This document shows, piece by piece, positions 1 through 64,000 of a DNA stretch of 64,000 bases (within the stretch, counting starts at the first letter, position 1; each line of letters begins with the position of its first letter). Below the pieces are notes generated by a model that saw only the letters and a list, made by a program, of their open reading frames with translations, searched no databases and had not been told where the DNA came from. A program made the position numbers and the translations under genes. This stretch comes from Anaerolineaceae bacterium (lineage in GTDB: Bacteria > Chloroflexota > Anaerolineae > Anaerolineales > Villigracilaceae): the NCBI GenBank assembly GCA_009772985.1, contig WOUS01000012.1, positions 46,044 through 110,043 on the forward strand, read 5' to 3'.

Positions 1-1436
1 AAATCCTTGATGAATTAAAAGATTTAAGAAAACTGCTTTATACAACACAGTGTAGAGAATGCGGAAAAAATGCTGAGATTCTTTACACCGTTTGGTCTTA
101 TAACGTAATATGTAATCAGTGTTCGCATGAATTTTTACTTTGGGACTATTGCCGTAAATATGGACAAACTGTTAAAGAACATAAAATACTATCAGAGTTT
201 CCCTGCCCAAATTGTGGAGTAGTACAGAAAAAATCAACCCTTCAAAGAACTACCACTCACCCTGTTTTGTTGGGCTATAAATGCTGTAAATCTTTACAGC
301 AAGAAGTTACCCTCAACGAAGATGATTTTAATCATTTACAGTTTATTGAAGCATCTCCACCATTAGCAGATGATTTCTTCCCAAAAACAGTTCTAGGTAA
401 AGGAGTAAACTTACGCCAACCCCAAAAACATGGTTTTGACAGCGTAGATAAATTTTATACTTCACGCAATTTAGCAGCAATGAGTCACTTATGGAAAACT
501 ATTCATCGAGTAGAGTCACGAGAATTAGCTGCTTATTTGGCGTTCGTTTTTACTTCTTTATATCAACGAGTGACACGATTTTCTGAATATAGGTTTTGGG
601 GTGGAAGTGGTAACACGGCACGTTTTAATGTTCCTTACATTTTCAATGAGACAAATGTATTCTTGACCTTTATTAGAAAGGCAAAATCAATTCAAGATCA
701 TTTATTATCAACATCTAGCAAATATACAGGCGAGGCATCTGTAGTATGTAATACTGCTACATCATTAGATTATTTGCCTGGCGAGTCTGTTGATTTGATT
801 TTTACCGACCCTCCTTTTGGAGCAAATATTAATTACAGTGAGATGAATATTTTGTGGGAGTCTTGGTTAGGCGCTTTTACCGATAAGACCGAAGAAGCAA
901 TAATTAATAAATTCCAAAATAAAGGAATATCTGAATACCAAACCTTAATGACACAGAGCATGAAAGAATCGTATCGAGTGTTGCGCCCCGGTCATTGGCT
1001 TTTGCTAGTTTTTATGAACTCATCGAGCGAAATTTGGAAGGCTTTACGCGCATCAATTATCAGCGCAGGATTCATTATAAAAAATGTTAATGTTTTCGAT
1101 AAACAGCATGGCACATTTAAGCAATTTGTCAGTGAAAATACGGCTGGGTTTGATTTAGTTTTACATTGTTTGAAACCTGAAAGCACAGAACAACCAATCA
1201 CTCCCATCATAAATCTAAAAAATTCAGTGGTTGATTTTTTAGAAAACAGTCATAATAGTTTGCCCACAACTGTATATCTTCATGTTGAACGTCAAGAAGA
1301 ACTTGACTTTAGAAAATTATATAGTGAATGGTTATCCTTATCGCTTATGTCGGATTCTGAATTAATGGGTTTTGTAAGTTTCAGAGAAACTGTAACAAAT
1401 TGGATTAATCAACGAAAAGGAAAAGAATTATCATGA
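1..1436 (+). CDS. DNA methyltransferase (N6-adenine/N4-cytosine type), 5' end cut by window edge
   Basis: Frame 3 is open from nt 3 straight into the 267..1436 ORF. It has catalytic motif IV TDPPFG (DLIFTDPPFGANINY). Upstream there are Cys-rich CxxC...CxxC...CPNC zinc-ribbon-like segments. The DNA is AT-rich, unlike the rest of the window. Confidence 0.75.
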   Translation, partial: ILDELKDLRKLLYTTQCRECGKNAEILYTVWSYNVICNQCSHEFLLWDYCRKYGQTVKEHKILSEFPCPNCGVVQKKSTLQRTTTHPVLLGYKCCKSLQQEVTLNEDDFNHLQFIEASPPLADDFFPKTVLGKGVNLRQPQKHGFDSVDKFYTSRNLAAMSHLWKTIHRVESRELAAYLAFVFTSLYQRVTRFSEYRFWGGSGNTARFNVPYIFNETNVFLTFIRKAKSIQDHLLSTSSKYTGEASVVCNTATSLDYLPGESVDLIFTDPPFGANINYSEMNILWESWLGAFTDKTEEAIINKFQNKGISEYQTLMTQSMKESYRVLRPGHWLLLVFMNSSSEIWKALRASIISAGFIIKNVNVFDKQHGTFKQFVSENTAGFDLVLHCLKPESTEQPITPIINLKNSVVDFLENSHNSLPTTVYLHVERQEELDFRKLYSEWLSLSLMSDSELMGFVSFRETVTNWINQRKGKELS

Positions 1437-2407
1437 AGCGCCCCAGAATATTACCTGCCTTTTCCACAGATGAGAAAAAGAAGGTACACGAACTTCTTGC
1501 TACACGAGTAGCGTTTATGATGGGCAGAAAATTCGAAGAAGATGATTGGGCATATGTTTATTGCGCCGCAAAAGGAATTCCCAATCAAGGTTGGAGTAAT
1601 CTCAAACTTGATGTTGTACATGATGGATTAGGAGTTGAACATAAAATGCTTCGTCCAAGTGGGGACAAGCCTGTGTCAGAAGTCTTTGGTTCACGTTTAA
1701 TGCACCCTTCTGCAACTCGTTCAATTCGCATTAGCAGCAATGGTGAAGCAAATGAAGTAATGAAAGATGTTATAGAACAATATGCGGCTTATCTAAAGCA
1801 GCGCCGAGAGAAGGTGCATGAACAACAACCTAACAAAGAGCCTAATATGAGAACAGGTTGGCTTCTTTGGCAATCTAACTTAAGAGATTTTGTCTATTTT
1901 GAAGAAGAGACTCTCATTCCTGACCCAAACGACTATATTGCCGAATGGCATGAAAATATTTCCAGGGGCGCTCGAAAAGCCAGTAAAAGTTTATGGATTT
2001 ACGAAAAAGAAACACGTGCAAAGAAATACTCAGTAACAACTGATGCAGGAGCAAAAATACAGCCTTATTTTGATGTTCCGCCAGCAAGTGAGCCAAACTT
2101 ATACTTCTTCAGAGTTCAAGGTGAAGAATATGGAACGGACTTAGTTAGAATTTGGATACCAACGACTATGGCACGTGAACTTAAAAGGCTGACAGGTGAA
2201 TTGACCGCTGACAACCTTCAAAGCGCAATCTCTAATATTCTATCAGGAATAAAAGAACCCCAAGCCGAATACAACGCCAAAAAGGAAGAAGCAGCACCCG
2301 TAATTCTCAAATCTGAAACTTACCTAAAGTTAGATTCTCTATTTCCAAATGCTGTAAGTGATTCGCATAAGATTCAACTTCTTGTCGAGTTATTAAATAC
2401 GAGATAA
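1433..2407 (+). CDS. hypothetical protein, candidate type II restriction endonuclease partner of the methyltransferase
   Basis: Its start overlaps the methyltransferase stop (ATGA). It has the same AT-rich composition. A possible PD-(D/E)xK signature is present: LD60VVHD64GLGVE69HK71. No other recognisable motif. Confidence 0.4.
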   Translation: MKRPRILPAFSTDEKKKVHELLATRVAFMMGRKFEEDDWAYVYCAAKGIPNQGWSNLKLDVVHDGLGVEHKMLRPSGDKPVSEVFGSRLMHPSATRSIRISSNGEANEVMKDVIEQYAAYLKQRREKVHEQQPNKEPNMRTGWLLWQSNLRDFVYFEEETLIPDPNDYIAEWHENISRGARKASKSLWIYEKETRAKKYSVTTDAGAKIQPYFDVPPASEPNLYFFRVQGEEYGTDLVRIWIPTTMARELKRLTGELTADNLQSAISNILSGIKEPQAEYNAKKEEAAPVILKSETYLKLDSLFPNAVSDSHKIQLLVELLNTR

Positions 2408-2558
2408 CTTAAGGCAAAAAGCGTGCCAACAAAGCGTGCAGGCGACTCGGCTACGCCTCCCCAATTCATGGGTGGCTGGCGCAAAACGCCGAGCGCCTAA
2501 CGCAAACCTTGGGCCGCTTAATTAATCCCTATCTGATTTAACAAAGGATTGTGTATTC

Positions 2559-3119
2559 ATGGAAAATAAATCGGCAGTTCAAAATCAATTATTTCAATCC
2601 ATAATTGCTGAAGCAAAGAGAGTCCATGAAGATGCGCTTTTTTGTACTGCTGGACATACTCACGAGGCACGACATTGGGATACTTTACAGCTATGGTTAG
2701 GCATTCCTGCAACGGTGATCGCGGCTGTAACAGGAATTACTTCTCTGGCAAGTAATAGTGCTTCTGTTGGCATTTTAGGATTGAATATAAATATAATCAC
2801 GGGAATTTTTTCCCTTTTAGTAGCAACAATATCTGGCTTGGCTACTTTTCTAGACCCAAAAGGTCAGGCTGCTAAGCATTATCAAGCAGTAAATTCTTAC
2901 GCGGCCTTGCTCAATGAAACTCGATTCTTCTATGAAATTGATTGTATCCAAAACCGAGATGTTGAAAAACTCGAAGCTAACCTTAGAAAGTTATCAGAAC
3001 GGCTAAACGACCTAAACAATCAAACTCCGTTGATTTCAACACGTGCTGCGGCCCTTGCAGAAAAATCTATTCTTTCCGGTAATTATGAATATCGGGTTGA
3101 TAAACAGAGTGTCCGATAA
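2559..3119 (+). CDS. 2-TM membrane protein with SLATT-like architecture (candidate conflict-system effector)
   Basis: 186 aa. An N-terminal helix is followed by two adjacent TM helices (LGIPATVIAAVTGITSLA / IITGIFSLLVATISGLATFL) and then a helical tail (AAKHYQAVNSYAALLNETRFF). An AAAGGA RBS lies upstream. The family assignment is from memory of the SLATT layout only. Confidence 0.45.
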   Translation: MENKSAVQNQLFQSIIAEAKRVHEDALFCTAGHTHEARHWDTLQLWLGIPATVIAAVTGITSLASNSASVGILGLNINIITGIFSLLVATISGLATFLDPKGQAAKHYQAVNSYAALLNETRFFYEIDCIQNRDVEKLEANLRKLSERLNDLNNQTPLISTRAAALAEKSILSGNYEYRVDKQSVR

Positions 3120-3164
3120 AGAAAAGACATCAATGACCGGTTTTTATTGAAAGTTTGTTTCGAT

Positions 3165-3869
3165 TCAGCCCTTTGCCTTTTGCGCCACGCTGTTCAGTTG
3201 TTCCCGGTCGGTGATCTCGAATTCGGTGCGGGTAATTTTTATCAATCCGCTGTCGGAGAAACGCTGGAGGAAGCGGCAAACCATCTCGCGGGTGGAGCCG
3301 ATGCGGGCGGCCATGTCATCGAGGGTCAGGGAGCGGGCGGTTGGACCGGACGCCGCCTGGCCGGGGAACTCCAACAGGAGGCGGGCGAGGCGTCCGGCCA
3401 CCGGCTGGAAGGCCAGGCCTTCGATGACTTCGCTGGCATGGAGCATCCGCTTGACCATCAGCCGGGAAAGTTCCCAGGCCAGGCGGCCGTTCTCCAGCAG
3501 GAGGGGCAGGATATCCTCGCGCCGCCACAAGTACAGGGCGGCCGGCTGGTTGATTTGCAGGGTCATCGGGTTGGGCATCTCCTCCTGGAAAAAAGCCAGC
3601 CCCCAGAAGAGTTCTCCCGGCCCCAGTTCGGCAATCACCAGGCTGCGCCCTTCGCCGGATTCTTTCACGACGTTCAGGCGGCCTTCGACCACCAGGAACA
3701 GGTACGGCCAGCAGTCGCCGGCGCAGGTCAGGAAGCCGCCGGCCGGGTAACTCCTGGAAATGGCCGCGCCGGCCAAACGGTCCCGCGCCGCCGCGCTGAG
3801 GTTGGAAAATAGCGGGTGTTGTTTGAGCAAGTCGAGGAGAGGAGTCGCCATACGCTGATTATAGTTCAT
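3165..3869 (-). CDS. Crp/Fnr family transcriptional regulator (copy 1)
   Basis: It has a cNMP-binding-like N-terminal barrel (FLVVEGRLNVVKESGEGRSLVIAELGPGELFW). It has a C-terminal HTH (LTLDDMAARIGSTREMVCRFLQRF). The GC-rich composition starts exactly at its 3' end. Confidence 0.9.
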   Translation of the reverse strand: MNYNQRMATPLLDLLKQHPLFSNLSAAARDRLAGAAISRSYPAGGFLTCAGDCWPYLFLVVEGRLNVVKESGEGRSLVIAELGPGELFWGLAFFQEEMPNPMTLQINQPAALYLWRREDILPLLLENGRLAWELSRLMVKRMLHASEVIEGLAFQPVAGRLARLLLEFPGQAASGPTARSLTLDDMAARIGSTREMVCRFLQRFSDSGLIKITRTEFEITDREQLNSVAQKAKG

Positions 3870-3910
3870 TCACAAGCATTTAACTTTAGGCAAAGACAGG
3901 CCGCGTTGCA

Positions 3911-3926
3911 TGTGCTATAAATCACA
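3911..3926. promoter_or_regulatory. CRP-type palindrome TGTGC-N6-TCACA in divergent promoter region
   Basis: The sequence is tgtgctataaatcaca. It lies in the 87-bp gap between crp copy 1 (minus) and the 3957 membrane-protein gene (plus). It matches the TGTGA-N6-TCACA class of Crp-family operators. Confidence 0.45.
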
Positions 3927-3956
3927 CATAGAAATCCATCCCATAAGGAGTTTGCA

Positions 3957-4799
3957 ATGGAAAATACCCCCAAGAACGTCCGTTTGATCCTGGCCATCCT
4001 GGCCGTGGTAGTCGGCATCTTCATGATTGCCGTCGCGCCCTTCCTGATCCAGACCTCGCTGGAGAAGGTGCTCACAGAACTGTCCATCGTGGCGGCGGAA
4101 AAGCCGGCCTACGCCAGCGGCATCCTGCTGTTCTCCTACTTCTTCCCGCTCTACCGCGGGCTGATCTACATCGGCGGGATCGCCCTGCTGCTGCTGGCGC
4201 GCTCCATCTACCAGGGAAAGGAATGGGCATACCCTGTGGCATTGCTGGCGGCGGCCTTCCCCTCGGCGGGCGGGATGTTCATGTTCATGCCCTATGTCTC
4301 GTTCGTGGATGGCTTCCCCATCCCGATGGTCGTTTCGATGGTGGGGTTGACCTTCTTCTGGTCGCTCATCCTGTTGCGCAAAGTGGACAAGTGGGTGAAA
4401 TGGGGGCAATTCCTGGCCTTGACCTTCGCCGGGATGCTGACCACGCACGCCTTCATCGTCGGCATCGGCAACCTGCGCACGCTGCTGACCCGCCCGGACA
4501 AGCCGTTCTACGACGGGCTGGGGTGGTGGGTGCTGGCCTGGTCGCAGCCCATCCAGTGGATCTGCGCCGTCCTGCTCTTCGTCGCCATCTACCAAATGGC
4601 CGCGCGTAAATTCTCCGGCTGGTGGCTGGCGCTGGTGTCGGTCACCTCCCTGGCGGCAATTGACATCCCGATGCAGATCATCCGCCTGACCATGACCGAG
4701 TCCACCGCCTGGGATTATACGTATGGCTTGCCGATGATCATCGGCCTGCTGTTTGTCCTGCTCTTCCCGAAGTTCAAAGCCGCCCTGATAAAAGAATAG
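3957..4799 (+). CDS. polytopic membrane protein, unknown family (family B, distant paralog of 21387 and 22305)
   Basis: AAGGAG RBS. 280 aa, about 8 TM helices. It shares the motif GKEWAYPVALLAAA with NKEKWAWLWGAVAAT and KKEWAWGWGVVAAT in the downstream paralogs. Confidence 0.8.
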   Translation: MENTPKNVRLILAILAVVVGIFMIAVAPFLIQTSLEKVLTELSIVAAEKPAYASGILLFSYFFPLYRGLIYIGGIALLLLARSIYQGKEWAYPVALLAAAFPSAGGMFMFMPYVSFVDGFPIPMVVSMVGLTFFWSLILLRKVDKWVKWGQFLALTFAGMLTTHAFIVGIGNLRTLLTRPDKPFYDGLGWWVLAWSQPIQWICAVLLFVAIYQMAARKFSGWWLALVSVTSLAAIDIPMQIIRLTMTESTAWDYTYGLPMIIGLLFVLLFPKFKAALIKE

Positions 4800-4900
4800 G
4801 CACAGGGTATTCTCCTTGAAGCAGGCGCGGGACGACCGCGCCTGCTTTGAAAATTACCCAGGACACACGCGACCGGGGGACAATACGAGGGAAATCTTCA

Positions 4901-5064
4901 CCCGGAGCGCCCCCTTGACTCCCAGCCTGCCCCCGTTTTCCGAACCTTCTGCGCGGCTCGCAGCGACCCTCGCGCGGGTGCGCCATTTCGACGGCCTCCC
5001 GCCCGAGGCCCAGGACGCCATCGCTGCGGCGGCCAGGTCGCGCCACTTCGAGGCGGGACAGGTC
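4901..5064 (+). repeat. direct repeat copy A (about 164 bp) of the 5' end of the crp copy-2 gene
   Basis: By-eye alignment to 7401..7564 gives high identity with scattered substitutions. An example shared stretch is gccatttcgacggcctcccgcccgagg.ccaggacgccatcgctgcggcggccagg. Confidence 0.9.
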
Positions 5065-5097
5065 CAGGCGGAAGAGTTGCGCCAGTCCACCAAGTGA
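4915..5097 (+). pseudogene. truncated Crp/Fnr N-terminal fragment
   Basis: It translates to MTPSLPPFSEPSARLAATLARVRHFDGLPPEAQDAIAAAARSRHFEAGQV. This parallels the N-terminus of the 7416 regulator. It then diverges and stops after about 60 codons, with no cNMP barrel or HTH. Confidence 0.6.
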
Positions 5098-5288
5098 CTG
5101 CAGGGCGGCATGTTGTCCGCTGTTCTGCTGCCCATTCTGTTATCTCTGCCTTCAAGAATCTGCTCATCGAAAAGGGCAAGTAATATACCCCCCAAACGGT
5201 ATACAACGCCATTCTCTTTATGCAAGCCCCGGGGACAGTTGGCGCTTTCCCCGGGGTTTGCTTTAAAGCAAGGAAATTGTTACTTGTT

Positions 5289-5304
5289 CGTGATACTCTT
5301 CACA
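5289..5304. promoter_or_regulatory. CRP-like box cGTGA-N6-TCACa upstream of the FmdE-like lipoprotein gene
   Basis: The sequence is cgtgatactcttcaca, about 70 nt upstream of the ATG at 5374. Confidence 0.3.
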
Positions 5305-5373
5305 GCATCAGTGACACTGGAAATCCATCTTCCGTGTTACACCGTCAAACCATTTTCAAAAAGGAGAGAAGGA

Positions 5374-6168
5374 ATGAAGAAACTGTATTTTATTTTTGCG
5401 GCGCTGACCATCGCTGCACTGGCGCTTTCTGCGTGCACCCCCGCGCCCGCTACAGAGGTCCCAACGGAAGCGCCGGTCGCGGAAGCGACGACCGCCCCCG
5501 TCGAGCCTGAAAACGTCAGCGTGTGGACCCAGGACTACATCACGCAGGTTCCGCCCATTATGATGAATGAACCGTATTTCGCGATCTTCGGGCAGACTGC
5601 TGGCCCCGTTCCCTATTACTACGAAGAAGCCGTAAAACTGGCAGGACACTCCTGCGGCGCGACGGCAGGCGCGTGGACCATCACCCGAAAGGCGCTCGAA
5701 GCGCTGTATCCCAACGGTGAAATTCCTGTGCGCGGCCAAATCCATGTGGATGCCCCTGGCGCAGAAGATGAATGGTTCGTCGGCGTGTTCGGCGATATCA
5801 TCATGTACATCACTGGCGCGGCGCCCAAAACGGGCTTCAATGGCTCGGATTTTGCCGTCAACGATCTGTATGTCCGCCAGAACAAAATGGTGTATAGCGA
5901 TGAACCAACCGGTCAACTGCCTCCCATGCGCGAGTGGATCTTCACCCGCCTCGATACAGGCGCAAAAGTGGGCGTTAAATTCAACCTGGTTATCATCACG
6001 CCCATTCCAACCCCGGCACGCGTGGAAATGGGGAAAAAGATGGCGCTCGGACAGGCCACACCCGAAGAGGCCGCCGACTACATCAAGTACTGGAACGACC
6101 GGGCGCTCTTCGTTTTCGAGAACGCCGATACAATTGATGGTTTCTTTACCGTGACCATTTACAAATAG
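5374..6168 (+). CDS. lipoprotein, possibly FmdE-like domain
   Basis: AAGGAG RBS. The lipoprotein signal is MKKLYFIFAALTIAALALSAC. The segment AGHSCGATAGAW resembles the HxCPG core of FmdE-family proteins. The longer 5110 start in the ORF track is rejected. Confidence 0.65.
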   Translation: MKKLYFIFAALTIAALALSACTPAPATEVPTEAPVAEATTAPVEPENVSVWTQDYITQVPPIMMNEPYFAIFGQTAGPVPYYYEEAVKLAGHSCGATAGAWTITRKALEALYPNGEIPVRGQIHVDAPGAEDEWFVGVFGDIIMYITGAAPKTGFNGSDFAVNDLYVRQNKMVYSDEPTGQLPPMREWIFTRLDTGAKVGVKFNLVIITPIPTPARVEMGKKMALGQATPEEAADYIKYWNDRALFVFENADTIDGFFTVTIYK

Positions 6169-6218
6169 CCCGCTCGGAATGCGCCGAGCGCGGTGATTGC
6201 AACAACTCGATGACAACC

Positions 6219-6255
6219 CAAGACAGGCGACTCCTTTGGACAATCGCCTGTCTTG
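6219..6255 (+). terminator. 11-bp stem hairpin downstream of 5374..6168
   Basis: caagacaggcg ... cgcctgtcttg. There is no clear T tract. Confidence 0.35.
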
Positions 6256-6390
6256 CATGTTGTGAAGTTCGAATACCTCTGGCTGCGATCGTCGGTCTGT
6301 CCATGATTGCAGTTACACCACACATTCTCCTCTCCCGTCACCCCCGCCCCTCTCAACAACAGAGAGGCCAGGGGTGAGGAACACAAAATC

Positions 6391-6540
6391 ATGAAAATTC
6401 ACCCTCGCCACTATCCCACCATCATTCTGGCCGCCTTCGTTGTCTTCCTGCTGCTAGGGTTGCTTCTTGGTTTTTCCCCCGAACGCGGCGGCGAAGGCGG
6501 CGGGCGCGGTTTCCTGTTCCTGCTGGAGGCCGTCGCATGA
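6391..6540 (+). CDS. possible small single-TM protein
   Basis: MKIHPRHYPTIILAAFVVFLLLGLLLGF... A GAGGAA RBS lies upstream. Its stop overlaps the next start (ATGA). It is short and unverified. Confidence 0.3.
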   Translation: MKIHPRHYPTIILAAFVVFLLLGLLLGFSPERGGEGGGRGFLFLLEAVA

Positions 6541-7364
6541 CCGCCAAAACCTACTCGCTTGCCAAAAGCCGCCGCGCCATTCAATGGATCGGCGTGATCG
6601 GCGCCTTCGTGCTCGGGCTGCGCCACATCATGCCGGGCGAAGCCTCGCGCGGTGGATCGTTCGACTCGTTCTGCCCCTTCGGCGCGGTTGAGACGCTCCT
6701 GCCATATATTCTCACAGGGCACACGCTCAAGACCACCAACCTGCTCAACTTCTCGATCATGCTTGGCGTGTTGGGCGTGGCGCTCGTGGCAGGACGCGCC
6801 TTTTGCGGCTGGATGTGTCCGCTGGGAGCGATTCAGGATTTCCTCGCCGCGTGGGGACGAAGACTGAGCGGCGAAAGAAATCACATGCGCGGCAAAGCCA
6901 GCAAGGCGCGCTTCCCCATCCACATGCCCGCCGCGGCTGACAAATATTTACGTTACGCCAAATACCTGATCCTTGCGCTCATCCTCGTCGCCAGCCTGTA
7001 CGCAGTCTATCCGCCCCTGTATGAGTTCTGTCCCGTGCGCGCCGTATTCGGTTTCAAGATGACGACGCTGTTGTGGAGCGTGCTCATCACCTTCATCGTT
7101 ACCTCTGCATTCGTCGAACGCGCCTGGTGCAAGTACTTGTGTCCGCTGGGGGCGTTATTGGCAATTTTTAACAAAATTTCCCCGCTGCGGCTTGTAGTCA
7201 ATCATGCCCGCTGTAACGGGTGCGGGCGCTGCGACGTGGAATGCTCGATGGGCATCCAGGATGTCCCGGAACGACTGCGGGACGCAGAGTGCATCCAGTG
7301 CCTGGAATGCCTGGAAACCTGCGCCCGGGACGATTCGCTGTCTCTGAAACTTGGCTGGAAATAA
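6537..7364 (+). CDS. NapH/NosR-type membrane polyferredoxin (4Fe-4S binding)
   Basis: It has TM helices. It has CxxCP-type membrane motifs CPFGAVE, CGWMCPLGAIQD and CKYLCPLGALL. It has two ferredoxin motifs, CNGCGRCDVEC and CIQCLECLETC. Confidence 0.85.
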   Translation: MTAKTYSLAKSRRAIQWIGVIGAFVLGLRHIMPGEASRGGSFDSFCPFGAVETLLPYILTGHTLKTTNLLNFSIMLGVLGVALVAGRAFCGWMCPLGAIQDFLAAWGRRLSGERNHMRGKASKARFPIHMPAAADKYLRYAKYLILALILVASLYAVYPPLYEFCPVRAVFGFKMTTLLWSVLITFIVTSAFVERAWCKYLCPLGALLAIFNKISPLRLVVNHARCNGCGRCDVECSMGIQDVPERLRDAECIQCLECLETCARDDSLSLKLGWK

Positions 7365-7400
7365 ATCGAAACAGAGTACAATACTGACAGATATACTCTC

Positions 7401-7564
7401 CCCGGAGCGCCCCCCTTGACTTCCAGCCTGCCCCCACTTTCCGAACCTTCTGCACAGCTCAAAGCGAGCCTCGCGCAGATACGCCATTTCGACGGCCTCC
7501 CGCCCGAGGTCCAGGACGCCATCGCTGCGGCGGCCAGGCCGCGTCATTTCGAGGCGGGACAGGT
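7401..7564 (+). repeat. direct repeat copy B (functional 5' end of crp copy 2)
   Basis: See copy A at 4901..5064. Confidence 0.9.
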
Positions 7565-8129
7565 CATCTATTTGGAAGGCGAACCGGCTGAGTTCGTCTA
7601 CATCCTGGAACGCGGCTGGGTCAAGGCCACGCGCATGTCACGCGACGGCCGCGAACAGGCCATGCTCTTCCTGCAGCCGGTGGACATCTTCGGCGATATC
7701 GCCGTCTTTACCGGCACAACCTACCCCGGCACGGTCACCGCGTTGGAAGCCGTGGATGCCTGGATCGTCCCATCTGCCACGCTGATGGCGCTGGTGAAAC
7801 AGCATCCCGCACTGGCGGAGGCGGTCATCCACAAACTTGGCGAGCGCGTACTGCACTACATCGAATTGGTCGAGGACCTTTCCCTGCGCAGCGTGGAGGC
7901 GCGCCTGGCGAACACGCTCTTGCAGCACGCCGAGGATATGGATGGCCGTCTCGTTGTGCCGCGCCGCGCCTGGACAACCTTCGACGAGATGGCCGTGCGC
8001 CTGGGGACGGTCCGCGATGTGCTCGGACGCGCCCTGAAAACGCTCGAAGCAGAGGGACTGCTCAGGGTGGAAAAACAGGAGATACTCCTGCTGGACGCGA
8101 AAGGGCTGGCGGAACGCGGGAATTTGTGA
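7416..8129 (+). CDS. Crp/Fnr family transcriptional regulator (copy 2)
   Basis: The barrel segment is VIYLEGEPAEFVYILERGWVKATRMSRDGREQ. The HTH is TFDEMAVRLGTVRDVLGRALKTL. The start appears to be TTG and is uncertain. Confidence 0.85.
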   Translation: MTSSLPPLSEPSAQLKASLAQIRHFDGLPPEVQDAIAAAARPRHFEAGQVIYLEGEPAEFVYILERGWVKATRMSRDGREQAMLFLQPVDIFGDIAVFTGTTYPGTVTALEAVDAWIVPSATLMALVKQHPALAEAVIHKLGERVLHYIELVEDLSLRSVEARLANTLLQHAEDMDGRLVVPRRAWTTFDEMAVRLGTVRDVLGRALKTLEAEGLLRVEKQEILLLDAKGLAERGNL

Positions 8130-8165
8130 CCAGCCGTACGATTACTGAATGGTGCGACCAGATGG

Positions 8166-8777
8166 CTACCGCGTGCTGATTTCCGTCAGCAGCACGATCA
8201 CCTTTTCGTACAACAGAGTCTTCGAGGCCTGTCCTGTCGTCCCCCCACCGCCCGTCCCGACGGGGGTGCCGAGCGCTTGCGCCGCCGTTTTGGTGGCTTC
8301 CCTGTCAGCCTGGCTGACACTGCTTCCCGAACCGGAGACTTTGGTCACGCCAGGGATGGGAGTGGGGAGCACAATGCCATACTCAGCGTAAAAAGCGCTC
8401 AAATCGGCATTGGTGATTTGCATGGCCGCGATTGCCTGTATTTGCTCCACCGCCATTACCTGGGCAATCTGGTCCTGCAAAGCCGTCAGTTCGGCTTCGG
8501 CGACGGTATCGGAACCCATCAGGCTGAGGACGGCCTGCCAGAGCGGAAGCAATTCTTTGGCCTGTCCGGGCGTGACGGCATTGGGTGTGCCTTCCAACTG
8601 TAACGTACCGAAGGCCAGTTGATTCCACAGGCTGGCGGCGTCGGCATAATCGGTGACGAGATACGCAGATGCAAGCGAGGCGGGTGTGGGCGCAGTTTCC
8701 GGCGCCGGCGCGCAGGCGTGCATAAAGAGCGCGGCGAAGAGGGTCAAGATTGTCAGGGTGAAAATGCTTTTTTTCAT
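8166..8777 (-). CDS. lipoprotein of unknown function (paralog of 8884..9477)
   Basis: The signal is MKKSIFTLTILTLFAALFMHAC. It shares LLPLWQA and QIQAIAAMQIT motifs with its neighbour. It has a Gly/Ser/Thr-rich C-terminal part. Confidence 0.7.
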   Translation of the reverse strand: MKKSIFTLTILTLFAALFMHACAPAPETAPTPASLASAYLVTDYADAASLWNQLAFGTLQLEGTPNAVTPGQAKELLPLWQAVLSLMGSDTVAEAELTALQDQIAQVMAVEQIQAIAAMQITNADLSAFYAEYGIVLPTPIPGVTKVSGSGSSVSQADREATKTAAQALGTPVGTGGGGTTGQASKTLLYEKVIVLLTEISTR

Positions 8778-8883
8778 GTTTGTCTCCTGTTTTCGCATCC
8801 TCCCCTTCTCCCGCCTGCGGCTTCGTTTCGCGAAGCGCCCCTTCGGGGCAGGGCAAGCAGGGAGAGGGAGGAGCGGGATAAAA

Positions 8884-9477
8884 TTACGGGATGCGTGCTT
8901 CCAACAAGGCAATGACCGCATCTATCAGAGCGGACGAGAGATTGCTCCCGCTGCCGCCATCGCTGGAGGTAATGCCTTGCTCGGCTTGTTTGGTGGCGCG
9001 GGCTTCGGGCGACATGCCCTGTCCCTGCCCGGGCGTGCTACCGCTGCCACCGGACATGCCGCCGCTATTACCGAGCGTGATACCATTGGCTGAGGCCCAG
9101 TCCTGCATGTCGGTGAAGGTGAGCTGCATTTCGGCAATCGCCTGGAGTTGTTCGGGAAGCATGGCGGCTTCGATCTGCGCCAGCAGGGCGTTGGTCTCTG
9201 CCTGCGCCGCGCCCCCGCTTTGCTGCGTACCACGGAGCGCCTGCCAGAGCGGGAGGAGCGCCTGCGCCTGCCCGGAGGCGGGCGCCAGGTCAGTCTGGTT
9301 CAGTTCGATAATGCCAAGCGCCAATTGGTTACGGGCAGACAGCGCGTCGTCGTAATCGGCTGGCAGATTCGGACTGGTGTAGGTGTCGTCCGTCGAGACA
9401 GGCGCCGTCGTCCCCCCGCAGGAAGCGAGGAGGATGGCGAGGAGAATAGTCAGGGTGGGAATGAAAATCCGTTTCAT
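8884..9477 (-). CDS. lipoprotein of unknown function (paralog of 8166..8777)
   Basis: The signal is MKRIFIPTLTILLAILLASC. Shared motifs are LLPLWQAL and QLQAIAEMQLT. AAAGGA RBS. Confidence 0.75.
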   Translation of the reverse strand: MKRIFIPTLTILLAILLASCGGTTAPVSTDDTYTSPNLPADYDDALSARNQLALGIIELNQTDLAPASGQAQALLPLWQALRGTQQSGGAAQAETNALLAQIEAAMLPEQLQAIAEMQLTFTDMQDWASANGITLGNSGGMSGGSGSTPGQGQGMSPEARATKQAEQGITSSDGGSGSNLSSALIDAVIALLEARIP

Positions 9478-9530
9478 GGTTGGTTCCTTTCAAAAGTTTG
9501 TCAGAATGCAGCGCAAGGGAATACCTTGCT

Positions 9531-10742
9531 TTACTCGCGCCGCAAGGCTTCAATTGGGTCGAGTTTGGCGGCGCGCGTGGCAGGATAGTATCCGAAGAAG
9601 ATGCCGACGACAGCGGCCGCGCCAAACGCCAGCGGGATCGAGAGCGGGACGATTTCGGTGCGCATGGTTCCCCATGCACCGAACAGGTAGGAGCCGCCCA
9701 CACCCACCAGCACGCCCACCAGACCGCCCGCCAGGCTGAGGATAACCGCTTCGAGGAGGAATTGCATCAGCACATCGGCGGGGCGCGCACCCAGGGCCTG
9801 GCGCAGGCCAATCTCGCGCGTGCGCTCGGTGACGGAGACCAGCATGATGTTCATGATGCCGATGCCGCCCACGATGAGCGAGATACCCGCCACCCAGGCC
9901 AGCAGGTCGCGGAAGGCGGCGGTGGTGGCTTCCTGTGTGGCGATGATGTCCTGCTGGGTTTGGACGGTGAAGTCGGGCTGGGCGGGGTCAACGTCGTGGC
10001 GCTCCGCCAGCAGGAAGGTGATCTGCGCGATAACGCTGTCAATTTGATCCTGGCTCTCGGCCTTGACGTAGATGGTGCGGACGCGGTCCGCGCCCATCGG
10101 GGTGGAGGTCATGAATTTCTGGAAGACCAGGTTGATCGGCAGGTAAACGCGTCCATCGTAATCCACATCGGAGACGATGCCCTTCGCTTCCATCACGCCG
10201 ATGACGGTCAATTTGGTCGAGCCAACGGTGATGGTCTGCCCGATGGCGCTTTCTTCGCCAAACAGGTCTTTGGCGATGCCCGCGCCCAACACCGCGACTT
10301 TGGCTTCGCGTTCATCCTCATCTACGGTGAAGTAGCGCCCCTCGGCGACGGCGTAATCGCGCACCTCGGGAAAATCGGCGGTGGTACCGATGATGGCAAT
10401 GGATTCGAGCGTCGTTCCGCCGGCGCGCACATTGAGCGGCGCAGGAGCCTGTTCGGCAGAGATGCCCGTGATACCCACCACCTGTTCGGCAATGGCGTAG
10501 GCGTCGTCAATCAACAGGGTGCGCGATGCGCCCGGGACGCCGCGCGAGGGGGAGACGATGACCAGGTTGGCGCCCAGCGCGTTGATCTGTTCGGCGATGG
10601 AAGCCTCCGTCCCGGCGCTGACGGCCAACATAACAATGACCGAAGCCACGCCGATGATCACACCCAGGGTGGTCAGGAACGAGCGGGCTTTGTTGAGCAT
10701 CAGCCCTTCCCAGGCTGTGCGGAAACTCTTTTTGAATTTCAT
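9531..10742 (-). CDS. ABC transporter permease, MacB/FtsX family
   Basis: It starts at [35 protein letters not shown]. It has a periplasmic core domain followed by a C-terminal FtsX-type 3-TM bundle. Its start overlaps the ATPase stop (ATGA). Confidence 0.9.
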   Translation of the reverse strand: MKFKKSFRTAWEGLMLNKARSFLTTLGVIIGVASVIVMLAVSAGTEASIAEQINALGANLVIVSPSRGVPGASRTLLIDDAYAIAEQVVGITGISAEQAPAPLNVRAGGTTLESIAIIGTTADFPEVRDYAVAEGRYFTVDEDEREAKVAVLGAGIAKDLFGEESAIGQTITVGSTKLTVIGVMEAKGIVSDVDYDGRVYLPINLVFQKFMTSTPMGADRVRTIYVKAESQDQIDSVIAQITFLLAERHDVDPAQPDFTVQTQQDIIATQEATTAAFRDLLAWVAGISLIVGGIGIMNIMLVSVTERTREIGLRQALGARPADVLMQFLLEAVILSLAGGLVGVLVGVGGSYLFGAWGTMRTEIVPLSIPLAFGAAAVVGIFFGYYPATRAAKLDPIEALRRE

Positions 10743-11479
10743 TGTTTCCCTCCATCCAATACCTTGCGGTCCAGGCACGGGCTGTGACCATCGCGCCCGT
10801 CGGAAACGACCTTGCCGTCGCGCACACAGACGATGCGTCCCGCGTGCGTGGCGATATCGGGTTCGTGCGTCACCATCACGATGGTCGTGCCCTTGGCGTG
10901 TAATTCGTGCAAAAGCCCCATGATTTCTTCGCTGGAACGCGAGTCCAGGTTGCCTGTCGGCTCATCCGCCAAAATGAGCGGCGGGTTGTTGATGAGAGCG
11001 CGCGCAATCGCCACGCGCTGCTGCTGTCCGCCCGATAACTGGTTGGGGCGGTGATGCAGGCGGTCCCCCAGCCCGACCGAGTTGAGCGCGGCAATCGCCC
11101 GCTCGCGTTGTTCCTCTTCGCTCACATCGTCATCGTTGTACATCACGGGCAGGCTCACGTTGGCGAGCGCGCTCAGGCGCGGCAGCAAATTGAACGATTG
11201 GAAGATAAACCCGATCTTGCGGTTGCGGACGGCGGCCAGTTCGTTCTTGCTCATGCCGCTCACGTCGCTGCCGTCCAGCATATACGCACCCGTCGTCGGC
11301 CTGTCGAGGCAGCCGAGGATGTTCATCAGCGTGGACTTGCCGGACCCCGACGGCCCCATAACAGCGACGAACTCGCCGCGCTCGATGCTCGCGTCCACGC
11401 TTGCCAGCGCATACACCGCCGCGTCGCCCTCGCCATAGATTTTTGCCAATTCACGGACTTCAATCAGTGGTTGATTCAT
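10739..11479 (-). CDS. ABC transporter ATP-binding protein (MacB/LolD/DevA-like)
   Basis: Walker A is GPSGSGKST, the signature is [15 protein letters not shown], and Walker B is [11 protein letters not shown]. Confidence 0.95.
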
Positions 11480-11560
11480 TCATACTCCTAATCTTGAACT
11501 CGGACTCAACGTCTCCTGACGTTGGGATTTCGAAAGTCTGGAGACTTTCGACTCCGCGTC

Positions 11561-12982
11561 CTACTTCGTCTCCACCGTTCCTGTGCTGACCACATCGCCC
11601 GCCTTCAACCCGCTCAGAATTTCGGCATTGGCATAATCGCGCAGGCCGACCGTAACAGGCGTGAGTTTCAGCTGACCATCGGCCTCGACAACAAAGACCG
11701 CGTACGAGCCTGGGGTAATTTCACGCAATGCCTGCACGGGAACGATGAGAGCATTGTGCGCCTCCCCTGCGATCACCTCGGCATCCACGGTCATGCCCGA
11801 CAGGATCACCACCGCCGCGTCAGAGGGAAGTTCAGCCCAGACAACCACCACGGGCGTGCCATCCACGGTTTGCAATGCAGGCTCGACGCGGATGACTTTG
11901 CCTTCCACCGTCAGGTCGGGATACGCGTCGAAAATAAAGAGTACCCGCTTGCCCGCCGCGACCTTGTCCACGTCGCTCTCGTCGAGATAGAAACGCACGA
12001 GTAAATTCTGCGTGGTTGCCACGCTCATTATCGGCGCCGTTCCCACCGTCTGCCCAATGACCGCGTTCAGACTCATCACTGTGCCGTCGAAGGGCGCGAT
12101 CAGGCGCGTACTTTCCAGGGCCAGGCGCGCCTGCTCCAGTTTTGCCGTCTGCGGTCCCAGGGCGGCGAGGGGCGCAGTCAATGCTTCAGGCCCCGCTTTG
12201 ACGATTTCCAGCGCGGCTTGCGCGTCTGCCAAAGCCACGCGGGCAGATTCTAGGTCCGCGCGCGCCAGGGTAATGGCTGCTTCGGTGGGAGGCAAAACCC
12301 CGGTCATTTCTTCGCCGCTTATTTCGTCAATCCAGGAGTATGGAAAGTACAGGGGGCAGTATTCGTCAACGTACGTGCTCTGCGCAGCCCTCAGATTGAG
12401 TTGCGCATATTGGACGTTCTTTTGCGCTACGGCCTTGGCGTCCTCGGTGGCAGCTGGATCCGCATTGACGGCGTCAAGCGCAGACTGCATTTCCGCCAGT
12501 CTTATCTCGTTATAATACACCTCTGGACTGATTAAATAGATCAGGTAGACTTTGGCATCATTCAGCGCGATCTCCGCTCTGGCTACCTCCCCATCGGCTT
12601 GCGCTACGCCGGCAGGAGTGAACAGCGCCTGAAAATCAGCCTCGGCCTGGATGTTGCCATCCAATCGAGCCAGCGACTGCCCGGCCACGACAGCGTCGCC
12701 AACCGAGACATTCAATTCGATCAACATGCCGCCGGATCGAAAACCCAGATCCACCTGGGCGGCCGGAATGACCGTCCCCGCGCCATTGGCCGTAATAACG
12801 AGGTCGCCCACGCGGACTTTGGAAGTTTGCAGCGCAGGCTCCGCGGCGGCGTCATCCGCAGAAGGGCTCATGAGGAACGCGCCTGCTGCGACAACGAACA
12901 ACAGAATCGCGACTGCGGCGATCGTTGTTTTGCGGGTAAAGCGAAAGTTCCGCAAAGATAAAGAACGTTTGGATTTTTCCAT
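11561..12982 (-). CDS. HlyD/efflux periplasmic adaptor (membrane fusion protein)
   Basis: It has an N-terminal TM anchor, a lipoyl-like hairpin (GGMLIELNVSVGDAVVAGQSLARLD), a long coiled-coil and a C-terminal beta-barrel region. Confidence 0.9.
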   Translation of the reverse strand: MEKSKRSLSLRNFRFTRKTTIAAVAILLFVVAAGAFLMSPSADDAAAEPALQTSKVRVGDLVITANGAGTVIPAAQVDLGFRSGGMLIELNVSVGDAVVAGQSLARLDGNIQAEADFQALFTPAGVAQADGEVARAEIALNDAKVYLIYLISPEVYYNEIRLAEMQSALDAVNADPAATEDAKAVAQKNVQYAQLNLRAAQSTYVDEYCPLYFPYSWIDEISGEEMTGVLPPTEAAITLARADLESARVALADAQAALEIVKAGPEALTAPLAALGPQTAKLEQARLALESTRLIAPFDGTVMSLNAVIGQTVGTAPIMSVATTQNLLVRFYLDESDVDKVAAGKRVLFIFDAYPDLTVEGKVIRVEPALQTVDGTPVVVVWAELPSDAAVVILSGMTVDAEVIAGEAHNALIVPVQALREITPGSYAVFVVEADGQLKLTPVTVGLRDYANAEILSGLKAGDVVSTGTVETK

Positions 12983-13252
12983 GATTTGCTCCTGTTTTGT
13001 TTTTTTATTATTCTCAATATAAACGACGAGTGTAAAGAGAGTTTGATGCTTATATAAAGATACGATAAAGAGTAATGCGACAATAATTGTATGAATGAAA
13101 CCGTTTATGTTGGCGGCGCGGCCTGCGCTTTCAGTAAGATGTTGATTACATGGGAGCGTTGCGCCAGTCGCGGGGGCGGGAAAGCGACGATTCTCGCCCG
13201 TTGCAAGTTGCCCGACGAACCAGGCGCCCGGCCAAAGGCGGCTGCCAGATTG

Positions 13253-13771
13253 TCATTTTCCAAATCTTCCGCAAAGCCGCGGAAACAAAAACGGCGTCCG
13301 CTTTTTGTATGCCAGGTATTCCTCGCCGAACCGTTCGCTCAGTTCGCGCGTTTCGTGCATGTAAATAAACGTCAGCAACGCGCTGAACACGATCACGGTC
13401 AGGAGCATCACTACGCCCGAACCCATCCACACCCCGAGTCCCAGGTACAGCAGCAACGCGCCCAGCGTCATCGGGTTGCGGGAATGGGCGTACGGTCCCT
13501 GCGTCACCAGCCTTTGCGTGGCGACCTTCGGCGCGGGCGTGCCTTTGCCGAGGATATATTGGATGCGCACCGACCAGCCGACGAGGGCCAGCCCGCCCAC
13601 GGTCAGCGCGGGACCGAGAGCCTGGTTCAGCCACCCGAAGCGGATCCTGCCCCAGTCCGCGCAAGCCCAGCCAATCCCCAGCGCGAGCATCGCCATGGAC
13701 AGCAGTCCCAAAAAGAAGAGGGCGATCACCCGCCGCCTGAGCGCATCCGAGTGTGTGCGCGTTTCGCTCAC
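13253..13771 (-). CDS. isoprenylcysteine carboxyl methyltransferase (ICMT)/phospholipid methyltransferase family membrane protein
   Basis: It has the motif LVTQGPYAHSRNPMTLGALLLYLGLG plus TM helices. The start is GTG and overlaps the upstream stop. Confidence 0.8.
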   Translation of the reverse strand: MSETRTHSDALRRRVIALFFLGLLSMAMLALGIGWACADWGRIRFGWLNQALGPALTVGGLALVGWSVRIQYILGKGTPAPKVATQRLVTQGPYAHSRNPMTLGALLLYLGLGVWMGSGVVMLLTVIVFSALLTFIYMHETRELSERFGEEYLAYKKRTPFLFPRLCGRFGK

Positions 13772-13998
13772 TGGGCATTCCCCTGTTTTTTTACAATTGC
13801 CTGGTTCAAGATATTGAGAAATTCATCCAGCGGCACGCGATGGACGCGCGCCGCCCATTCCACCGTGAGGGCTTTGGCGAGAAACATCCGCAGGGAGTAA
13901 CGTCCCACGCGCTGGACGCCAAAGATTTCCATTACGTCGGCAATGTCGCCGTATTCCAATAGGATTTCAGATACGCGGGTACCTTTGGTGATTTGCAT
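13768..13998 (-). CDS. small DUF1858-like protein
   Basis: MQITKGTRVSEILLEYGDIADVMEIFGV...TVEWAARVHRVPLDEFLNILN resembles the DUF1858 layout. A GGAG RBS lies upstream. The longer 14121 start is rejected. Confidence 0.55.
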   Translation of the reverse strand: MQITKGTRVSEILLEYGDIADVMEIFGVQRVGRYSLRMFLAKALTVEWAARVHRVPLDEFLNILNQAIVKKQGNAQ

Positions 13999-14065
13999 GT
14001 TGTGATTCTCCTTGAAATCAAACCTTGTTATCAGCCTGCATTGTAGGTCACGTTTGAGACTTGAC

Positions 14066-14329
14066 CTACGACTTTTGTCGAATTTGAGAAGCATTTTCTT
14101 CTTCGTTCTCAATACTGGCAATCACAATTTCAAACGGGCGCGTAATTGCCTGCGTGGGGCAAACCGCCTCGCACAGACCGCTGTATTCACATGCCAGCGG
14201 ATTGGCGACAACGGCTTTGCCATCCTGCAACCCTAATGCCTTCGTCGGGCAGGCGCGCACACACAATCCGCACCCATCGCATCGTTGCGGGTCAATCATT
14301 GGAATGGGTCTATCGTTGAAATAAGTCAT
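14066..14329 (-). CDS. 2x[4Fe-4S]-type ferredoxin
   Basis: It has CDGCGLCVRACP and a second, atypically spaced motif CEYSGLCEAVCP. Confidence 0.85.
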   Translation of the reverse strand: MTYFNDRPIPMIDPQRCDGCGLCVRACPTKALGLQDGKAVVANPLACEYSGLCEAVCPTQAITRPFEIVIASIENEEENASQIRQKS

Positions 14330-14348
14330 TCATGCTCCAAAATAAAAC
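14251..14348. repeat. 98-bp perfect direct repeat, copy 1
   Basis: It is identical base for base to 18967..19064. It covers the first 79 nt of the ferredoxin gene (minus strand) plus 19 nt that correspond to the 3' end of crp copy 3. Confidence 0.95.
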
Positions 14349-14441
14349 ACGTGACCCGCTGCTGGTTCACTGGCGGGAAATTACATTATTTTTACACCGC
14401 GATGAATGGGGGATAACAAACAGCGGCTATCATTTGAATCT

Positions 14442-14594
14442 ATGAAACGAATCCTTGCATTTCTCTCCATGCTTGCGTTGATGGCATTGGCTTGCCGCTT
14501 CAGCGCATCGGACTCCGCGCCTCAGCCTGCTGCGTCAACCCAGGCATCACTACTACACCGAAACGCCGATTCAATAAAAGGAAAAGTAAAATGA
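14442..14594 (+). pseudogene. orphan lipoprotein signal-peptide fragment
   Basis: MKRILAFLSMLALMALACRFSAS matches the ..L(S/A)CRF(T/S) signals of the next two genes. It runs directly into another copy of the conserved leader and stops after 50 codons. Confidence 0.4.
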
Positions 14595-17545
14595 AACAGC
14601 CAAGAATTCTCATCACCTTTCTTCTCTTGATGGCGCTCACGCTTTCATGCAGGTTCACAACGCCTTCTCCCACCATCACGCCGGATCCCAATGTGCCAGG
14701 CGACATAAACCCTCCCGGATCAGAGTTCAATTTCAGAGCGGCAGCCGATTACTCGGCAAAGCTAGGGGATGTCGGCGTGCTTGTGATGCAGGACGGTAAG
14801 ATCGTGTTTGAGGAGTATCACAATGGGAATAATGAGAACACTGCCACGCATATTCATAGCGCCACAAAAGGATTTTGGGGGCCGGCCATTGCGGCGATGA
14901 TCGAGGATGGCATGATACAGGGTTACGATCAAAAAGTGTCGGACATACTCACCGAGTGGAAAACGACGGACAAGAAGGATATTACCATCCGACAAGTCAT
15001 GGAACTTACCTCCGGCCTTAAGAATGACATTGCGGAAATTCAAGGCACTGAGCCGGATGCTCCTGACCTTTATTATTATGCGATACACGACGTAAAACTC
15101 GTTACCGAACCTGGGACGCGTTTTCAATATGGTCCAGTCAATTTCTATGTCATGGGTGCGCTCATGGATCGGGTTCTCAAGAACAGCGGTAGCCAATATG
15201 CAGACCCGCTCGACTATCTCCAAAAGCGACTCCTGGACAAGGTCGGCGTGACCTACGAAAAGTGGATTCGTGACGATGCGGGAAATCCCCACATTCCGAA
15301 TGGCGCCTACCTCACCCCGAGGAACTTTGCCACCTGGGGACAATTTGTATTGCAGAAGGGGAATTGGAACGGCGAGCAACTGGTCCGTAAGGACTTGATG
15401 GAAGAACTGTTCAAGCCGTCGTCTGCAAATCCTGGGTTTGGGCTTTTCCTGTGGCTAAACCAACCCGGCGGCCAAGGGGCCGTGCCTCAGATGGCTGCGC
15501 CGCCCGGATCGACAGCCGGATTCATCTACCATGACGGCTACCCTGACATGGTGGGTATTATGGGCGCAGGGAAAAACAGAATGTATATTGTTCCGTCGCT
15601 TAATCTGGTCATCGCCCGCCAGACGCTTAGTGATGACGACGATGGATTTGATGATCACACTTTCCTGAAACTTTTGTTTAGCGGGTTCGACGCGTATCAA
15701 CCCGCCCAAGGCTCGTTCACCCCGGCCATGCAGGACGCCACGTGGACCGATGCCGCCCGGCAACGCGACGTGCCGGTGCGCATTTACGCGCCGGATCTCA
15801 AACACGGCAGCGGTCCTTTCCCCGCCATCGTGTTCTCGCACGGCGGGGGCAAGTCGCGCGAGGCCTACACGTATCTGGGCACGTATTGGGCCGAGCGCGG
15901 ATACATCGTCGTATTCCTGACGCACCCAGGCAGCGACCGCGCGGTCATCGAGGCACAGGAAACGCAGGGGCTTCAGGCGTTGATGGCAGCGCTGGCTGGG
16001 GTCGATGAATTCCATCTTCGCCCGGAGGATGTCCGCTTCGTCATAGACAAGCTGTTGTCGGATGACCCTGGCAGCGAGCTGTTGCGGGGACGGGTGGATG
16101 CGGGTCGGATCGGGATGGCGGGGCAATGCCTTGGTGCGACAACGGCGTTGGCGATGGTCGGGCTGCGCGCCAATCTGCCGGACCAGAAGGACGCCACGTT
16201 CACCGACCCGCGCATCAGGGCCGCCGTCGCGCTCTCGCCGCAGATGGGCGGGGGGCGCGCGGATTCACCTCTGCATGAAAAGTCGTGGGAGCTCATCCAA
16301 GTCCCAACGCTGGTGATGACCGGGTCACAGGATTTCAACTGGATGCCCGCGGTTAAAGCGAATCCCCGGCTGATCCAGATGCCCTACGACGGCCTCCCCC
16401 CGGGCGACAAGTATCTCGCCGAGATCAAGGATGCCGAGCACAACGCCTTCACCGATTCGGTGCCATACTACCCGGCCCGCGAGCGTGACCCCCGGCATCA
16501 CGTCTGGATCCAGCAGGCGACGACCGCGTTCTTCGACGCGTATCTGAAGGGCGATACCGGGGCGCTCGACTGGCTGAAGAACGAGGTCCTCGAAGCGGAA
16601 ACGCAAGGCGAAATCCGTCAGGAGCAGAAGGCCGACGCCGGGTCAGGGACAGAGAACACTCCAGCGGGCGGCGTCGAGCCATGGCGCCTGCGGTCTGGTG
16701 TAGATGATGCCAATGCCCTCGGCGGCGGCGGCCCGTATGCCGTGGGCGTCGTCGAGACCCTGACGCTTCACGATGCCGCGCGCGCGAAAGACCTTCTGCT
16801 TCGCGTCACCTATCCCGAGGGGGACGGGATGTTTCCCATCATCCTGTTCTCACATTGCGGTGATTGTAAGCGGGCCGATTTCGAGCTGTTGGTTCGGCAC
16901 TGGGCATCGCATGGCTACATCGTGCTTCAGATGGACCACGAGCCCGGCGCGCGAACTCGCGCGCAGGATATGAGTTTCGTGCTCGATTCGGTGGACGAGA
17001 TTGGACACAAGGCCCCCGCAGTCGAGGGCAAAATGGACGCGACGCGCGTCGGAGCGGGCGGGCACCTGGTGGGAGCGTATGCCGCGAGCATGTTGGTGGG
17101 TATGAAGGAATTTCAAAGCGGCGGAGCCGCGAAACCGGACACCTTCGCCGACCCGAGGGTGGACGCGGCCTTACTGCTTTCCCCTCAGGGACGCGGGCAG
17201 GGGCTGACGGAGAACTCGTGGGAAGACATCGTCATACCAATGCTCGTGGCGGCTGGTTCCGAGACCCCCAGCAGCCGGACGTCGAACCCGTCCGAGTGGC
17301 GCACCGACCCCTATTATTTCGCGAAGCCCGGCGACAAATACCTCCTCTGGATCGAGGGAATGGACAATAGCTACGCGGGCCTCTGGCGCGGCGGCGTGGA
17401 CCCAAAGCCAGCCGCGTGGATCCTGGATGTGACGACCGCTTTCTGGGATGCCTACCTGAAGCAGGACGCGGACGCGCGGGCCTGGCTGCAATCCGGCCAA
17501 CTGGCGGCCCAGGCTGAAGGCGCGCTCAAACTGGAGTCGAAATGA
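14591..17545 (+). CDS. three-domain lipoprotein: beta-lactamase-family serine hydrolase plus two dienelactone-hydrolase/PAF-acetylhydrolase-like alpha/beta domains
   Basis: The signal is MKQPRILITFLLLMALTLSC. The SxxK motif is HSATKGF. Domain 2 has FSHGGG...GMAGQCLGA...AEHNAF. Domain 3 has FSHCGD...GAGGHLVGA. Confidence 0.85.
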   Translation: MKQPRILITFLLLMALTLSCRFTTPSPTITPDPNVPGDINPPGSEFNFRAAADYSAKLGDVGVLVMQDGKIVFEEYHNGNNENTATHIHSATKGFWGPAIAAMIEDGMIQGYDQKVSDILTEWKTTDKKDITIRQVMELTSGLKNDIAEIQGTEPDAPDLYYYAIHDVKLVTEPGTRFQYGPVNFYVMGALMDRVLKNSGSQYADPLDYLQKRLLDKVGVTYEKWIRDDAGNPHIPNGAYLTPRNFATWGQFVLQKGNWNGEQLVRKDLMEELFKPSSANPGFGLFLWLNQPGGQGAVPQMAAPPGSTAGFIYHDGYPDMVGIMGAGKNRMYIVPSLNLVIARQTLSDDDDGFDDHTFLKLLFSGFDAYQPAQGSFTPAMQDATWTDAARQRDVPVRIYAPDLKHGSGPFPAIVFSHGGGKSREAYTYLGTYWAERGYIVVFLTHPGSDRAVIEAQETQGLQALMAALAGVDEFHLRPEDVRFVIDKLLSDDPGSELLRGRVDAGRIGMAGQCLGATTALAMVGLRANLPDQKDATFTDPRIRAAVALSPQMGGGRADSPLHEKSWELIQVPTLVMTGSQDFNWMPAVKANPRLIQMPYDGLPPGDKYLAEIKDAEHNAFTDSVPYYPARERDPRHHVWIQQATTAFFDAYLKGDTGALDWLKNEVLEAETQGEIRQEQKADAGSGTENTPAGGVEPWRLRSGVDDANALGGGGPYAVGVVETLTLHDAARAKDLLLRVTYPEGDGMFPIILFSHCGDCKRADFELLVRHWASHGYIVLQMDHEPGARTRAQDMSFVLDSVDEIGHKAPAVEGKMDATRVGAGGHLVGAYAASMLVGMKEFQSGGAAKPDTFADPRVDAALLLSPQGRGQGLTENSWEDIVIPMLVAAGSETPSSRTSNPSEWRTDPYYFAKPGDKYLLWIEGMDNSYAGLWRGGVDPKPAAWILDVTTAFWDAYLKQDADARAWLQSGQLAAQAEGALKLESK

Positions 17546-17602
17546 AGCGGCTTCAAACGCCGCAACCACGCCGAGACGCCGATTCAGTAAAGGAAATGCA
17601 AA

Positions 17603-18748
17603 ATGAAACACCCAAGAATTATCTTCTCCCTTCTTTTGTTAACGGCACTCACGCTTTCATGCAGATTCACTGCATCCACGCCTGTTGCCACGCAGAGGAC
17701 TGACGCACCTGCGCCAACGGACGAAACCATCATCCCGGGCACACCCGCATCCGGCACCATCCCCGAAGGGGAAAGCGCCGCATACGATTGGTCCGCGCTC
17801 GACCAGACGTTGGAAAGTTTCGTGCCTGGCAAAGTGGACGGCTTGACCTTTCTGCTCGCCAAAGATGGGCAGGTGATTTACGAGAAGGCGCTTGGAAATC
17901 AAACGATGGACAGTTTCCTGCCCATTGCATCATCCACCAAGATGCCTTCGGCGGTGGTTATCCTGACGCTGGTGGAAGACGGGTTGATTGACCTGGACGA
18001 ACCCGTCGCCGCGTATTTGCAGGGACACATCAACTGGCCCGCCGACAAAGCCGCCATCACCACGCGCATGTTGCTCAATCACACCTCCGGCTTGCTCAAT
18101 CCAGGTTGTATCAGTAATCGTTGGAATGGAACATTGCAAGCCTGCGCCCAGGAAATCGCAGATGCGCCGCTGGAATTTTCGCCCGGCACACAGTTTGCTT
18201 ATGGCGGCGGGAGTTTCCAGGTGGCGGGCTACGTTGCTGAAGTGGTGAGCGGCAAATCCTGGAATGATTTATTTCAAGAACGCCTGGCAGAGCCGCTTGG
18301 GATGACGCAGTTCACGTACAGCGGCGGAACGCTGGGCAGCGAAACTAATCCGCGCATCGCCGGGGGCGCTTCATCGGATGTGGTTGATTACAATAAAATC
18401 CTCCAGATGATTTTGAACGGGGGACAATACAACGGGAAACAAATCCTCTCTCTCCAAACCGTTCAGATGATGTCCGCCAGCCAAATCTCCGGCTTGCCTC
18501 TCCTGCGCAGTCCTGGAGAAGACGATCTGCTGCTGGGATACAGTTTCGGGTTTTGGATTTCCGACCCGTCCATCCACCCCGGCAGCAACGGCCCCGAGTT
18601 GAGCGACCAGGGCGCGTTCGGCTGTACTCCCTGGGTGGACCTCGACCTCGGTTATTCCGCTATCCTGCTCATCAAAGACCGCACGCGTACCGGGACGGAA
18701 ATCTGGAATGTCATCCGTCCCATCATTATTCGGGAACTCGATCAATGA
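17603..18748 (+). CDS. beta-lactamase-family serine hydrolase lipoprotein
   Basis: The signal is MKHPRIIFSLLLLTALTLSC. The SxxK motif is ASSTKMP. It is a paralog of the N-terminal domain of the previous gene. Confidence 0.9.
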   Translation: MKHPRIIFSLLLLTALTLSCRFTASTPVATQRTDAPAPTDETIIPGTPASGTIPEGESAAYDWSALDQTLESFVPGKVDGLTFLLAKDGQVIYEKALGNQTMDSFLPIASSTKMPSAVVILTLVEDGLIDLDEPVAAYLQGHINWPADKAAITTRMLLNHTSGLLNPGCISNRWNGTLQACAQEIADAPLEFSPGTQFAYGGGSFQVAGYVAEVVSGKSWNDLFQERLAEPLGMTQFTYSGGTLGSETNPRIAGGASSDVVDYNKILQMILNGGQYNGKQILSLQTVQMMSASQISGLPLLRSPGEDDLLLGYSFGFWISDPSIHPGSNGPELSDQGAFGCTPWVDLDLGYSAILLIKDRTRTGTEIWNVIRPIIIRELDQ

Positions 18749-18880
18749 TGACTCTTTATCATTGATCATTAACGGAATGGATGGCGGTCATCGCCGCGTC
18801 TCTCGCTCCCGCCCTGCTGGTTGAGTTGTACAAACTGCGCGCCGAGCAAGGATAACGGCAAAAGGAATGTCCGAGTTGGA

Positions 18881-19045
18881 TTACCTGCCCCCGCGCGATG
18901 CCAATCCCTTCGGATCGAGCAGGATGACGGCTTTGTTATCCCGCAACCCCAGCGCTTTGGTGGGACAGGCGCGCACACACAATCCGCACCCATCGCATCG
19001 TTGCGGGTCAATCATTGGAATGGGTCTATCGTTGAAATAAGTCAT
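18881..19045 (-). pseudogene. truncated ferredoxin paralog (54 codons, one cluster motif only)
   Basis: My translation is MTYFNDRPIPMIDPQRCDGCGLCVRACPTKALGLRDNKAVILLDPKGLASRGGR*. The first 26 residues are identical to 14066..14329 and the second Cys motif is lost. It is too short for the ORF track. Confidence 0.6.
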
Positions 19046-19064
19046 TCATGCTCCAAAATAAAAC
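18967..19064. repeat. 98-bp perfect direct repeat, copy 2
   Basis: Identical to 14251..14348. Confidence 0.95.
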
Positions 19065-19722
19065 CTTTATCCAAAATCTGGATTTGATGACGCTCCACGC
19101 GGATCATTTCCTTTTCCGCCAGTTTACGCAAAGCACGGTTGAGCACGTCTGGCACAGTGCCGAGGCGGGAAGCCATTTCGGCTTGTGTAGCCCACTGCCG
19201 GCGCTGCACCGACGCGCCCTCCGCCTGTTCCAGCAAAAGCCGCGCGAGCCGCGCTTCCACCGAACGCAGGGACAGGTCCTCCACCAAGCGGATCAGGTAC
19301 TGCACCCTGCCCGCCAGTTCCCGAATCACCTGACGCGCCAGGGAGGGATGCTCCTCCAGCAGTTTCAACAGGGCTGCACGTTGAACCAACCAGATCGCCG
19401 AAGTCTCCAGCGCCGTGACGGTGGCCTGGTTGGGCGCGTCGGTGAACACGCTGAGCGCATTGAAAACATCCCCAGGTCCCAGCGTTTGCAATATTTGCTC
19501 GCGGCCATCCATGCCGATTTTAGAGACCTTCAGCCAGCCGTTTTCAAGGATGTGCATGCCCGAACAGGGTTCGCCCTCCAGCAGGATGACCTGCTCCGCG
19601 TCATAGACGCGTCGAAACGTTGCCCGTTCCACGGAAGTCAGCGCGGCGGCATCCAAACCCGAAAAATAGGATACGGCTTTCAAAATGTCGTGTGCTTTTT
19701 GGGGCAATTCGCTGTCACTCAT
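19042..19722 (-). CDS. Crp/Fnr family transcriptional regulator (copy 3)
   Basis: The barrel segment is VILLEGEPCSGMHILENGWLKVSKIGMDGREQ. It shares the LVEDLSLRSVEARLA motif with copy 2. The HTH is TQAEMASRLGTVPDVLNRALRKL. Confidence 0.9.
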   Translation of the reverse strand: MSDSELPQKAHDILKAVSYFSGLDAAALTSVERATFRRVYDAEQVILLEGEPCSGMHILENGWLKVSKIGMDGREQILQTLGPGDVFNALSVFTDAPNQATVTALETSAIWLVQRAALLKLLEEHPSLARQVIRELAGRVQYLIRLVEDLSLRSVEARLARLLLEQAEGASVQRRQWATQAEMASRLGTVPDVLNRALRKLAEKEMIRVERHQIQILDKGFILEHE

Positions 19723-19767
19723 GGAATATCCTTTCCCTGCAATCTTACCATGCGACCCCCTCCCGAC

Positions 19768-19806
19768 CCTCCCCCAAATTCCACGTTCTTTGGAATTTGG
19801 GGGAGG
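19768..19806. repeat. perfect 16-bp inverted repeat (hairpin) in divergent intergenic region
   Basis: cctcccccaaattcca cgttctt tggaatttgggggagg. No flanking T tract on either strand. Confidence 0.6.
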
Positions 19807-19853
19807 AGAATCGTTCGATGGGTTGAAAACGGCAATACTTGAAAACGCTCGCC

Positions 19854-19873
19854 TTAATGACTTAAGTCGTTAA
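19854..19873. promoter_or_regulatory. 20-bp near-perfect palindrome TTAATGACTT/AAGTCGTTAA upstream of 19919
   Basis: 9 of 10 positions are symmetric. Its centre lies about 30 nt upstream of a TATACT -10-like hexamer (19893..19898). Confidence 0.3.
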
Positions 19874-19918
19874 CTTCTCGGCAGGACGCGCATATACTGA
19901 TTTCAAAGGAGAAAAAAC

Positions 19919-20299
19919 ATGAACACAACCCTCAACAAAATCGCATCTGGTCTGGCCTTCCTCATCGGCGGCATCGCAGTGGTCGCGGGCGGGCTGGTCC
20001 TGCTGGGCCAGGAAACCGATTATCTGGTCATCAACTGGCTTCTGCTCTACAACTACACCGTCGGCGTACTGACCGTGTTCCTCACCGCCATCCTCATCTG
20101 GAGAAATAGCAAACTCGCCCTGCCGGCCGCCCTCGCGACCTTCGGCGCGCATACCGGCGTCATGCTGATCCTGCTGACCGCCTATCGCGGCGTCGTTTCG
20201 ACACACAGCCTCGAGGACATGACGGTGCGGATCGCCGCCTGGCTGATCATTCTGACCCTGATGTTTTTCCAGTTGCGGAAAAACAAGGCGGCAAAATAA
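19919..20299 (+). CDS. 4-TM membrane protein, unknown family (family A)
   Basis: AAAGGAG RBS. It is a paralog of 20995..21390 (TLNKIA..LAF(L/I)IGG...NWLLLYNY / DWLVVYNF). Confidence 0.8.
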   Translation: MNTTLNKIASGLAFLIGGIAVVAGGLVLLGQETDYLVINWLLLYNYTVGVLTVFLTAILIWRNSKLALPAALATFGAHTGVMLILLTAYRGVVSTHSLEDMTVRIAAWLIILTLMFFQLRKNKAAK

Positions 20300-20371
20300 C
20301 ACTTCTGGCGCTTGTTTTACGATTTGGAAAAGGCCGATACGATAAAAGTCGTATGCAAAAAGCAGGTCCGT

Positions 20372-20387
20372 CTGTACACTGGTACAG
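20372..20387. promoter_or_regulatory. palindrome CTGTAC-ACTG-GTACAG upstream of BON gene
   Basis: A perfect 6-4-6 palindrome 27 nt upstream of the ATG at 20414. Confidence 0.25.
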
Positions 20388-20413
20388 ATGAACCTGTTAT
20401 TTGGTAAAACGAT

Positions 20414-20692
20414 ATGTTCCATACCCCTGATCAAAACACCGATGAAAACCTGCGCGCCGCGATATTGGTCCGCTTCGCCGCCGATGACCGGACGGCCTCT
20501 GCCAGTCTGCGCGTGGGCGCGCTGAACGGGATCATCCACCTGGCAGGGACAGCCCCATCACCGGAAGCGCGCCTCGCCGCGGCCGAACTGGCCGGGAGCG
20601 TGTCGGGGGTGCGCGGCGTGGTCAACCGGATCGAAGCGCCCGGCGCGCCCCGCCCGGCGCGGACAATCAATTTGGATTTGCAAGGAAAGTAA
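20414..20692 (+). CDS. BON domain protein
   Basis: LRVGALNGIIHLAGTAPSPEARLAAAELAGSVSGVRGVVNRI fits the BON (OsmY-type) pattern. No signal peptide was seen. Confidence 0.7.
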   Translation: MFHTPDQNTDENLRAAILVRFAADDRTASASLRVGALNGIIHLAGTAPSPEARLAAAELAGSVSGVRGVVNRIEAPGAPRPARTINLDLQGK

Positions 20693-20713
20693 AAGCGAAA
20701 AGGAAATCGTGAA

Positions 20714-20992
20714 ATGACAAAATTCTGGAGTAAATGGTTCCGTAAATTCCACCGCTGGATCGCGATCCCGACCGCCCTGGCCATCCCGGCCGCGCTGGTC
20801 ATCAAACTGATCGGCGACCCCAAAATTGTGGCCGCCTGGGAAAAACTGGATAAGATCCCGTCCATTTTGATGCTGATCATGGCGCTCAGCGGATCCTATC
20901 TATACCTGCTGCCCTATATCGTCAAGGGGCAACGGAAGAAGAGAATCGCCATCTCTCAACCCGAAAACCGCCAGACACTAAAGGAGATTTGA
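20714..20992 (+). CDS. small 2-TM protein with PepSY-TM-like helix
   Basis: FRKFHRWIAIPTALAIPAAL resembles the PepSY-associated TM helix motif. 92 aa. Confidence 0.55.
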   Translation: MTKFWSKWFRKFHRWIAIPTALAIPAALVIKLIGDPKIVAAWEKLDKIPSILMLIMALSGSYLYLLPYIVKGQRKKRIAISQPENRQTLKEI

Positions 20993-20994
20993 TC

Positions 20995-21390
20995 ATGAAA
21001 ACGAAGACCACTCTGAATAAGATCGCGGCCGTCCTGGCCTTTATCATCGGCGCAATGTCTATTTTCGCCGGCGGGCAAGTCTTCCTGGGCATCCTTCCCG
21101 ATTACTACGTGATTGACTGGCTCGTGGTCTACAACTTCGTGGCCGGCATCGCCTCGGCATTCTTTGCGGCCATCGTCATCTGGAAGAACAGCCGTCTGGC
21201 CTTTCCATCCGCCATCACGATCTTCAGCCTGCACGCCGCTGTGATGGTCATCCTGCAGACAGCTTACAGTGATGTAGTTGCACCGGACAGCATCAAAGCC
21301 ATGACGGTCCGGCTTGTATTCTACACAATTATCTTAACCTTGTTATTCATTCAGCAGAAAAAAATCAAAAAACAAGGAGATATGGCATGA
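20995..21390 (+). CDS. 4-TM membrane protein (family A paralog)
   Basis: An AAGGAG RBS lies 8 nt upstream of the ATG at 20995. It is similar to 19919..20299 along its full length. Confidence 0.8.
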   Translation: MKTKTTLNKIAAVLAFIIGAMSIFAGGQVFLGILPDYYVIDWLVVYNFVAGIASAFFAAIVIWKNSRLAFPSAITIFSLHAAVMVILQTAYSDVVAPDSIKAMTVRLVFYTIILTLLFIQQKKIKKQGDMA

Positions 21391-22184
21391 AAGGCAACAA
21401 CAAATTAGGGGCTTTCCTGGCTGTCGTCGGCGTCCTGACCGGATTGCTGGTCTTCTATCTGCTTGCCAGTCAATACAACCTGGTGATTGATGCAAAGACC
21501 GTCGCGGGGCGGACGGATGAGGCTACCTCCGTAACAATCACCTATGCCGTGCTCGGGTGGATCGGGATCACGGCTGGGGCAATCTGGGCGGCGGTTCTTT
21601 ACGGCTTCCTTAACAAGGAAAAATGGGCCTGGCTCTGGGGCGCGGTGGCCGCGACGATCCAACTGCTGGTGGGCTTCTTCCCGATGATCCCCGCCATGGA
21701 CAGCCACCTGCCGACACCAACGATCGCGATTTTCATCCTGGCCGCCATCCTGTGGTTTGGGATGCTCTTCATTGGCGGTGTCGAGAAAAAGATCATAGCT
21801 TTAACCTTCATCGCAGGGCTGGCTTACGTGCTGACGTTCATTGACGGCGTCGCGCCCATTTCCAAGTACACCACCTCGCATGATGATCCCTTCTGGAACG
21901 GCATGTATGTCATGTCACAACAGGTCAGTTGGTGGGGAGCGGCGGCCTGGGCGGTATTCATCTTTGCCGTGTTCGGGAAGAAATCCTGGGCCATCCCCGT
22001 AGGTATTTTTGCGGGCGCCATGTCCATGCTGGCTGGATATCCGCTGGGGCTGCATAACGCGCTGTTCGAGGTGCATCGCTTCTCAATGTTCCTGCCTGCG
22101 CCGCTTTTCGGCACCGGATTGTTAATCTACCTGCTGCTGCCGTCCACGCGGAGAATGCTCGCAGCGTGGAATACGAAAGAATAG
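21387..22184 (+). CDS. polytopic membrane protein (family B)
   Basis: Its start overlaps the previous stop (ATGA). 265 aa. It has an internally repeated motif: KEKWAWLWGAVAATIQLLVGFFP and KKSWAIPVGIFAGAMSMLAGYP. Confidence 0.85.
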   Translation: MKGNNKLGAFLAVVGVLTGLLVFYLLASQYNLVIDAKTVAGRTDEATSVTITYAVLGWIGITAGAIWAAVLYGFLNKEKWAWLWGAVAATIQLLVGFFPMIPAMDSHLPTPTIAIFILAAILWFGMLFIGGVEKKIIALTFIAGLAYVLTFIDGVAPISKYTTSHDDPFWNGMYVMSQQVSWWGAAAWAVFIFAVFGKKSWAIPVGIFAGAMSMLAGYPLGLHNALFEVHRFSMFLPAPLFGTGLLIYLLLPSTRRMLAAWNTKE

Positions 22185-22304
22185 CGAGGCGCGCCTCAGG
22201 CCTAATTTAACAGACCGTTCTGCAGGTTATAATATTCCCACAACATTTCACGAAAAACCTGCAGAGCGATCAATAAAATCACTTTTCTTTGAAGGAGGTT
22301 CGTT

Positions 22305-23093
22305 ATGAAAGGCAATACCAAACTTGGGGCTGTCCTGGCCGTTCTCGGCATCCTGACCGGATTTCTGGTTCTCTTCCTGCTGGCAAGCACTTACATGCCA
22401 ATTGTCGAAGGGAAAATCCTGGACGGGCGGCCGGATGAAGCCATCACGGTGCGGATTGTTCATGCCCTGCTGGGCTGGGCGGGGATGGCTGCCGGGGCGC
22501 TATGGGTGGCCGTGCTTTACGGCTTCCTGACTAAAAAGGAATGGGCCTGGGGTTGGGGCGTGGTTGCCGCGACGGCGCAAATCCTGGCTGGCTTCTTCCC
22601 GATGATTCCAGCCGCCAGCATCAGGATGCCCACCCCAACAATATGGGTGTTCCTGATCGCCTTCGCCTTGTGGTTCGGGATGCTCTTCATCGGCGGCGTG
22701 AAAAAACAAATCATCGCCCTGGCGTTCGTCAGCGGACTGGCTTACGTGCTGACGTTCATTGACGGCGTCGGTTCCATCTCGCGTTATCAAACGTCTGACA
22801 ACAGTTTTGCCATTGGGATGTACGCCATGGGACAGATGATCAACTGGTTGGGCGCAATCGTCTGGGCGGTGTTCATTTACGCGCTGGTGAAAGGAAAAAC
22901 ATGGGCTTATCCCGTGGGACTTTTCGCCGCATCCATGTCCATTTTTGGCGGCTATCCCGTAGGTCTCACGGATATCTTCCAGATCGGGCGCTTCTCCATG
23001 TTCCTGGTTGCGCCGGTGATGAGCACGGGCCTGCTGGCCTACCTGCTCCTGCCGGGGACGCGCAAAATGCTCGAGAAATGGGCGGCAGGATAA
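22305..23093 (+). CDS. polytopic membrane protein (family B, tandem paralog)
   Basis: GAAGGAGG RBS. 262 aa, collinear with 21387..22184 (MKGN.KLGA.LAV.G.LTG...). Confidence 0.85.
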   Translation: MKGNTKLGAVLAVLGILTGFLVLFLLASTYMPIVEGKILDGRPDEAITVRIVHALLGWAGMAAGALWVAVLYGFLTKKEWAWGWGVVAATAQILAGFFPMIPAASIRMPTPTIWVFLIAFALWFGMLFIGGVKKQIIALAFVSGLAYVLTFIDGVGSISRYQTSDNSFAIGMYAMGQMINWLGAIVWAVFIYALVKGKTWAYPVGLFAASMSIFGGYPVGLTDIFQIGRFSMFLVAPVMSTGLLAYLLLPGTRKMLEKWAAG

Positions 23094-23116
23094 AGGTCCG
23101 GGCAAAGGCGCGGGTT

Positions 23117-23132
23117 TGTGACCTTTGTCACA
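23117..23132. promoter_or_regulatory. perfect CRP-consensus palindrome TGTGA-N6-TCACA
   Basis: The sequence is tgtgacctttgtcaca. Its centre lies about 30 nt upstream of the TGcAATAAT extended -10-like element at 23151..23159. That places it near -41.5 of a predicted start site (class II geometry). Confidence 0.55.
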
Positions 23133-23230
23133 GCAGTGGACCGGTTCATGTGCAATAATATTCTCAGTAACCCGCTGTAAACCAACGGGTTAAATTCATG
23201 GAGGTGTTCCCCTCCAAAAGGAGAATGATT

Positions 23231-23848
23231 ATGAACCTGTTCACCCTCGACAATCTGTTCCTTCTGCTCACCGGCCTGACGGCCATCTACCTGCTGTGGC
23301 GCTTCTACACTCGCTGGAGCAAGGGTAAAGCCCTTTATGATATGTACTACATGATGGGCTTCCTCGTCCTGCTGGTCTCCGGCCTGCTGCTCATCTTCCT
23401 GGGACTGGGCATCCTGGCCTCGCCGTACGTACTGACGGTGGCCTCGCTCATCCCGCTGGGCATTTCGATGGGCATCGTCGAAGAGTACTTCCCGCAGTGG
23501 AAGAAGGCTTTCAAGTGGTTTGCGCTGGTCGGCTTCCTGGCGATTGCGATATCGGCCATCTTCGGGATGGACATCGTCAAGAAGATCTCCGTCCCGCTCT
23601 TCCACGGCGTGGCCGGATTGGTCATCTTCCTCGGCCCATTCATGGCTAAGAAAGCGCCGAAAGGCTTCTGGTGGGTCGGCATCGGCGGCGTACTGATCGG
23701 CCTCGGCGGCATCGCCCTGGCGTTCATCTCGATGGGCGCGCAACTGCTCTTCTTCAGCCCGGCCTTCGTCATGCTCATCCTGACCCCGCTTCTGCTGCTC
23801 ATGACCCTGGCCTTCACTTTCGGCTTCGTCAAAGATATCAAAGGCTAA
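23231..23848 (+). CDS. polytopic membrane protein (family C)
   Basis: AAAGGAG RBS. 205 aa. It is a paralog of 27558..28166 (LLLTGL.A.Y...; (F/V)HG(V/L)AGL.IFL.P; VGIGG.LIG.GG(I/L)). Confidence 0.8.
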   Translation: MNLFTLDNLFLLLTGLTAIYLLWRFYTRWSKGKALYDMYYMMGFLVLLVSGLLLIFLGLGILASPYVLTVASLIPLGISMGIVEEYFPQWKKAFKWFALVGFLAIAISAIFGMDIVKKISVPLFHGVAGLVIFLGPFMAKKAPKGFWWVGIGGVLIGLGGIALAFISMGAQLLFFSPAFVMLILTPLLLLMTLAFTFGFVKDIKG

Positions 23849-24187
23849 TCTGCCTTCCTTTCAAGAGATCGAAAGGCCTGATATTGGACACGGATTGCTC
23901 GGATAGCACATTCCCACCGCTTTCCCTGTACTCCGTGTCCAATTTTATTGAATTGACAAAAGGTAAAGACTCTTCCTGAACTTTGTGCTATTTTATACGA
24001 AGACATTATTTGTAATAACACTCTTTGCATCGAAATGCCCGAATTTACCCTTCACCCTTCGGGTACTGCGCGGGTACGATGTCACGAATCTTCTTCGGGC
24101 AATTCGTAAAAATTCGATGCAAAAAACGGGCAAGTGCAATTACCGGTAAAGTCTAATAGATGTTTCGCTTTTTAAAAGGAGCCGCCA

Positions 24188-25663
24188 ATGCAGTTCATCA
24201 AAGACCGTTTCACTTACTTGTTCAAATCCACCAAGGGTTTGATCCTGGTGGCGATTGCCATGATCGCCCTGGAGACCGCCATCTTCGGGATGCTCTCCGG
24301 CCCGATGGCCGAACTGGGCGTGCGCGATTTCATGATCCGTTTCCTGAAAATGGATATCGTTCAGGCCGAGCGCGAAGGACGCATCATCATCCTGTACCAT
24401 TCCATCGCCATGGCCGTGGTCGCCATCGAGACCTACATGATCACCAGCTTGCTGAAGATGAAAGAGTTCTACAAAACAGCCGTGCGGGCGCTCGTCACCG
24501 TTGGCTACCTGCTGGTTATGCTCTTCGGCCTGGGCTTCGCTTACTGGGGCCACAACTGGGCTTTCCACGGGCTGTACATCTTCGGCCTGTCGCTCATCTT
24601 CTTCGCCGGCGTCCTGCTGACCATCGCGCTCTGGCCGTGGAACAAGGAATATTATCAGTCTGACAAGAACTATTCCCGCACCAAAAAAGGGGTGGATATA
24701 GAACGCACGGCCTTCTTTGCCACCGCCCTCACCACGGTCATCTCCGCCCTGTTCGGCGCCGTCCCCGGTTCGTTCTTCGGCAACGGATTCGAAGTCTTCC
24801 TGGCCGAGAACATCATCCGCCTGCCGGAAAAGACCACCATGGAATATTCGATCATCGGCCACCTGCACATCATGCTGGCCCTGATCGCGATCATGATCAC
24901 CCTCATCATCGGCCGCTGGCTGAACTTCAAGGGCATCCTGCACAAGGTCGCCATGCCGCTGATGATCCTCGGTACGATTGTCCTCAATCTCGGCGTGTGG
25001 GGCGTAGCCACACCGCTCGAACCCATCGCCCACACGATCATCTACGTCGGCGCGACTCCGTCCATGTTCGCGGCCCTGCTCCTCCTGATCTGGAGTTGGA
25101 ACAAACTCATCAAGGACGGCATCGCCCAAATCAAGAAGCCCAATCTCGGCGACCGGCTGCGCGCGCTCCTGCGCGACCCGCTCAAGTTTGGCCCCACCTG
25201 GCAAATGCTCTTCATGAACTTCACCACCAGCGGCATCGGCATCTTCATGGCCATCCGCCTGGAAGAGATTTTCCGCGTCTGGCCCGCCCGCGAAGAGCGC
25301 ATCGAACTGACCGGCCACTGGCACGTGCTTTCGGCCATCATCGCCACCATCATCCTGCTCTACTATGGCGATATGATCGGACTGAAAGGCAAATTGCGCC
25401 AGGTTTACGGCTGGGCCCTCATCATTCTCTCGGACATTGCCTTCGGCGCGGTCACCATCTTCGAGATGAAACGCCTGTTCATCACAGAGGCCGTACAACA
25501 GCCGCTGGTCAACGTCCTCATGTACCTGATGGACTTCGGCCTGGGAATGCTGCTCGTCATCCTGGCGATGCTCATGGTCTGGCGTTTGGCCGATTTGTTC
25601 AAGAAAAAAGGGCGCTGGAAGAAAGAAGTGGATCACGAACTTTCTGCGGAGGTGACAAAATGA
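24188..25663 (+). CDS. 12-TM His-rich membrane protein, candidate divergent heme-copper oxidase (subunit I-like) superfamily member
   Basis: AAAGGAG RBS. I count 12 hydrophobic helices. Its histidine motifs are YHSIAMAVV (H71), GHLHIM (H225/H227), AHTIIYVG (H282) and GHWHVLS (H377/H379). Their helix positions and spacing are reminiscent of COX1/NorB ligands. The gene itself is high confidence. The family call is a hypothesis. Confidence 0.6.
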
Positions 25664-26556
25664 AGCGCACTCTCTGGACCGTCATCCTGCTCGCTGCTCT
25701 CTTGGCCTCCTGCGCCCCCGTAGACCTCAACGCCCCCCTCCCCGCCTACAACACAGGCGTGGACCCGGACTCCTGGGCCGTCATCCCGGCTGGTTCCTTC
25801 CACTCCGGGCAGGCAGCCGATCCCGCTTTGATTGATTACGAATACGAGATCATGGTCACCAATGTGACCGTGGCGCAGTACGTGGACTTCCTCAACGAAG
25901 CCCTCGCCAACGGCACGCTCAAAGTGAGCGGCGACCAAATCGCAGGCTTCTATCCCGGCGACCCGTTCCACGGCGTCAAGCACGAATTCGAGATCGCCGC
26001 CACGGACTATATCTTCGTCCCGTTGAACGACCCGGCCTCCCGGTTCACGTTTGACGGAACCAGGTTCACGGTCAAGACCGGCTACGAAAATCACCCGATG
26101 ACGAACGTCTCCTGGTTCGGCGCGTGGGGCTACTGTACTTACTACGACTACCGGCTGCCGACCGAACTCGAATGGGAAAAAGCCGCCCGCGGCTCCGCTG
26201 ACGACCGCCCATTCCCGTGGGGCTACGACATCGCCCGCAACAACGCCAACTTCTACGCCAGCCGCGATCCGTTCGAGGACATGTCCACGTTTGGCTCGCG
26301 CACTACCCCGGTCGGCTTTTATAACGGGCAGACTTACGGGGATTACGCCACGCTCAACTCCGCCAGCCCCTACGGCCTGTACGACATGGCTGGTAACGTC
26401 TGGCAGTGGACCGGCAACGTGTACGAAGGCATGCACTACCGCTTCATGCGCGGCGGCTCGAAAGACACCTACGATATGGACCTGCGTATCTGGGTGCGCA
26501 ACAACGCCACTCCGACGTACTATAGCCCTGGGGTGGGATTCAGGTGCGCGAGATAG
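25660..26556 (+). CDS. FGE-sulfatase (SUMF1/NirV/EgtB-C) domain lipoprotein
   Basis: Its start overlaps the upstream stop (ATGA). The signal is [18 protein letters not shown]. It has the motifs [31 protein letters not shown] and [18 protein letters not shown]...GFRCAR. Confidence 0.9.
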
Positions 26557-26559
26557 TAC

Positions 26560-26624
26560 ACAGGTAGACAGGTACACAGGTATACTTGCCGCCTGAACTT
26601 GTTTACGTGTGTACCTGTTTACGT
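26560..26624 (+). repeat. dense short repeats in the FGE-ctaB intergenic spacer
   Basis: ACAGGTA occurs three times at 8-nt period (26560, 26568, 26576). TGTTTACGT occurs twice (26600, 26616). A 10-bp inverted match pairs acaggtacac (26568..26577) with gtgtacctgt (26608..26617). Confidence 0.5.
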
Positions 26625-26645
26625 ATTTATCTTTAGGAGTGCCAC

Positions 26646-27527
26646 ATGACCGCCCTCGCCGCCCAATCGAAAATCGTAAATCTGAAATCCAAAATAAGGT
26701 TGTACTGGCCGCTCACCAAATCCCTCCAGACCGGCCTCCTGCTCTCCACCGGCCTGGCGGGATACATGTCCGCGCGCTGCCCGGTGATGCACTGGTATGA
26801 CTTCCTCGGGCTGGGCGTCAGCCTGTTCCTGGCAATTGCCGGCTCGACCATCCTCAACATGTGGTACGACCGCGACATCGACTCGGTCATGAACCGCACC
26901 CACCACCGCCCGCTGGCGGATGGACGCGTTTCTCCCAACGAAGCCCTGCGCCTGGGGCTGATCCTTTCGGCTCTGGGCATCGGCATGGCCGTGGCAATGA
27001 GTCCGCTCTACGGGCTGGTGGTCTTTGCCGGACTGTTCTTCGATGTGGTCGTGTACACCATCTGGCTCAAGCGGCGCACCTGCTGGAGCATCGTCTGGGG
27101 CGGGATCTCGGGCGGCATGCCCATCCTGGCCGGGCGCGCTTTCGGTCTCGGCCACATGGACGGCATCGGCATCCTGCTGGCGCTGGCCGTCCTGTTCTGG
27201 ATCCCCACCCACATCCTGACCTTTTCGATGCGCTACTTCGACGACTACCGGGCCGCGAAAATCCCGACCTTCCCGTCCGTGTACGGGTTCCCGGTCACGC
27301 GCGCCACGATCGCCGTTTCCAGCGTCATCGCCGCTCTGAGCATCGGCGCAGCGGGAATCATGATCGGGATGGAATGGGGCTACCTGCGCCTGCTGGCCGT
27401 CCTCTCCGCCGGTCTGCTGGCGCTGGCCGTCGCCAGCGTCTTCCGTCCCTCCGAGCGCGTCAACTTTGGCCTGTTCAAGTACGCTTCCGTCTATATGCTG
27501 GCCGCAATGATCCTGATGATGTTTTAA
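26646..27527 (+). CDS. ctaB: protoheme IX farnesyltransferase (heme O synthase), UbiA superfamily
   Basis: AGGAG RBS. The motif NMWYDRDIDSVMNRTHHRPLADGRVS closely resembles the COX10/CtaB signature D-x-x-M-x-RT-x-x-RPL-x-x-G. 293 aa, about 8-9 TM helices. Confidence 0.75.
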   Translation: MTALAAQSKIVNLKSKIRLYWPLTKSLQTGLLLSTGLAGYMSARCPVMHWYDFLGLGVSLFLAIAGSTILNMWYDRDIDSVMNRTHHRPLADGRVSPNEALRLGLILSALGIGMAVAMSPLYGLVVFAGLFFDVVVYTIWLKRRTCWSIVWGGISGGMPILAGRAFGLGHMDGIGILLALAVLFWIPTHILTFSMRYFDDYRAAKIPTFPSVYGFPVTRATIAVSSVIAALSIGAAGIMIGMEWGYLRLLAVLSAGLLALAVASVFRPSERVNFGLFKYASVYMLAAMILMMF

Positions 27528-27557
27528 ATCCTCGCAAACCCGGAGAAATGATACGCC

Positions 27558-28166
27558 ATGAAAATATCCCCCCTTGATCGCATTCTCCTGCTCCTCACTG
27601 GCTTGCTGGCGGCGTATCATATTGTTGTCGGCATTGAAGGCTTCGCCAGCCTGCCCGCCATCGCTTACACCATCGCCTTTGGCGTTCTGTTGATTGCGGG
27701 ATTACTGCTCATTCTGCTCGGCTTTGATGTTTTGGACTCGCCTATCATTGTTATCGTCTCGACGATTATTCCCCTCAGCCTTGCGACGGGACTCGTCTGG
27801 CAATACCTCGCTTCATTCGGGACCTTATACCTGGGTTTCGCCATCCTGGGTTTCCTGGCCGTGACGATCACCCGCGCCCTCCCCATCAAGACCAAACTCC
27901 CGGTGCTGGTGCTGGGGATCGTACATGGCCTCGCCGGGTTGACCATCTTCCTGCTCCCCATCATCTGGGTACTGACCGGGCGCGCCGCGCCAGGCTTCGC
28001 CCTCGTGGGCATCGGCGGCGCGCTGATCGGCATCGGCGGATTGCTGCTCTCATTCCTCAAGGCTGGCAAACCGCTCCTTTCGCGCGCCGTCATCTTCCGC
28101 CTCCTGCCCGGCTTGCTGCTCCTGATGACCGCCGCATTCGTGGCCGGGTTCGCGTTTGCAAGTTGA
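27558..28166 (+). CDS. polytopic membrane protein (family C paralog)
   Basis: 202 aa, collinear with 23231..23848. Confidence 0.8.
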   Translation: MKISPLDRILLLLTGLLAAYHIVVGIEGFASLPAIAYTIAFGVLLIAGLLLILLGFDVLDSPIIVIVSTIIPLSLATGLVWQYLASFGTLYLGFAILGFLAVTITRALPIKTKLPVLVLGIVHGLAGLTIFLLPIIWVLTGRAAPGFALVGIGGALIGIGGLLLSFLKAGKPLLSRAVIFRLLPGLLLLMTAAFVAGFAFAS

Positions 28167-28264
28167 CATGTTCACACGTTTTCAAGTTGGCGCGTCTGCA
28201 AGTTGAAAAGCAACCCGCCAACCTGCAAACGTGCCAACCTTACAACGTATAAAAGGAGAATGCC

Positions 28265-28951
28265 ATGAGAAACAAGTGGTGGGCCAAACTGCTGCGCATC
28301 GTCGGCATCGTCTTCATGAGCCTGACTGCACTCTTCACATTGATGGGCGGCGCTGGCACAGCCTGTGTCGCCCTCAACCCGACCGGCTTCGGTGGGACAT
28401 TCGCCGGCATTGCCCCCTTCCAGTGGCTGTGGATTTTGTTCGTGCTGGTCGGCATCGCCGCCGGGATCATGGGTGTGCGCGCCGTCGTCCTGCTCATCAA
28501 AGGAATGAAGCACGCTTACCGTGACGCACTGATCGCCCTGCTGCTCGGCACGGTACTCAACGTCGTCCACCTGTTCGCATCGCGCGCCCTGCGCGGCTCG
28601 TCCATGCCCGTGGACGGCGTGCTGTACATGAACATCCTGACCCTGGTCATCTTCCTCCTGTTCCGCATCCCCGGCGTCTGGCAGGGCGTGGACTACGAGA
28701 AGCCTGCCGGCGGCGGGCAAACCGGCACGTACGCCGCCGCCATCGCCCTGGCCGCCTGCGGACTGCTCTCGCTGACCATCCAGTTCCTGATGGCCCCCAC
28801 CCACACCATCGGCGGGGTCAACTACGCGGACGCCTGGCACGCCACATTGACGGCTCTGGGCGTGGCCTTAATCCTGGCCGGCCTCGTGACCGCACTCCAC
28901 GCCCGCCGGATCACGGTCCGGCGCGCCGCGCTGCCCGAAGCCGCAAAGTGA
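28265..28951 (+). CDS. polytopic membrane protein, unknown function
   Basis: AAAGGAG RBS. 228 aa, about 6 TM helices. It is the last gene before a terminator. Confidence 0.75.
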   Translation: MRNKWWAKLLRIVGIVFMSLTALFTLMGGAGTACVALNPTGFGGTFAGIAPFQWLWILFVLVGIAAGIMGVRAVVLLIKGMKHAYRDALIALLLGTVLNVVHLFASRALRGSSMPVDGVLYMNILTLVIFLLFRIPGVWQGVDYEKPAGGGQTGTYAAAIALAACGLLSLTIQFLMAPTHTIGGVNYADAWHATLTALGVALILAGLVTALHARRITVRRAALPEAAK

Positions 28952-28970
28952 TCTCAAACGAACCGCATCG

Positions 28971-28999
28971 AAACTCCCCGTCCCGGCGGGGAGTTTTTC
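28971..28999 (+). terminator. rho-independent terminator
   Basis: aaactccccg tcccgg cggggagttt followed by tttcgtt. Confidence 0.6.
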
Positions 29000-29069
29000 G
29001 TTGTTGACATTTTACAAAATGGCGCGACAATACAATCGCAATCACTTTTGGAGGGGCGGGAGGATTCTT

Positions 29070-31331
29070 ATGAAACGCTTTCGCTTATCTTACGGGGTGG
29101 TTCTTGTCTCAGTAATTTCGTCTGTAGTGATCCTCTTCGGGGGCATCTTTGCATATCCTGCCCAGGCTGCCGGGACGCCAAAAACATCTCAACCGCTGGC
29201 TCCGTCGCCGCAAGAGGCCGATCTGTCGAGCGTTACGCTGACTCTGGCCGATCTCCCGCCGGGGTTCGAGGTAATGCCAGACAATCTGCTCGCCAATTTT
29301 CGCAGCCTGCTCGAACAGGTCAATTCTGCCGGGGGTTTCTCGAACGCGGAGATGGTGAACCTGGTCGGGTATCAAAGAATAGATTACCCATACTCCGAGT
29401 TTGTGGTCAGTTTCCTGTTAACTCCCCTGAATACCCTCCAGATCTTTCAATTCGACCAGCAACTGTCTGACCCGGACAAGTTCCTCCGAACAACCGAAAA
29501 TGCACTATCCGGTTCCGGGTTCAGCCAATTCGAGTTGATCCCTGGCTCAACCGACATCGGAGCGGCTTCGATTGGCTTTACCTGCAAAGTGGATGCGGGG
29601 GCGATCACGATCGAGGAAGATATTCTCTCGTGGCGCCGGAAGAATGTTAATGCACAAATCGCCATTTACTATTCGGAGGGATACCAGCCCACCGCAGATA
29701 TTCTGACCCTGGGCCGCACCCTGGATACCCGGCTGGAGGCCGCCGTCGGGCCGGAAACCGAGGCTGTTACCGGCGGGCCTTTCCGCCTCGCCGGGCCATA
29801 CGTTCCCGAAATTACCACCTACATCCCCACCCCGCTCGACCTGTCGCCGAAGCCGTCCGTCATCGGAACGAACCTGCTCCTGGCCGCCCTGATGATGCTC
29901 CCATTCGCCGTGGCGGCCGAGTTCTTCACCCGCACGCTGGCCGAAAACGAGAAGGCCCTGAAGCGCAGGATCCGCCCGATGAACTGGTTCGCCCGCCTGC
30001 AGGAACGGATGGCCGGATTCTTCAAGACACGTTTCGGCGACGTGCTGAAAGTTTTCGTTGTAATGATTTTCTACGGCCTGGTCTTCTCCCTGCTCGATAA
30101 GACCTGGAATCCGTTCAGCCTGAAAGGGCTGATCCTGTTCGGCTCCATGACCATCGCCTACGGTCTGGTGGGGGTTGCCGACGACATCCTGCAATGGCGC
30201 CGCATCCGCCGCTGGGGACTGGCCGCCGAACTCAAGGTGCGGCCCGCCAACATACTGCTCGCCGCGCTGTCCACCGCCACCAGCCGGATACTTTCCCTCG
30301 TCCCCGGCCTGATGTTCGGCACGCCCGAAGCCCTCGAAACAGACGACAAACAATTCGATGCGTCGAAACGCAACACCCTGCTAAAAATCAGCGGTTTCAC
30401 CTTCGCCATCATCGGCCTGACCGTCTGGCTGCCGACAGTCGTCACCAATTTGCTCCAACGCATCAACCTGCTTCCATCCGTTTTGAACAACCTGCTGGGC
30501 GGGTTTGAATCCATTCTGCTGGTCATCTTCGCTGTCGCCCTCGAAAACCTGTTCGTCCAGATGCTCGGCTTTCCCGGCAGTTTCGGCCATTCGCTGAAAC
30601 GCCGCAGCCGCTGGCTGTGGATCGGCCTGCTCGTACTCGTGGCCTTCGTGTTCTACCACACACTCATCAATCCTCGCGGCGGACTGGCCTCCGCCATCCA
30701 GGAGGGCAACGTCATCCTGTTCCTGAGCGTGGCCGCCGCCTTCGTGGTCTTCACCTTCGGGATGCGGCTCTTCTTTAGGATTCGGAACCGGCGCGCCGAG
30801 AAGCGCGGGACCGTCTCGCCGCTTCCCGCGACGCCAGAACCTGCCGCGCCCGCTCCCACCGCGCCCTCCGCCGGACCCGCTCCCGCGAAGCCGGTCCCGG
30901 CCGCGCCCGCTCCGGCTGCTCCTCCGCCGGCAACCGTCGCCGTGCCGCCCGTCACCGCCGTGCAAAAGGCCCCGGTCACCGTCCCGCTGGCGGGAGAAAA
31001 GCAGTGTCCCGTCTGCGGCGAAAAGATCAAGGCGGAAGCGAAGTTGTGCCGCCACTGCCGGGCGACCTTCACCGTGACGCGCAAGGGCTACTGCCTGACC
31101 GACCACGATGTGGTCGAGGTGAACGAGGCGGGCAAATGCGTCCGCTGCGGCGGCGAGCCGGCCGACCTGCACGTGGAGAGCCGCCTGCTGCAAGCGCCCG
31201 CCGTCCGGCCGGTGAAACCCGCCCCGCCCGCACCCGCCCCCGCGCCCGGCGCCAAACTCTGCCCCTCCTGCGGGCAGACAATCAAGGCCGAGGCAAAGAT
31301 CTGCCGCTTCTGCCGCACCATGCTCGGATGA
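29070..31331 (+). CDS. large membrane protein: secreted N-domain, about 8 TM helices, Pro/Ala-rich linker, three C-terminal zinc-ribbon motifs
   Basis: GGGAGG RBS with a start at MKRFRLSYGVVLVSV. The zinc ribbons are CPVCGEKIKAEAKLCRHCRATF, CLTDHD...CVRCGG and CPSCGQTIKAEAKICRFCRTML. Confidence 0.8.
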   Translation: MKRFRLSYGVVLVSVISSVVILFGGIFAYPAQAAGTPKTSQPLAPSPQEADLSSVTLTLADLPPGFEVMPDNLLANFRSLLEQVNSAGGFSNAEMVNLVGYQRIDYPYSEFVVSFLLTPLNTLQIFQFDQQLSDPDKFLRTTENALSGSGFSQFELIPGSTDIGAASIGFTCKVDAGAITIEEDILSWRRKNVNAQIAIYYSEGYQPTADILTLGRTLDTRLEAAVGPETEAVTGGPFRLAGPYVPEITTYIPTPLDLSPKPSVIGTNLLLAALMMLPFAVAAEFFTRTLAENEKALKRRIRPMNWFARLQERMAGFFKTRFGDVLKVFVVMIFYGLVFSLLDKTWNPFSLKGLILFGSMTIAYGLVGVADDILQWRRIRRWGLAAELKVRPANILLAALSTATSRILSLVPGLMFGTPEALETDDKQFDASKRNTLLKISGFTFAIIGLTVWLPTVVTNLLQRINLLPSVLNNLLGGFESILLVIFAVALENLFVQMLGFPGSFGHSLKRRSRWLWIGLLVLVAFVFYHTLINPRGGLASAIQEGNVILFLSVAAAFVVFTFGMRLFFRIRNRRAEKRGTVSPLPATPEPAAPAPTAPSAGPAPAKPVPAAPAPAAPPPATVAVPPVTAVQKAPVTVPLAGEKQCPVCGEKIKAEAKLCRHCRATFTVTRKGYCLTDHDVVEVNEAGKCVRCGGEPADLHVESRLLQAPAVRPVKPAPPAPAPAPGAKLCPSCGQTIKAEAKICRFCRTMLG

Positions 31332-31344
31332 GAAAGGAACAACC

Positions 31345-32388
31345 ATGAACCCGACAACCCAAAAATGCCCGATGTGCGCCGAGGAAATTCCCGCCAAGGC
31401 AACCGCCTGCCCCTTCTGCGGGACGCGGCTGGTTGACGAAACACCCGCACCGCCCGCTCCCGCCCCGGCCCGGACCCCAGTCCCGCCGCGGCCCGGGCCC
31501 GCGCAAGTTGCTCCGCCGCCGCCCGTCCGCAGGAAAAATCAATGGATCTGGTGGCTCGTCGGCGGCGGGATAGCAGGCCTCTGTTTGTGTGCCGCGCTGG
31601 CCGTGGGCGGCGTCCTGCTCTACCAGAGCGGACTGCTGTTCCCGGCCTCCCCCCTCGCGGAGCCGACCTTCTCCCCGCCGGAGGAAGCCACGGTCCAGCC
31701 TGAACCGACCGCCCCCACGCGCACAAAGACCCCGGTCCCCACACCGACCGTCAACGCCCCGGCGCAGGCCTTCGGCGACCCGATCCTGGCCGCCATCGAG
31801 GGAAGGCCGCCGCATATCACGGACGACTTCAGCCGGGACCGCGGCTGGTACGGATTTGACGGCGTCACCCAGTCGGCAGACATGGTCCTGGTTCACGATG
31901 GAGTCATCCAGGCTGCCGGCGATACGCAGCGGGTTTTCACACACATGGTCATGACATGGCCTTACGACGAATTGGACAACTACGCTGTAATGGTCGAGGC
32001 AGTCTTCCTCGCCAGCGGCGGCAGCGCCCGCGACCGCGAGATCGGCATATGCTGGTGGCCGGGGGACGAACTGGGAGAGCGGTTCTTATTGAGGGAAAGC
32101 GGGGTTTTCGAGGGGGGAACCTGCCACGACAGGGAATGCCCGGCGTTCATCTTCGGCCACATGGCCCCCATTCCGGCTGGCGAGACGGTCTCCCTGACCC
32201 TGATCCACTTGCGCGGCGAATCGGTTGTGTACGTTAACGGCGTTCCGCTTGCTTACCACAAACTTGCCATCACCGACTACTCGTCCGGTTTCTCCCTGTG
32301 CCCGCATACGTACGACGGAAAGACATCGGATATTGTTTACGACAACCTGAAAGTCTGGAACCTCGATCTGGTCCCCGGCCTGCCCTGA
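31345..32388 (+). CDS. zinc-ribbon / single-TM / extracytoplasmic jelly-roll-like domain protein
   Basis: The N-terminal zinc ribbon is CPMCAEEIPAKATACPFCGTRL. It has a Pro-rich linker and a TM helix WIWWLVGGGIAGLCLCAALAVGGVLL. The C-terminal domain ends ..DIVYDNLKVWNL, which looks LamG/DUF1080-like (weak). Confidence 0.75.
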   Translation: MNPTTQKCPMCAEEIPAKATACPFCGTRLVDETPAPPAPAPARTPVPPRPGPAQVAPPPPVRRKNQWIWWLVGGGIAGLCLCAALAVGGVLLYQSGLLFPASPLAEPTFSPPEEATVQPEPTAPTRTKTPVPTPTVNAPAQAFGDPILAAIEGRPPHITDDFSRDRGWYGFDGVTQSADMVLVHDGVIQAAGDTQRVFTHMVMTWPYDELDNYAVMVEAVFLASGGSARDREIGICWWPGDELGERFLLRESGVFEGGTCHDRECPAFIFGHMAPIPAGETVSLTLIHLRGESVVYVNGVPLAYHKLAITDYSSGFSLCPHTYDGKTSDIVYDNLKVWNLDLVPGLP

Positions 32389-32417
32389 TAACGGGATGGC
32401 CGGAAAAGGAGACACAT

Positions 32418-33563
32418 ATGGCAAAATCATCGCTTTTACGGGTCATGATCTCCAGCCGGTGCAAGGATAATTTTCCTCCCGGCAAGGACGGAAAGCCGCT
32501 TTCCGAGATCCGCCTGGAATTGTGCGAAGAAATCGAGCGGCTCAAGGTCTTTGGCAAACCGGTATTCGAAGTCTGGATCAACGAAACAACCCCGCCGCAG
32601 GGCGGGACCTGGGACAGCCGGGACACCTGTCTGCGGGCAGTGGAGAACTGCGACATCCTGCTGGTGCTTTACAATGGTAATGCCGGCTGGGCCAAGAACA
32701 AGGGGGAACTCGGCATTTGTCACGCCGAGTACGACCGAGGCCTTTCGCTCGCACGCGATAAGGTCCGGGTGGTGGATATCTCCACAAAAGAGTCGCTCGC
32801 AGAACTGAGACAGGACAAGAATAACGAACTATTTCAGGACTACTTCAACCTAGAAAATGCCTTCCGCGGCGGCGATGTGACGACGGTGGAGGACCTGAAG
32901 AAGCGCGTCAAGGAAACCCTGCACGGGGCGCTGATCTCCCTGGCGCAGGGAGGCGTGCGCGAGGCCGCCCGCGGGAAACCCGGCATAGGCGACGCACTAA
33001 CCTGGAGCCGTCTTGATTTTGCCTCACGTGAGCGGAAAATGGTTACGCTACTCCGCAATACACTTGTGGAACAATCCGGTGGACAATCGAAGAAAAACAA
33101 CGTAATTGCACCACTGGCTGGTGTGGATATCCTGCTGGTCCCGCACGCCATCCCCGCCGCGTTCAGCATCGGCCAGGCCAAGGAAATGGTGGGACAGCCC
33201 TTCCTGCGTGACCACGAACTGGCCGATACGCTCACAGACGGCGTCAACGGTCCGGTCCACATCATCGCCTGCTACAAGTCCGCCACCGAGTCGCAGGCCA
33301 TCAAACTGCTCGGCTTCCCGGACGCCACAGTGGTGACCACCCCGTTTGGCGTATTCGTCGCTGACAACGTCCAGAAAGTTCAGTTCGCGTTCATTGCCAA
33401 TTGTTGCGACGAAGCAAGCATTCGCAACGGTGTTCATAATTTTCTGAAATGGCTGGCCCGGTCCGGGGAGGATGTCTATCTGGCCGCACGGGCCGGTGCG
33501 CGCGCCCGGATCGTCCAGGCCATTGCCCGGGAAACGCCATCCAGCCCCGGCGCTTCAAGGTAG
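32418..33563 (+). CDS. DUF4062-like (TIR/nucleoside-deoxyribosyltransferase-like fold) N-domain protein with uncharacterised C-domain
   Basis: AAAGGAG RBS. The N-terminus RVMISSRCKD...EIRLELCEEIERL...DTCLRAVENCDILLVLYNGNAGW fits my memory of the DUF4062 pattern (vFISS...e.R......cl..i..cD..i.i.g..YG). Confidence 0.55.
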   Translation: MAKSSLLRVMISSRCKDNFPPGKDGKPLSEIRLELCEEIERLKVFGKPVFEVWINETTPPQGGTWDSRDTCLRAVENCDILLVLYNGNAGWAKNKGELGICHAEYDRGLSLARDKVRVVDISTKESLAELRQDKNNELFQDYFNLENAFRGGDVTTVEDLKKRVKETLHGALISLAQGGVREAARGKPGIGDALTWSRLDFASRERKMVTLLRNTLVEQSGGQSKKNNVIAPLAGVDILLVPHAIPAAFSIGQAKEMVGQPFLRDHELADTLTDGVNGPVHIIACYKSATESQAIKLLGFPDATVVTTPFGVFVADNVQKVQFAFIANCCDEASIRNGVHNFLKWLARSGEDVYLAARAGARARIVQAIARETPSSPGASR

Positions 33564-33580
33564 CATTATTCGCAAACAAA

Positions 33581-33607
33581 AAGTCCGGCTGGCCTCCAGC
33601 CGGACTT
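33581..33607 (+). terminator. 12-bp stem hairpin after the DUF4062-like gene
   Basis: aagtccggctgg cct ccagccggactt. It is preceded by an A-run and has no strong T tract. Confidence 0.4.
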
Positions 33608-33727
33608 CTGTCACCCAATAGATCACCTGACGTTCGCGTTCCGCTTGCCATCTCTGCGGGCATCGGATAAACTGGAGCCGCATCGCCAACCTTTGCAACC
33701 CAAACTCCTCCCAGGAAATCCATCCGC

Positions 33728-35278
33728 ATGAACCTCCTTTCCGTCCTGCTCGCCCTGCTGCCTATCCTCGTCGTCCTCATCCTGCTCGTCTGGCGGAAAA
33801 TGGCCGCCGACCTGGCCGGACTCATCGGCTGGAGCGTGGCCGCGCTGGCTGCCGTCCTGTACTTCCAGACCCCGCTCACGGTCACGCTGAAAGCCAGTCT
33901 CTCCGGCGTGGTGGCCTCCTTCCCCATCACGCTGATGGTCGCCGCCTCGCTCCTGCAAGTCTTCCTGATGGCCGAGACCGGCGCGCTGGCCCGCGTGGTG
34001 GCGCTCATCAAGACCGTCGCCCCCAAGGACCAGGTCGTGCAGATCATGATCGTCAACGTCGGCTTCGGCACCCTGCTGGCCGCGCTGGGGGCCACGCCAG
34101 TCTCCATCCTGCCGCCCATCATGCTCGCCCTCGGCTACACGTCCTTCGTCGCCATCGCCCTGCCCGCCCTCGGCTACGACGCCCTCTGCACCTACGCCCT
34201 GCTCGGCGTCCCGGTGGTTGTCTTTTCCGGCCTGGTCGGCAAACCGGTGGATGAAGTCGGCGGCTACTTCGCCCGCTTCATGCCGGTCATCAGCGCGTGC
34301 ATCGCCATCGGCATGTTGTGGATTGTCGGACGCTGGAAACTGGTCTGGCGGGGACTGCTCCCGGCGCTGCTTGCGGGACTTTCAGCCGGTTTCGTCGCCG
34401 TCGGCATGAACGCCCTCGGGCTGGTCCCGCTGACCGGCGTTGCCGCGGGCCTGGGCGTGGTGCTGGTGATGTTTTTGTATTTACTGGCTACGCGCAGGCC
34501 GTTAAGAGACCGCGGCGTGTTGACCAAAGCGGACCTGACCGCCGAGAAGCGCATCCCGCTGTGGGCCGCCCTGTCGCCCTGGCTCATCCTGGTTGTTTTC
34601 GCAATATTGGTGAATCTGCCCTCCCTGCCCTTCTACACCCTGACCTTCAAGACCCTCGCCATGCCCATGGAGATCATCCCCGGCGCGCCCGAGAAGATGC
34701 GCCTGTTCTGGCAGGCCTATTTCTGGATCCTGGTCAGCACCCTGCTGGCCCTGCCCTTTCTGAAACCGACCAAGAAACAACTCGGCGACTCGTTCAAGAA
34801 GTGGCTCAAGCGCGCTCCGCGTCCCATGCTGGCGTCGGCGGTCTTCTTCGCCATCGCCTATCTGATGAACCACTCCGGCAAGGGACTCGACTGGACGCTG
34901 GCAAACCCGGACAACAACATGATCGCCGTGCTGGCGAACGCCTCGTCCGCCGCGTTCGGGCGATTCTACCCGCTGGCGGCTCCGTACCTGGGCCTGCTGG
35001 CCGGCTTCGTCAGCGGATCGGAAGCCTCGGCTATCGCCATGCTCACCAGCCTGCACCTGTCCACTGCCGAAACCATCGGCGCGGCGGGACTGCTGATCGC
35101 CGCCGCCAGCGGCATCGGCGGCGGGCTGGCCTCGGTCATCTCCCCGGCCAAACTCCAGAACGCCGCCGCGGCCATAGACCGCATCGGCGAGGAATCCTCC
35201 ATCCTGCGCGTCACCTTCGTCATCTCGCTGGTCATCACCGCCGTCGCCGCGGTCATGGCGATGGTGTGGGCATTTTGA
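33728..35278 (+). CDS. L-lactate permease (LctP/GlcA family)
   Basis: 516 aa with many TM helices. The N-terminus is [19 protein letters not shown]. The C-terminal segment [17 protein letters not shown] resembles the LctP TGSDTSSN region. Confidence 0.8.
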
Positions 35279-35312
35279 TCGTCATCCAATCCGTTTTTTG
35301 AAGGAGCCTCCC

Positions 35313-35627
35313 ATGTCCGACCAATTCGAAAATGTCACCATCATCAAGAAAGCCAACGTCTACTTCGACGGCAAAGTCACCAGCCGTAACGTCTTCTTCC
35401 CGGACGGCACGCGCAAGACGCTCGGATTCATGCTGCCCGGCGAGTACGAGTTCGGCACCGCCGCCCCGGAACTGATGGAAATCCTGGCGGGCGAGATGGA
35501 TGTGCTCCTGCCCGGCCGCGACGCGTGGCAGACCGTCCGCGCGGGCGGGTCGTTCAGCGTCCCGGCCAACTCCAAATTCAAACTGGCGCTCAAGGTCCCG
35601 GCGGATTACTGCTGTTCGTACGGATAA
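35313..35627 (+). CDS. ppnP: pyrimidine/purine nucleoside phosphorylase PpnP (DUF1255)
   Basis: [58 protein letters not shown] is the characteristic PpnP/YaiE sequence. Confidence 0.9.
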
Positions 35628-35660
35628 GACGAATTAACCCGCGGCTAATCTGAATACGAT

Positions 35661-35701
35661 AAAATTACTCCTGTTTGCCGGTTCAGAACAGGAGTAATTT
35701 T
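35661..35701 (+). promoter_or_regulatory. perfect 15-bp stem hairpin that ends at the msrP start codon and contains its Shine-Dalgarno
   Basis: aaaattactcctgtt (35661..35675) pairs with aacaggagtaatttt (35687..35701). The ATG is at 35702. The hairpin could act as the ppnP terminator, as a translational occluder of msrP, or both. Confidence 0.6.
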
Positions 35702-36688
35702 ATGGAGCAAAAACTCAAACACGTTGACATCCCCTCGTCCGAGATCACGCCGGAGAGTCTGTATCTCTCCCGCCGCGACTGGCTGAAGGTGATGGGCATC
35801 GTCAGCGCGGGGGCGCTGCTGGCGGCGTGCGCCCCGAAACTGTCCGGGATAACGGCAACAGGTTCAGGGTCCAGCCCCGAGACGCAGGGCGCGCCGGTGC
35901 CAGATAACGCCCACGGGCAGACCGCGGACGAGTTCGGCAATCCGCTCAACACGTTCGACGAGATCGCCAATTACAACAACTACTACGAGTTCAGCACCGC
36001 CAAGGACGCCGTCGCTTCGCTGGCGGCGGATTTCAAATCCACGCCCTGGGCAGTGGAGGTGGACGGGCTGGTGCAAAACCCGAGGACCTGGTCGCTGGAC
36101 GAACTGCTCCGGTTCGAGCAGAAGGAACGCGTCTACCGGCTGCGCTGCGTGGAAGCGTGGAGCATGGTCATCCCGTGGACCGGCTTCCAGTTGAGCGATC
36201 TGCTGGCAGAGGCCGCGCCGATGGCGAGCGCCAAATACGTGGAGTTCACCACACTGATGGACGAAGAGCAGATGCCCGGCGTGGGCAGCCGGTTCTATCC
36301 CTGGCCGTACACCGAGGGCCTGCGCCTCGACGAAGCCATGCACCGGCTGACCATCCTTGCCACCGGGCTGTACGGCAAGCCGCTCCCCAACCAGGACGGC
36401 GCGCCCCTGCGGCTGGTGGTGCCGTGGAAATACGGCTTCAAATCCATCAAGGCCATCGTTCGCATCCGGCTGACCGAAGAGCGCCCGCAGACCTTCTGGA
36501 ACACCATCGCGCCGGACGAATACGGCTTCTACTCCAACGTCAACCCGGAGGTGGACCACCCGCGCTGGTCGCAGGCCACCGAGCGGCGCATCGGCGAACT
36601 CAGCCGCCGCGACACGCTCATGTTCAACGGTTACGGCGGGGAAGTGGCTGGGCTGTACGCGGGGATGGACTTGAGCATCAATTACTGA
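35702..36688 (+). CDS. msrP: protein-methionine-sulfoxide reductase catalytic subunit MsrP (YedY, molybdopterin)
   Basis: It has a Tat-like signal (SRRDWLKVMGIVSAGALLAACAP). It has YedY-type motifs: NNYYEF, RLRCVEAWSMVIPWTGF and PLRLVVPWKYGFKSIK. Confidence 0.9.
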   Translation: MEQKLKHVDIPSSEITPESLYLSRRDWLKVMGIVSAGALLAACAPKLSGITATGSGSSPETQGAPVPDNAHGQTADEFGNPLNTFDEIANYNNYYEFSTAKDAVASLAADFKSTPWAVEVDGLVQNPRTWSLDELLRFEQKERVYRLRCVEAWSMVIPWTGFQLSDLLAEAAPMASAKYVEFTTLMDEEQMPGVGSRFYPWPYTEGLRLDEAMHRLTILATGLYGKPLPNQDGAPLRLVVPWKYGFKSIKAIVRIRLTEERPQTFWNTIAPDEYGFYSNVNPEVDHPRWSQATERRIGELSRRDTLMFNGYGGEVAGLYAGMDLSINY

Positions 36689-36697
36689 TTTTGTTTT

Positions 36698-37357
36698 ATG
36701 CGACATTTCCCCTGGCTCCGCATTCTCGTCCACATTATCGGCTGGCTGCCGCTGGCGAAACTTATCTTCGATTTCGCCGCGCACAACCTGACCGTCAACC
36801 CGATCCAGGAGATCGAACAGCGGCTGGGCAGGGCAGCGCTGTACTTCCTCGCCGCCGCGCTGGCGATCACGCCGGTTCACACGCTGACCGGCTGGAGGTC
36901 CGTGCTGCCGCGCCGCCGCGCCCTCGGCCTCTACGCCTTCTTCTACGCCAGCCTGCACTTCCTGACCTTCGCCGGACTCGATTACGGATTCAACCTCGCG
37001 CAAATCCTGGACCTCGTTACCACGAAACCATATATCATCGCCGGCACGCTGGCGTTCAGTCTCCTCGTCCCGCTGGCCGTCACCTCGTTCGACTATTTCA
37101 TCCGCCGCATGAAGAAAAACTGGAAGCGCCTGCACCGGCTGGTCTATCCGGCCGGGCTGATCGTCATCGTCCATTTCGTCTGGGCGCGCAAAGGCAACCT
37201 GTTCCAGTTGCAGGGAGACGTGCTCCAACCGCTGCTGTGGGGATTGCTGGTTGTGTTCCTGCTCATCCTCCGCATCCCCGCGGCCCGCAAGTGGGTCAGC
37301 GGACTGAGACAAAGTATCATGGGACGCAGACGAGCGCAGACACACGCGGAAAAATAA
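36698..37357 (+). CDS. msrQ: heme-binding membrane subunit MsrQ (YedZ)
   Basis: It lies immediately downstream of msrP. It has a ferric-reductase-like TM domain with conserved His residues (YASLHFLTF, VIVHFVW). Confidence 0.85.
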   Translation: MRHFPWLRILVHIIGWLPLAKLIFDFAAHNLTVNPIQEIEQRLGRAALYFLAAALAITPVHTLTGWRSVLPRRRALGLYAFFYASLHFLTFAGLDYGFNLAQILDLVTTKPYIIAGTLAFSLLVPLAVTSFDYFIRRMKKNWKRLHRLVYPAGLIVIVHFVWARKGNLFQLQGDVLQPLLWGLLVVFLLILRIPAARKWVSGLRQSIMGRRRAQTHAEK

Positions 37358-37465
37358 TTGTCATAAAATCCGCGTTTTCCGCGTTAATCCGCGTCCCATG
37401 ATTTGACGCCGCGTCCGTTCTGCACTATCATAGCAGCGGACGCGATTTTATTTCCAGAGGAAGCC

Positions 37466-38791
37466 ATGCCAGCCAGGAAAACCACCCCCATTTACGAACG
37501 CCCCGCCGAACTGCTCCAGAACCTGATCCGTTTCGACACCACCAATCCGCCCGGTAACGAGCGCCCGTGCATCGAGTACATCAACGGACTGCTCAAGGAT
37601 GCCGGGTTCAAGACCACCGTGGTTGCCAAAACGCGCAACCGCCCCAACCTCATCACCCGGCTGAAAGGCACTGGCAATGCTCCCCCGCTCCTGCTCTACG
37701 GCCACGTGGATGTGGTCACGACCGAGTCCCAGCAGTGGACCCATCCGCCCTTCGAGGGCCGTCTCGTAGACGGCTACGTCTGGGGCCGCGGCGCGCTGGA
37801 TATGAAACACGGCGTCGCCATGTACTTGGCCGCCTTTCTGAAAGCCAAAGCCGAGGGCTTGTCCCTGCCCGGCGACGTGATCTTCGCTGCCGTCGCGGAC
37901 GAGGAGTCAGGCGACGACTTCGGCGTCCGTTACCTGGTGGACGAACATCCCGATTTGTTCGAAGGCGTGCGCTACGCCCTGGGCGAGTTCGGCGGCTTTA
38001 ACCTGTCCATTGGCGGCAAACGCTTCTATCCAATCATGGTCGCCGAGAAACAAATTTGCTGGACGAAAGCAACCTTCCGCGGCCGCGGCGGGCACGGCTC
38101 GATGCCCGTGCACGGACAGGCGATGGCAAAACTCGCGCGTGCCCTGCGCCTGCTCGACGAACGCCCGCTCCCGGTCCACGTGACGCCCGCCGTGCGGACG
38201 ATGATCGAATGCCTGGCAAAGAACCTGGGCGGCGTCTCCGGTCTGGCCGTTCGCCAGATTCTCAACCCTGCACTAACGAACACCTTCCTGAAAGCGCTCG
38301 GTGAACGCGGCGGCCTGTTCGCTCCCCTGCTCCACAACACCGTCAGCCCGACCATGCTCAAGGCCAGCGAGAAGGTCAACGTCATCCCGGGCGAGGTGAC
38401 GCTGGGGCTGGATGGACGCCTGGTGCCGGGCGCAAAACCGGAAGACATGCTCCGGGAACTGCACACTTTGCTCGGTGAAGATGTGGAACTCGAAGTCGTC
38501 AAAGCGGACCCCGGGCCTGCCGCGCCGAACATGGACCTGTTCGATACCCTGGGCGGGATTCTGCGCCAGTTCGATCCGGCGGGAATCCCTCTGCCCTTCG
38601 TCTTGTCCGGCGTGACCGATGCCCGCTTCCTCTCGAAACTCCGCATTCAGACCTACGGCTACACCCCGCTGCAACTGCCGGACGATTTCAGTTTCATCGG
38701 TACCATCCACGCCGCCGACGAGCGCGTCCCGGTAAAAGCGATGGACTTTGGAGTGCAGGCAGTGTATCAAGCAATACAGAGATTTCACTAG
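37466..38791 (+). CDS. M20 family metallopeptidase (dipeptidase/ArgE/DapE-like)
   Basis: Motifs are IRFDTTNPPGNE, LLLYGHVDVV, ADEESG and GRGGHGSMP. Confidence 0.85.
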   Translation: MPARKTTPIYERPAELLQNLIRFDTTNPPGNERPCIEYINGLLKDAGFKTTVVAKTRNRPNLITRLKGTGNAPPLLLYGHVDVVTTESQQWTHPPFEGRLVDGYVWGRGALDMKHGVAMYLAAFLKAKAEGLSLPGDVIFAAVADEESGDDFGVRYLVDEHPDLFEGVRYALGEFGGFNLSIGGKRFYPIMVAEKQICWTKATFRGRGGHGSMPVHGQAMAKLARALRLLDERPLPVHVTPAVRTMIECLAKNLGGVSGLAVRQILNPALTNTFLKALGERGGLFAPLLHNTVSPTMLKASEKVNVIPGEVTLGLDGRLVPGAKPEDMLRELHTLLGEDVELEVVKADPGPAAPNMDLFDTLGGILRQFDPAGIPLPFVLSGVTDARFLSKLRIQTYGYTPLQLPDDFSFIGTIHAADERVPVKAMDFGVQAVYQAIQRFH

Positions 38792-38812
38792 GATGCGAAT
38801 CTACAATTCACA

Positions 38813-38843
38813 TTCTCCCGGAGACTGCCAGCCTCCGGGAGAA
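38813..38843 (+). terminator. 11-bp stem hairpin after the peptidase gene
   Basis: ttctcccggag actgccagc ctccgggagaa. Confidence 0.55.
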
Positions 38844-38948
38844 TATAGTACAATTTAACCCTGCGGTCTCACCCCGCATTTACCCTTTCACGCCACAATT
38901 GCCATCGGCGTTTTTCTCCCCCTGCTCGCCTTGATACCGAGGTGGTAA

Positions 38949-39218
38949 ATGAACACATGCCAAAAATGCAATGCACCGCTCAAGGGGTCAGAAAGATTTT
39001 GCCCAAAGTGCGGGAACAGAGTAATGACAAATGCTCAAATTTGGATGTTGGTGGGGTTGTTGATTTTGTTTATCGTCGGAAGAACTTATACGCTTTTTGG
39101 TGCTGCAATTGGATATCTTTTCAACAAGAACGACAGGATCAGGGGTGCATTTGCGGGCGCGTGCGTAGGCTTCGGGGTCGCCATATTTATATTTGCAATC
39201 ATTTGGTTTGCAAACTAA
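38949..39218 (+). CDS. small zinc-ribbon plus 2-TM protein
   Basis: CQKCNAPLKGSERFCPKCG is followed by two hydrophobic helices. GAGGTGG RBS. The stretch is lower in GC. Confidence 0.55.
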   Translation: MNTCQKCNAPLKGSERFCPKCGNRVMTNAQIWMLVGLLILFIVGRTYTLFGAAIGYLFNKNDRIRGAFAGACVGFGVAIFIFAIIWFAN

Positions 39219-39234
39219 GTAGAAAGAAGTCGGC

Positions 39235-39816
39235 ATGAAACACAAGAAGAGGCGCGGTCACAATTGGGTCTGGTTTGCGTTTGTACTGGTGGGGTTGTTT
39301 TCGTACTTTCAGGTATATCGGATGATTTCAGCAGAGGCTTCACGGGATATCTTTCCCGCCGCCACCCCAACACAGACGCACCGACCGACAAGCACGCGCG
39401 CCCCAACCTCCACGCCCACCAACTATCATCCCGTTTCGTGGACAGATTTGAACTATTTTCTCGCAAGCGATAGAGTAAATATGTACGATTACACTTCTTC
39501 CTACAACTGCCTGAATTTCTCGTTTGACTTGGTTGTTCTAGCCAGGAAACAAAACATAAGTGCATGGATTGTTGCGGTTGATTTTTACAACGAAGATACT
39601 GGTCATGCCTTCGTTGCTTTTGAGACCACCGATAAGGGTATAGTTTATATCGAGCCGCAGAGCGACTATCGCCTTACGGCCCCCAAGATTGGCGAGCGGC
39701 TCTGTGATTACTGGCACGAGCGTGGTTGTTTTGGCGTCGTATCTAAAATCTATGATCCGGTGGAATGTAGGTCCCCGACCTTAAGGGACTGTTCGTTTAC
39801 GGACGGCCAGAAATAA
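39235..39816 (+). CDS. membrane-anchored protein with possible transglutaminase/papain-like Cys-His core
   Basis: It has an N-terminal TM anchor and a Pro/Thr linker. Candidate catalytic residues are in YNCLNFSFDL (Cys), DTGHAFVAFE (His) and VYIEPQSD (acid). Confidence 0.5.
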   Translation: MKHKKRRGHNWVWFAFVLVGLFSYFQVYRMISAEASRDIFPAATPTQTHRPTSTRAPTSTPTNYHPVSWTDLNYFLASDRVNMYDYTSSYNCLNFSFDLVVLARKQNISAWIVAVDFYNEDTGHAFVAFETTDKGIVYIEPQSDYRLTAPKIGERLCDYWHERGCFGVVSKIYDPVECRSPTLRDCSFTDGQK

Positions 39817-39937
39817 TCCGCTTTACTATCTGGTCCGCCGTCAGCACCGAGGCCCAAGCCAAAAGCATCAGCCCGATGGATTCTCCCGGCATCTGGCAGA
39901 CGCCGGGAGAATAATTTCCAACACAAAGGAGAACCCC

Positions 39938-40570
39938 ATGACCGATCACGCTTTGCAAGCCCTGTCCATCCTGCGGGATGGCAGCCAGTTCCAGTGGTAC
40001 GTTGTCGTCCTGCTGGCCTTTGTCTTCTACGTCTACACCGTGGAAGCCGAGAAACGCAACTGGAGCCTCATCCTGGCCGGCCTGGCCTTCTGGGGCATGG
40101 ACTGGTTCAACGAGATCTGGAACTCGCTCGTCCTGCACTTCACCGGCTACGCGCCGGTCTGGGGCGCGCCGGGCGATACCGCCTTCCTCATCCTGGTCGG
40201 GCTGAACATCGAGATCATGTTCATGTTCGCCGTCAGCGGCGTCATCTGGAGCAAGATGCTGCTGCCCGATAAAAAGACCAAAATCCTCGGCATTCCCAAC
40301 CGCTGGTTCATCGCCGTCGCCGGGTCGGCCTTCTGCGTCTTCGTCGAATACCTGCTCAACTCGGCCAACGCCCTCACCTGGGACTACGCCTGGTGGAACC
40401 GCGGCGCGCCGTGGCTCATCTTCCTCTTCGGCTACCTGACCTTTTTCATCGCCGCCTTCTGGGTCTTCGACATGAAAACGATGAAGAGCAAACTCATCAC
40501 CGTCGGGACCATCTGGGCGGTGGACATCCTGGCACTGATCCTCTTCATCCCCATCCTGCACTGGATTTAG
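39938..40570 (+). CDS. polytopic membrane protein, unknown function
   Basis: AAAGGAG RBS. 210 aa, about 6 TM helices. Confidence 0.75.
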   Translation: MTDHALQALSILRDGSQFQWYVVVLLAFVFYVYTVEAEKRNWSLILAGLAFWGMDWFNEIWNSLVLHFTGYAPVWGAPGDTAFLILVGLNIEIMFMFAVSGVIWSKMLLPDKKTKILGIPNRWFIAVAGSAFCVFVEYLLNSANALTWDYAWWNRGAPWLIFLFGYLTFFIAAFWVFDMKTMKSKLITVGTIWAVDILALILFIPILHWI

Positions 40571-40580
40571 CCTTAAATCG

Positions 40581-40609
40581 TTCGGCCAGCAGTTGAACTG
40601 CTGGCCGAA
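40581..40609. terminator. bidirectional terminator hairpin between convergent genes
   Basis: ttcggccagcag ttgaa ctgctggccgaa (perfect 12-bp stem). Confidence 0.65.
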
Positions 40610-40618
40610 TTGTTTCGC

Positions 40619-41137
40619 TCACTTCACCTCGTGAACGAGGTCCTTCAACTCACGCCGCGGCCGCGGGTGCGGCTCCTTCCCGGCATAGCCGATCGGAAGC
40701 AGGATGATGGGCCGCAAGCCTTCGGGCAGGCGCAGGATTTCGCTGACCGCCTTCTCATCGAACGCGCCCACCCAAACGGTATCCAACCCCAGCGCCTTGG
40801 CGGCCAGTTGAGCATAGGCACAGGCAATCGTGGCATCCTGAATCGAGTACAGGGTCGCCCCGCGCTCGCCATATTTCACCGCCGAGCGCGAGGGGTTGGC
40901 GCAAAATGCCAGCGCCACCGGCGCTTCGGCCAGGAATTCCTGGTTCAACGCAGCCTTGACCAGCGCCTGCCGGTCCTTCAATTTCCGCACAATGTAAATT
41001 TCATAGCCCTGCATGTTTCCTCCCGAGGGCGCTTTGTTGGCGGTTTCCAGGATGCGGGTTAACTTCTCCGCCTCCACCGGCTTGTCGGCATACTTGCGCA
41101 TCGAACGGCGCTCTTCCACAATTTGAAAGAAATCCAT
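40619..41137 (-). CDS. nitroreductase family protein
   Basis: It has ERRSMRKYADKPVEAEKLTRILETANKAPSGGNMQ. The size and pattern are typical of NAD(P)H-flavin nitroreductases. Confidence 0.9.
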   Translation of the reverse strand: MDFFQIVEERRSMRKYADKPVEAEKLTRILETANKAPSGGNMQGYEIYIVRKLKDRQALVKAALNQEFLAEAPVALAFCANPSRSAVKYGERGATLYSIQDATIACAYAQLAAKALGLDTVWVGAFDEKAVSEILRLPEGLRPIILLPIGYAGKEPHPRPRRELKDLVHEVK

Positions 41138-41232
41138 GGCTCCTCCGTGCCTTACTTTACCACGCCTGGCCGGTTTGACGCAAGCGGGTTTTTGCTATAA
41201 ACTACAAGTATTCTATTTTTGCGAGGCTTTTT

Positions 41233-42093
41233 ATGGATATTTCCTTGAAGGGAAAAACCGCCCTCGTCACCGGCGGGACGAGCGGCATCGGGCTGGAGAC
41301 GGCGCGCGCGCTGGCGCGGCTGGGCGCGCAGGTAACAATCGTCAGCCGGAGCGCGGAACGGTGCGCGCAGGCGGCCACCCGCCTCGGGTCCCGCGAGACC
41401 GGGAACCCGGTCGCGTGGATCGCCGCGGACTTGTCCACGCTGGAAGGCGTCATGCAGGCCGCCATGACGTTCAAGCAGCAGCACACCCGTCTCCACATCC
41501 TGGTCAACAACGCCGGGGGCATTTTCTTCAAGCGCGCCCTGACCCGCGACGGCTTCGAGACCACCTTCGCCCTCAACCACCTCGGCTATTTCCTGCTCAC
41601 CATCCTCCTGCTGGACACGCTCAAATCCAGCGCGCCGGCGCGCATCGTCAACGTGGCTTCGGGGATGCACGCCCGTGTGAAGGCGCTGGATTTCGCCAAC
41701 CTGCAAGGGGAACAGAAATACAGCGGCTGGGACGCCTACGCCCGCTCGAAACTCTGCAACCTGCTGTTCGCGTACGAACTGGCGCGGCGGCTGGAGGGGA
41801 GCGGCGTGACCGCCAACGCCCTGACGCCCGGCTACGTGGCCACCAACATTGGCGCGGACAACGGCCCCCTGTTCGAAACATTCGCCAAACTCTCGGCACG
41901 GCTGTTCGGGCGCAGGCCGGAGGTGGGCGCGCGCACCGGCGTCCACCTGGCGGCCGCGCCCGAAGTCGAGGGCGTGACCGGCAAATACTTCGCGGATTGC
42001 AGGGAAATTCCCTCCAGCCCGCTTTCGCACGACCGGGCCGCGGCCGAAAAACTCTGGCAGGTCAGCCTGGAACTGGCCGGGAAGGCGATTTGA
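41233..42093 (+). CDS. short-chain dehydrogenase/reductase (SDR)
   Basis: The cofactor motif is TGGTSGIG, with NNAG and the catalytic YARSK. Confidence 0.9.
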   Translation: MDISLKGKTALVTGGTSGIGLETARALARLGAQVTIVSRSAERCAQAATRLGSRETGNPVAWIAADLSTLEGVMQAAMTFKQQHTRLHILVNNAGGIFFKRALTRDGFETTFALNHLGYFLLTILLLDTLKSSAPARIVNVASGMHARVKALDFANLQGEQKYSGWDAYARSKLCNLLFAYELARRLEGSGVTANALTPGYVATNIGADNGPLFETFAKLSARLFGRRPEVGARTGVHLAAAPEVEGVTGKYFADCREIPSSPLSHDRAAAEKLWQVSLELAGKAI

Positions 42094-42109
42094 TGCCGCC
42101 GGCTGCGGG

Positions 42110-43003
42110 TCAGGCCGGCTGCGGGCCGCGCACGACCAGCGTCGAGCAGCCCGAGTAATGCACCAGTTTGCGGGAAACGCTGCCCATCAGCCACGAGCGG
42201 ATCTGGCTCAGGCCGCGCGAACCGCTGACGGTCAGGTCAATTTTCTGGTCCTTGATGTACTCGATGATCTCCGTGGCGGCGTCGCCGCGCTTCAAAACGG
42301 GCGCGGCTTTGATATCGAAGCCGGCCAGCAATTGGACCGTGCGCTCCAGCAGGGCTTTCCCGTTCGCTTCCTCGCGCGCCCGTTCGGCCGCAACCGCCTC
42401 CGTCACAACCAGCGGTTCGTAGACCATGCGTTCGGCGCCGCCATACGCCGCCATAACCGGCAGGGGCGGAGGCGGGAGCACGTGCATCACCCGCACGTCC
42501 AGCCCGGCGGGGAACGGGAACTGGCCGAAGTATTCCATCGCCCGCTGGCTGTTGGCCGAACCGTCGGTGAGCAGCAGGACGCGCCGGAGGGCGGCATAAG
42601 GCGGCCTGACGACCAGCACCGGGCAGGCGGAATACTCCACCACCTGCTGGGCCACGCCGCCCAGCAGGATGCCGAGGGTCGCCCGCAGTCCCTTTGCGCC
42701 GAGAACGATCAGGTCAATTTTGTGTTCCTGCGCGTATTCGACGATCTTCTGCGCCGGGGAACCGAGCAGCAACTCGGAATCCGCCTGGAGGCCTTTGTTC
42801 TTCAACGCCGCGCACGTCTGCGCCAGGGCCTCCTCCAGGGGGCCAAGTTCGGCAGCCTGCTGGGAGCCGAACATGCGCAGCACGGTGACCCGGCACCGGG
42901 GCGGCAGGGGCAGGTCGCTCACCAGGGCGACCGCCGCGCGGGCATGTTCCGACCCGTCGTCTGCCAGCAGGAGCCTTCCACAGACTTTGCTTTGAGTGAC
43001 CAT
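42110..43003 (-). CDS. tandem universal stress protein (UspA family)
   Basis: It has two USP repeats, each ending G(A/S)(K/R)G......GSV(A/S)..V......PVLVV / TLVV. Confidence 0.9.
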   Translation of the reverse strand: MVTQSKVCGRLLLADDGSEHARAAVALVSDLPLPPRCRVTVLRMFGSQQAAELGPLEEALAQTCAALKNKGLQADSELLLGSPAQKIVEYAQEHKIDLIVLGAKGLRATLGILLGGVAQQVVEYSACPVLVVRPPYAALRRVLLLTDGSANSQRAMEYFGQFPFPAGLDVRVMHVLPPPPLPVMAAYGGAERMVYEPLVVTEAVAAERAREEANGKALLERTVQLLAGFDIKAAPVLKRGDAATEIIEYIKDQKIDLTVSGSRGLSQIRSWLMGSVSRKLVHYSGCSTLVVRGPQPA

Positions 43004-43083
43004 TTCTACCTCCTTTCAGAACAGGGATCAGGCGTTACATCCATACATACTGTAGCACAAACCGGCGCGAATTTCTACTCCCT

Positions 43084-43112
43084 TTGACAAAAGAACAACA
43101 TTGGCATAAACT
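43084..43112 (+). promoter_or_regulatory. sigma70-like promoter candidate TTGACA-17-TAAACT
   Basis: ttgaca is at 43084..43089 and taaact at 43107..43112. This is about 30 nt upstream of the yfcC-like ATG. Confidence 0.35.
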
Positions 43113-43142
43113 ATTCCCATCCAATCATTCGAGGAGAAACAC

Positions 43143-44594
43143 ATGGCAGAAACCAAGTCTGGAATCCAGATCAGCAAGAAAGCCTTCCTCCAGGCGGTCG
43201 CTATCATCTTCGCCCTGATGCTGGCCGCCGGCATCCTCACCCGCCTTGTCCCGGCGGGGCAGTACGCCCGCATGGAAGTGGACGGGCGGCAGGTCATAGA
43301 CGCCGAATCGTACGCCGTCACCGCGCGCCCCGATTACCCGGTCTGGCGCTGGTTCACCGCTCCGTTCGAGGTCTTCGCCGCCGAGGGCAGCGCGACGGTC
43401 ATCGGCGTTATCGCCTTCATCGTGCTGGTGGGCATCGCCTTCGCCGTGATGGACAAGAGCGGCATCCTGCGTTACGTTGTCCACAGCATCGTCCGAAAAT
43501 TCGGGGCGAAGAAATACGTCCTGCTGCTGGTGCTGACCTTTTTCTTCATGGCGCTGGGCGGATTCTTCGGCATCCTCGAAGAGGCCGTGCCGCTCGTGCC
43601 GATCATCATCGCCCTGTGCCTGTCCCTCGGCTGGGACACGCTGACCGGCCTGGGCGTGTCCATCCTGGCGACCAACGTCGGCTTCTCCACTGCCGTCTTC
43701 AACTATTTCACCATCGGCACCGCCCAGCGGCTGGCCGGACTGCCGCTCTTCTCCGGCTGGGGTCCCCGCATTGTGTTGTTTGTGATCGTGTACGCCATCC
43801 TGGCGACCTTCCTCGTCCGCTACGCCAAAAAGGTGGAACGCAAACCGGAAACGTCGCCGGTCTACAAAGAGGACCAGGCCGAGCGGGCCAAGTTCGGGAC
43901 CTTCGAGCTGGACGCCGCCACCGCCAACAATCCGCGCATGAAGACCGCCGCCATTTTCATGGGCGTGTTCTTCGTCCTGATCCTGGCATCCTCCATGATC
44001 TTCTCGCTGGTTGAGTCGCTTTCAGACCTCGCCATGCCGGTTTCCGGTCTGTTCTTCGTCATCGGCGGGGTCGGCGCGGCGCTCATCGCCGGGATCGGTA
44101 AAAAAGCCGGAAAAGCCGTCTGGGACGGGTTCCTGGGCATCGCCCCGGCCATCCCCCTGCTGATGATGGCCGCCAGCGTCAGGCACATCATTGCCTCGGG
44201 CGGCATCCTCGACACGCTCCTGCATTCGGCCTCGAGCATCTTCTCCGGGACAAGCCCCTTCGTCTCCGCGCTCATCATCTACGGCATGACCCTCGTGCTG
44301 GAACTCTTCGTCACCTCCGGCTCGGCCAAGGCCCTGCTGATCGTCCCCATCCTGATGCCGCTGGCCGACCTGGTGGGCGTCAACCGGCAGATCGCCGTCA
44401 GCGCCTACACTTTCGGCGATGGCTTCTCCAACCTGGTCTACCCGACCAACGCCCTGCTGCTCATCGCCCTCAGCCTGACGGTTGTGCCGTACCACAAATG
44501 GATCAAATGGGTGCTGCGCCTGTGGCCGTGGATCATCCTGGTGACGGTCGCTTTCCTGGCTGTGGCGGTCGCCATTGACTACGGGCCGTTCTAG
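43143..44594 (+). CDS. YfcC family transporter (C4-dicarboxylate anaerobic carrier-like)
   Basis: 483 aa and polytopic. The N-terminus ISKKAFLQAVAIIFALMLAAGILTRLVPAGQY is typical of YfcC-family proteins. Confidence 0.8.
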   Translation: MAETKSGIQISKKAFLQAVAIIFALMLAAGILTRLVPAGQYARMEVDGRQVIDAESYAVTARPDYPVWRWFTAPFEVFAAEGSATVIGVIAFIVLVGIAFAVMDKSGILRYVVHSIVRKFGAKKYVLLLVLTFFFMALGGFFGILEEAVPLVPIIIALCLSLGWDTLTGLGVSILATNVGFSTAVFNYFTIGTAQRLAGLPLFSGWGPRIVLFVIVYAILATFLVRYAKKVERKPETSPVYKEDQAERAKFGTFELDAATANNPRMKTAAIFMGVFFVLILASSMIFSLVESLSDLAMPVSGLFFVIGGVGAALIAGIGKKAGKAVWDGFLGIAPAIPLLMMAASVRHIIASGGILDTLLHSASSIFSGTSPFVSALIIYGMTLVLELFVTSGSAKALLIVPILMPLADLVGVNRQIAVSAYTFGDGFSNLVYPTNALLLIALSLTVVPYHKWIKWVLRLWPWIILVTVAFLAVAVAIDYGPF

Positions 44595-44603
44595 AAATCG
44601 AGT

Positions 44604-44628
44604 AGGGGGCGGCGGCTAACCGCCCCCT
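44604..44628 (+). terminator. 9-bp GC hairpin after yfcC-like gene (no T tract)
   Basis: agggggcgg cggctaa ccgccccct. Confidence 0.3.
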
Positions 44629-44774
44629 CTCACGCCACCAGACATGCGGGTCCGCATCCGGCGGTTCACCGAGAGCAGCGCAGATAGATGTGCGCTGGCT
44701 TTGCCGAAAACGAACGAGAGGGAAGTATAATGACATCGTTGTAGATGAATCCTGGTTGGCAGAAGGAGGAATCA

Positions 44775-45785
44775 ATGAATCGAAACCAGCGTTTTCTGAT
44801 TTTTGCAACAGTGATTTTTCTGCTCGCACCATTGTTAGTATTTGGGTTGGGAAAAGTAGAGTATGCGCGCGCCCTGTTCAGCAACATGCACGCCGCGAAC
44901 ATTCTGTTAAGGGTGGAAAGGGAGATTATGCAGAAATCACCGGCCGGCCAATACTATGAATCCATGTTTTGGAAACACAATGACGAGATAATGCAAATCA
45001 TGTCTGCCCACCCTGAACGGGAGGATGATTTTTTGCGGGTCGCGCGTTCCTTCATCCCCGGCTTGGAGGCTTTGTTAAATGGCGAGGGCGATACAGTTGA
45101 AATTACAGCCGGACAGGTCAGCGACTTGAAAGCACTACTTGATTGGCTTGCATCGGTAGGGAGTCCATCACTCAAGGAAGACATCGAGCGCGAGCAGGCG
45201 CGCTTTCCATTGGATCTATTCGTTGGCATGAGCATGGACGAGGCTCTGGAATACATCACCACACATTGGGAGTATGAATCTTCTGTCCCGCCCATGCTCG
45301 TACCTGATTCGAATGGAGAGTGGGCATATACCATGCTCAATGGGGTTTATTTGGAGTACCCGGCCAGTTATTCAATGCAACAATCCGTATCTTTCCCGGA
45401 CATGGTTTATTTCATTCCATCCCCAAATGTGCCGGAGGCTTGGGACGCGGCAGTGATAAAGGTGCATATCTGGAGTTTGCCGCCGGAACAACGCGACTTA
45501 TTCGGCCCTGCCAGGTTCGGTCCCGCCGATGATCTGGCGTGGCAGAATGAAATTGTTTCGGGAGATTTTACCGGCGTTCAGTTCCTATTTGAGAATGAAA
45601 ATATCGCCTGTGCGTATTTCGGCGCGTTCTTATACAACAAGCAGACACAAACGGCTATTGATATTTGGATTCTTGCTGAACCGATCCGAATTCAGGAATT
45701 CGAGAATTTCCAGGATGTGATCAACCAGAAATACCCCTATCTTCAGCATTTGATCGAGAAGATTGGCGGCAATCTACAGCCGTGA
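44775..45785 (+). CDS. hypothetical protein with N-terminal TM anchor
   Basis: AGGAGG RBS. The start is MNRNQRFLIFATVIFLLAPLLVF. The stretch is lower in GC and no motif was recognised. Confidence 0.65.
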   Translation: MNRNQRFLIFATVIFLLAPLLVFGLGKVEYARALFSNMHAANILLRVEREIMQKSPAGQYYESMFWKHNDEIMQIMSAHPEREDDFLRVARSFIPGLEALLNGEGDTVEITAGQVSDLKALLDWLASVGSPSLKEDIEREQARFPLDLFVGMSMDEALEYITTHWEYESSVPPMLVPDSNGEWAYTMLNGVYLEYPASYSMQQSVSFPDMVYFIPSPNVPEAWDAAVIKVHIWSLPPEQRDLFGPARFGPADDLAWQNEIVSGDFTGVQFLFENENIACAYFGAFLYNKQTQTAIDIWILAEPIRIQEFENFQDVINQKYPYLQHLIEKIGGNLQP

Positions 45786-45814
45786 GGAATCAAAAAGATG
45801 CACGTGTAACACTT

Positions 45815-45847
45815 TGCCCCGCCGAAACCAGGCGGGGCATTTTTATT
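45815..45847 (+). terminator. rho-independent terminator
   Basis: tgccccgcc gaaacca ggcggggca followed by tttttatt. Confidence 0.65.
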
Positions 45848-45915
45848 GACCAAAGTGCTACTTGTATTTTTCCCCGCAGTTCCTATAATGAATTCATAAC
45901 CCAAAGGAGGCCGCC

Positions 45916-46350
45916 ATGAAAAAGTTGCCCCTCATCCTGCCCGCCCTGTTGCTCGCCCTCTCCATCCTGGCCTGCGGTTCCTTCTCGCCCCCCGAATCGT
46001 GCGGCGACGAGATTGGCGGCACAGCCAACGAAACCCTGTTCGGCGAGAATTTCGAGAGCATGGAACTCGTCAGCGCCGGCGACTGGCAGCCGGGGGCGCA
46101 AGGTGAGAACGGGGTGCAGTTCGCCGGGCAGGAACCCCTGCTCCTCATGTTCGACGCCAAAGCGGACGTTGACGTGCGCGCCTGCATCCAGAACACGCAG
46201 GGCGGCGGGCAACTGGCCTTCGACCAGACCGCTTTCTTCTCCGAAGGCACGAACGTGTTCCCGGTCGGCGCATTCGAACCGGGCAACTACGTCATCCGCG
46301 TGATCGTGGACGGGGCGCTGGTGAAAAACTTCCCGTTCGAGGTCAAGTAA
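45916..46350 (+). CDS. small lipoprotein, unknown function
   Basis: AAGGAGG RBS. The signal is MKKLPLILPALLLALSILAC. Confidence 0.7.
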   Translation: MKKLPLILPALLLALSILACGSFSPPESCGDEIGGTANETLFGENFESMELVSAGDWQPGAQGENGVQFAGQEPLLLMFDAKADVDVRACIQNTQGGGQLAFDQTAFFSEGTNVFPVGAFEPGNYVIRVIVDGALVKNFPFEVK

Positions 46351-46375
46351 TTCCTCCGGGAACAAGGAGGTCGCC

Positions 46376-47677
46376 ATGACGCGCCTGCACAGATTCTTCG
46401 CGCTGCTCGCGGCAAACCTGCTCCTCGCCGCCGCGCTGGCGGCCTGCGTGCCGACCAAACCGGACGTCATGTCACCCACCGTCACCCCCTCCACACCGGG
46501 AGGCCTGGACACAGCCACAGACAAATGGTCGCTGTGGGCCAACGGCGCGCAACTGCGCGGGGCGAACATCTACCAGCGGCGCATCCATCCCGAATTCGAC
46601 GGGACCGAGTTCCTCGGTCCAGGCCCATTCGGGCCGCCCTACACGCAGGCGGATTTCGATAATCTCGCCGCGCTGGGCGCGAACTACGTCAACATCTCCG
46701 GCCCCGGCCTGTTCACCGCCGAGCCGCCGTACGTGGTGGATGACGAGGCCGTCGCCAACCTCGACCGCCTGCTGGAAATGGCCGCAGACGCGGACCTGTT
46801 CGCGGTCATCACCTTCCGCACCGGGCCGGGACGCAGCGAGTTTGCCATCCTCGGCCCGGCAGACTGGCTCCCGGACGGGTACATCATCGAGACCGTCTGG
46901 ACCGACGAAGCCGCCCGCCTCGCCTGGGCAGAGATGTGGCGCTTCACCGCCGAACGCTATCGCGACAATCCCATCGTTGTCGGCTACGACCTGATGTGCG
47001 AGCCAAACTCCAACGCCAGCCTCGATATTTGGGACCCGGAGACATTCTACGCTGACTACGCCGGCACCGGCTACGACTGGAACGCCTGGTACCCGCACCT
47101 CGTGTCTGCCATCCGCCAGGTGGACTCATCCACCCCCATCCTGGTCGGCGGGAACAGTTACAGCGACATTGCCTGGCTGCCGTATCTCCACCCGGTGGAC
47201 GACCCGCGCATCGTTTACACGTTCCACCAGTATTCCCCGCACGAGTATACCCACCAGGAGCCGCCGGAGTTGACGCGCGCATACCCCGGATATTTCGACA
47301 CCGATTACGACGATCACCCGGAAACCTTCGACCGCGCCTGGCTGGAAAATCTGCTCGCCATCGCGGCCGATTTCCAATCCACACGCCACGTTGTGTTGGC
47401 AGTCAACGAGTACGGACTGGAGCGCTGGGAGCCGGGCGGAGCGGAGTACGTCCGCGACGAAATGGCGCTCTTCGAGCAGTACGGCTGGAACTACGCCGTC
47501 TGGCAATGGCACGCCTCCTGGCCGCCGCTGGCCGAAGGCGACAACAACTTCAACTTCCTCTTCGGCCCTGACCCGGCGGACCTGGCCGAGGTCCCGAACG
47601 CCCTGCTGGACGCTCTCATCTCCGCCTGGGCGCGCAACACCGTCCGCCCGTCGAATGTCGGGAAATGGGAACCCTGA
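46376..47677 (+). CDS. glycoside hydrolase family 5-like lipoprotein
   Basis: The signal is ..LLAAALAAC. The candidate acid/base is in VGYDLMCEPN and the candidate nucleophile in LAVNEYGLERW. The layout is that of a (beta/alpha)8 cellulase-family enzyme. Confidence 0.75.
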   Translation: MTRLHRFFALLAANLLLAAALAACVPTKPDVMSPTVTPSTPGGLDTATDKWSLWANGAQLRGANIYQRRIHPEFDGTEFLGPGPFGPPYTQADFDNLAALGANYVNISGPGLFTAEPPYVVDDEAVANLDRLLEMAADADLFAVITFRTGPGRSEFAILGPADWLPDGYIIETVWTDEAARLAWAEMWRFTAERYRDNPIVVGYDLMCEPNSNASLDIWDPETFYADYAGTGYDWNAWYPHLVSAIRQVDSSTPILVGGNSYSDIAWLPYLHPVDDPRIVYTFHQYSPHEYTHQEPPELTRAYPGYFDTDYDDHPETFDRAWLENLLAIAADFQSTRHVVLAVNEYGLERWEPGGAEYVRDEMALFEQYGWNYAVWQWHASWPPLAEGDNNFNFLFGPDPADLAEVPNALLDALISAWARNTVRPSNVGKWEP

Positions 47678-47705
47678 CCGCTTGTTATGAAAGAAAGGAC
47701 ATCCA

Positions 47706-49685
47706 ATGAAAACCAAACCTGCTTTCCGCATTCTCCTGGCCCTGGCGCTGCTGGCGTCGGCCGCGATGGCCTGCGACCTGTCTGACCTGACGGACCTGCT
47801 CAACATGCAGGGAGGCGAGCCGGAGGTCATCCACGAGGGGTGGACCAGTTTCGCCAACGGCAACGAAGTGCGCGCCCTGGCCCTGCAGGACGGCGCACTG
47901 TGGGCGGCCACTACCGGCGGCCTGTTCCGCTGGGAGATTGCCGACAACACCTACATCCGCTTCGCCAGCGAGCACGGGCTGGCCAGCAACAACGCCCGCG
48001 CCGTGCTGGTGGACAGCGCCGGCATACTCTGGGTCGGCACCGAATCCGGCCTCAACCGCTTCGACGGGGAAACCTGGACAACCTACACGGACGCCAACGG
48101 CCTGCTGGACAGCGAAGTGTTCGCCGTCCTGGAGGAACCGTCGGGGAACATTCTCGTCGGGACTTACGGCGGCCTCAACCGCTTCGACGGGACCAACTGG
48201 ACCCCACTGAGCGCCGACCTGAAATCGGCGACCGCCATGACGCTGGACGCCTCCGGGAACATCTGGGTGGCCCGTCCGTGCGACGGGGTCGTCCGCTTCG
48301 ACAGCGCCTGGGAACCGGGGACGGAGGGGAATTGGTACACGGAAAAGAAAAACGACCTGCCCACCGATTGCGTGTACGATGTCTACGTGGACGCTGCGGG
48401 GACCGTCTGGCTGGCCACCGGCAAGGGCGTTGTGAGCATGATGGGGACTTATCTGACAACGTACACGAAGAGCGACGGCCTCCCCCACGATAACGCAAAA
48501 ACGATTACCGGGGATGAGTCGGGCGCGATTTGGGTTGGCACGCAAGCAGGCATCGGCAAATTCGACGGAACCATCTGGCAGACATTCTTCCCCGAACAGC
48601 AGGGCGCGGACGATAACAACGTCGCTTCCATCCTTGCCGACCCGTCCGGGACGCTGTGGTTTGGAATGCAAAGCGCCGGGATCCTCCGCTTCGACGGCCT
48701 GGAGTGGACCGTTTACCTGACAGAGGACAACCCGCCCGCCAATGCCATCGCGAACATCGCCATGGACAAGTCAGGCGCGCTGTGGCTCGACGCTTACCCG
48801 ATGGTCAGCCGCTTCGACGGCACAGACTGGTTGAGCTACGAATCGATCGGGGGGTACCCTGCCAGCGACGTTACCAGCATCTATGTGGATTCCTCCGGGA
48901 AGGTCTGGCTCGGAAGGCAAAGCCCGCGCTACACCCGCACCATCGTCTGCCTCCTGCTTGTGTTGCTCAAAATCGACACCGGTACCCTGTGCAGGGAAGA
49001 AACCATCGCTCTGATCGAGGCCGGCGGCGTCGTCAGTTTCGAGGGCGGCGCGTGGACCTCGTACAATTTCTCCGACGACAATTACATCGGCCACGTGGAC
49101 GCCATTTTCCAGGATTCCGACGGCGTCATGTGGTTCGGCGGATCGAGCGGTGTCGTCCGCTTCGACGGCTCGAATTGGACCCGTTACACATCCTCCAGCA
49201 AGGCCAATGCCGAGGGACTGACAACCAGCGGGATTGACGCAATCCACCAGGATTCGTCCGGCGCTCTGTGGTTTGGCGGCAACTCGGGCGCTAACCGTTT
49301 CGACGGCGTGACCTGGGAAAAATTCACTGAAACCAGCGGGCTGGCAGAAAAACACGTCAATGCCATTGTGGAGAATCCGCCCGGCACCCTCTGGTTCGCA
49401 ACCGAGGGAGGCGTCAGCCGCTTCGACGGCTATGGCTGGACCACGTACACCACGCAGCATGGCCTGCCGGATGATTACGTCCGCGCCCTGCTGGTGGATT
49501 CCGGCGGCAATCTGTGGGCCGGCACCAAGGGCGGAGCCGCTTTCTTCGACGGGGAAACCTGGACGGCGTACACTCCCCTGGATGGTCTGGCTGCGAAGAA
49601 CGTTTATGGGATTGTCGAAGACTTGTCCGGCGCGCTCTGGTTCGCGACCTCCGGCGGATTGAGCCGCTTCATCCCGCCCCGATAA
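47706..49685 (+). CDS. lipoprotein with two-component-regulator-propeller (Reg_prop) repeats
   Basis: It has more than 12 repeats of the type GLxxNxVxAIxxDxxGxLWxGTxxGLxRFDGxxWTxYT. The signal is ..LLASAAMAC. Confidence 0.85.
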   Translation: MKTKPAFRILLALALLASAAMACDLSDLTDLLNMQGGEPEVIHEGWTSFANGNEVRALALQDGALWAATTGGLFRWEIADNTYIRFASEHGLASNNARAVLVDSAGILWVGTESGLNRFDGETWTTYTDANGLLDSEVFAVLEEPSGNILVGTYGGLNRFDGTNWTPLSADLKSATAMTLDASGNIWVARPCDGVVRFDSAWEPGTEGNWYTEKKNDLPTDCVYDVYVDAAGTVWLATGKGVVSMMGTYLTTYTKSDGLPHDNAKTITGDESGAIWVGTQAGIGKFDGTIWQTFFPEQQGADDNNVASILADPSGTLWFGMQSAGILRFDGLEWTVYLTEDNPPANAIANIAMDKSGALWLDAYPMVSRFDGTDWLSYESIGGYPASDVTSIYVDSSGKVWLGRQSPRYTRTIVCLLLVLLKIDTGTLCREETIALIEAGGVVSFEGGAWTSYNFSDDNYIGHVDAIFQDSDGVMWFGGSSGVVRFDGSNWTRYTSSSKANAEGLTTSGIDAIHQDSSGALWFGGNSGANRFDGVTWEKFTETSGLAEKHVNAIVENPPGTLWFATEGGVSRFDGYGWTTYTTQHGLPDDYVRALLVDSGGNLWAGTKGGAAFFDGETWTAYTPLDGLAAKNVYGIVEDLSGALWFATSGGLSRFIPPR

Positions 49686-49705
49686 CTCTTCAAGAGAGGA
49701 GCGCC

Positions 49706-51115
49706 ATGAAAATACGCCTGCTCCTGCTCATTGCCCTCCTTGCGGTTGTGTCATGCGCCTCGCCCGAAACCGCCCCGCCTGACGAAGAAGCGCCCTCTGG
49801 CGGCGCAGAACCGGGCGGACTCATCCTGACCGCCATCCCGCCCGCCTCGTCCGCCCCGCTCTGCCCGGACCCCGGAACGGGACCCGGGGCAGGCCTCCAG
49901 CCTGCGTTCGTGACCGGGTTCGAGGTCCGGCAAGCGCCGCAGAGGGACGAGCCGGCCGCCCGCCTCCCGTTCCGCGACCCCGTCTTCGGGTCCTGCCTGG
50001 TGCGCGTCACCGACCGCCGCGCCGACCTGGCCGCGGGCGACACATCGCCCGGCCTGAAGAACGAGTACTCACGCGTCCAGTCCTTCAACGCGGATGGCAA
50101 TCTCATCCTGGTGCGCGGCGTGGACGGGACGTGGTACGTCTACTCGGCCGCCACGCTCCAGCCGCTCGGCCAGGTTCCGCTGGACGTGGAGCCGCGCTGG
50201 AGCGCAACCAACCCATTCGTCATTTACTACTCCAGCGAGACGCGGCTCATGTCTTACGATCTGCGCACCGGCGCGACCGCGGCCGTTCACGATTTCATCG
50301 TGGACGCTCCCGGCGCGGTCATGGTCTGGACGCGCTACGAGGGCAGCCCCTCGGCGGACGGGCGATACTGGGGCCTGATGGCCGAGGACGAAAACTGGCT
50401 GGCAAGTTTTTACATCGTTTACGATTTGCAAACCGACACGGTCGCTGCGGCGCGCGACCTGCGCGCCTGGCCCAACGATGAGCGCGAAGCCGACAGCGTC
50501 TCCATCTCCCCGCTTGGCAATTACTTCCTCGTCCAGATGGACAAGTACTGCGATTATGGTCAGTTGGGCACGGAGGCGCGCCCTTGCGGACTGATGGTCT
50601 ACGACCGGGACCTGCGAAACGGGCGCGGCCTGCTGCGCGTCGTCGGCCACTCGGACACCGCCCTCGACGCGGACGGCCGCGAGGTGTTCGTTTACCAGGA
50701 TATTGATACCGACAACCTGTCCATGCTCGATCTGCAAACCGGAACGATCACCGCGCTCTGGCCGCTCGATTTCAGTCACACCGGCTTCGGGTTCCATATC
50801 TCCGGGCGCGCGTTTGATCTCCCCGGCTGGGTTGTGGTCTCCACTCACGACGGCGACCCGATATCTTATACCTGGATGGACGACTCGGTCTTCGCCGTCG
50901 AACTCAAGCCGGGCGGGCGCGTCGTCCGCCTGGCGCACACCCAATCGCTGGTGGACGAAAACCAGGAACACGATTACTGGGCCGAGCCGCAGGCCTCGGT
51001 CAACCTCGATTTCACCCGCATCCTTTTCACCACCAACTGGGGCCGCTCCGGGACGGGCGAGGTGGAGATGTACATGATTGAATTGCCGCAAGGCTGGAGC
51101 AATCAAATCCCATAA
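49706..51115 (+). CDS. lipoprotein, probable beta-propeller, unknown function
   Basis: GAGAGGA RBS. The signal is MKIRLLLLIALLAVVSC. The long upstream extension in the ORF track is rejected. Confidence 0.75.
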   Translation: MKIRLLLLIALLAVVSCASPETAPPDEEAPSGGAEPGGLILTAIPPASSAPLCPDPGTGPGAGLQPAFVTGFEVRQAPQRDEPAARLPFRDPVFGSCLVRVTDRRADLAAGDTSPGLKNEYSRVQSFNADGNLILVRGVDGTWYVYSAATLQPLGQVPLDVEPRWSATNPFVIYYSSETRLMSYDLRTGATAAVHDFIVDAPGAVMVWTRYEGSPSADGRYWGLMAEDENWLASFYIVYDLQTDTVAAARDLRAWPNDEREADSVSISPLGNYFLVQMDKYCDYGQLGTEARPCGLMVYDRDLRNGRGLLRVVGHSDTALDADGREVFVYQDIDTDNLSMLDLQTGTITALWPLDFSHTGFGFHISGRAFDLPGWVVVSTHDGDPISYTWMDDSVFAVELKPGGRVVRLAHTQSLVDENQEHDYWAEPQASVNLDFTRILFTTNWGRSGTGEVEMYMIELPQGWSNQIP

Positions 51116-51129
51116 TCAGGAGAAAACAA

Positions 51130-51579
51130 ATGACATCGAAATCAGTGGTTGACGATTTCGTTTCGCAGAAAACCCTCGCCGTGGTCGGCGTCTCGCGCGG
51201 CGGGCAGAAATTCGGCAACATGGCCTACCGCGAACTCAAGGCCGGGGGACGCCGACTCTATCCCATCCACCCGACCGCCGAAAAACTGGAAGGCGACCGC
51301 GCCTACCCGGACTTCAAACCGCTGCCGGAAAAAGTGGGCGGCGCGCTGATCGTCGTCCCGCCCGCGCAGACGGAGAAGGTGGTGCGCGCCGCGGCCGAGG
51401 CCGGCATCCCGCGCGTCTGGATGCAGCAGGGATCGGAGTCCGCGGCTGCCGTAAAATTCTGCCAGGAGAACGGCATCGCCGAAGTCCACGGCGAGTGCAT
51501 CCTGATGTACGCCGGTCAGGCCGGGTTCCACAAATTCCACCGCTGGGTGTGGAAACTGTTCGGCAAAGCCCCAAAATAA
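51130..51579 (+). CDS. CoA-binding domain protein (YccU/YneT-like)
   Basis: KTLAVVGVSRGGQKFGNMAYRELKAGGRRLYPIHP is the typical CoA_binding_2 N-terminus. Confidence 0.85.
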   Translation: MTSKSVVDDFVSQKTLAVVGVSRGGQKFGNMAYRELKAGGRRLYPIHPTAEKLEGDRAYPDFKPLPEKVGGALIVVPPAQTEKVVRAAAEAGIPRVWMQQGSESAAAVKFCQENGIAEVHGECILMYAGQAGFHKFHRWVWKLFGKAPK

Positions 51580-51589
51580 GGAGAGCGCC

Positions 51590-53233
51590 ATGAACCGTGC
51601 AAGTCGTTTGCTGTTTTCCGTGCTGACCCTCGTCAGCGTGCTGGCCGTGCTGGCTGCGGCAGTGGCCGTGCCATCGTTTCCGGCCGCGGCAGGACCGAGG
51701 TCCGCCCCCGCACCGCAGGCCGACAACCCCGCCCCGCCCGCCGCGCCCGTCAAACTCATCTTCATCCATCACTCCACCGGCGAGAACTGGCTGACCGACG
51801 GCTACGGGAACCTCGGCCAAACGCTCGCTGAAAACAACTATTTCGTCAGCGACACCAACTACGGCTGGGGCCCCGACTCCATCGGCGACAACACCGACAT
51901 CCCCAACTGGATGGACTGGTTCCGCAGCGACCGCACGCCGGTCTACATGGACGCGCTCTACAACGAGAGCGGGCAGAACTCCGGCTACACCCGCCTCTTC
52001 GACGATCCCGGCGGCGAGAACCAGATCATCATGTTCAAGTCCTGCTTCCCCAACTCGGCGCTGGAGGGCAATCCCGACGACCCGCCCGACCCCGACGGCT
52101 GGCTGACGGTCGGCCACGCCAAATACGTCTACAACGAAATCCTGCAATATTTCGCCTCCCGTCCCGACAAACTCTTTGTCGTCATCACCGCCCCGCCGCT
52201 CTCCGACGGCGCCTACGCTGAAAACGCCCGCGCCTTCAACAACTGGCTGGTCAATGACTGGCTGGCCGAGAACAACTACACCCTCAACAACGTGGCCGTT
52301 TTCGATTTCTACAACGTGCTGACCGCCAGGGATGCCCACCACTGGTACAACGATGGCGAGATCCAGCACGTTGTCACGAACCGGAACACGCTGTTCTATC
52401 CATCCGGCGACGACCACCCATCGGAAAGAGGCAGCCAGAAGGCGACCGACGAATTCGTCCCGCTGCTGAACATTTTCTACAACCGCTGGGCCGCTTCCGG
52501 GACCGCGAACCTGCCACCCGCCACCCTGTCCGCACCCACCGCCGACAGCGGGCCCGCGCCGGACCCGGGCGGCGGGCAGGGCGTCCCGCTTCCGCCCGAC
52601 ACCGCCCTCACAATTGACGACTTCGAGGGCGGAGCGGACGGCTGGGAGGCATTCTGGGACGCGTCCACCAGCACCACGGTCACGTGCGCCGCGGAGACCG
52701 GCGCCGGCGATGACGGCTCGACCTCCCTGCGGATGGAGTTCTCCGTGGCCGCGGGCAGCTGGGCCACCTGCGCCCTGTTCTTCGACAGCCCGCAGGACTG
52801 GAGCGGCGGCGAGTGGCTGGCATTCGACGTGCGCTCCGAGCCATCCGGCCTGCCGTTCAACGTCATCGTCTACGGCGGCACGCCCGACGCGCGCGAGACG
52901 TATCTCCAGCCGCGCGAAACGCCGGTCGAGTATGCAGGCTTCGTCACGTTCACCAACCTGTGGGAGGATTTCCTGCGCGCCGACTGGGAGGATGGCGCCG
53001 GCTCGGCCTTTGACGCTCCCGAACAGGTGGTCGGCCTGGCCTTCGGCTTCGACGCCGGCCCGGATGCCCCCTACACGGGCGTCATCTGGATTGACAATAT
53101 CCGGCTGGAGGTCAGCCCATCCTCCGCTGATGGCGGCGAGGGCGATGGCGGTGGCGGAGGTCTGCCCTGCGCGGGCAGCGCGCTCCTGCCGCTCATAATC
53201 GTCGGGCTGGCGTGGGCCTTCCGGCGCAGGTAA
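51590..53233 (+). CDS. secreted protein with carbohydrate-binding-module-like domain and C-terminal sorting-signal-like tail
   Basis: It has a signal peptide. The central region is IDDFEGGADGWEAFWD...WIDNIRLE (CBM-like). The tail is GGGGGLPCAGSALLPLIIVGLAWAFRRR. Confidence 0.8.
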   Translation: MNRASRLLFSVLTLVSVLAVLAAAVAVPSFPAAAGPRSAPAPQADNPAPPAAPVKLIFIHHSTGENWLTDGYGNLGQTLAENNYFVSDTNYGWGPDSIGDNTDIPNWMDWFRSDRTPVYMDALYNESGQNSGYTRLFDDPGGENQIIMFKSCFPNSALEGNPDDPPDPDGWLTVGHAKYVYNEILQYFASRPDKLFVVITAPPLSDGAYAENARAFNNWLVNDWLAENNYTLNNVAVFDFYNVLTARDAHHWYNDGEIQHVVTNRNTLFYPSGDDHPSERGSQKATDEFVPLLNIFYNRWAASGTANLPPATLSAPTADSGPAPDPGGGQGVPLPPDTALTIDDFEGGADGWEAFWDASTSTTVTCAAETGAGDDGSTSLRMEFSVAAGSWATCALFFDSPQDWSGGEWLAFDVRSEPSGLPFNVIVYGGTPDARETYLQPRETPVEYAGFVTFTNLWEDFLRADWEDGAGSAFDAPEQVVGLAFGFDAGPDAPYTGVIWIDNIRLEVSPSSADGGEGDGGGGGLPCAGSALLPLIIVGLAWAFRRR

Positions 53234-53240
53234 AAAAAAC

Positions 53241-53271
53241 AAGAGCCGCTTCCATTTTGGAGGCGGCTCTT
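53241..53271. terminator. hairpin between convergent genes; T tract on the minus-strand side
   Basis: aagagccgc ... gcggctctt, flanked by aaaaaaaac on the left. Confidence 0.55.
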
Positions 53272-53288
53272 CACTTCATCGTCAAAAT

Positions 53289-53924
53289 TCAATCCTGTCC
53301 CGCCGTCCCAAACACCCAATCCCAGAGCGGCGAACTGACCCCGTAACGCGTGTCCGGGTCTTTGTAGTGGTGCGCCATGTGATAGCGCTTGATGTATTTG
53401 GCGTAGCCGCGGCGCATTGTGAAATGGTGCGTGGCGTAATGCGTCAGGTCGTAGGCGAGATAGCCCACCATGAACCCCGCCGTCAGCGGGTTGATCCACT
53501 GCGGGGCCTGCAACAGCGCCCCCAGTACCAGCGTAAATAATCCGTAAAATACCAGGGCCAGCGGAATGCTGACCGGGAACGGCATCACCAGGCGGGTTTT
53601 GTCCTGCGGCTGGTGGTGGTGCACCCCGTGGAACAGGAAGAAAATCTTCTTTGCCTTCTCCGACCTGGCCGGGTAATGGAACAGGAAGCGGTGCAGGGTG
53701 TACTCGCCCAGCGTCCACAAAAACAGGCCGAGCACGAACGCGCCCAGGATGACGCCCACCGTCGCGGTCTGTGCGGCGAAATACAGCAGGAGCGCGGTCA
53801 CCGGCGCCCACAGGATCAGGATCGTCACCGGGCTGATATGGGTAAAAAATTCCAGGAAGTTCGACTTGAACAGGCGGATGGAAACGGGGTCTTTGCTTTT
53901 GTCAATTGGCAGGTGGCTCATCAT
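53289..53924 (-). CDS. fatty acid hydroxylase/sterol desaturase family membrane protein
   Basis: The histidine boxes are HRFLFH, HGVHHHQP and HYATHH/HMAHH. AAGGAG RBS upstream of MMSHLP. Confidence 0.85.
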   Translation of the reverse strand: MMSHLPIDKSKDPVSIRLFKSNFLEFFTHISPVTILILWAPVTALLLYFAAQTATVGVILGAFVLGLFLWTLGEYTLHRFLFHYPARSEKAKKIFFLFHGVHHHQPQDKTRLVMPFPVSIPLALVFYGLFTLVLGALLQAPQWINPLTAGFMVGYLAYDLTHYATHHFTMRRGYAKYIKRYHMAHHYKDPDTRYGVSSPLWDWVFGTAGQD

Positions 53925-53961
53925 TGTCTCCTTTTCCAAAATTTGACCAGCAATCGTCAGG

Positions 53962-54795
53962 CTACAAGCCTGACCTACGGACGGTTTCAGCAAACGCTAA
54001 AACAGACTCCCTTACTTCTGGGAAGGACGGCGAGGCCGCGAACGGCAGTTCGTGCGCAGCGCGGACCTCGAGCCGGGTCACCGCGCCCGCCAGCCTGCCC
54101 GCCAGCCGCCGCGTATCCTCTAGGCGGACGGTGGTATCGTCCGCGCCCTGGATGACCAGCGTCGGGCAGGTCACGTCCGGCGCGGACCGGTAACCGGCCG
54201 CACCCGCCTTGCGCAGTTCGTCGAACATCCCGACCGGGACGACAAACTCGCGCAGGGTCTGCTGGGTCTGCGGGTCGTCGAAGTCGAGTTCGGGGAGGAA
54301 CTCCTGCATTTCCTTGCGCAGGCGCGGGTCATCCATTTCGGTTTTCATCATCTTGAACGGCTTGACGCGCGGAATCAAGTATTTCAACACCGGCAGGAGC
54401 GCCCACAACGGGCCGCGGTTGCGCCAGAACGGGGCCAGCAGGACGAGTCCATCCAGCGGGGGGAAACGGGCCGCGGCTGATAGCGCCAGCGCCCCACCCA
54501 GCGAGTGACCGGCCAGCAGGACGGGCGCGTGGTCACGCCGGAGGCTGGCGAGCGCGTCCATAACGGCGTCCAGCCACTCGGTCCAGGCCCGCTGCGGGAG
54601 GGTTTCCAGTTGGAAACCAAAGCCGGGGAGCAGGAGGCCGCGGCAGGTCCAGCCGCGCTCGTTCAGTCCATCCGCCAGCGGGCGCACCTCGTAGAGCGTG
54701 CCAGGATAGCCGTGGACGAGCAGCGCGGCGGGACGTCCGCCGGGAAGCAGGAAGTCCTGATGTTCGGGAGCAGTGAAGGGGGTGAATGGAAGCAT
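53962..54795 (-). CDS. alpha/beta hydrolase (esterase/lysophospholipase-like)
   Basis: The nucleophile elbow is GHSLGG, and an HG oxyanion motif (LVHGYPG) is present. Confidence 0.85.
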   Translation of the reverse strand: MLPFTPFTAPEHQDFLLPGGRPAALLVHGYPGTLYEVRPLADGLNERGWTCRGLLLPGFGFQLETLPQRAWTEWLDAVMDALASLRRDHAPVLLAGHSLGGALALSAAARFPPLDGLVLLAPFWRNRGPLWALLPVLKYLIPRVKPFKMMKTEMDDPRLRKEMQEFLPELDFDDPQTQQTLREFVVPVGMFDELRKAGAAGYRSAPDVTCPTLVIQGADDTTVRLEDTRRLAGRLAGAVTRLEVRAAHELPFAASPSFPEVRESVLAFAETVRRSGL

Positions 54796-54837
54796 AAAAA
54801 TCGTAGGGCGAGATATTATCTCGCCCTACTACAGGGT

Positions 54838-57600
<2,763 letters not shown>

Positions 57601-57670
57601 CAATGGCCTCCTCGGAACAGAAAAATGATTGCAGTCTCGTTCCCAATTCGGCGCGCCACTGAATGCTTCC

Positions 57671-57717
57671 GCTGGATTTGCAATCCAGCGATATCGTCGG
57701 CGGATTGCAAATCCGCC
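57671..57717. promoter_or_regulatory. two related 19-bp palindromes upstream of ppdK
   Basis: gctggatt tgc aatccagc is at 57671..57689 and ggcggatt gca aatccgcc is at 57699..57717. They lie 70-120 nt upstream of the ppdK ATG. A third atttgcaa core is at about 57806. Confidence 0.3.
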
Positions 57718-57871
57718 GTAAGCGATTCGGTATCTGCCGAAATCGAAAACGCCAAGCGGAAAGTTTACCACAAACTCCCCGCCTCACAAGCCGTCATTTG
57801 TAAACCATTTGCAAAGCACAGGTTGCCTCGATTGGAGCATAATAGCAAAACTGGAAAACATGGAGTCGAAA

Positions 57872-58285
57872 ATGTCAATGAGAGTACTGGCGATAGACGA
57901 CGACCCCGCCATGACCGAACTCCTGTCCCTGATCCTCAAGGGACGGGGCTTCGACGTGCTGACGGCCAACACGGGCGCGGACGGCGTAAAGATCATCCAC
58001 GAAGCCGGCCCGGATGTGGTCATCCTGGATTTAATGATGCCGGACATGGACGGGTGGCAGGTCTGCAAGCAGATCCGCGACTTCAGCAACGTGCCCATTG
58101 TCATCCTGTCCGCGCTCGACCACCCGGGCATGGTCGCCAGCGCCCTCGACGCCGGGGCGGACGATTACCTTATCAAGCCCGTCCCGAGCGGCGTGCTGAT
58201 CGCCCACCTGCAAAAATTGACGCGCCGCTTTGTGAATACCGAAAAAGTAGACCTCCCTCTCCACGCCGCGGCAGCGGCATCCTGA
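57872..58285 (+). CDS. single-domain response regulator (CheY-like receiver)
   Basis: Motifs are VLAIDDD, ILDLMMPDMDG and DDYLIKP. There is no output domain. The start choice among three in-frame ATGs is uncertain. Confidence 0.85.
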   Translation: MSMRVLAIDDDPAMTELLSLILKGRGFDVLTANTGADGVKIIHEAGPDVVILDLMMPDMDGWQVCKQIRDFSNVPIVILSALDHPGMVASALDAGADDYLIKPVPSGVLIAHLQKLTRRFVNTEKVDLPLHAAAAAS

Positions 58286-58380
58286 TTTGCATCCAAGATG
58301 CCCAACGCAGGCGCCCGCCTGCGTTTTTGTTTTCCGGCAACAGGATGGTAAAATAAGGAAAAATCCCTGGAGAAACCGCC

Positions 58381-58695
58381 GTGCAAACCTGCTCGAAATG
58401 TAACGCTTCCTCCCCCGATGCCGCCCGGACCTGCGTCCACTGCGCCGCGAACCTGGCCGAGTTCTCCGCCGCGGCAGTCGCGCTCAAGAACCTGCGCGCC
58501 AACCCGCGCGTCAAGGCCATCCGCGTGACGGTGGCGGACGACGCCTGTCCGCATTGCTATGGCTTGATGAAGACTTACCCGAAAGACAAAGTCCCGCCCC
58601 TGCCACATTTGGGCTGTTCCCACGAAAACGGCTGCCGGTGCTTCTATGAACCGGTGCTGGAAGAAACGGCGATTGTTGGAAAAGCGGTGAAGTGA
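58381..58695 (+). CDS. hypothetical Cys-rich (zinc-ribbon-like) protein
   Basis: GTG start with a GGAGA RBS. It has CSKCN...CVHC and CPHC...CSHENGCRC. It is followed by a terminator. Confidence 0.4.
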   Translation: MQTCSKCNASSPDAARTCVHCAANLAEFSAAAVALKNLRANPRVKAIRVTVADDACPHCYGLMKTYPKDKVPPLPHLGCSHENGCRCFYEPVLEETAIVGKAVK

Positions 58696-58701
58696 AACGA
58701 G

Positions 58702-58725
58702 AGACCCGGCCTGCAAGCCGGGTCT
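58702..58725 (+). terminator. rho-independent terminator
   Basis: agacccggc ctgcaa gccgggtct followed by ttgattttt. Confidence 0.6.
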
Positions 58726-58733
58726 TTGATTTT

Positions 58734-59273
58734 TCAGCATTTCCACTTCACCTGCACCTTTTGTTTGCTCCCCAGCCGCGTGAAATAGTTGACGTACCCA
58801 TTGGCACAGCCGAACTCGTAGATACGCCGCGTCACGTCCACGTCGGCTTTGCAGTATTCAACCAGCGGGTCCAGTTTGCCCTCGCGCCACCACTGCACGG
58901 CCTGGATGCCGCTGGCAGTTTTCGTGTCGCCCAGGGTGGCGCGCGCCACCGAGTCCAAACTGACGCGGAAACTGAGCGCCTGGAACAGGTCGGCCATGAT
59001 GTCGAGCGTGGGCAGGAATTGCAGACGCTCGTCCGGCGCGTAGGGACGCAGCACCTCGTAATCGAAGCCTTTGACGTTGAAACCGATCACGCGCCCGGCA
59101 GACTTCAACTCGGCGATGAGCGCCGGGACATCCTTCTCCCAGTACACGGCGAAATCGTCCCGGACCGACGACCAGGTGACCGCGCAGGAGACTTTCAACG
59201 CGGCGATGTTCGTCCGTCCGCCAACATCCTCGAACAGGTTTTGGGTTTCGAGATCGAAGACGACGATGTTCAT
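58734..59273 (-). CDS. DEDD-type 3'-5' exonuclease (RNase H-like fold)
   Basis: Exo I is VVFDLET, Exo II is GFNVKGFDYEVL and Exo III is YCKADVDVT. The start is at MNIVVF. Confidence 0.75.
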   Translation of the reverse strand: MNIVVFDLETQNLFEDVGGRTNIAALKVSCAVTWSSVRDDFAVYWEKDVPALIAELKSAGRVIGFNVKGFDYEVLRPYAPDERLQFLPTLDIMADLFQALSFRVSLDSVARATLGDTKTASGIQAVQWWREGKLDPLVEYCKADVDVTRRIYEFGCANGYVNYFTRLGSKQKVQVKWKC

Positions 59274-59297
59274 GGGAACTCCTTGATTGTCTTGTCT

Positions 59298-59363
59298 GAA
59301 AAACGTAAGGCGTAAAACGTAAAGCATACGATGCGACGATTTACGTCTTACGTTTTACGTTTT
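59298..59363 (-). terminator. long AT-rich imperfect hairpin (ACGTAAA-type repeats) after cca, with U-run on the minus strand
   Basis: The arms aaaacgtaaggcgtaaaacgtaaa and tttacgtcttacgttttacgtttt pair at 21 of 24 positions by my count. Five A residues flank the plus-strand left arm. Confidence 0.45.
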
Positions 59364-60996
59364 ACCCTTCCAGGCGCTTCCGCGCCAAGCTCAGCGCATC
59401 TTCCCGCGTGGACACTTCACCCATCGCCTGCGCCTCGCGGATGGCTTCCAACAGTTCGCCGATCTTTTTGCCGGGCTTGAGATCGAGCGCGCGCATCAGG
59501 TCGTTGCCGTCCACCAGCGGCGGCGGGGCGACGGTCTCGGCCGGTTTTTCGTACCAGTTTTCCAGCATGGTGCGGACCACGTCCAGCGCGGCGGCCCAGG
59601 CTTCCTGTGGCAGCGTTTGCTCGTAGGTGGCGCGCATATCCGCCAGCGCCAGCAGGCACACATCCACGCCGGAGACGCCGGTATCGCGGAAGAAGCGGTA
59701 GACCGCGCGGCGTGAGGGCGGCTTCCCGTCCTTCACCAGCCGGTTGGTGTGGAACAGAACGCGCATGTGGCTGCGGACGACCGTCCCGACGCGCTGGGTC
59801 TCTTCGTTGCTGAATGCCAGGAGGCGCGCCCGCGCCTCCGCCATTTCCGCGCCCTGCTGGTCGTGGTCCCAGAAACGCAGCTGGCCGGCCTCGCTCACTT
59901 TTTTCGTGTGCGGCTTGGCAGCGTCGTGATACAGGGCGGAGAAGAACAGCAGCCCGCGCGCGGACCGGTTGGGGGTCGGCGCGGCGGCGAGGTGGTCGGC
60001 GATCTGCTGGCGGTAGCGGCCAATCCGCGTGACGAGCAGTCCGTTCAGCAGGTCGGCGGCCCGCTCGGGGTCGTAGGCCGGCGCGAGAGCGGAGAGAATG
60101 CCATCGAGATGGCCCAGCGCCGCCAGCGTATGCGCCCACCCGTCGTGGACGTGCGGCGCGGGCTGTTCCAGTCCCTTCAACGCGGCGAGTTCGGGCAGGA
60201 TGGGAGCGAGCGCGCCGAGCATGTCAATGGCGCGGACGCAGGCCGCCGGGGCAGGCCCTTCGAGGATGCGGAACAACTCGTCCCGCAGGCGCTCGGGGGA
60301 AATATCCGCCAGCCGGGGCGCGGACTCTTTCATCGCCGCCCGCGCCTCGGGCAGGATGTGGAAGCCAAAGTCCGCGGCCAGCCGGACCCCGCGCAGGATG
60401 CGCACCGGGTCGTCCGCGAGCGCCGACGGGGAGCAGGCGCGCAGGCGCTTCTCCTTCAGGTCGAGCGCGCCGCCGAGCGGGTCGTGGATTTCGTCCGTCT
60501 GGAGGTCGAGGGCGATGGCGTTGACGGTGAAATCGCGTCCGAGCAGGTCTGCTTCGAGGTCCACGCCGCGGAAGGCGGCGAAGTCCATGACGACGGGCGG
60601 CCCGCCCTCCACCGGGACGAGCACGCGGCCGGTGTCGCGTTCCGCGTCGAGCGGGTAGAAATCCGCCTTGAGCGCGTCCGCCACCAGGCGCGCGGACTTG
60701 ATCCCGTCACGTTCGAGGGCGAAGTCGAGGTCGTGGACAGGGCGGCTCAGGAGCGCGTCACGCACGGCCCCGCCGACCAGGTACACGGTCCGACCCCGCA
60801 GCGCCGCGCGGACGGGCTCGAGGAGCGGAGGAAAGTTCAGCGGTAAATCGTTCGGCATGAATTTAATCTCTGGCGTTTCTTTGAACCGGGACTGGGCGGC
60901 GCGGCGGGCCTGTTCGGGCGTTCCGCCCTGGGCAACAATCTTCCCGCGCAGACGGGCAACCCAGCGTCCGGAATATGCGGTGTCGTCCATCCCCAT
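59362..60996 (-). CDS. cca: CCA tRNA nucleotidyltransferase / poly(A) polymerase family with HD domain
   Basis: It has GGAVRDALLSRPVHDLDFAL (the nucleotidyltransferase head) and an HD region (LYHDAAKP). The start is taken at the ATG with a GAGAGG RBS. It has a 50-aa N-terminal extension. Confidence 0.85.
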   Translation of the reverse strand: MGMDDTAYSGRWVARLRGKIVAQGGTPEQARRAAQSRFKETPEIKFMPNDLPLNFPPLLEPVRAALRGRTVYLVGGAVRDALLSRPVHDLDFALERDGIKSARLVADALKADFYPLDAERDTGRVLVPVEGGPPVVMDFAAFRGVDLEADLLGRDFTVNAIALDLQTDEIHDPLGGALDLKEKRLRACSPSALADDPVRILRGVRLAADFGFHILPEARAAMKESAPRLADISPERLRDELFRILEGPAPAACVRAIDMLGALAPILPELAALKGLEQPAPHVHDGWAHTLAALGHLDGILSALAPAYDPERAADLLNGLLVTRIGRYRQQIADHLAAAPTPNRSARGLLFFSALYHDAAKPHTKKVSEAGQLRFWDHDQQGAEMAEARARLLAFSNEETQRVGTVVRSHMRVLFHTNRLVKDGKPPSRRAVYRFFRDTGVSGVDVCLLALADMRATYEQTLPQEAWAAALDVVRTMLENWYEKPAETVAPPPLVDGNDLMRALDLKPGKKIGELLEAIREAQAMGEVSTREDALSLARKRLEG

Positions 60997-61009
60997 CCCC
61001 TCTCTCAAC

Positions 61010-61567
61010 TCATTCCGGCTTGCGATATTTCTTCAAGTCCACGGTGGCGATGAAGGGCAGGTAGCGGCAGTGTTCGTCAATGTCAATACCGTAGCCGAAG
61101 ACGTATTTGTCGGGCACGTCGAAGCCGACGTAGTCCACCTGGACCGGGACCTCGCGGCGCATCTTCTTGTCGAGCAGGACGCAGACGCGCAGGCTGGCGG
61201 GGTCGCGGGTGCGGAGCATGTTGAGGACGTGGGCGAGGGTGCGGCCGCTGTCCACGATGTCTTCGACCAGCAGGACGTGGCGGCCCTCGATGTTGGTGCG
61301 CAGGTCGAGGTTGACGCGCACATTGCCGCTGGAGGCGTAGCGGCCGACACCGTAGGAGGAGAGCGACATGCAGTCCACTTCGGGGTCAATGCTCATGTGG
61401 CGCAGGAGGTCGGCGGTGAAGGTGATGCCGCCGCGCAGCAGGCAGACGACGAGCAGGTTTTTGCCATCGTAGTCCTTGCTGATCTGCGCGCCGAGTTCGG
61501 AGACGCGTTTCTCGATGGCCTGCTCGTCCATCAGGATTTCGTCGAGGAATTCATGGTAGTCTTGCAT
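61010..61567 (-). CDS. hpt: hypoxanthine phosphoribosyltransferase (copy 1)
   Basis: It has LLVVCLLRGG and the PRPP loop VLLVEDIVDSGRTL, then FVFGYGIDIDE. Confidence 0.9.
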   Translation of the reverse strand: MQDYHEFLDEILMDEQAIEKRVSELGAQISKDYDGKNLLVVCLLRGGITFTADLLRHMSIDPEVDCMSLSSYGVGRYASSGNVRVNLDLRTNIEGRHVLLVEDIVDSGRTLAHVLNMLRTRDPASLRVCVLLDKKMRREVPVQVDYVGFDVPDKYVFGYGIDIDEHCRYLPFIATVDLKKYRKPE

Positions 61568-61657
61568 GGGAAAATCCTTTTGCATCGAATTTCGCGAATT
61601 TACACGAAAAAACCAGCGCGGAGTCCGACGACTGGAGTTGTCGGAAGTCATCCGAAG

Positions 61658-62227
61658 TCAGGAGACTTCGGACTCCGACGGTTTGTATTTGGTCAAATCC
61701 ACAACGCCGACGAAGGGCAGGTTGCGGTAGTACTCGTCCAGGTCGAGGCCGTAGCCGAAGACGAATTTGTTCGGGATGGTGAAGCCGCGGTAGTGGACCG
61801 GGACCGGCGTCTCGCGGCGCTCGGGCTTGTCGAGCAGGGCGCAGACTTTGAGACTGCGCGGCTGGCGGGTCTGGAGGAATTCCAGCACGTAGGCGATGGT
61901 GTTGCCGCTGTCCACGATGTCTTCGACCAGCAGCACATCCTTGCCGCGGATGTCGGTCTTCAGGTCGAGGGAGAGACGCACGCTCCCGCTCGATTTTCGT
62001 TCCCCGTTCCCGTACGAGGAGACGGCCATGAAATCCAACTGGTGCGGGACGGTGATGCAGCGCATCAGGTCCACCATGAAGACCAGTCCGCCGCGCAGGA
62101 TGCAGATGAGCAGCAGGTCCTTCCCGGCGTAGTCGCGGCTGATCTCCGCACCGAGTTCGACGATGCGGGTTTGCAGGGTCTGTTCGTCAATCAAAGTTTC
62201 GGCGATGAAGTCGTGATAGTCTTGCAT
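61658..62227 (-). CDS. hpt: hypoxanthine phosphoribosyltransferase (copy 2)
   Basis: It has LLLICILRGG and the PRPP loop VLLVEDIVDSGNTI, then FVFGYGLDLDE. It is a tandem paralog of copy 1. Confidence 0.9.
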   Translation of the reverse strand: MQDYHDFIAETLIDEQTLQTRIVELGAEISRDYAGKDLLLICILRGGLVFMVDLMRCITVPHQLDFMAVSSYGNGERKSSGSVRLSLDLKTDIRGKDVLLVEDIVDSGNTIAYVLEFLQTRQPRSLKVCALLDKPERRETPVPVHYRGFTIPNKFVFGYGLDLDEYYRNLPFVGVVDLTKYKPSESEVS

Positions 62228-62252
62228 TTCTCTACCTGGGTACCTCGTCCCC

Positions 62253-62843
62253 CTAGCGGGGGATTTCATCCCCCTGGCGGGGGACTTCGTGATGCTTCCG
62301 GCAGCGGGCTTCGTACATCTCCGCCGCGCCGACAATGACCACCGGCTCGTCGCAGCGCGCCGGTTTGCCGTTGAGCAGGCGCTGGGTGCGGCTGGCCGGT
62401 TCGCCGCAGACCATGCAGATGGCGCGCAGTTTTTCCACTTCCTCGGCTTTCGCCATCAGCGCCGGCATCGGGCCGAACGGCTCGCCGCGAAAATCCGTGT
62501 CCAGCCCGCCCACGATGACGCGCAGTCCGCGCCCGGCCAGTTCGTCCACCAGCGGGATGATCTCGGCGTCGAAGAACTGGGCCTCGTCAATGGCGATGAC
62601 AGTGGCGTCCGGGTCCAGCCGCGTGCGGATGTCGGCAGCCTTCTCGACCGGGATGGCGTCGAACTCGGTGCCGGCGTGGGATGTGACTTTCTCGACCGCG
62701 TAGCGCACGTCAATGGCGGGCTTGAAGACCTGTACTTTCTGGCGCGCGATCGTCGCGCGGCGCAGGCGGCGGATCAGTTCGTCCGTCTTGCCGCTGAACA
62801 TCGAACCGCAAATCACTTCGACTGAACCGTTGGTATGTTTCAC
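62253..62843 (-). CDS. tdk: thymidine kinase
   Basis: GTG start with a GGAGGG RBS. The P-loop is GSMFSGKT. It also has IDEAQFF and the zinc site CMVCGEPA...CRKHH. Confidence 0.9.
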
Positions 62844-62885
62844 AAGCCCTCCAAAAAATATAGCTCTTCTACCGGAAGAGTGCGT

Positions 62886-62980
62886 GTCATTGCGAGCGAG
62901 CGTTCTCCAGCGAGCGAAGCAATCGCCTCGACAGCAAGGAGACTGCTTCGTCGGGCACAAACCGCCCTCCTCGCAGCGAC
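62886..62980. repeat. imperfect palindromic REP/MITE-like element
   Basis: The left arm is gtcattgcgagcgagcg...cgaagcaatcgcc and the right arm is gactgcttcg...cctcgcagcgac. It resembles the cattgcgagcgaagc...gcttcgtcgctcctcgcaatg class of small palindromic elements. Confidence 0.35.
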
Positions 62981-63024
62981 ACCAAATCTCACACCTTTCA
63001 TACAAGAGCCACAAGGATAATAAA

Positions 63025-63050
63025 CAGGCAGATGCCTGCGCATCTGCCTG
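63025..63050 (-). terminator. rho-independent terminator of rpmE
   Basis: caggcagatgc ctgc gcatctgcctg (perfect 11-bp stem), followed on the minus strand by tttattat. Confidence 0.65.
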
Positions 63051-63084
63051 TAAGTTTACCTGATTCTTGCCGTTCGGCAAGCCC

Positions 63085-63561
63085 TTATTCAGCGGCAGTT
63101 TCCGCCGCTTCGGGAAGGGTGTAGCCAAGTCCCTTCAGTTTTTTCTTCATGTCGATCAGCGACTTGCGGCCAAAGCCTTCGACAGCCAGGACAGCGTCCT
63201 CGCCATCGGCGAGTTTCGCCAGGAACTGGCCGACTTCCTTGATGCCAGCCTTGTCGAGGGCGGCCACGGCGCGGGGACCCAGTTCGAGGTCCGCGATGAG
63301 ACGCTTGGGGGAGATTTTCGATTCGGAGCGCGTCTGCTTCTCGTCCGCAAAGGACTGGCGGGCCTGCAGTTTCTTGTAGAAGCGGTCCACCTGCCCCTCG
63401 ATGTCCACGATGCGGGCCTGCTCGCCGGAGAAGAACGGGTGGCATTTCGAGCAGATTTCGACGCGGATTTCCTTCTGGGTCGAGCCGGTCGTCCAGGTGT
63501 TGCCGCAGGAGCAGGTCACGCGCGCGTCGGTAAAATAAGTCGGATGGATATCCTGTTTCAT
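63085..63561 (-). CDS. rpmE: ribosomal protein L31 (zinc type) fused to an RNA-polymerase-alpha-CTD-like helix-hairpin-helix domain
   Basis: [10 protein letters not shown]...CSCGNTW...[10 protein letters not shown] is L31. The C-terminal 85 aa, [23 protein letters not shown]...[19 protein letters not shown], resembles the alpha-CTD. AAAGGA RBS. Confidence 0.85.
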
Positions 63562-63580
63562 TTTCGAATCCTTTCGCCGG

Positions 63581-63841
63581 TTACTTGGCTTCCACCGGCA
63601 TGACGTTGACGCGTTTGCGGCCGCGGGTAATATCGTAAACGACCTGCCCGTCAATGATCGCAAAAATCGTATCGTCCTTGCCCACGTCTACGTTCAGGCC
63701 GGGCAGGATGCGCGTGCCGCGCTGGCGGATGAGGATGTTGCCGGAACGCACGATCTCGCCGGCGTACTTCTTCACGCCCAGGCGCTGGCCATTGGAGTCT
63801 CTTCCATTGCGGACTGAGCCGCCGCCTTTTTTGTGTGCCAT
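63581..63841 (-). CDS. rpmA: ribosomal protein L27
   Basis: [29 protein letters not shown]... is canonical L27. Confidence 0.95.
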
Positions 63842-63858
63842 ATCTGCCTCACTCTCTC

Positions 63859-64000
63859 TTACTTTTCCACGGCCTTCTTGACGGGAGCCTTTTTCCCCTT
63901 CGGGGACGTTGTGGCCGGGGTCTTCTTTTCGGGTGCAGCCTTCGGAGCGGCTTTGGGAGCCGTCTTCTTCGGCGCGGCCTTCGTTGTTGTCGTCTTCTTG
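63859..64000 (-). CDS. 3' end of a gene with a Lys/Ala/Pro-rich tail (possibly rplU by synteny), cut by window edge
   Basis: My translation of the minus strand is ..[46 protein letters not shown]. Its position directly upstream of rpmA suggests L21, but no L21 core is visible. Confidence 0.4.

Follow-up and report, generated by a model that had tools for sequence, protein, structure and literature searches.

A conserved Anaerolineales gene cluster pairs a predicted heme-copper oxidase-fold membrane protein with a heme O synthase

The window (the whole 64-kb stretch of DNA that was analysed) carries a cluster of membrane protein genes centred on a 12-TM protein, referred to here as HCOL, which has the predicted fold of subunit I of the heme-copper oxidases (HCO). 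Our tentatively favoured reading is that HCOL may represent a deeply divergent, hitherto unannotated branch of the HCO structural superfamily and serve as its catalytic-type core, using heme O and working in a complex with partner proteins. The adjoining heme O synthase gene, taken together with the oxidase-like fold and buried histidines, suggests a respiratory-type enzyme complex which, if the reading is true, has not been described before and is conserved across Anaerolineales. Its predicted chemistry is probably that of a quinol-dependent O2/NO-type reductase. The features of the locus are as follows.

19042-19722, minus strand: divergent gene for a Crp/Fnr-family regulator, 226 aa (PF00027 and PF13545)
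19919-20299, plus strand: ORF for a 126-aa membrane protein, upstream part of the module
20414-20692, plus strand: ORF for a BON-like protein, upstream part of the module
20714-20992, plus strand: ORF for a 92-aa membrane protein, upstream part of the module
20989-21390, plus strand: ORF for a 133-aa paralogue of the 126-aa membrane protein
21387-22184, plus strand: tm265, polytopic membrane protein, 62% identical to tm262
22305-23093, plus strand: tm262, tandem paralogue of tm265
23117-23132, no strand assigned: perfect Crp-type palindrome TGTGACCTTTGTCACA (TGTGA-N6-TCACA), from a sequence scan
23149-23159, plus strand: TGTGCAATAAT, putative extended -10-like element (TGcAATAAT)
23231-23848, plus strand: famC1, 205 aa, 7-TM with one invariant His; RBS AAGGAG 7 nt upstream
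23879-23947, plus strand: strong hairpin with a U-rich tail (dG -31.1 kcal/mol, z = -6.3) in a 339-bp spacer
24024-24123, plus strand: second structured element, nested inverted repeats (dG -36 kcal/mol, z = -3.2)
24188-25663, plus strand: HCOL, 491 aa, 12-TM, predicted HCO subunit I fold, three 4-TM repeats
25660-26556, plus strand: FGE-fold lipoprotein, 298 aa, lipobox LLASC, PF03781, catalytic Cys pair absent
26646-27527, plus strand: CtaB/CyoE-type heme O synthase (protoheme IX farnesyltransferase), 293 aa, TIGR01473
27558-28166, plus strand: famC2, 202 aa, 7-TM paralogue of famC1, invariant H123
28265-28951, plus strand: tm228, 228-aa membrane protein, invariant C34, H102 and H180
28970-28997, plus strand: intrinsic-type terminator-like hairpin, 12-bp G+C-rich stem followed by a T-run

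The first-pass annotation described a compact, self-contained operon of six same-strand genes between a perfect box at 23117 and a terminator. The arrangement itself is as described: all six genes lie on the plus strand, the hairpin starting at 28970 is the best-ranked site of a terminator scan, and the ATGA overlap of the genes at 24188 and 25660 is real (25660-25663, with GGAGGTG upstream of it). A single six-gene transcript is not certain, because the famC1-HCOL spacer contains a strong hairpin and, after it, a U-rich tail. This hairpin could act as an attenuator or partial terminator or mark a processing site; an Rfam search of the spacer gave no match. The famC1-HCOL spacers of orthologous loci are likewise structured (median z = -4.1), and the second structured element precedes the HCOL start codon by about 65 nt. 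That the module is self-contained is doubtful, since tm265 paralogues and other small membrane proteins were found upstream, and the conserved module reaches past the box at least to 21387 and probably to 19919. Some loci also have orthologues of the small genes at 19919-21390 upstream of the cluster; in locus L002 these carry PF04972 (BON) and PF05425 (CopD) signals.

HCOL has no match among Pfam, NCBIfam or PDB sequences, and sequence profiles place it neither in COX1 or NnrS nor in any other family. Its AlphaFold model (pLDDT 88.5, pTM 0.90) contains 12 TM helices, and among the best 50 Foldseek matches in the PDB the only full-length ones are HCO subunit I structures, from the A, B and C families alike (probability 1.0, TM-scores of 0.47-0.59, E-values of only about 0.02), the rest being GPCR or pyrophosphatase structures with low TM-scores. 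The earlier designation of the protein as HCO-like thus depends on the predicted structure and is picked up by no sequence profile. An hhalign comparison with eight A-family subunit I sequences was weak (P = 0.0034, probability 9.5%) and colinear over 356 columns, pairing HCOL H227, H282, H377 and H379 with subunit I H284, H333, H419 and H421, respectively; reversed-sequence controls aligned over 17-37 columns (P about 0.5). The triplication of the 4-helix unit of HCOL is visible in the sequence (E = 5e-10), and the same test on canonical subunit I found nothing.

Across 17 homologues with identities down to 23%, the HCOL histidines are invariant, and the conserved set comprises H71, H127, E207, H225, H227, H282, R363 and H377, with H379 nearly invariant. 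H71 is located in TM2, H225/H227 and H377/H379 form HxH motifs in TM6 and TM10, and H127 and H282 stand at the starts of TM4 and TM8. As in oxidases, the buried histidines all belong to even-numbered helices and are 8-12 residues away from the outer helix end. The canonical His-His pair of TM7 and the cross-linked Tyr are absent. In the proposed arrangement, one bis-His heme would be bound between TM2 (H71) and TM10 (H379), and a second heme would be held by H377 of TM10 as in oxidase subunit I. A non-canonical metal or distal site, made up of H227, H282 and possibly H225, H127 or E207, may replace the CuB triad. On symmetry grounds, H377 and H227 could instead just bind another bis-His heme, so that no catalytic site would remain open.

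The identities assigned earlier to the FGE-like and heme O synthase genes are borne out. The FGE-sulfatase domain (PF03781) scores 121.9 bits in the lipoprotein, the nearest solved structure being SUMF2/pFGE (1y4j), and CtaB scores 224.6 bits against a TIGR01473 cut-off of 210.3, with 34% identity to E. coli CyoE over 169 aa. Two arguments built on the FGE fold fare less well. Conservation and the structural relative indicate that the Cu(I)-binding, catalytic Cys pair is absent, so the argument that FGE is a copper enzyme does not apply to this protein, and the analogy with NirV is limited to the fold because no nirK is present. The two family-C genes are paralogues, as proposed (38% identity over 122 aa, E = 5e-11); the famC2 model (pLDDT 90.9) has only generic 7-TM structural matches. 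The CtaB-type enzyme would provide farnesylated heme O for the second heme, and HCOL may be complexed with the 7-TM family-C proteins, tm265 and tm228, to which in Anaerolineales the FGE-fold lipoprotein would be added on the outer face, at the position of subunit II.

A Pfam scan of approximately 50 ORFs from the window found no COX2, cytochrome c, COX15/CtaA or SCO1 family member, and tblastn with CyoA, CyoB and CyoC gave no match inside the window, in agreement with the earlier statement that CoxB/NorC-like, CtaA and Sco-like genes are missing there. No electron-input or donor subunit was identified in the cluster. Since it contains neither a cupredoxin nor a cytochrome c subunit, menaquinol is the most likely electron source, and the reaction would be the reduction of a small oxidant such as O2 or NO.

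The linkage of HCOL to the FGE-like, CtaB-like and family-C genes, which the first-pass annotation proposed to check, holds in the majority of 80 Anaerolineales species (order tm265, famC, HCOL, FGE-like lipoprotein, CtaB, famC, tm228) and recurs in distant lineages. CtaB follows HCOL in 67 of these 80 loci, tm265 lies upstream of HCOL in most, and HCOL is the best conserved gene of the cluster (median identity 80.7% vs 69% for CtaB). The 80 loci are the best 80 genome matches, all from one order and 76-85% identical, and their synteny is therefore partly inherited. It is nevertheless highly improbable that the cluster is no functional unit, its genes remaining neighbours through shared ancestry in one order and ctaB serving ordinary oxidases only: the cluster is preserved although its flanking genes change from locus to locus, the regulatory box is kept as well, and the 4-bp overlaps and a natural HCOL-FGE-like fusion in one lineage (P0123, joined via an extra TM helix) point to co-translation. 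Furthermore, famC, tm265-like and CtaB-like partners are found with HCOL homologues that are 30-57% identical and come from unrelated settings, among them a diderm lineage and a small complete genome. Beyond the 80 loci, HCOL and CtaB are linked in L184 (57% identity), L100 (46%, 4-bp overlap), L004 and L008; distant tm265 homologues occur with both in L100, L106, L121 and L181; and a family-C gene adjoins HCOL in L008, L105, L142, L145, L153, L171 and the complete-genome locus L186. In the divergent clade, 16 of 44 metagenome loci have CtaB, a low share which, like the missing Cu-binding cysteines of the FGE-like protein, was counted against the favoured reading.

A true COX1 gene, with all six His ligands, stands beside HCOL in L139, L143, L154, L148, L127 and L163, and an accessory role fits these six loci equally well. 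HCOL as a heme O-handling or biogenesis factor (a CtaA/Cox15-like modifier, heme insertase or chaperone), with CtaB serving canonical oxidases elsewhere, is consequently a serious rival, even if on balance a rather unlikely one. The gene order is COX1 - HCOL - CtaB in L127 and COX1 - HCOL in L139, L143, L154 and L148, and the close HCOL-CtaB pairing resembles ctaA-ctaB. The HCOL repeat unit has a His in its second helix and another about 55 residues on, at the start of the fourth, a spacing which may resemble that in the 4-helix halves of heme A synthase. Canonical oxidases, often coxBACD, are common in Anaerolineae MAGs (PMC11748557), and these too would need this ctaB. However, none of the 80 Anaerolineales loci has a canonical oxidase gene within 10 kb, except for one CyoC-like match in L074, and some HCOL homologues, that of L186 among them, have neither CtaB nor COX1 nearby. 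The whole HCOL fold is that of oxidase subunit I, with heme A synthase missing from the best 50 Foldseek matches and no COX15-CtaA Pfam signal in 17 HCOL members; an assembly factor would not usually be this well conserved (about 81%) or have four to five membrane partners of its own.

TGTGACCTTTGTCACA is the sole perfect TGTGA-N6-TCACA in the window. Considerably more than half of 73 orthologous loci have the box, with zero or one mismatch, at the corresponding position, so the Crp-type control proposed earlier rests on a site kept across the phylogeny; in loci without family C, it lies directly upstream of HCOL. With TGTGCAATAAT as the -10-like element, the predicted transcription start would fall about 41.5 nt downstream of the box centre, which corresponds to class-II promoter geometry. 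In other loci, the element equivalent to TGTGCAATAAT is a second Crp-like palindrome, TGTGCAATAATTCACA, and more than 25 loci share the 32-33-bp distance between the two. A Crp-family gene is found close to the cluster in most orthologous loci. The regulator at 19042-19722 has a single Cys and thus is not an FNR-type [4Fe-4S] sensor; a Crp/Fnr-family regulator other than Fe-S FNR would drive the cluster from a class-II-type promoter.

The NO- or heme-sensing Dnr/NnrR-type regulators also lack the FNR cysteines, and NnrS is a non-canonical 12-TM oxidase homologue with a stress-related role. By this analogy, HCOL might be an NnrS-type non-catalytic sensor, protector or metal handler which binds heme, Cu or Fe and buffers NO, O2 or metal stress, or moves metal, when the Crp-family regulator switches it on under stress. 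We regard this as improbable. The CopD-family and BON genes in the extended cluster of L002 and the DUF438-hemerythrin-PAS neighbours in the divergent clade are consistent with it, and non-canonical 12-TM oxidase homologues with stress-related roles are also reported among the families of Pei et al. 2014 (as cited in PMC4602095 and PMC11218638). On the other hand, HCOL has no similarity to the NnrS, CopD or DUF423 profiles, and its invariant histidines share one membrane depth, outlining no ion path across the membrane. The linkage to heme O synthase, to NDH-2 (found with a DUF438-hemerythrin-PAS protein in the L139 and L154 operons) and to a NapH-type membrane ferredoxin adjoining the HCOL-FGE fusion gene argues for electron transfer rather than transport.

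Among known systems, the divergent HCO-fold enzyme that we favour is closest to HCO/NO reductase subunit I (COX1), especially that of E. coli cytochrome bo3. They share a core of 12 TM helices and, by prediction, the fold (TM-score 0.5-0.59), the buried TM2 His, the TM10 HxH motif (GHWHVLS in HCOL, AHFHYVLS in oxidases) and a TM6 His aligning with the CuB ligand H284. The bo3 operon (cyoABCDE) likewise includes a heme O synthase gene, cyoE, and an HCOL enzyme, if quinol-dependent, would need no cytochrome c or CuA donor, as is the case for quinol oxidases. Sequence profiles detect no similarity between the two. Unlike subunit I, HCOL has neither the His-His pair of TM7 nor the cross-linked Tyr, has the additional invariant H225 (TM6 HxH), H127 (TM4) and H282 (TM8), and retains a sequence-recognisable 4-TM triplication; in place of subunit II/III homologues its partners are family C, tm265, tm228 and the FGE-fold lipoprotein. 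The ctaA-ctaB heme A/O pair similarly combines a heme O synthase with a polytopic, His-bearing protein of repeated 4-TM units, whereas HCOL has 12 TM helices instead of eight, an oxidase-type fold and no COX15-CtaA profile match. The lipoprotein resembles NirV, pFGE/SUMF2 and PorK/GldK in its extracytoplasmic FGE-sulfatase fold, tied to a membrane or redox system and not to sulfatases; it differs from true FGE in lacking the Cu(I)-binding Cys pair, and from NirV in its translational coupling to a 12-TM protein of predicted oxidase fold, to which it is fused in one lineage, with no nirK nearby.

Pei, Li, Kinch and Grishin (Protein Sci 2014) reportedly described non-canonical HCO homologues built from 4-TM "evolutionary units", such as NnrS and YgdD/DUF423, whose gene neighbourhoods are said to include hemerythrin-like and denitrification-related proteins. 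HCOL resembles these families, which consist of one or three 4-TM units, in its conserved histidines and distant oxidase homology, but gives no match to the Pfam models NnrS, DUF423 and CopD. We came across no account of such homologues being linked to CtaB, to an FGE-fold lipoprotein, to family C or to tm265. The concept of non-canonical HCO homologues has thus been known since 2014, and HCOL would be a further form of it.

Neither the sequence of the 491-aa, 12-TM protein encoded at 24188–25663 (+), hereafter HCOL, nor a profile built from 17 diverse homologues retrieved a match from Pfam, NCBIfam or the PDB sequences, and neither HCOL nor those homologues matched the COX1 profile (PF00115). 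The family is absent from Pfam and NCBIfam, has been passed over by standard annotation and, wherever its annotation was inspected, is labelled hypothetical. In total, 3341 matches to HCOL were obtained in a set of 5.8 billion proteins, with 309 representatives in a 50%-clustered library, and relatives were found in no fewer than 574 species genomes of GTDB. The best 120 of the 3341 matches are 83–93% identical to HCOL, and wherever a source names them, the name is "hypothetical protein" from Anaerolineales or Chloroflexota. In an alignment reaching down to 23% identity, H71, H127, E207, H225, H227, H282, R363 and H377 (HCOL numbering) are invariant, and E370, W378 and H379 are nearly so.

The AlphaFold2 model of HCOL built from the homologue alignment (pLDDT, 88.5; pTM, 0.90) has 12 TM helices, and a 12-TM core with pseudo-threefold architecture is present in this predicted structure. 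Among the best 50 Foldseek matches in the PDB, essentially all of those with a high TM-score are subunit I structures of heme-copper oxidases (HCO) of the A, B and C families, including 2gsm, 7cub, 3s3b and 3mk7 (TM-score, 0.47–0.59; probability, 1.0; E-value, only ~0.02). Alignment by hhalign to A-family subunit I, represented by eight real sequences from E. coli and plasmids, was weak (probability, 9.5%; P = 0.0034) and colinear over 356 columns, and serves for residue mapping only, not as proof of homology; reversed-sequence controls aligned over 17–37 columns with P of ~0.5. In this alignment, H227 is matched to the CuB ligand H284, and H282, where TM8 begins, is matched to H333; the counterparts of H377/H379 are the TM10 pair H419/H421 (GHWHVLS versus AHFHYV). 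H71 is found in TM2 at the depth expected of the low-spin heme ligand and is shifted by the aligner by about two helical turns. Of the six canonical His ligands, those of TM2 (H71), TM6 (H227) and TM10 (H377/H379) have putative counterparts in HCOL that are invariant or nearly so, and the TM7 HH pair is missing. The first-pass annotation had called the protein HCO-like; as far as the model can be relied upon, this likeness is supported as one of fold and partial ligand pattern, whereas membership in the COX1 family is not borne out.

Oxidase structures are known to have pseudo-threefold symmetry. In HCOL, a triplicated 4-TM unit is detectable by hhalign in the sequence itself. Residues 160–318 align to residues 320–478 with a probability of 96.6% (E-value, 5 × 10−10), and this comparison of repeats 2 and 3 pairs H225/H227 with H377/H379 and R211 with R363. 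Residues 1–155 align to 320–478 (probability, 84%; E-value, 7 × 10−6) with H71 paired to H379, and to 160–318 with H127 paired to H282. The triplication was found again in an independent clade that is ~30% identical to the HCOL of the window (E-values, 1.6 × 10−7 and 9 × 10−6), while reversed and shuffled controls gave E-values of 0.017–0.93. The same repeat test applied to canonical subunit I yielded nothing (E-values of 0.03–0.25 over 7–21 columns).

As had been described in the first-pass annotation, HCOL is one of six same-strand genes located between a Crp-type box and a terminator. The features of this region are as follows:

23117–23132, Crp-type palindrome TGTGACCTTTGTCACA, a perfect TGTGA-N6-TCACA and the sole perfect one in the window
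23149–23159, second element TGTGCAATAAT, the window counterpart of a TGTGCAATAATTCACA-like element
23231–23848, +, famC1, 7-TM protein of family C, 205 aa
23879–23947, spacer hairpin 1 with a U-rich tail, dG −31.1 kcal/mol, z = −6.3
24024–24123, spacer structured element 2, z = −3.2
24188–25663, +, HCOL, 491 aa
25660–26556, +, FGE-like lipoprotein, 298 aa
26646–27527, +, heme O synthase (CtaB), 293 aa
27558–28166, +, famC2, 7-TM paralogue of famC1, 202 aa
28265–28951, +, tm228, 228 aa
28970–28997, best terminator-like site of the region, 12-bp stem and T-run

The ATGA overlap reported for HCOL and the FGE-like gene is real, the HCOL stop overlapping the ATG of the FGE-like gene with GGAGGTG upstream, and the paralogy proposed for the two family C proteins is confirmed by an identity of 38% between the 205-aa and 202-aa sequences (E-value, 5 × 10−11). 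The region had been regarded as a compact operon, and its layout agrees with this; the conserved module, though, begins further upstream than was proposed. In addition, the famC1–HCOL spacer (23849–24187) is unusually long (339 bp) and AT-rich, with two strong hairpins, and because one of these is strong and U-tailed, a single uninterrupted six-gene transcript is not certain. The spacers of 38 orthologous loci are likewise structured (median z = −4.1), and no Rfam match was obtained across the cluster (18500–29500), the structured spacer included. The spacer could serve as an attenuator, as a processing site or as a stabilising element, and thereby fix the ratio of famC1 to HCOL expression.

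Among the ~50 ORFs of the window, no partner subunit II, either cupredoxin or cytochrome c, was identified, and profiles for COX2, cytochrome c, CtaA and Sco all remained without a match, in line with the earlier observation that CoxB/NorC-, CtaA- and Sco-like genes are lacking. By tblastn, CyoA, CyoB and CyoC had no match in the window, and CyoA (subunit II) had none in any of the fetched loci either. CtaB scores 224.6 bits on TIGR01473, above the curated equivalog cut-off of 210.3, and shares 34% identity with E. coli CyoE, so its assignment as a heme O synthase appears sound at the sequence level; the TIGR01473 scores of genes linked to HCOL in two other loci, L004 (211.1 bits) and L008 (204.4 bits), are borderline. 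The FGE-like protein is, as it had been called, a lipoprotein (lipobox LLASC) with an FGE-sulfatase domain (PF03781; 121.9 bits; residues 38–298). It contains just three cysteines, C18 of the lipobox, C159 and C296; the Cu(I)-binding active-site Cys pair is absent, with none in the C-terminal segment where the pair resides in FGE. Among solved structures, its closest relative is SUMF2, an inactive paralogue. Since the Cys pair is missing, the idea of a copper enzyme, which had been argued from FGE, was dropped. The parallel drawn to NirV extends no further than the fold: NirV is defined by adjacency to nirK, and no multicopper or cupredoxin family was found among the scanned window ORFs. For family C, in which one His is invariant, the structure predicted from database homologues is a 7-TM bundle modelled with confidence (pLDDT, 90.9); its Foldseek matches are generic 7-TM bundles only (rhodopsins and GPCRs; TM-score, ~0.45–0.5), and no likeness to subunit III was detected among them. 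In tm228, C34, H102 and H180 are invariant, and in tm265, the membrane protein encoded at 21387–22184, no obvious ligand residues are conserved.

The order tm265–famC1–HCOL–FGE-like–CtaB–famC2–tm228 is kept in most of 80 Anaerolineales species genomes, with varying flanking genes around the conserved cluster. At a query coverage of at least 70%, and with many of the contigs incomplete, orthologues were counted in the 80 loci for the FGE-like gene (75), CtaB (67), famC2 (65), famC1 (56) and tm228 (55). HCOL is the most conserved of the set, its median identity reaching 80.7%, compared to 76% for famC1, 71% for FGE-like, 69% for CtaB, 66% for famC2 and 54% for tm228. In one Chloroflexota MAG (L032), a second, partial famC1 + HCOL copy (7189–9134), which could have arisen by tandem duplication or be a pseudogene, lies directly upstream of the complete cluster.

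Outside this clade, the same partners recur in other arrangements. At 57% identity to HCOL, locus L184 carries Crp, HCOL, FGE (4-bp overlap) and UbiA genes, and at 46% identity, L100 carries Crp, HCOL, UbiA (4-bp overlap) and a tm265 homologue. In L004–L006 (52% identity), HCOL is joined via an extra TM helix to an FGE-like domain, forming a 785-aa fusion protein (P0123, at 8001–10358 in L004). Four genes upstream of it there is a CtaB-like gene, and the downstream side encodes a membrane ferredoxin of the NapH type and a DUF423 protein. This lineage is considered diderm because a Toluene_X outer-membrane protein is encoded nearby in L004. Based on the topology of the fusion, which adds one helix to the 12 of HCOL, the FGE domain would be located outside the cell membrane, and the FGE-like protein probably caps the outer face in a structural or ligand-binding role. 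The DUF423/YgdD-family gene is situated two genes 3′ of the L004 fusion; this family has itself been reported as a 4-TM relative of oxidases. At 32% identity, L008 has famC, HCOL and CtaB-like genes. In the complete 1.63-Mb genome CP062310.1 (L186), a famC homologue (hhalign, 99.4%) lies 14 bp upstream of HCOL (pair at 7417–9353), and no CtaB-like gene is present within 8 kb of the pair. BREX/MmeI-type defence genes adjoin it, and the organism, if cultured, would offer an experimental handle. Among 80 divergent-clade metagenome loci, CtaB follows HCOL in 16 of the 44 that have enough downstream sequence, and famC, tm265-like and FGE-like genes are present in subsets. It seems that famC + HCOL is the oldest pairing, often accompanied by CtaB and tm265, and by the FGE-like gene in a lineage-specific manner. 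The first-pass annotation had named a lack of conserved linkage to the FGE-like, CtaB and family C genes as a finding that would speak against its proposal; the linkage is conserved in Anaerolineales, and its partners recur beyond. Set beside this recurrence, non-functional synteny appears very improbable as an explanation of the cluster.

A genuine COX1 gene adjoins HCOL in six divergent loci. The HCOL-adjacent COX1 scores 220.9 bits on PF00115 and has all six His ligands, without the HPEVY tyrosine. Two of the loci, L139 (1943–9332) and L154 (12–6508), encode NDH-2, a small 140–168-aa protein, COX1, HCOL and a DUF438-hemerythrin-PAS protein, followed in L139 only by a DUF166 gene, and L127 has COX1, HCOL and CtaB in that order. 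The COX1 of L139 and L154 is atypical, carries a large insertion after the TM6 His, and may itself represent an uncommon family of oxidases or NORs. These respiratory, O2/NO-flavoured surroundings fit a redox role of HCOL; equally, HCOL could assist a canonical oxidase as an accessory protein or in the handling of heme. The broader reading of HCOL as a heme O-handling or biogenesis factor would accommodate both such loci and the linked CtaB, and we regard it as rather unlikely, if by no means negligible. In the 80 Anaerolineales loci, a canonical oxidase subunit I or II was never found within 10 kb, and the sole related match in that range is a CyoC-like (subunit III) gene in L074. Canonical oxidase genes are common elsewhere in Anaerolineae MAG genomes, where "cytochrome o ubiquinol oxidase" comprises the complex-IV genes that recruit most DNA reads (PMC11748557). 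MAG pipelines may count a linked ctaB as evidence of "cytochrome o oxidase", and, because cyoE/ctaB is included in that annotation module, HCOL-linked ctaB could inflate such calls, which is a speculative suggestion.

A Crp/Fnr-family gene is located in divergent orientation at 19042–19722 (−). Its product contains a single cysteine, and is therefore not an Fe-S FNR; the FNR-type N-terminal Cys cluster is absent from it. The Crp/Fnr-type box claimed upstream of famC1 is retained in orthologous promoters: most of 73 orthologous loci have it, with 0–1 mismatches, in the corresponding position, 56 boxes being clustered 700–1000 nt upstream of HCOL, just before famC1, and where famC1 is missing, the box is found directly upstream of HCOL. 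In the window, three further sites match TGTGA-N6-TCACA with one mismatch, and shuffles average 1.35 matches at that stringency. Across the 73 loci, the TGTGCAATAATTCACA-like element is usually positioned 32–33 bp downstream of the box. If TGcAATAAT (23151–23159) serves as an extended −10, the predicted transcription start would fall 41.5 nt downstream of the box centre, a spacing that would fit the geometry of a class-II Crp/Fnr promoter.

A second regulatory neighbourhood is found at 3165–8129 of the window:

3165–3869, −, Crp-family gene
3957–4799, distant tm265 paralogue (E-value, 5 × 10−6), with TGTGCTATAAATCACA 31 bp upstream of its start
6537–7364, NapH/MauN-type Fer4_5 membrane ferredoxin (E-value, 6 × 10−11 to the ferredoxin adjoining the L004 HCOL–FGE fusion)
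7416–8129, +, Crp-family gene

These genes may share the regulon of the HCOL cluster, and the ferredoxin may be an electron-input partner. The protein encoded at 5110–6168 was compared to a 341-aa neighbour of the L004 fusion and is not related to it. An ORF fragment (4816–5097) near-duplicates the N-terminus of the Crp-family protein of 7416–8129 (7416–7560; …SLPPFSEPSARLAATLARVRHFDGLPPEAQDAIAAAARSRHFEAGQV…), the antisense ORFs of both stretches are duplicated too, and the fragment resembles the product of a local duplication or what is left of a pseudogene. The first 4000 nt of the window have a G+C content of 0.37–0.49, compared to ~0.60 elsewhere, and encode a DNA methylase (267–1436) and several ORFs without family matches; at this edge, the window may contain foreign or mobile DNA. 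Directly 3′ of the terminator (29001–32388), a 776-aa membrane protein that has the FGLLP motif, linkers rich in Pro/Ala and two zinc ribbons is encoded, together with a second zinc-ribbon protein (31345–32388), and in L001 a zinc-ribbon protein is likewise present downstream of the cluster.

The reading that we tentatively favour, at slightly short of an even chance, is that HCOL forms the core of an autonomous HCO-fold hemoprotein complex, a menaquinol-fed reductase of the O2/NO type under the control of a Crp-family regulator. In such a complex, H71 and H379 would hold a bis-His heme, heme O would sit on H377, and a non-canonical distal site would be made up of H227 and H282, to which H225, H127 or E207 may contribute. 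Menaquinol would feed electrons to the complex, O2, NO or a related oxidant would be reduced by it, and the Crp-family regulator would turn the cluster on. The probability left over from this and the other readings considered here is assigned to something beyond them.

Heme-copper oxidases and NO reductases carry out most of biological O2 and NO reduction, and where they originated from, as well as whether the reduction of O2 or of NO came first, is a long-standing question. A family that combines the oxidase fold with a visible triplication would be a concrete outgroup for it. In a bolder proposal, which we consider doubtful, HCOL would be a surviving, near-symmetric, triplicated 4-helix hemoprotein related to the ancestor of all HCOs and NO reductases, its repeats still visible in the sequence, and would today form the centre of a novel class of respiratory, quinol-dependent reductases with a non-CuB site and heme O, in which the FGE-fold lipoprotein and the 7-TM proteins replace subunits II and III. 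The hosts of HCOL are abundant Chloroflexota of sediment, groundwater and wastewater, and since the protein is encoded in at least 574 species-level genomes and surpasses its neighbours in conservation, what it does could alter the respiratory or NO/O2-handling capacity read from metagenomes of these "fermentative" organisms. The natural fusion would also give a defined partner to the widespread, mostly uncharacterised family of FGE-fold lipoproteins.

Non-canonical homologues of oxidase subunit I are already known as a category. In the searchable literature, no description was found of an HCOL-type cluster, its visible triplication, its linkage to heme O synthase, its FGE-fold partner or fusion, or its dedicated membrane partners. 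Earlier work on distant oxidase homologues is reportedly associated with the families NnrS, DUF423 and CopD, and in another reading, HCOL might be an NnrS-like protective protein or a metal handler, which seems unlikely to us. HCOL has no profile match to NnrS (PF05940), DUF423 (PF04241) or CopD (PF05425): when 17 HCOL members were examined, the NnrS and CopD profiles gave no match and DUF423 gave an E-value of only 0.29 in one of the 17, and hhalign of the HCOL repeats to YgdD/DUF423 and to a CopD-family neighbour sequence gave P of 0.02 or worse with thin profiles. What HCOL has in common with the families proposed as distant oxidase homologues composed of 4-TM "evolutionary units" (Pei et al. 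2014, as cited in PMC4602095 and PMC11218638), among which it may already be listed, is the manner of construction, both being built of mutually related 4-TM units.

Follow-up and report, generated by a model that had tools for sequence, protein, structure and literature searches.

The window, a stretch of 64,000 nucleotides from contig WOUS01000012.1 of an Anaerolineaceae bacterium, encodes a membrane protein that probably represents a hitherto unrecognized branch, and a very deep one, of the heme-copper oxidase (HCO) superfamily, and that we propose to be a non-pumping heme O enzyme reducing NO or O2. This protein (hereafter the target) has no existing annotation and is too divergent from HCOs for standard annotation. 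The initial annotation of the window had suggested a very divergent HCO catalytic subunit whose active site is non-canonical, a suggestion that is supported by the fold, by the invariance of the histidines and by the register of profile–profile alignments. No earlier description of the family was found in the literature searched, the coverage of which was incomplete, so that its novelty is not proven.

A twelve-helix protein with an invariant set of histidines

The translated open reading frame and the predicted structure agree on a protein of 491 aa with 12 helices, as initially described. A hydropathy scan detects 11 hydrophobic segments, to which the AlphaFold2 model (pLDDT 88.2, pTM 0.90) adds helix 9, giving 12 long helices that span residues 15–34, 59–88, 93–119, 124–147, 171–195 and 217–244 (helices 1–6) and 250–274, 278–311, 331–364, 367–396, 401–426 and 434–471 (helices 7–12). 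The histidines are found motif by motif where they had been placed, namely H71 in LYHSIAM, H225 and H227 in GHLHIM, H282 in AHTIIY, and H377 and H379 in GHWHVLS. The spacings of 154, 57 and 95 residues reported for them are correct, and the reference spacing quoted for COX1 is reproduced in Escherichia coli CyoB, where H106, H284, H333/H334 and H419/H421 give 178, 49 and 86. Ten histidines are present in total, seven of which are invariant, and the pattern is far beyond chance. The seventh, H127, lies where helix 4 begins; it was missing from the initial list and is conserved in 146/146 homologs.

Conservation was assessed across 146 homologs with a length of 380 aa or more, archaeal ones included, of which 24 are less than 60% identical to the target and the most distant is ~24% identical. 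Within this set, H71 (144/144), H127, H225, H227, H282, H377 (145/145) and H379 (144/145) are invariant or nearly so, and the invariance of H71, H225, H227, H282, H377 and H379 that the initial annotation had put forward as a check is thereby borne out. The same holds for R65, Y70, R363 and E370, while position 119 is tyrosine in 144/146 sequences and phenylalanine in the other two. Of the conserved residues, H127, H227, R65, R363 and E370 lie beyond the HCO ligand set. In the abundant Chloroflexi of sediments and wastewater the family is represented in 521 species-level genomes, and its proteins form over 3,300 clusters when grouped at 90% identity. The hosts of the family are anaerobic Chloroflexi, Asgard archaea (Hodarchaeales, Promethearchaeota) and Thermofilaceae.

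Fold and profile evidence for a link to the HCO superfamily

Searches of the target against Pfam and NCBIfam with hmmscan returned no family match, COX1 and NnrS included. Even at E ≤ 1, neither the target nor 18 diverse members of the family matched PF00115 (COX1), and at the same threshold none of the 18 members matched NnrS (PF05940) or any transporter family. Likewise, PDB sequences, HCOs among them, were matched neither by the target (phmmer) nor by the family profile (hmmsearch). The profile search against PF00115 and NnrS that had been named as a check is thus free of matches to NnrS and to unrelated transporters, and free of a PF00115 match as well, so that the link to HCOs is visible by fold and profile–profile comparison only.

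The predicted structure, for which a Foldseek comparison had also been proposed, has HCO subunit I as its sole real match. Subunits I of cbb3, ba3, aa3 and cNOR enzymes in the PDB are matched with probability 1.00 and TM-scores (query-normalized) of 0.50–0.61, and HCO subunit I alone reaches TM-scores of at least 0.43, whereas the other folds listed (GPCRs, H+/Na+-PPase, NDH) do not exceed 0.22. The Foldseek E-values are weak (0.015–0.3, none ≤ 1e-3).

Alignment of the family profile with a profile of 11 canonical HCOs (hhalign) yields a local E-value of 1.1e-4 over 366 columns and a global E-value of 2.9e-7 over 511 columns, with a probability of 88.7%. Control profiles, reversed or block-shuffled (12 shuffles), gave global E-values of 0.2–0.9, and the collinear HCO alignment scores more than 30 units above every one of them. 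The strength of the profile signal varies with the HCO sequences chosen, and the sequence comparison set was without C-family and cNOR sequences. The signal is weaker with A-family HCOs only (local E-value 4e-3) and with a redundancy-heavy query of 146 sequences (global 4e-5, local 2e-3), and it is not significant when the family profile is aligned with just one sequence, be it CyoB or a gNOR, nor with four near-identical gNOR sequences. For the gNOR encoded at one locus of the family (L058), the homologs recovered were all relatives of at least 76% identity. We note that the single-CyoB run already places GHWH of the target upon AHFH of CyoB.

Ligand register and active site

In the hhalign register, Y119 of the target is aligned with Y173 of CyoB, H225 with H284, H227 with E286, W271 with W331, H282 with H333, T283 with H334, H377 with H419 and H379 with H421. 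An ungapped scan finds offset 0 to be clearly the best register for helices VII/VIII and X, and uniquely so for the H-x-H pair of helix X. H225 is placed on H284 of CyoB through the GH motif, and the ungapped scan allows H227 as the equivalent residue instead. H71 is invariant and located in helix 2, yet hhalign sets it 7 residues off H106 of CyoB, and the ungapped scan scores offsets of +6, 0 and +7 nearly equally. In this alignment, invariant histidines of the target match the helix VI metal ligand (H225, or possibly H227), the first histidine of the HH pair (H282) and the helix X pair (H377/H379) that binds the high-spin and low-spin hemes.

Several departures from the canonical active site had been proposed. 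At the helix VII/VIII pair only H282 is kept; the second histidine is missing, as proposed, and this holds family-wide. Its replacement by threonine is particular to the target sequence, position 283 across the family being Met in 117 sequences, Lys in 12, Thr in 6 and Tyr in 4. The absence of the cross-link tyrosine is confirmed and also holds family-wide: Tyr288 of CyoB lies opposite a gap in the target alignment, and no tyrosine occurs in helix VI of the target near H225 and H227, although a tyrosine supplied by a different helix might take its place. The additional histidine two residues beyond the helix VI ligand, H227, is invariant. The glutamate of NorB is indeed absent, with Met229 found four residues after H225 in 141/146 homologs; the methionine is not invariant, as Leu, Gln or Ala occurs in the remaining five.

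Met229, as an obligatory copper ligand of a His2Met site, and E207, as a metal ligand, were given less weight as candidates since both positions vary, E207 being Gln in 23 homologs and Arg in one.

H71 and H379 share a relative depth of 0.41, while H377, H225 and H227 lie at 0.30–0.37. All conserved polar residues of the target fall within the third of the membrane nearest the periplasm; no conserved polar residue is found in the cytoplasmic half of any helix, and no equivalent of the D- or K-channel is present.

A conserved gene cluster with heme O synthase and dedicated partners

The target gene is part of a cluster of co-oriented genes preceded by a regulator on the opposite strand (Table 1). 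The start codon of the gene for the FGE-fold lipoprotein overlaps the stop codon of the target (ATGA), which implies translational coupling of the two. A Cys pair that binds catalytic copper is the defining mark of a true FGE. This pair is absent from the lipoprotein, in which the lipobox Cys, C146 and the structural Cys of the GFRC motif are the only conserved cysteines, and its best NCBIfam matches (GldK, EgtB, SenA) fall far under their cutoffs. The heme O synthase scores 224.6 bits with TIGR01473 against a cutoff of 210.3.

Table 1. Features of the target cluster, with positions in the window
Feature	Position	Strand	Description
Crp/Fnr-family regulator	19042..19722	-	cNMP-binding domain and HTH_Crp_2
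Variable upstream genes	19919..21390	+	Present in just 9–19/80 loci
4-TM protein	19919-20299	+	~130 aa; one of two paralogs; among variable upstream genes
BON-domain protein	20414-20692	+	Among variable upstream genes
TM protein	20714-20992	+	92 aa; among variable upstream genes
4-TM protein	20989-21390	+	~130 aa; second paralog; among variable upstream genes
tm265	21387..22184	+	Membrane protein, no family (weak DUF7144)
tm262	22305..23093	+	Tandem paralog of tm265 (E 1e-103)
tm216	23198..23848	+	Novel ~7-TM partner protein
AT-rich spacer	23849..24187	+	340 nt upstream of target; ~30 nt in most loci
Target gene	24188..25663	+	491-aa catalytic-subunit-like protein, 12 TM, HCO subunit I fold
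FGE-sulfatase-fold lipoprotein	25660..26556	+	298 aa, lipobox LLAS/C, PF03781 6e-35
Heme O synthase (CtaB/CyoE)	26646..27527	+	293 aa; TIGR01473 2e-66
tm202	27558..28166	+	tm216 paralog (E 2e-31), same invariant His
tm228	28265..28951	+	Membrane protein, no known family; final cluster gene
Terminator-like hairpin	28970..28997	+	12-bp stem then T-run, directly after tm228

The tm216 protein carries an invariant histidine within the membrane (H136, in the motif H-x-x-A/S-G-L...P) together with a glycine zipper, GIGGxxIGxGG, and in Chloroflexi, Hodarchaeales and Infirmifilum its gene directly precedes that of the target. It shows no similarity to CyoC, COX2 and COX3 are likewise unmatched, and a fold search returned generic 7-TM bundles only (GPCRs, rhodopsins). 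Its assignment as an analogue of subunit III was rejected, given the lack of CyoC similarity and the generic fold. In tm228, Cys34, His102 and His180 are conserved in at least 95% of 51 sequences, while tm265 contains no conserved His, Cys or Met. No gene of the cluster matched COX2 or a cytochrome c, the electron entry points of the CuA and NorC type.

The hairpin after tm228 is the probable end of the operon. The long spacer in front of the target is likely to be an internal promoter or regulatory region; Rfam assigns no family to it, apart from one chance miRNA match, and no Crp/Fnr consensus box was detected in the intergenic regions of the cluster. The regulator has a single Cys and is thus not a [4Fe-4S] sensor of the Fnr type. 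The genes between the regulator and tm265 are probably accessory, in view of the few loci that contain them.

Among 80 Anaerolineales loci, the FGE-fold lipoprotein is present in 66–77, ctaB in 62–69, tm216 and tm202 in 57–64, tm228 in 51–56, tm265 in 44–50 and the Crp-family regulator in 42–43, with tm202 occupying its conserved downstream position in 57–58. The target is co-inherited with heme O synthase and the 7-TM single-His protein, and, in Chloroflexi and a diderm lineage, also with the FGE-fold lipoprotein. Indeed, ctaB follows the target in Chloroflexi, in that diderm lineage and in Hodarchaeales, and is adjacent or within the cluster at the loci L097, L098 and L091, the last from Hodarchaeales. 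The gene order is tm219, target, ctaB in Hodarchaeales, tm189 followed by the target in Infirmifilum, and Crp, target, ctaB and a tm265-family gene at L097, where the tm265 relative is thus downstream of ctaB. In another lineage the target continues at its C-terminus into the FGE domain (P0123, 785 aa), a fusion found on at least seven contigs in clusters that also contain ctaB and a polytopic membrane protein with Fe-S motifs. CopD-like and Fer4_5 genes occur at some loci, the Hodarchaeales gene adjoins an HxlR-type regulator, and MarR is also found among the neighboring regulators of the family. At L058 a gNOR operon (COX1 2e-64, COX2 6e-5) lies directly upstream of the cluster, and the divergent members at L093–L095 stand alone, with neither ctaB nor tm216.

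Comparison with known enzymes

The closest structural relatives are the ba3 and cbb3 oxidases, with TM-scores highest, at up to 0.61, for ba3 of Thermus thermophilus, and the lowest Foldseek E-value obtained for cbb3 CcoN (3mk7_G). Shared features are the H-x-H pair of helix X, the histidine of helix VI, the first histidine of the HH pair, a tyrosine aligned with Y173 of CyoB in the YPPL stretch of the III–IV loop, and the placement of all ligands at roughly a third of the membrane depth below the outer surface. The ligands of ba3 (H72, H233, H282/H283 and H384/H386) are strikingly near in number to H71, H225, H282 and H377/H379 of the target. In contrast to these oxidases, the target has no PF00115 match, lacks the second histidine of the HH pair, the cross-link tyrosine, a CuA or cytochrome c subunit and a conserved K-type channel, has the extra invariant residues H127 and H227, and is accompanied by a 7-TM one-His protein and an FGE-fold lipoprotein.

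The fold also matches cNOR (4xyd_A), with TM-scores of 0.53 and 0.57 normalized to query and to structure, respectively. With cNOR and qNOR the target shares the absence of the cross-link tyrosine, the lack of a conserved cytoplasmic proton pathway, implying that the chemistry is non-electrogenic and draws its protons from outside, and an occurrence in anaerobic organisms, here with a Crp/Fnr-family regulator in the cluster. It differs in that Met229 occupies the position of the FeB-ligating glutamate (helix VI, +4), two of the three canonical histidines are kept, no equivalent of NorC or of a quinol domain is present, and the gene is linked to heme O synthase, whereas cNOR uses heme b only. 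NnrS is a 12-TM protein of denitrifiers that is reported to contain heme and copper and is linked to NO stress. The 12-TM architecture is what the target has in common with it; no sequence similarity was seen in 18 members, the comparison being one of sequence, as NnrS has no solved structure.

Precedents for a missing tyrosine and altered CuB/FeB ligands are found in the gNOR, eNOR, sNOR and nNOR families of HCOs, and in gNOR one active-site histidine is replaced by Asp (Murali et al. 2024, PMC11214002). A gNOR-like gene adjoins the cluster at L058. However, these families clearly belong to PF00115, are relatives of the B-family and keep a cupredoxin-type subunit II, whereas the target has neither a PF00115 match nor such a subunit, and the histidine lost in gNOR is that of helix VI, whereas the target has lost the second of the HH pair.

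Proposed mechanism and alternative explanations

We infer the substrate, the hemes and the metal of the enzyme from the features described above. H71 and H379 would bind a low-spin heme and H377 a high-spin heme O, the product of the adjacent CtaB, whereas H225, H282 and a non-canonical third ligand would hold Cu or Fe beside the high-spin heme. The place of the canonical subunits II and III may be taken by the 7-TM protein together with the FGE-fold lipoprotein. The restriction of conserved polar residues to the periplasmic third and the absence of a D- or K-channel argue for protons taken from the outside and no pumping, as in cNOR and qNOR. The electron donor could be quinol or, in some lineages, an Fe-S membrane protein resembling NapH or CcoG. 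The likeliest job would be two-electron reduction of NO, or low-level scavenging of O2 or peroxide, in otherwise anaerobic hosts, a proposal that weighs the missing His-Tyr cofactor, the regulators of stress or redox type (Crp/Fnr without a Cys cluster, HxlR, MarR) and the one genome in which the target lies beside gNOR.

Oxidases have the same fold and heme ligands, and the target might be an O2-scavenging, non-canonical quinol:O2 oxidoreductase by which anaerobes are guarded against trace O2 and which reduces O2 without the His-Tyr cofactor, with H227, H127 or Y70 perhaps acting as an extra redox or proton group. Such an enzyme would agree with the classical association of heme O synthase with oxidase operons, such as cyoABCDE, with the HxlR-type regulator beside the Hodarchaeales gene, this family being sensors of oxidative and electrophile stress, and with the CopD-like and CcoG-like genes at some loci, which suggest a copper center. 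The hosts are anaerobic or microaerotolerant, and terminal oxidases in such lineages have been proposed to serve aerotolerance (bioRxiv 10.1101/2025.02.26.640444). We nevertheless consider an O2 reductase of this kind unlikely, as a tyrosine is missing from the cross-link position and its vicinity, one of the three canonical CuB histidines is lost and no cytoplasmic proton channel is conserved. Loss of the tyrosine has been argued to mark HCOs that do not reduce O2 (Murali et al. 2024, PMC11214002).

That the protein is no respiratory or detoxifying enzyme but a scaffold, chaperone or modifier for farnesylated heme, taking heme O from CtaB and delivering or converting it for canonical HCOs encoded elsewhere, appears quite improbable to us. 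A mere carrier would hardly be expected to keep, without change down to 24% identity, the full set of HCO-type ligands for two hemes and a metal site; a canonical HCO is encoded within 10 kb at only 1/82 loci, several members stand alone in their genomic context, and the dedicated partners, including the fused periplasmic domain, look like those of a holoenzyme; the very tight linkage to ctaB across domains, the canonical gNOR operon directly upstream at L058 and the lack of a recognizable electron-input subunit are nonetheless what a carrier would show. In a similar vein, ctaB itself could serve canonical HCOs encoded elsewhere, for example the gNOR at L058. We give very little credence to the idea that the resemblance to HCOs reflects a generic 12-helix architecture in an unrelated transporter or NnrS-like protein. 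The empty Pfam COX1 search, the Foldseek E-values above 0.01 and the dependence of the hhalign outcome on the profile could be read in this way, but the 18 members lack any transporter or NnrS match at E ≤ 1, the structural similarity is confined to HCO subunit I (TM ≥ 0.43, against ≤ 0.22 for other listed folds), the alignment stands more than 30 score units over shuffled and reversed controls, and four invariant histidines together with the YPPL-equivalent tyrosine are in register with functional HCO residues.

Returning to a deep HCO branch that reduces NO or O2, a bolder form, which we put forward tentatively and with considerable doubt, is that the target belongs to the most divergent HCO lineage yet, with subunits of its own and an active site made of two canonical histidines and new ligands, perhaps together with a site formed by H127 and H227 in pore A. 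These two residues would lie in pore A, which is made up of helices III–VI, and might form an additional cofactor site there; to our knowledge this pore is empty in all known HCOs. Were this so, chemistry not known for HCOs would be possible, the family would serve as an outgroup to root the tree of O2 and NO reductases, and the occurrence of heme O synthase in anaerobic lineages that have no canonical oxidases might be explained.

Implications

Nearly all O2 respiration in biology, and much of N2O production, is the work of HCOs, and their origin and first activity have long been debated, a debate hampered by the lack of a distant outgroup. The target family, lying outside PF00115 yet with the fold and heme ligands of HCOs, is a candidate for the outgroup by which the HCO tree could be rooted, and its different metal ligands and partner subunits provide a natural experiment in rebuilding the binuclear center. 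Since one host, Infirmifilum lucidum (CP062310), has been isolated and named and its genome is complete, the prediction is directly testable. Heme O synthase genes, which are now read as a marker of aerobic respiration in metagenomes, would need to be reread. The hosts live strictly or almost strictly anaerobically, relatives of the ancestor of eukaryotes being among them, and in the abundant Chloroflexi of sediments and wastewater the family may, if the proposed chemistry is correct, constitute an unrecognized sink for NO or O2.

A probable, divergent heme-copper oxidase homolog

The target gene encodes a 491-aa protein, as initially annotated, with 10 histidines and no cysteines. A hydropathy scan detects 11 hydrophobic segments and the AlphaFold2 model (pLDDT 88.2, pTM 0.90) contains 12 long helices, the number first proposed. 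His71 resides in helix 2, His225 and His227 in helix 6, His282 within the first turn of helix 8 and His377 and His379 in helix 10, as previously assigned. Judged directly from the sequence, the positive charge of both termini points to an N-in/C-in topology, which places the key histidines all within the outer third of the membrane. In the model, His71 and His379 share a relative depth of 0.41 and His377, His225 and His227 lie at 0.30–0.37, which appears compatible with a heme layer like that of heme-copper oxidases (HCOs).

Profile searches did not reveal the COX1 (PF00115) similarity sought on the basis of the initial annotation: the query, 18 family members and a family profile gave no match to Pfam (COX1 and NnrS included), NCBIfam or PDB sequences. 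Structural comparison by Foldseek against the PDB, in contrast, returned HCO catalytic subunits as the sole real matches, namely cbb3 CcoN (3mk7_G), T. thermophilus ba3, E. coli bo3, cNOR (4xyd_A) and the aa3 enzymes of R. sphaeroides, bovine and yeast (probability 1.00, TM-score 0.5–0.61, ~520–560 aligned columns, with weak E-values of 0.015–0.3), whereas GPCRs, PPases and NDH reached TM-scores of at most 0.22. Using hhalign, the family aligned with a canonical HCO profile (E. coli CyoB, six diverse plasmid-derived A-family subunits and four gNOR-like proteins) with a local E of 1.1e-4 over 366 columns and a global E of 2.9e-7 over 511 columns (probability 88.7%); the global score was 38.8, compared with 0.9–6.5 for reversed and 12 block-shuffled profiles. 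The signal varies with the profile: the A-family alone gave a local E of 4e-3 with the register unchanged, a redundant 146-sequence query gave a global E of 4e-5, and four near-identical gNOR sequences gave no signal. The protein is thus very probably a genuine remote HCO homolog that retains the heme ligands, in agreement with its earlier description as a very divergent catalytic subunit.

Residue correspondence between the target and E. coli CyoB from hhalign, with CyoB positions verified separately
Target	CyoB	Remark
Y119	Y173	Tyr of YPPL stretch
H225	H284	CuB ligand
H227	E286	
gap	Tyr288	
W271	W331	
H282	H333	
T283	H334	
E370	N412	
H377	H419	heme o3 ligand
H379	H421	heme b ligand

In an ungapped sliding comparison, no other offset rivals 0 for helices VII/VIII and X. 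Helix VI is ambiguous, such that His225 or His227 could equal the canonical ligand, and in helix II the pairing of His71 with His106 is one of three near-equal registers, hhalign favouring a 7-residue shift.

Conservation and distribution of the family

The clusters of homologues matched by a word-indexed search number more than 3,341, each labelled hypothetical and none with a Pfam domain; the best 120 are 83–93% identical, and homologues bearing an organism name belong to Anaerolineales/Chloroflexi. Exhaustive phmmer against 1.84 billion representatives yielded only 309 clusters at 50% identity. The family is narrow, yet full-length members reach ~24% identity. Relatives are encoded in 521 species-level genomes, and the family's distant members come from archaea (Ca. 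Hodarchaeales, Promethearchaeota, Infirmifilum lucidum).

Conservation was scored first in an 18-sequence alignment and then across 146 sequences, each 380 aa or longer. Apart from gaps and one disrupted sequence, His71, His225, His227, His282, His377 and His379 are invariant, including the extra histidine at +2 of the helix 6 ligand, as is His127, which the initial annotation had overlooked. Arg65, Tyr70, Arg363 and Glu370 are essentially invariant, Trp271 and Trp378 nearly so, and position 119 is Tyr in 144 sequences and Phe in two. The second histidine of the HH pair is indeed absent, but the replacing Thr283 is not typical of the family (Met in 117, Lys in 12, Thr in 6, Tyr in 4). The reported loss of the cross-link tyrosine agrees with the gap opposite Tyr288, whereas Met229, noted at +4, is present in the target but not invariant.

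Gene cluster and neighbourhood

Coordinates of the features discussed (positions in the window unless a locus in another genome is named)
Feature	Position	Description
Crp/Fnr regulator	19042..19722 (-)	upstream, divergent, single Cys
small-membrane-protein pairs	19919-23848, 27558-28166	three paralogous pairs: tm126/tm133 (E 6e-40), tm265/tm262 (E 1e-103), tm216/tm202 (E 2e-31)
tm265	21387..22184	upstream of target
tm262	22305..23093	upstream of target
tm216	23198..23848	upstream of target
spacer	23849-24187	AT-rich, 340 nt
inverted repeat, 10 nt	24025-24034, 24113-24122	TTGCATCGAA, TTCGATGCAA
target	24188-25663 (+)	491 aa
FGE gene	25660..26556	298-aa lipoprotein, FGE-sulfatase fold without catalytic Cys pair
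ctaB	26646..27527	genuine heme O synthase (exceeds the TIGR01473 cutoff)
tm202	27558..28166	downstream of ctaB
tm228	28265..28951	followed by strong terminator-like hairpin
zinc-ribbon proteins, two	29001-32388	776-aa membrane protein, long Pro/Ala-rich linker, two C-terminal zinc-ribbon motifs; then 347-aa protein
PorZ-like protein	47706-49685	659 aa, partial match to the T9SS protein PorZ (3e-20, far under cutoff)
Fe-S membrane protein	L098:9551-10573	CxxCxxC-type motifs, only faint Fer4 matches
Fe-S membrane protein	L020:3796-4629	Pfam Fer4_5 (9.5e-21)
HxlR-type regulator	L091:6482-6928	Hodarchaeales
MarR-type regulator	L094:4350-4772	
gNOR-like HCO operon	L058:4373-6441	Anaerolineaceae UBA8523, DQHW01000007.1
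BREX genes	L090:10349-15420	Infirmifilum lucidum CP062310.1; BrxL, large methyltransferase

The TGA of the target overlaps the ATG of the FGE gene (ATGA). The paralogous membrane-protein pairs matched no known family. tm216 carries a glycine zipper and one invariant transmembrane histidine, and was modelled (pLDDT 88) as a 7-TM bundle of generic type, unrelated to HCO subunits II and III. The tm216–target spacer is ~30 nt in most related loci and here contains no Rfam match or Crp/Fnr box. The 776-aa protein is followed by one of 347 aa whose N-terminus likewise has a zinc ribbon, together with a Pro-rich segment, and neither is conserved beside the cluster in other loci. The best NCBIfam match of the FGE-fold lipoprotein is the type IX secretion (T9SS) ring protein GldK/PorK. 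Since T9SS is a Bacteroidota system, the PorZ-like match is odd in a Chloroflexi genome.

Among the best 80 loci, all from Anaerolineales or Chloroflexota MAGs, the target neighbours the FGE gene in 66–77, ctaB in 62–69, the tm216/tm202 family in 57–64, tm228 in 51–56, tm265 in 44–50 and the Crp/Fnr regulator in 42–43; less common neighbours include a membrane ferredoxin of Fer4_5 (NapH/NosR/CcoG) type and a protein resembling CopD. The gene order is HxlR, tm216 homolog, target, ctaB in Hodarchaeales and Crp, target, ctaB, tm265 homolog in a 67%-GC lineage (L097), while in Infirmifilum a tm216 homolog lies immediately 5' of the target. In a diderm lineage (L098/L099), target and FGE domain form a single fused 785-aa protein, preceded by ctaB and followed by a polytopic membrane protein with Fe-S motifs; the fusion cluster has eight members, and its representative by itself occurs on seven contigs. 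Certain short-form members have solitary genes.

Fe-S-motif polytopic membrane proteins recur beside the target in two unrelated lineages (L098, L020) and may donate electrons to the complex or serve it as cupric reductases. Outside Chloroflexi the regulators are of HxlR and MarR type, not Crp/Fnr, which hints at a stress-responsive rather than respiratory role. The BREX genes, ~1 kb downstream of the Infirmifilum homolog on the opposite strand, are probably unrelated.

Proposed mechanism and relation to known families

Because the heme ligands are conserved and linkage to ctaB crosses domains, we infer a two-heme enzyme in which heme O would serve as the high-spin heme. The non-heme site would keep just two canonical histidines, with His227 or His127 as candidate third ligand; Glu207 (Gln in 23 of the 146 sequences) and Met229 are unlikely, since both vary. 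Its coupling or fusion to the target makes the FGE-fold lipoprotein a probable structural subunit that covers the periplasmic side, with tm216 as a putative further core subunit. Electrons could come from quinol, or from a NapH/CcoG-like Fe-S protein in some lineages. The conserved polar residues are all confined to periplasmic loops and the outer 0–41% of each helix and, judged by their depth, provide no D- or K-channel equivalent, a pattern that matches cNOR/qNOR and implies that the chemistry would be non-electrogenic, with protons drawn from outside. We consider this mechanism as a whole somewhat better than an even proposition.

The His-Tyr cofactor is missing, an absence that Murali et al. 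(PMC11214002) take to mark non-O2-reducing HCOs. Combined with stress/redox-type regulators and anaerobic hosts, this makes NO reduction our tentatively favoured activity, although it commands well under half of our confidence. Scavenging of O2 or peroxide, which seems rather unlikely, and other or unknown chemistry come next.

All HCO families known to date, with the recently defined eNOR, sNOR, gNOR and nNOR among them, are described as related to known ones (these four to the B-family) and as encoding CuA-type subunit II homologs (PMC11214002). In L058 the cluster is immediately preceded by a canonical, if unusual, gNOR-like operon, which has two Crp/Fnr genes, a cupin gene and a gene for a CopD-like protein at its flanks. 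In subunit I of this operon (COX1, 2e-64), Asp replaces the helix VI His (WWGLDMVADG), as in gNOR, and the accompanying 138-aa COX2-like subunit is CuA-less. This example clearly belongs to PF00115 and is paired with a COX2-like subunit. The target family fails PF00115, differs in which ligand is lost, and its partners are unrelated. We class it as a new and very deeply branching variant of the HCO superfamily that belongs to no named family; the searchable literature yielded no account of it. One preprint states that every Heimdallarchaeia lineage encodes heme o biosynthesis, which the present family might help to explain.

Follow-up and report, generated by a model that had tools for sequence, protein, structure and literature searches.

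A DUF4062 TIR-like gene of putative anti-phage function beside a zinc-ribbon membrane-protein cluster from which it is probably independent

Single-gene DUF4062 proteins are the closest described relatives of the gene studied here, and two preprints from 2026 report them to be phage-triggered NADases causing abortive infection (doi 10.64898/2026.05.01.722283; doi 10.64898/2026.06.25.731849). In the first of these systems, Swarozyc, the AUX domain of the protein KpSwz is described as a winged-HTH fold binding the phage portal (Osinski et al., bioRxiv 2026, doi 10.64898/2026.05.01.722283), while in the second, Evangelion, the protein Eva01 (pMW2 WP_000072390) requires E87 as well as its AUX domain and lowers NAD+ (Ibarra-Chavez et al., bioRxiv 2026, doi 10.64898/2026.06.25.731849). 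The equivalents of the catalytic glutamate are E97 in KpSwz, E87-Y88 in Eva01 and E1008 in TEP1. In this work, we place in this family, characterised experimentally only in 2026, the last of three neighbouring genes (A, B and C) in a 64,000-nucleotide stretch of DNA from an Anaerolineaceae bacterium, referred to as the window in what follows.

Genes A, B and C lie on one strand (+), with intergenic gaps, as given by ORF analysis, of 13 nt between A and B and 29 nt between B and C, and no terminator-like site was found between them on that strand. The preliminary description of this DNA had presented them as three co-directional, tightly spaced genes bounded by a terminator upstream and a hairpin downstream, and this layout is confirmed (Table 1). 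In particular, a membrane-protein gene (28265-28951) is ended by the upstream terminator-like hairpin, directly 3' of which lies a promoter-like site. The hairpin 3' of gene C is stable (-23.4 kcal/mol, z = -6.15 against shuffled sequences) and, as seen upon aligning the region 5' of the lactate permease gene, is kept together with C in the close relative L003. An insertion scar was also sought in that region, where L007 is too diverged for boundaries to be drawn. The neighbours of C in the window are hydrolase, transporter and membrane-protein genes, with no defence island there.

Table 1. Features of the A-B-C locus (window coordinates).
Feature	Coordinates	Strand	Remarks
Intrinsic-terminator-like hairpin with T-run	28970-28997	+	12-pair stem, 6 GC pairs, TTTT tail
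Sigma-70-like promoter candidate before gene A	29004-29031	+	TTGACA, 16 nt spacer, GACAAT; 10/12 matches, consensus match only
Gene A	29070-31331	+	753 aa from ATG; preceded by GGAGGGGCGGGAGG
7-TM core of A	29859-30764	+	related to NCBIfam 'FGLLP motif-containing membrane protein'
Zn ribbons of A	31005-31061 and 31260-31316	+	CPxCGxxIKAEAKxCRxCR, residues 646-664 and 731-749
Atypical Cys/His cluster of A	31092-31148	+	C675, H679, C690, C693
Gene B	31345-32388	+	347 aa
N-terminal Zn ribbon of B	31366-31425	+	CPMCAEEIPAKATACPFCG at residues 8-26
TM of B	31564-31620	+	single; residues 74-92
Gene C	32418-33563	+	381 aa; preceded by AAAGGAGA
TIR-like (DUF4062) core of C	32436-32855	+	residues 7-146
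Putative catalytic Glu E104 of C	32727-32729	+	motif ICHAEY
Long 'stalk' helix of C	32886-32966	+	residues 157-183; then low-confidence linker 184-198
AUX domain of C	33012-33533	+	residues 199-372; alpha/beta domain
Stable hairpin 3' of gene C	33582-33606	+	11-bp stem, no real T-run

The third gene had been noticed earlier as DUF4062-like and as following B behind a strong ribosome-binding site; the former is upheld by Pfam, where its product scores 31.3 bits against DUF4062 (PF13271; gathering score 24.7) over residues 8-106, and many of its homologues carry precomputed PF13271 matches. The family is large, with more than 1,188 close homologues and 542 clusters at 50% identity, and spread over many bacterial phyla and one archaeal MAG; its members are mostly full-length, at about 375 aa, and uniform in architecture. 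At least 90% of aligned homologues share the start M1, which is preferred over M10, the start used in the database copy, as residues 1-9 are likewise conserved among homologues. The putative catalytic glutamate, E104, shows no variation across 60 close and 77 divergent homologues, even at 28-53% identity, and aligns with the 'TEMEY' segment of Eva01. In the AF2 model (pLDDT 83.5), the N-domain is predicted to be a TIR-like flavodoxin fold; namely, its best Foldseek match in the PDB is the plant TIR 4c6t_D (E = 5.4e-4, probability 1.00), and TIR-STING, the SPARTA TIR and ThsB are matched as well. Neither gene C nor the profile of its family found a sequence match in the PDB, and NCBIfam gave no useful one. 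PADLOC 2023, of the kind of context check that had been proposed, gave for C a marginal match only (PDC-S02, E = 0.02). Judged from its sequence, C is a member of the DUF4062 TIR-like family and a putative NADase.

The C-terminal AUX domain of C is as conserved as the TIR-like core and is not diversified within the C lineage, with polar residues D265, H281, D302, D316, Q322 and C329 invariant or near-invariant. Such strong conservation would not usually be expected of a domain sensing fast-evolving phage proteins. A Foldseek search with the isolated AUX model gave no significant match (best E = 0.1 in the PDB and 0.008 in BFVD), and its weak matches are recurrently enriched in PD-(D/E)xK, or restriction-endonuclease-like, folds; no canonical (D/E)xK motif was found in the domain. 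A few possible fusions of AUX to other N-terminal domains (P0229, P0248 and others) may be metagenome artefacts and were left unused.

A defence-island or mobile-element context is present for the C family and absent for the window copy. In particular, the arrangement HsdM-C-HsdS-HsdR recurs in approximately 9 of 64 resolved loci, BrxL lies directly upstream of the relative in L012, and a type III methyltransferase and a GajB-like helicase flank C relatives. One relative (L006) lies near CBASS, AbiEii and an integrase, and another (L001) near TIR/NACHT genes and a type I-C CRISPR-Cas system. Even the commonest neighbour is found at 14 of the 64 loci at most. A PhoD-like phosphatase (PhoD_2) is tightly paired with C relatives in one proteobacterial sub-clade. 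On plasmids the family is nearly absent (2 of 72,556 records by tblastn, none of them from Staphylococcus or Enterococcus), Enterobacteriaceae and Acinetobacter have no member among 108 genome hits, and a blastn search with a Pseudomonas relative gave no match in 5,426 E. coli genomes. Taken with the two 2026 preprints, the defence-island contexts of the family speak for the conflict-type role that had been suggested for the DUF4062 gene.

Turning to the membrane proteins, gene A encodes, in this order, an N-terminal signal or anchor segment, an ectodomain, a 7-TM core, a Pro/Ala linker and a Zn-ribbon tail, the last of which is cytoplasmic. Seven hydrophobic segments at residues 264-565, besides the N-terminal one, agree with the earlier account of a secreted N-domain, about eight TM helices and a Pro/Ala linker; of the three C-terminal CPxCGxxIKAEAKxCRxCR ribbons counted there, two stand, and the middle element is instead the atypical Cys/His cluster. 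The TM core matches the NCBIfam profile NF041501 over practically its whole length (residues 252-565 of A on positions 2-311 of the 312 in the profile) with a score of 68.5 bits, below the 150-bit cut-off, and this full-length profile alignment suggests that A is a distant relative only of that family. A literature search on 'FGLLP' returned nothing relevant. Gene A also has a marginal match to NF053815 (TcaA), with E = 0.23.

Gene B encodes an N-terminal Zn ribbon, which is cytoplasmic, followed by a Pro-rich linker, one TM and a lineage-specific ectodomain. The ribbon and the TM helix are thus as first described, and the jelly-roll-like character attributed to the ectodomain can be followed only indirectly, through paralogues. 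Namely, B itself has no Pfam match, and four of five full-length paralogues have sub-threshold matches to PF06439 (3-keto-disaccharide hydrolase), one of them also matching PF13385 (Laminin_G_3) below threshold; through these matches, the ectodomain is probably a ConA-like beta-sandwich. TcaA-type proteins have a similar layout of Zn ribbon, TM and ectodomain, a likeness that is architectural only, and an NCBIfam profile search gave no TcaA match for B.

The association between A- and B-type zinc-ribbon membrane proteins extends to other genomes. In four of five independent relatives (L007/L008, L009/L010, L011 and L093), between one and four Zn-ribbon-anchored genes come after the A relative, full-length B paralogues at 26-30% identity among them. 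A and B would in this manner be part of a vertically inherited cluster in Chloroflexota (Anaerolineae-like) genomes, in which a polytopic A, whose ectodomain varies and whose Zn-ribbon tail is cytoplasmic, would precede a varying number of single-pass proteins, each made up of a Zn ribbon at the cytoplasmic N-terminus and an ectodomain. These proteins probably have an envelope-related or solute-binding function. With this, a cluster of Zn-ribbon-bearing membrane proteins conserved in Chloroflexota is documented.

Does gene C belong to this cluster? The preliminary description had taken the locus for one transcription unit coupling envelope proteins to a TIR-like protein, and had named conserved co-occurrence of the three genes as one check. 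In none of 80 genomes with a gene-C relative does a relative of A or B lie within 10 kb of it, and C is found at none of seven A-bearing loci (L007-L011, L093 and L094), including L007 and L008, where a syntenic block running from UbiA through A to lactate permease is present without C. What is more, no A relative was found in the 3.6 kb upstream of C in L002, and C is missing from the 225-322 nt that follow relatives of the B ectodomain at 50% identity before their short contigs end. Because the three genes do not co-occur in other genomes, coupling of A and B to C is strongly argued against. That said, the B-C adjacency, with an identical 29-nt spacer, is kept in L002-L005, all close relatives (82% identity for C), to which it is limited; given this, there may yet be a functional link specific to this lineage, though it is unlikely. 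The single transcription unit fares better than the coupling, as co-transcription of the three genes by read-through is likely and would reflect the landing place of C.

It is therefore our belief, since C loci lack A and B, A loci lack C, synteny in L007 and L008 is kept without it and its GC3 is the lowest among local genes (0.70 compared with 0.75-0.88), that C is independent of A and B. In other words, the locus probably holds two unrelated adjacent things, an A-B membrane cluster and a self-contained, horizontally acquired DUF4062 anti-phage gene. In a sub-lineage, C would have landed between B and the gene for lactate permease, and would probably be co-transcribed with A and B by read-through without needing them. 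By homology with KpSwz and Eva01, resting C may be an auto-inhibited oligomer whose TIR-like heads and helical stalks hold it together, the conserved AUX domain would recognise an infection cue, and depletion of NAD+ by C would abort infection.

As for what AUX would recognise, one may tentatively suggest that C represents a mechanistically distinct DUF4062 lineage, in which an unusually conserved, restriction-endonuclease-like AUX would sense a conserved nucleic-acid feature or the status of host restriction-modification (R-M), and not a variable phage structural protein. If true, this would account for the recurrent insertion between hsdM and hsdS and might bear on the pairing with the PhoD-like phosphatase. 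We consider it unlikely that C is not an NADase immune effector at all, having instead a role outside defence (the metabolism of nucleosides or nucleotides, for example, in which the related nucleoside 2-deoxyribosyltransferases act), or being chiefly an AUX nuclease with a TIR-like domain for assembly only. AUX being as conserved as the core, with its invariant or near-invariant polar residues, its leaning towards PD-(D/E)xK folds among the top Foldseek matches and the housekeeping surroundings of the window copy are in line with such a role, but the TIR catalytic glutamate is invariant across the family, the family's contexts are overwhelmingly defence loci, and the AUX domain has neither a significant structural match nor the canonical motif. 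Quite unlikely, too, is that C relatives are guards of R-M systems, in the manner of PrrC with EcoprrI, the window copy being an orphan that has lost its partner: although the insertions between hsdM and hsdS and the position after BrxL fit such guards, most loci, the window included, are without an adjacent R-M system, and independent defence genes are commonly embedded in R-M operons. Finally, a single signalling or defence module made up of all three genes, with the envelope Zn-ribbon proteins sensing an extracytoplasmic cue and relaying it to the TIR-like protein, e.g. through the Zn ribbons, is highly improbable, as the shared strand, short terminator-free gaps and the B-C adjacency in close relatives are set against the separate occurrence of these genes described above and the fact that tested DUF4062 systems act as single genes; the adjacency is no longer to be taken for a new envelope-to-TIR signalling system.

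How does C, read as a self-contained defence gene, compare with known systems? PrrC/RloC-type genes occupy the same kind of place between hsd genes as some of its relatives, but they have no sequence or fold relationship to C, and the window copy has no R-M neighbour. With the TIR effectors of abortive infection (ThsB in Thoeris, TIR-STING and the TIR-APAZ of SPARTA), C shares the fold of the N-domain, as judged by Foldseek, and by analogy the same chemistry on NAD+ would be expected; unlike them, it belongs to a different sequence family (DUF4062) and no partner gene of the ThsA, Argonaute or cyclase sort accompanies it. C and Eva01 are both single-gene with an AUX domain (its essentiality being a feature of Eva01), both carry the E-Y catalytic motif in the DUF4062 core (E104-Y105 in C), and at the position of the Q/W/E motif of Eva01, C has a conserved Trp (T64-W65-D66). 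However, hhalign joins only residues 49-173 of C with 26-153 of Eva01 (E = 0.017, probability 2.7%), the AUX domains do not align, the lengths differ (324 aa in Eva01, 381 in C), and Eva01 is plasmid-enriched whereas C relatives are almost plasmid-free and their AUX is not diversified; neither full-length homology to the Eva01 lineage nor its plasmid enrichment was thus found for C. In comparison with Swarozyc, where KpSwz was compared by description only, the AUX domain is described as winged-HTH in KpSwz and has weak matches to restriction-endonuclease-like folds in C, and the 108 genome hits for C include no enterobacterial or Acinetobacter member. Both are nevertheless single-gene and run from a DUF4062 TIR-like domain carrying a conserved catalytic glutamate, through a helical stalk, to a C-terminal AUX domain, and both families are patchily distributed across phyla and located in defence islands. 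The C lineage, widespread, very conserved and often found within type I R-M operons, has a putative sensor domain unlike that of Eva01, and its architecture is a DUF4062 core and an AUX domain with apparently no obligatory partner; by analogy, C would be an additional member of the single-gene DUF4062 defence systems of the Swarozyc and Evangelion kind.

Genes A, B and C have intergenic gaps of 13 nt (A-B) and 29 nt (B-C), each with a purine-rich ribosome-binding site. The coordinates, common strand, tight spacing and bounding terminator and hairpin reported in the preliminary description were accurate on re-checking, and the hairpin after gene C is without a T-run. Elsewhere in the window, positions 1-4000 have a GC content of 0.37-0.49, as compared with approximately 0.6 over the remainder, and may represent foreign DNA or an unusual region. 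Positions 14492-18748 hold two neighbouring beta-lactamase-family genes, the first of which (1017 aa) is fused to alpha/beta-hydrolase modules (PAF-AH, chlorophyllase or PETase-like).

Features of the three-gene stretch (window positions) and domains of protein C (residues)
Feature	Position	Strand	Size	Remark
Terminator-like hairpin with T-run	28970-28997			closes the gene preceding A
Promoter-like site TTGACA/GACAAT	29004-29031			directly after the upstream terminator-like hairpin
Gene A	29070-31331	+	753 aa	
Gene B	31345-32388	+	347 aa	
Gene C	32418-33563	+	381 aa	
Hairpin 3' of gene C	33582-33606			11-bp stem, -23.4 kcal/mol, z = -6.15
TIR-like alpha/beta domain of C	residues 7-146			AF2 model
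Long helix of C	residues 157-183			AF2 model; disordered linker next
C-terminal alpha/beta domain of C	residues 199-372			AF2 model

Do the three genes belong together? Co-occurrence was probed from each of them. Namely, scanning one genome per species with C gave 108 relatives, and in none of the 80 loci taken with up to 10 kb on either side did tblastn find a homologue of A or B. The search with A gave seven loci with five independent relatives (45-77% identity), and a C homologue is present in none of the seven. In particular, loci L007 and L008 share synteny with the window (FGE-sulfatase, UbiA, two small membrane proteins, A and, further on, lactate permease), and no DUF4062 gene precedes the lactate permease gene in either. 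The B-ectodomain family is tiny (9 proteins); C was not found downstream of its relatives at 50% identity, where only 225-322 nt of contig are left, nor is there an A upstream of the relative in locus L095. Adjacency of B and C is confined to the close relatives L002-L005 (C at 82% identity). In L002, the sole one of these with several kb upstream of C, the preceding genes encode a zinc-ribbon protein, a zinc-ribbon-SBP protein and a 265-aa B-ectodomain protein, with no A. Since the three genes do not co-occur in the other loci surveyed, the proposal that they form one functional module with conserved co-occurrence is refuted, by the very observation that its proposer had named as decisive against it. 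Judging from sequence comparison, gene C is most probably accessory, having been inserted behind the A-B cluster in one sub-lineage; its GC3 (0.70) is the lowest among the local genes (others 0.75-0.88).

The pairing of A with B is real and conserved, since four of the five independent contexts show, after A, one to four genes that encode a zinc ribbon at the N-terminus, a linker and a TM segment; among them are full-length B paralogues (26-30% identity), zinc-ribbon-SBP fusions and zinc-ribbon-DUF805 proteins. This is a lineage-specific membrane-protein cluster, and the ectodomains suggest an envelope or solute-binding role. In protein A, a signal/anchor segment and seven more hydrophobic segments (residues 264-565) precede a Pro/Ala linker and zinc ribbons. 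Three ribbons of the CPxCGxxIKAEAKxCRxCR form had been described, but just two fit (residues 646-664 and 731-749), the Cys/His element between them (C675, H679, C690, C693) being atypical. The TM core matches NCBIfam NF041501 ('FGLLP motif-containing membrane protein') end to end, with a score under the cut-off. Across the family (homologues P0272-P0390; those with source names come from Chloroflexi and Actinobacteria) this multi-TM core is kept while the N-terminal ectodomain is exchanged, among RCC1 repeats, PD40/DPP-IV propellers, SBBP, F5/8 type C, NBR1, Bmp and SH3; C-terminal double zinc ribbons are frequent, and are gained or lost. Protein B has an N-terminal zinc ribbon (residues 8-26) and a single TM helix (74-92). 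On comparison with L002:1241-3621, B appears to have arisen by fusion or deletion: its residues 5-127 resemble the N-terminus of a zinc-ribbon-SBP_bac_1 gene (65% identity) and residues 89-347 the separate 265-aa ORF (76% identity) of that relative. Although the B ectodomain itself has no Pfam match, the jelly-roll-like fold ascribed to it finds indirect backing in sub-threshold PF06439 matches in four of five paralogues, one of which also matches PF13385, both being ConA-like beta-sandwich families.

Protein C exceeds the gathering score for Pfam DUF4062. Its family is large, at 542 clusters (50% identity) and over 1,188 close homologues, mostly full-length at about 375 aa. In the AF2 model (60-sequence alignment, pLDDT 83.5), the N-terminal domain has the plant RPS4/RRS1 TIR as its top Foldseek match (E = 5.4e-4), followed by TIR-STING, SPARTA TIR and ThsB. 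Residue E104, in the motif ICHAEY, is invariant among close and distant homologues; in the alignment with Eva01, the Evangelion protein, it lies at the catalytic E-Y. The C-terminal auxiliary domain (AUX), modelled alone (pLDDT 88.6, pTM 0.86), did not yield a significant structural match; the top weak ones were recurrently of PD-(D/E)xK type (XisH, FokI, McrC, Cap4, R2 endonuclease, Mrr). Its conservation equals that of the catalytic core (0.67 vs 0.65 in the close set, 0.36 vs 0.34 in the divergent set), with D265, H281, D302, D316, Q322 and C329 near-invariant.

In approximately nine loci (L015, positions 7605-16537; L017, L021, L023, L025, L026, L027, L036 and L058), one of them in a Methanosaeta (archaeal) MAG, a relative of C sits inside a type I R-M operon, with hsdM on one side and hsdS on the other; PrrC holds a similar position in EcoprrI. 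One relative lies immediately 3' of BrxL, one adjoins CBASS, AbiEii and an integrase, and one is bordered by TIR/NACHT genes at one end and type I-C CRISPR-Cas at the other. Further relatives have on their flanks a type III methyltransferase and GajB-like helicase, a subtilase, or PDC-M68B/LmuB-like genes. In 13 loci (L035, positions 10001-12897; L045, L047, L049-L051, L053, L054, L056, L057, L060, L073 and L077), from Pseudomonas and other Pseudomonadota (e.g. Rhodoferax, Cellvibrio, Herminiimonas, Hydrogenophaga), the next gene after the C relative encodes a phosphatase-like protein of about 590 aa with PhoD_2 (PF19050), at a gap of -1 to 33 nt (83 nt in one case). This partner has no PADLOC match and is not in the window; the pair may be a two-gene variant. 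Hydrogenophaga sp. ANAO-22 (NZ_CP159956.1) carries two diverged C-family copies (L059 and L077; 51% and 45% identity to C), and the PhoD_2 partner accompanies the copy in L077.

DUF4062 is a TIR-like NADase, and the Swarozyc proteins (KpSwz), encoded by single genes, form auto-inhibited oligomers, activated by the phage portal via the C-terminal AUX, whereupon NAD+ is depleted and infection aborted (Osinski et al., 2026 preprint, doi 10.64898/2026.05.01.722283). Evangelion is likewise a single-gene DUF4062 + AUX defence, requiring E87 and the AUX, and several DUF4062 lineages have been resolved (Ibarra-Chavez et al. 2026, doi 10.64898/2026.06.25.731849). With the profile match, fold and catalytic Glu of these systems, a single-gene layout and, at the level of its family, a defence context, gene C appears to be a further member of this known kind and to represent a lineage within it. 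In this sense, the anti-phage system suggested for the locus holds for gene C alone, by homology and family context, and not for an A+B+C unit. Gene C does not belong to the Eva01 lineage: the alignment is weak and confined to the core, and plasmids carry almost no relatives of C. Finally, the AUX of KpSwz is described as a winged-HTH fold, whereas that of C gives weak PD-(D/E)xK-type matches; from this comparison with the published description, we infer that the sensor of C may differ from that of KpSwz.
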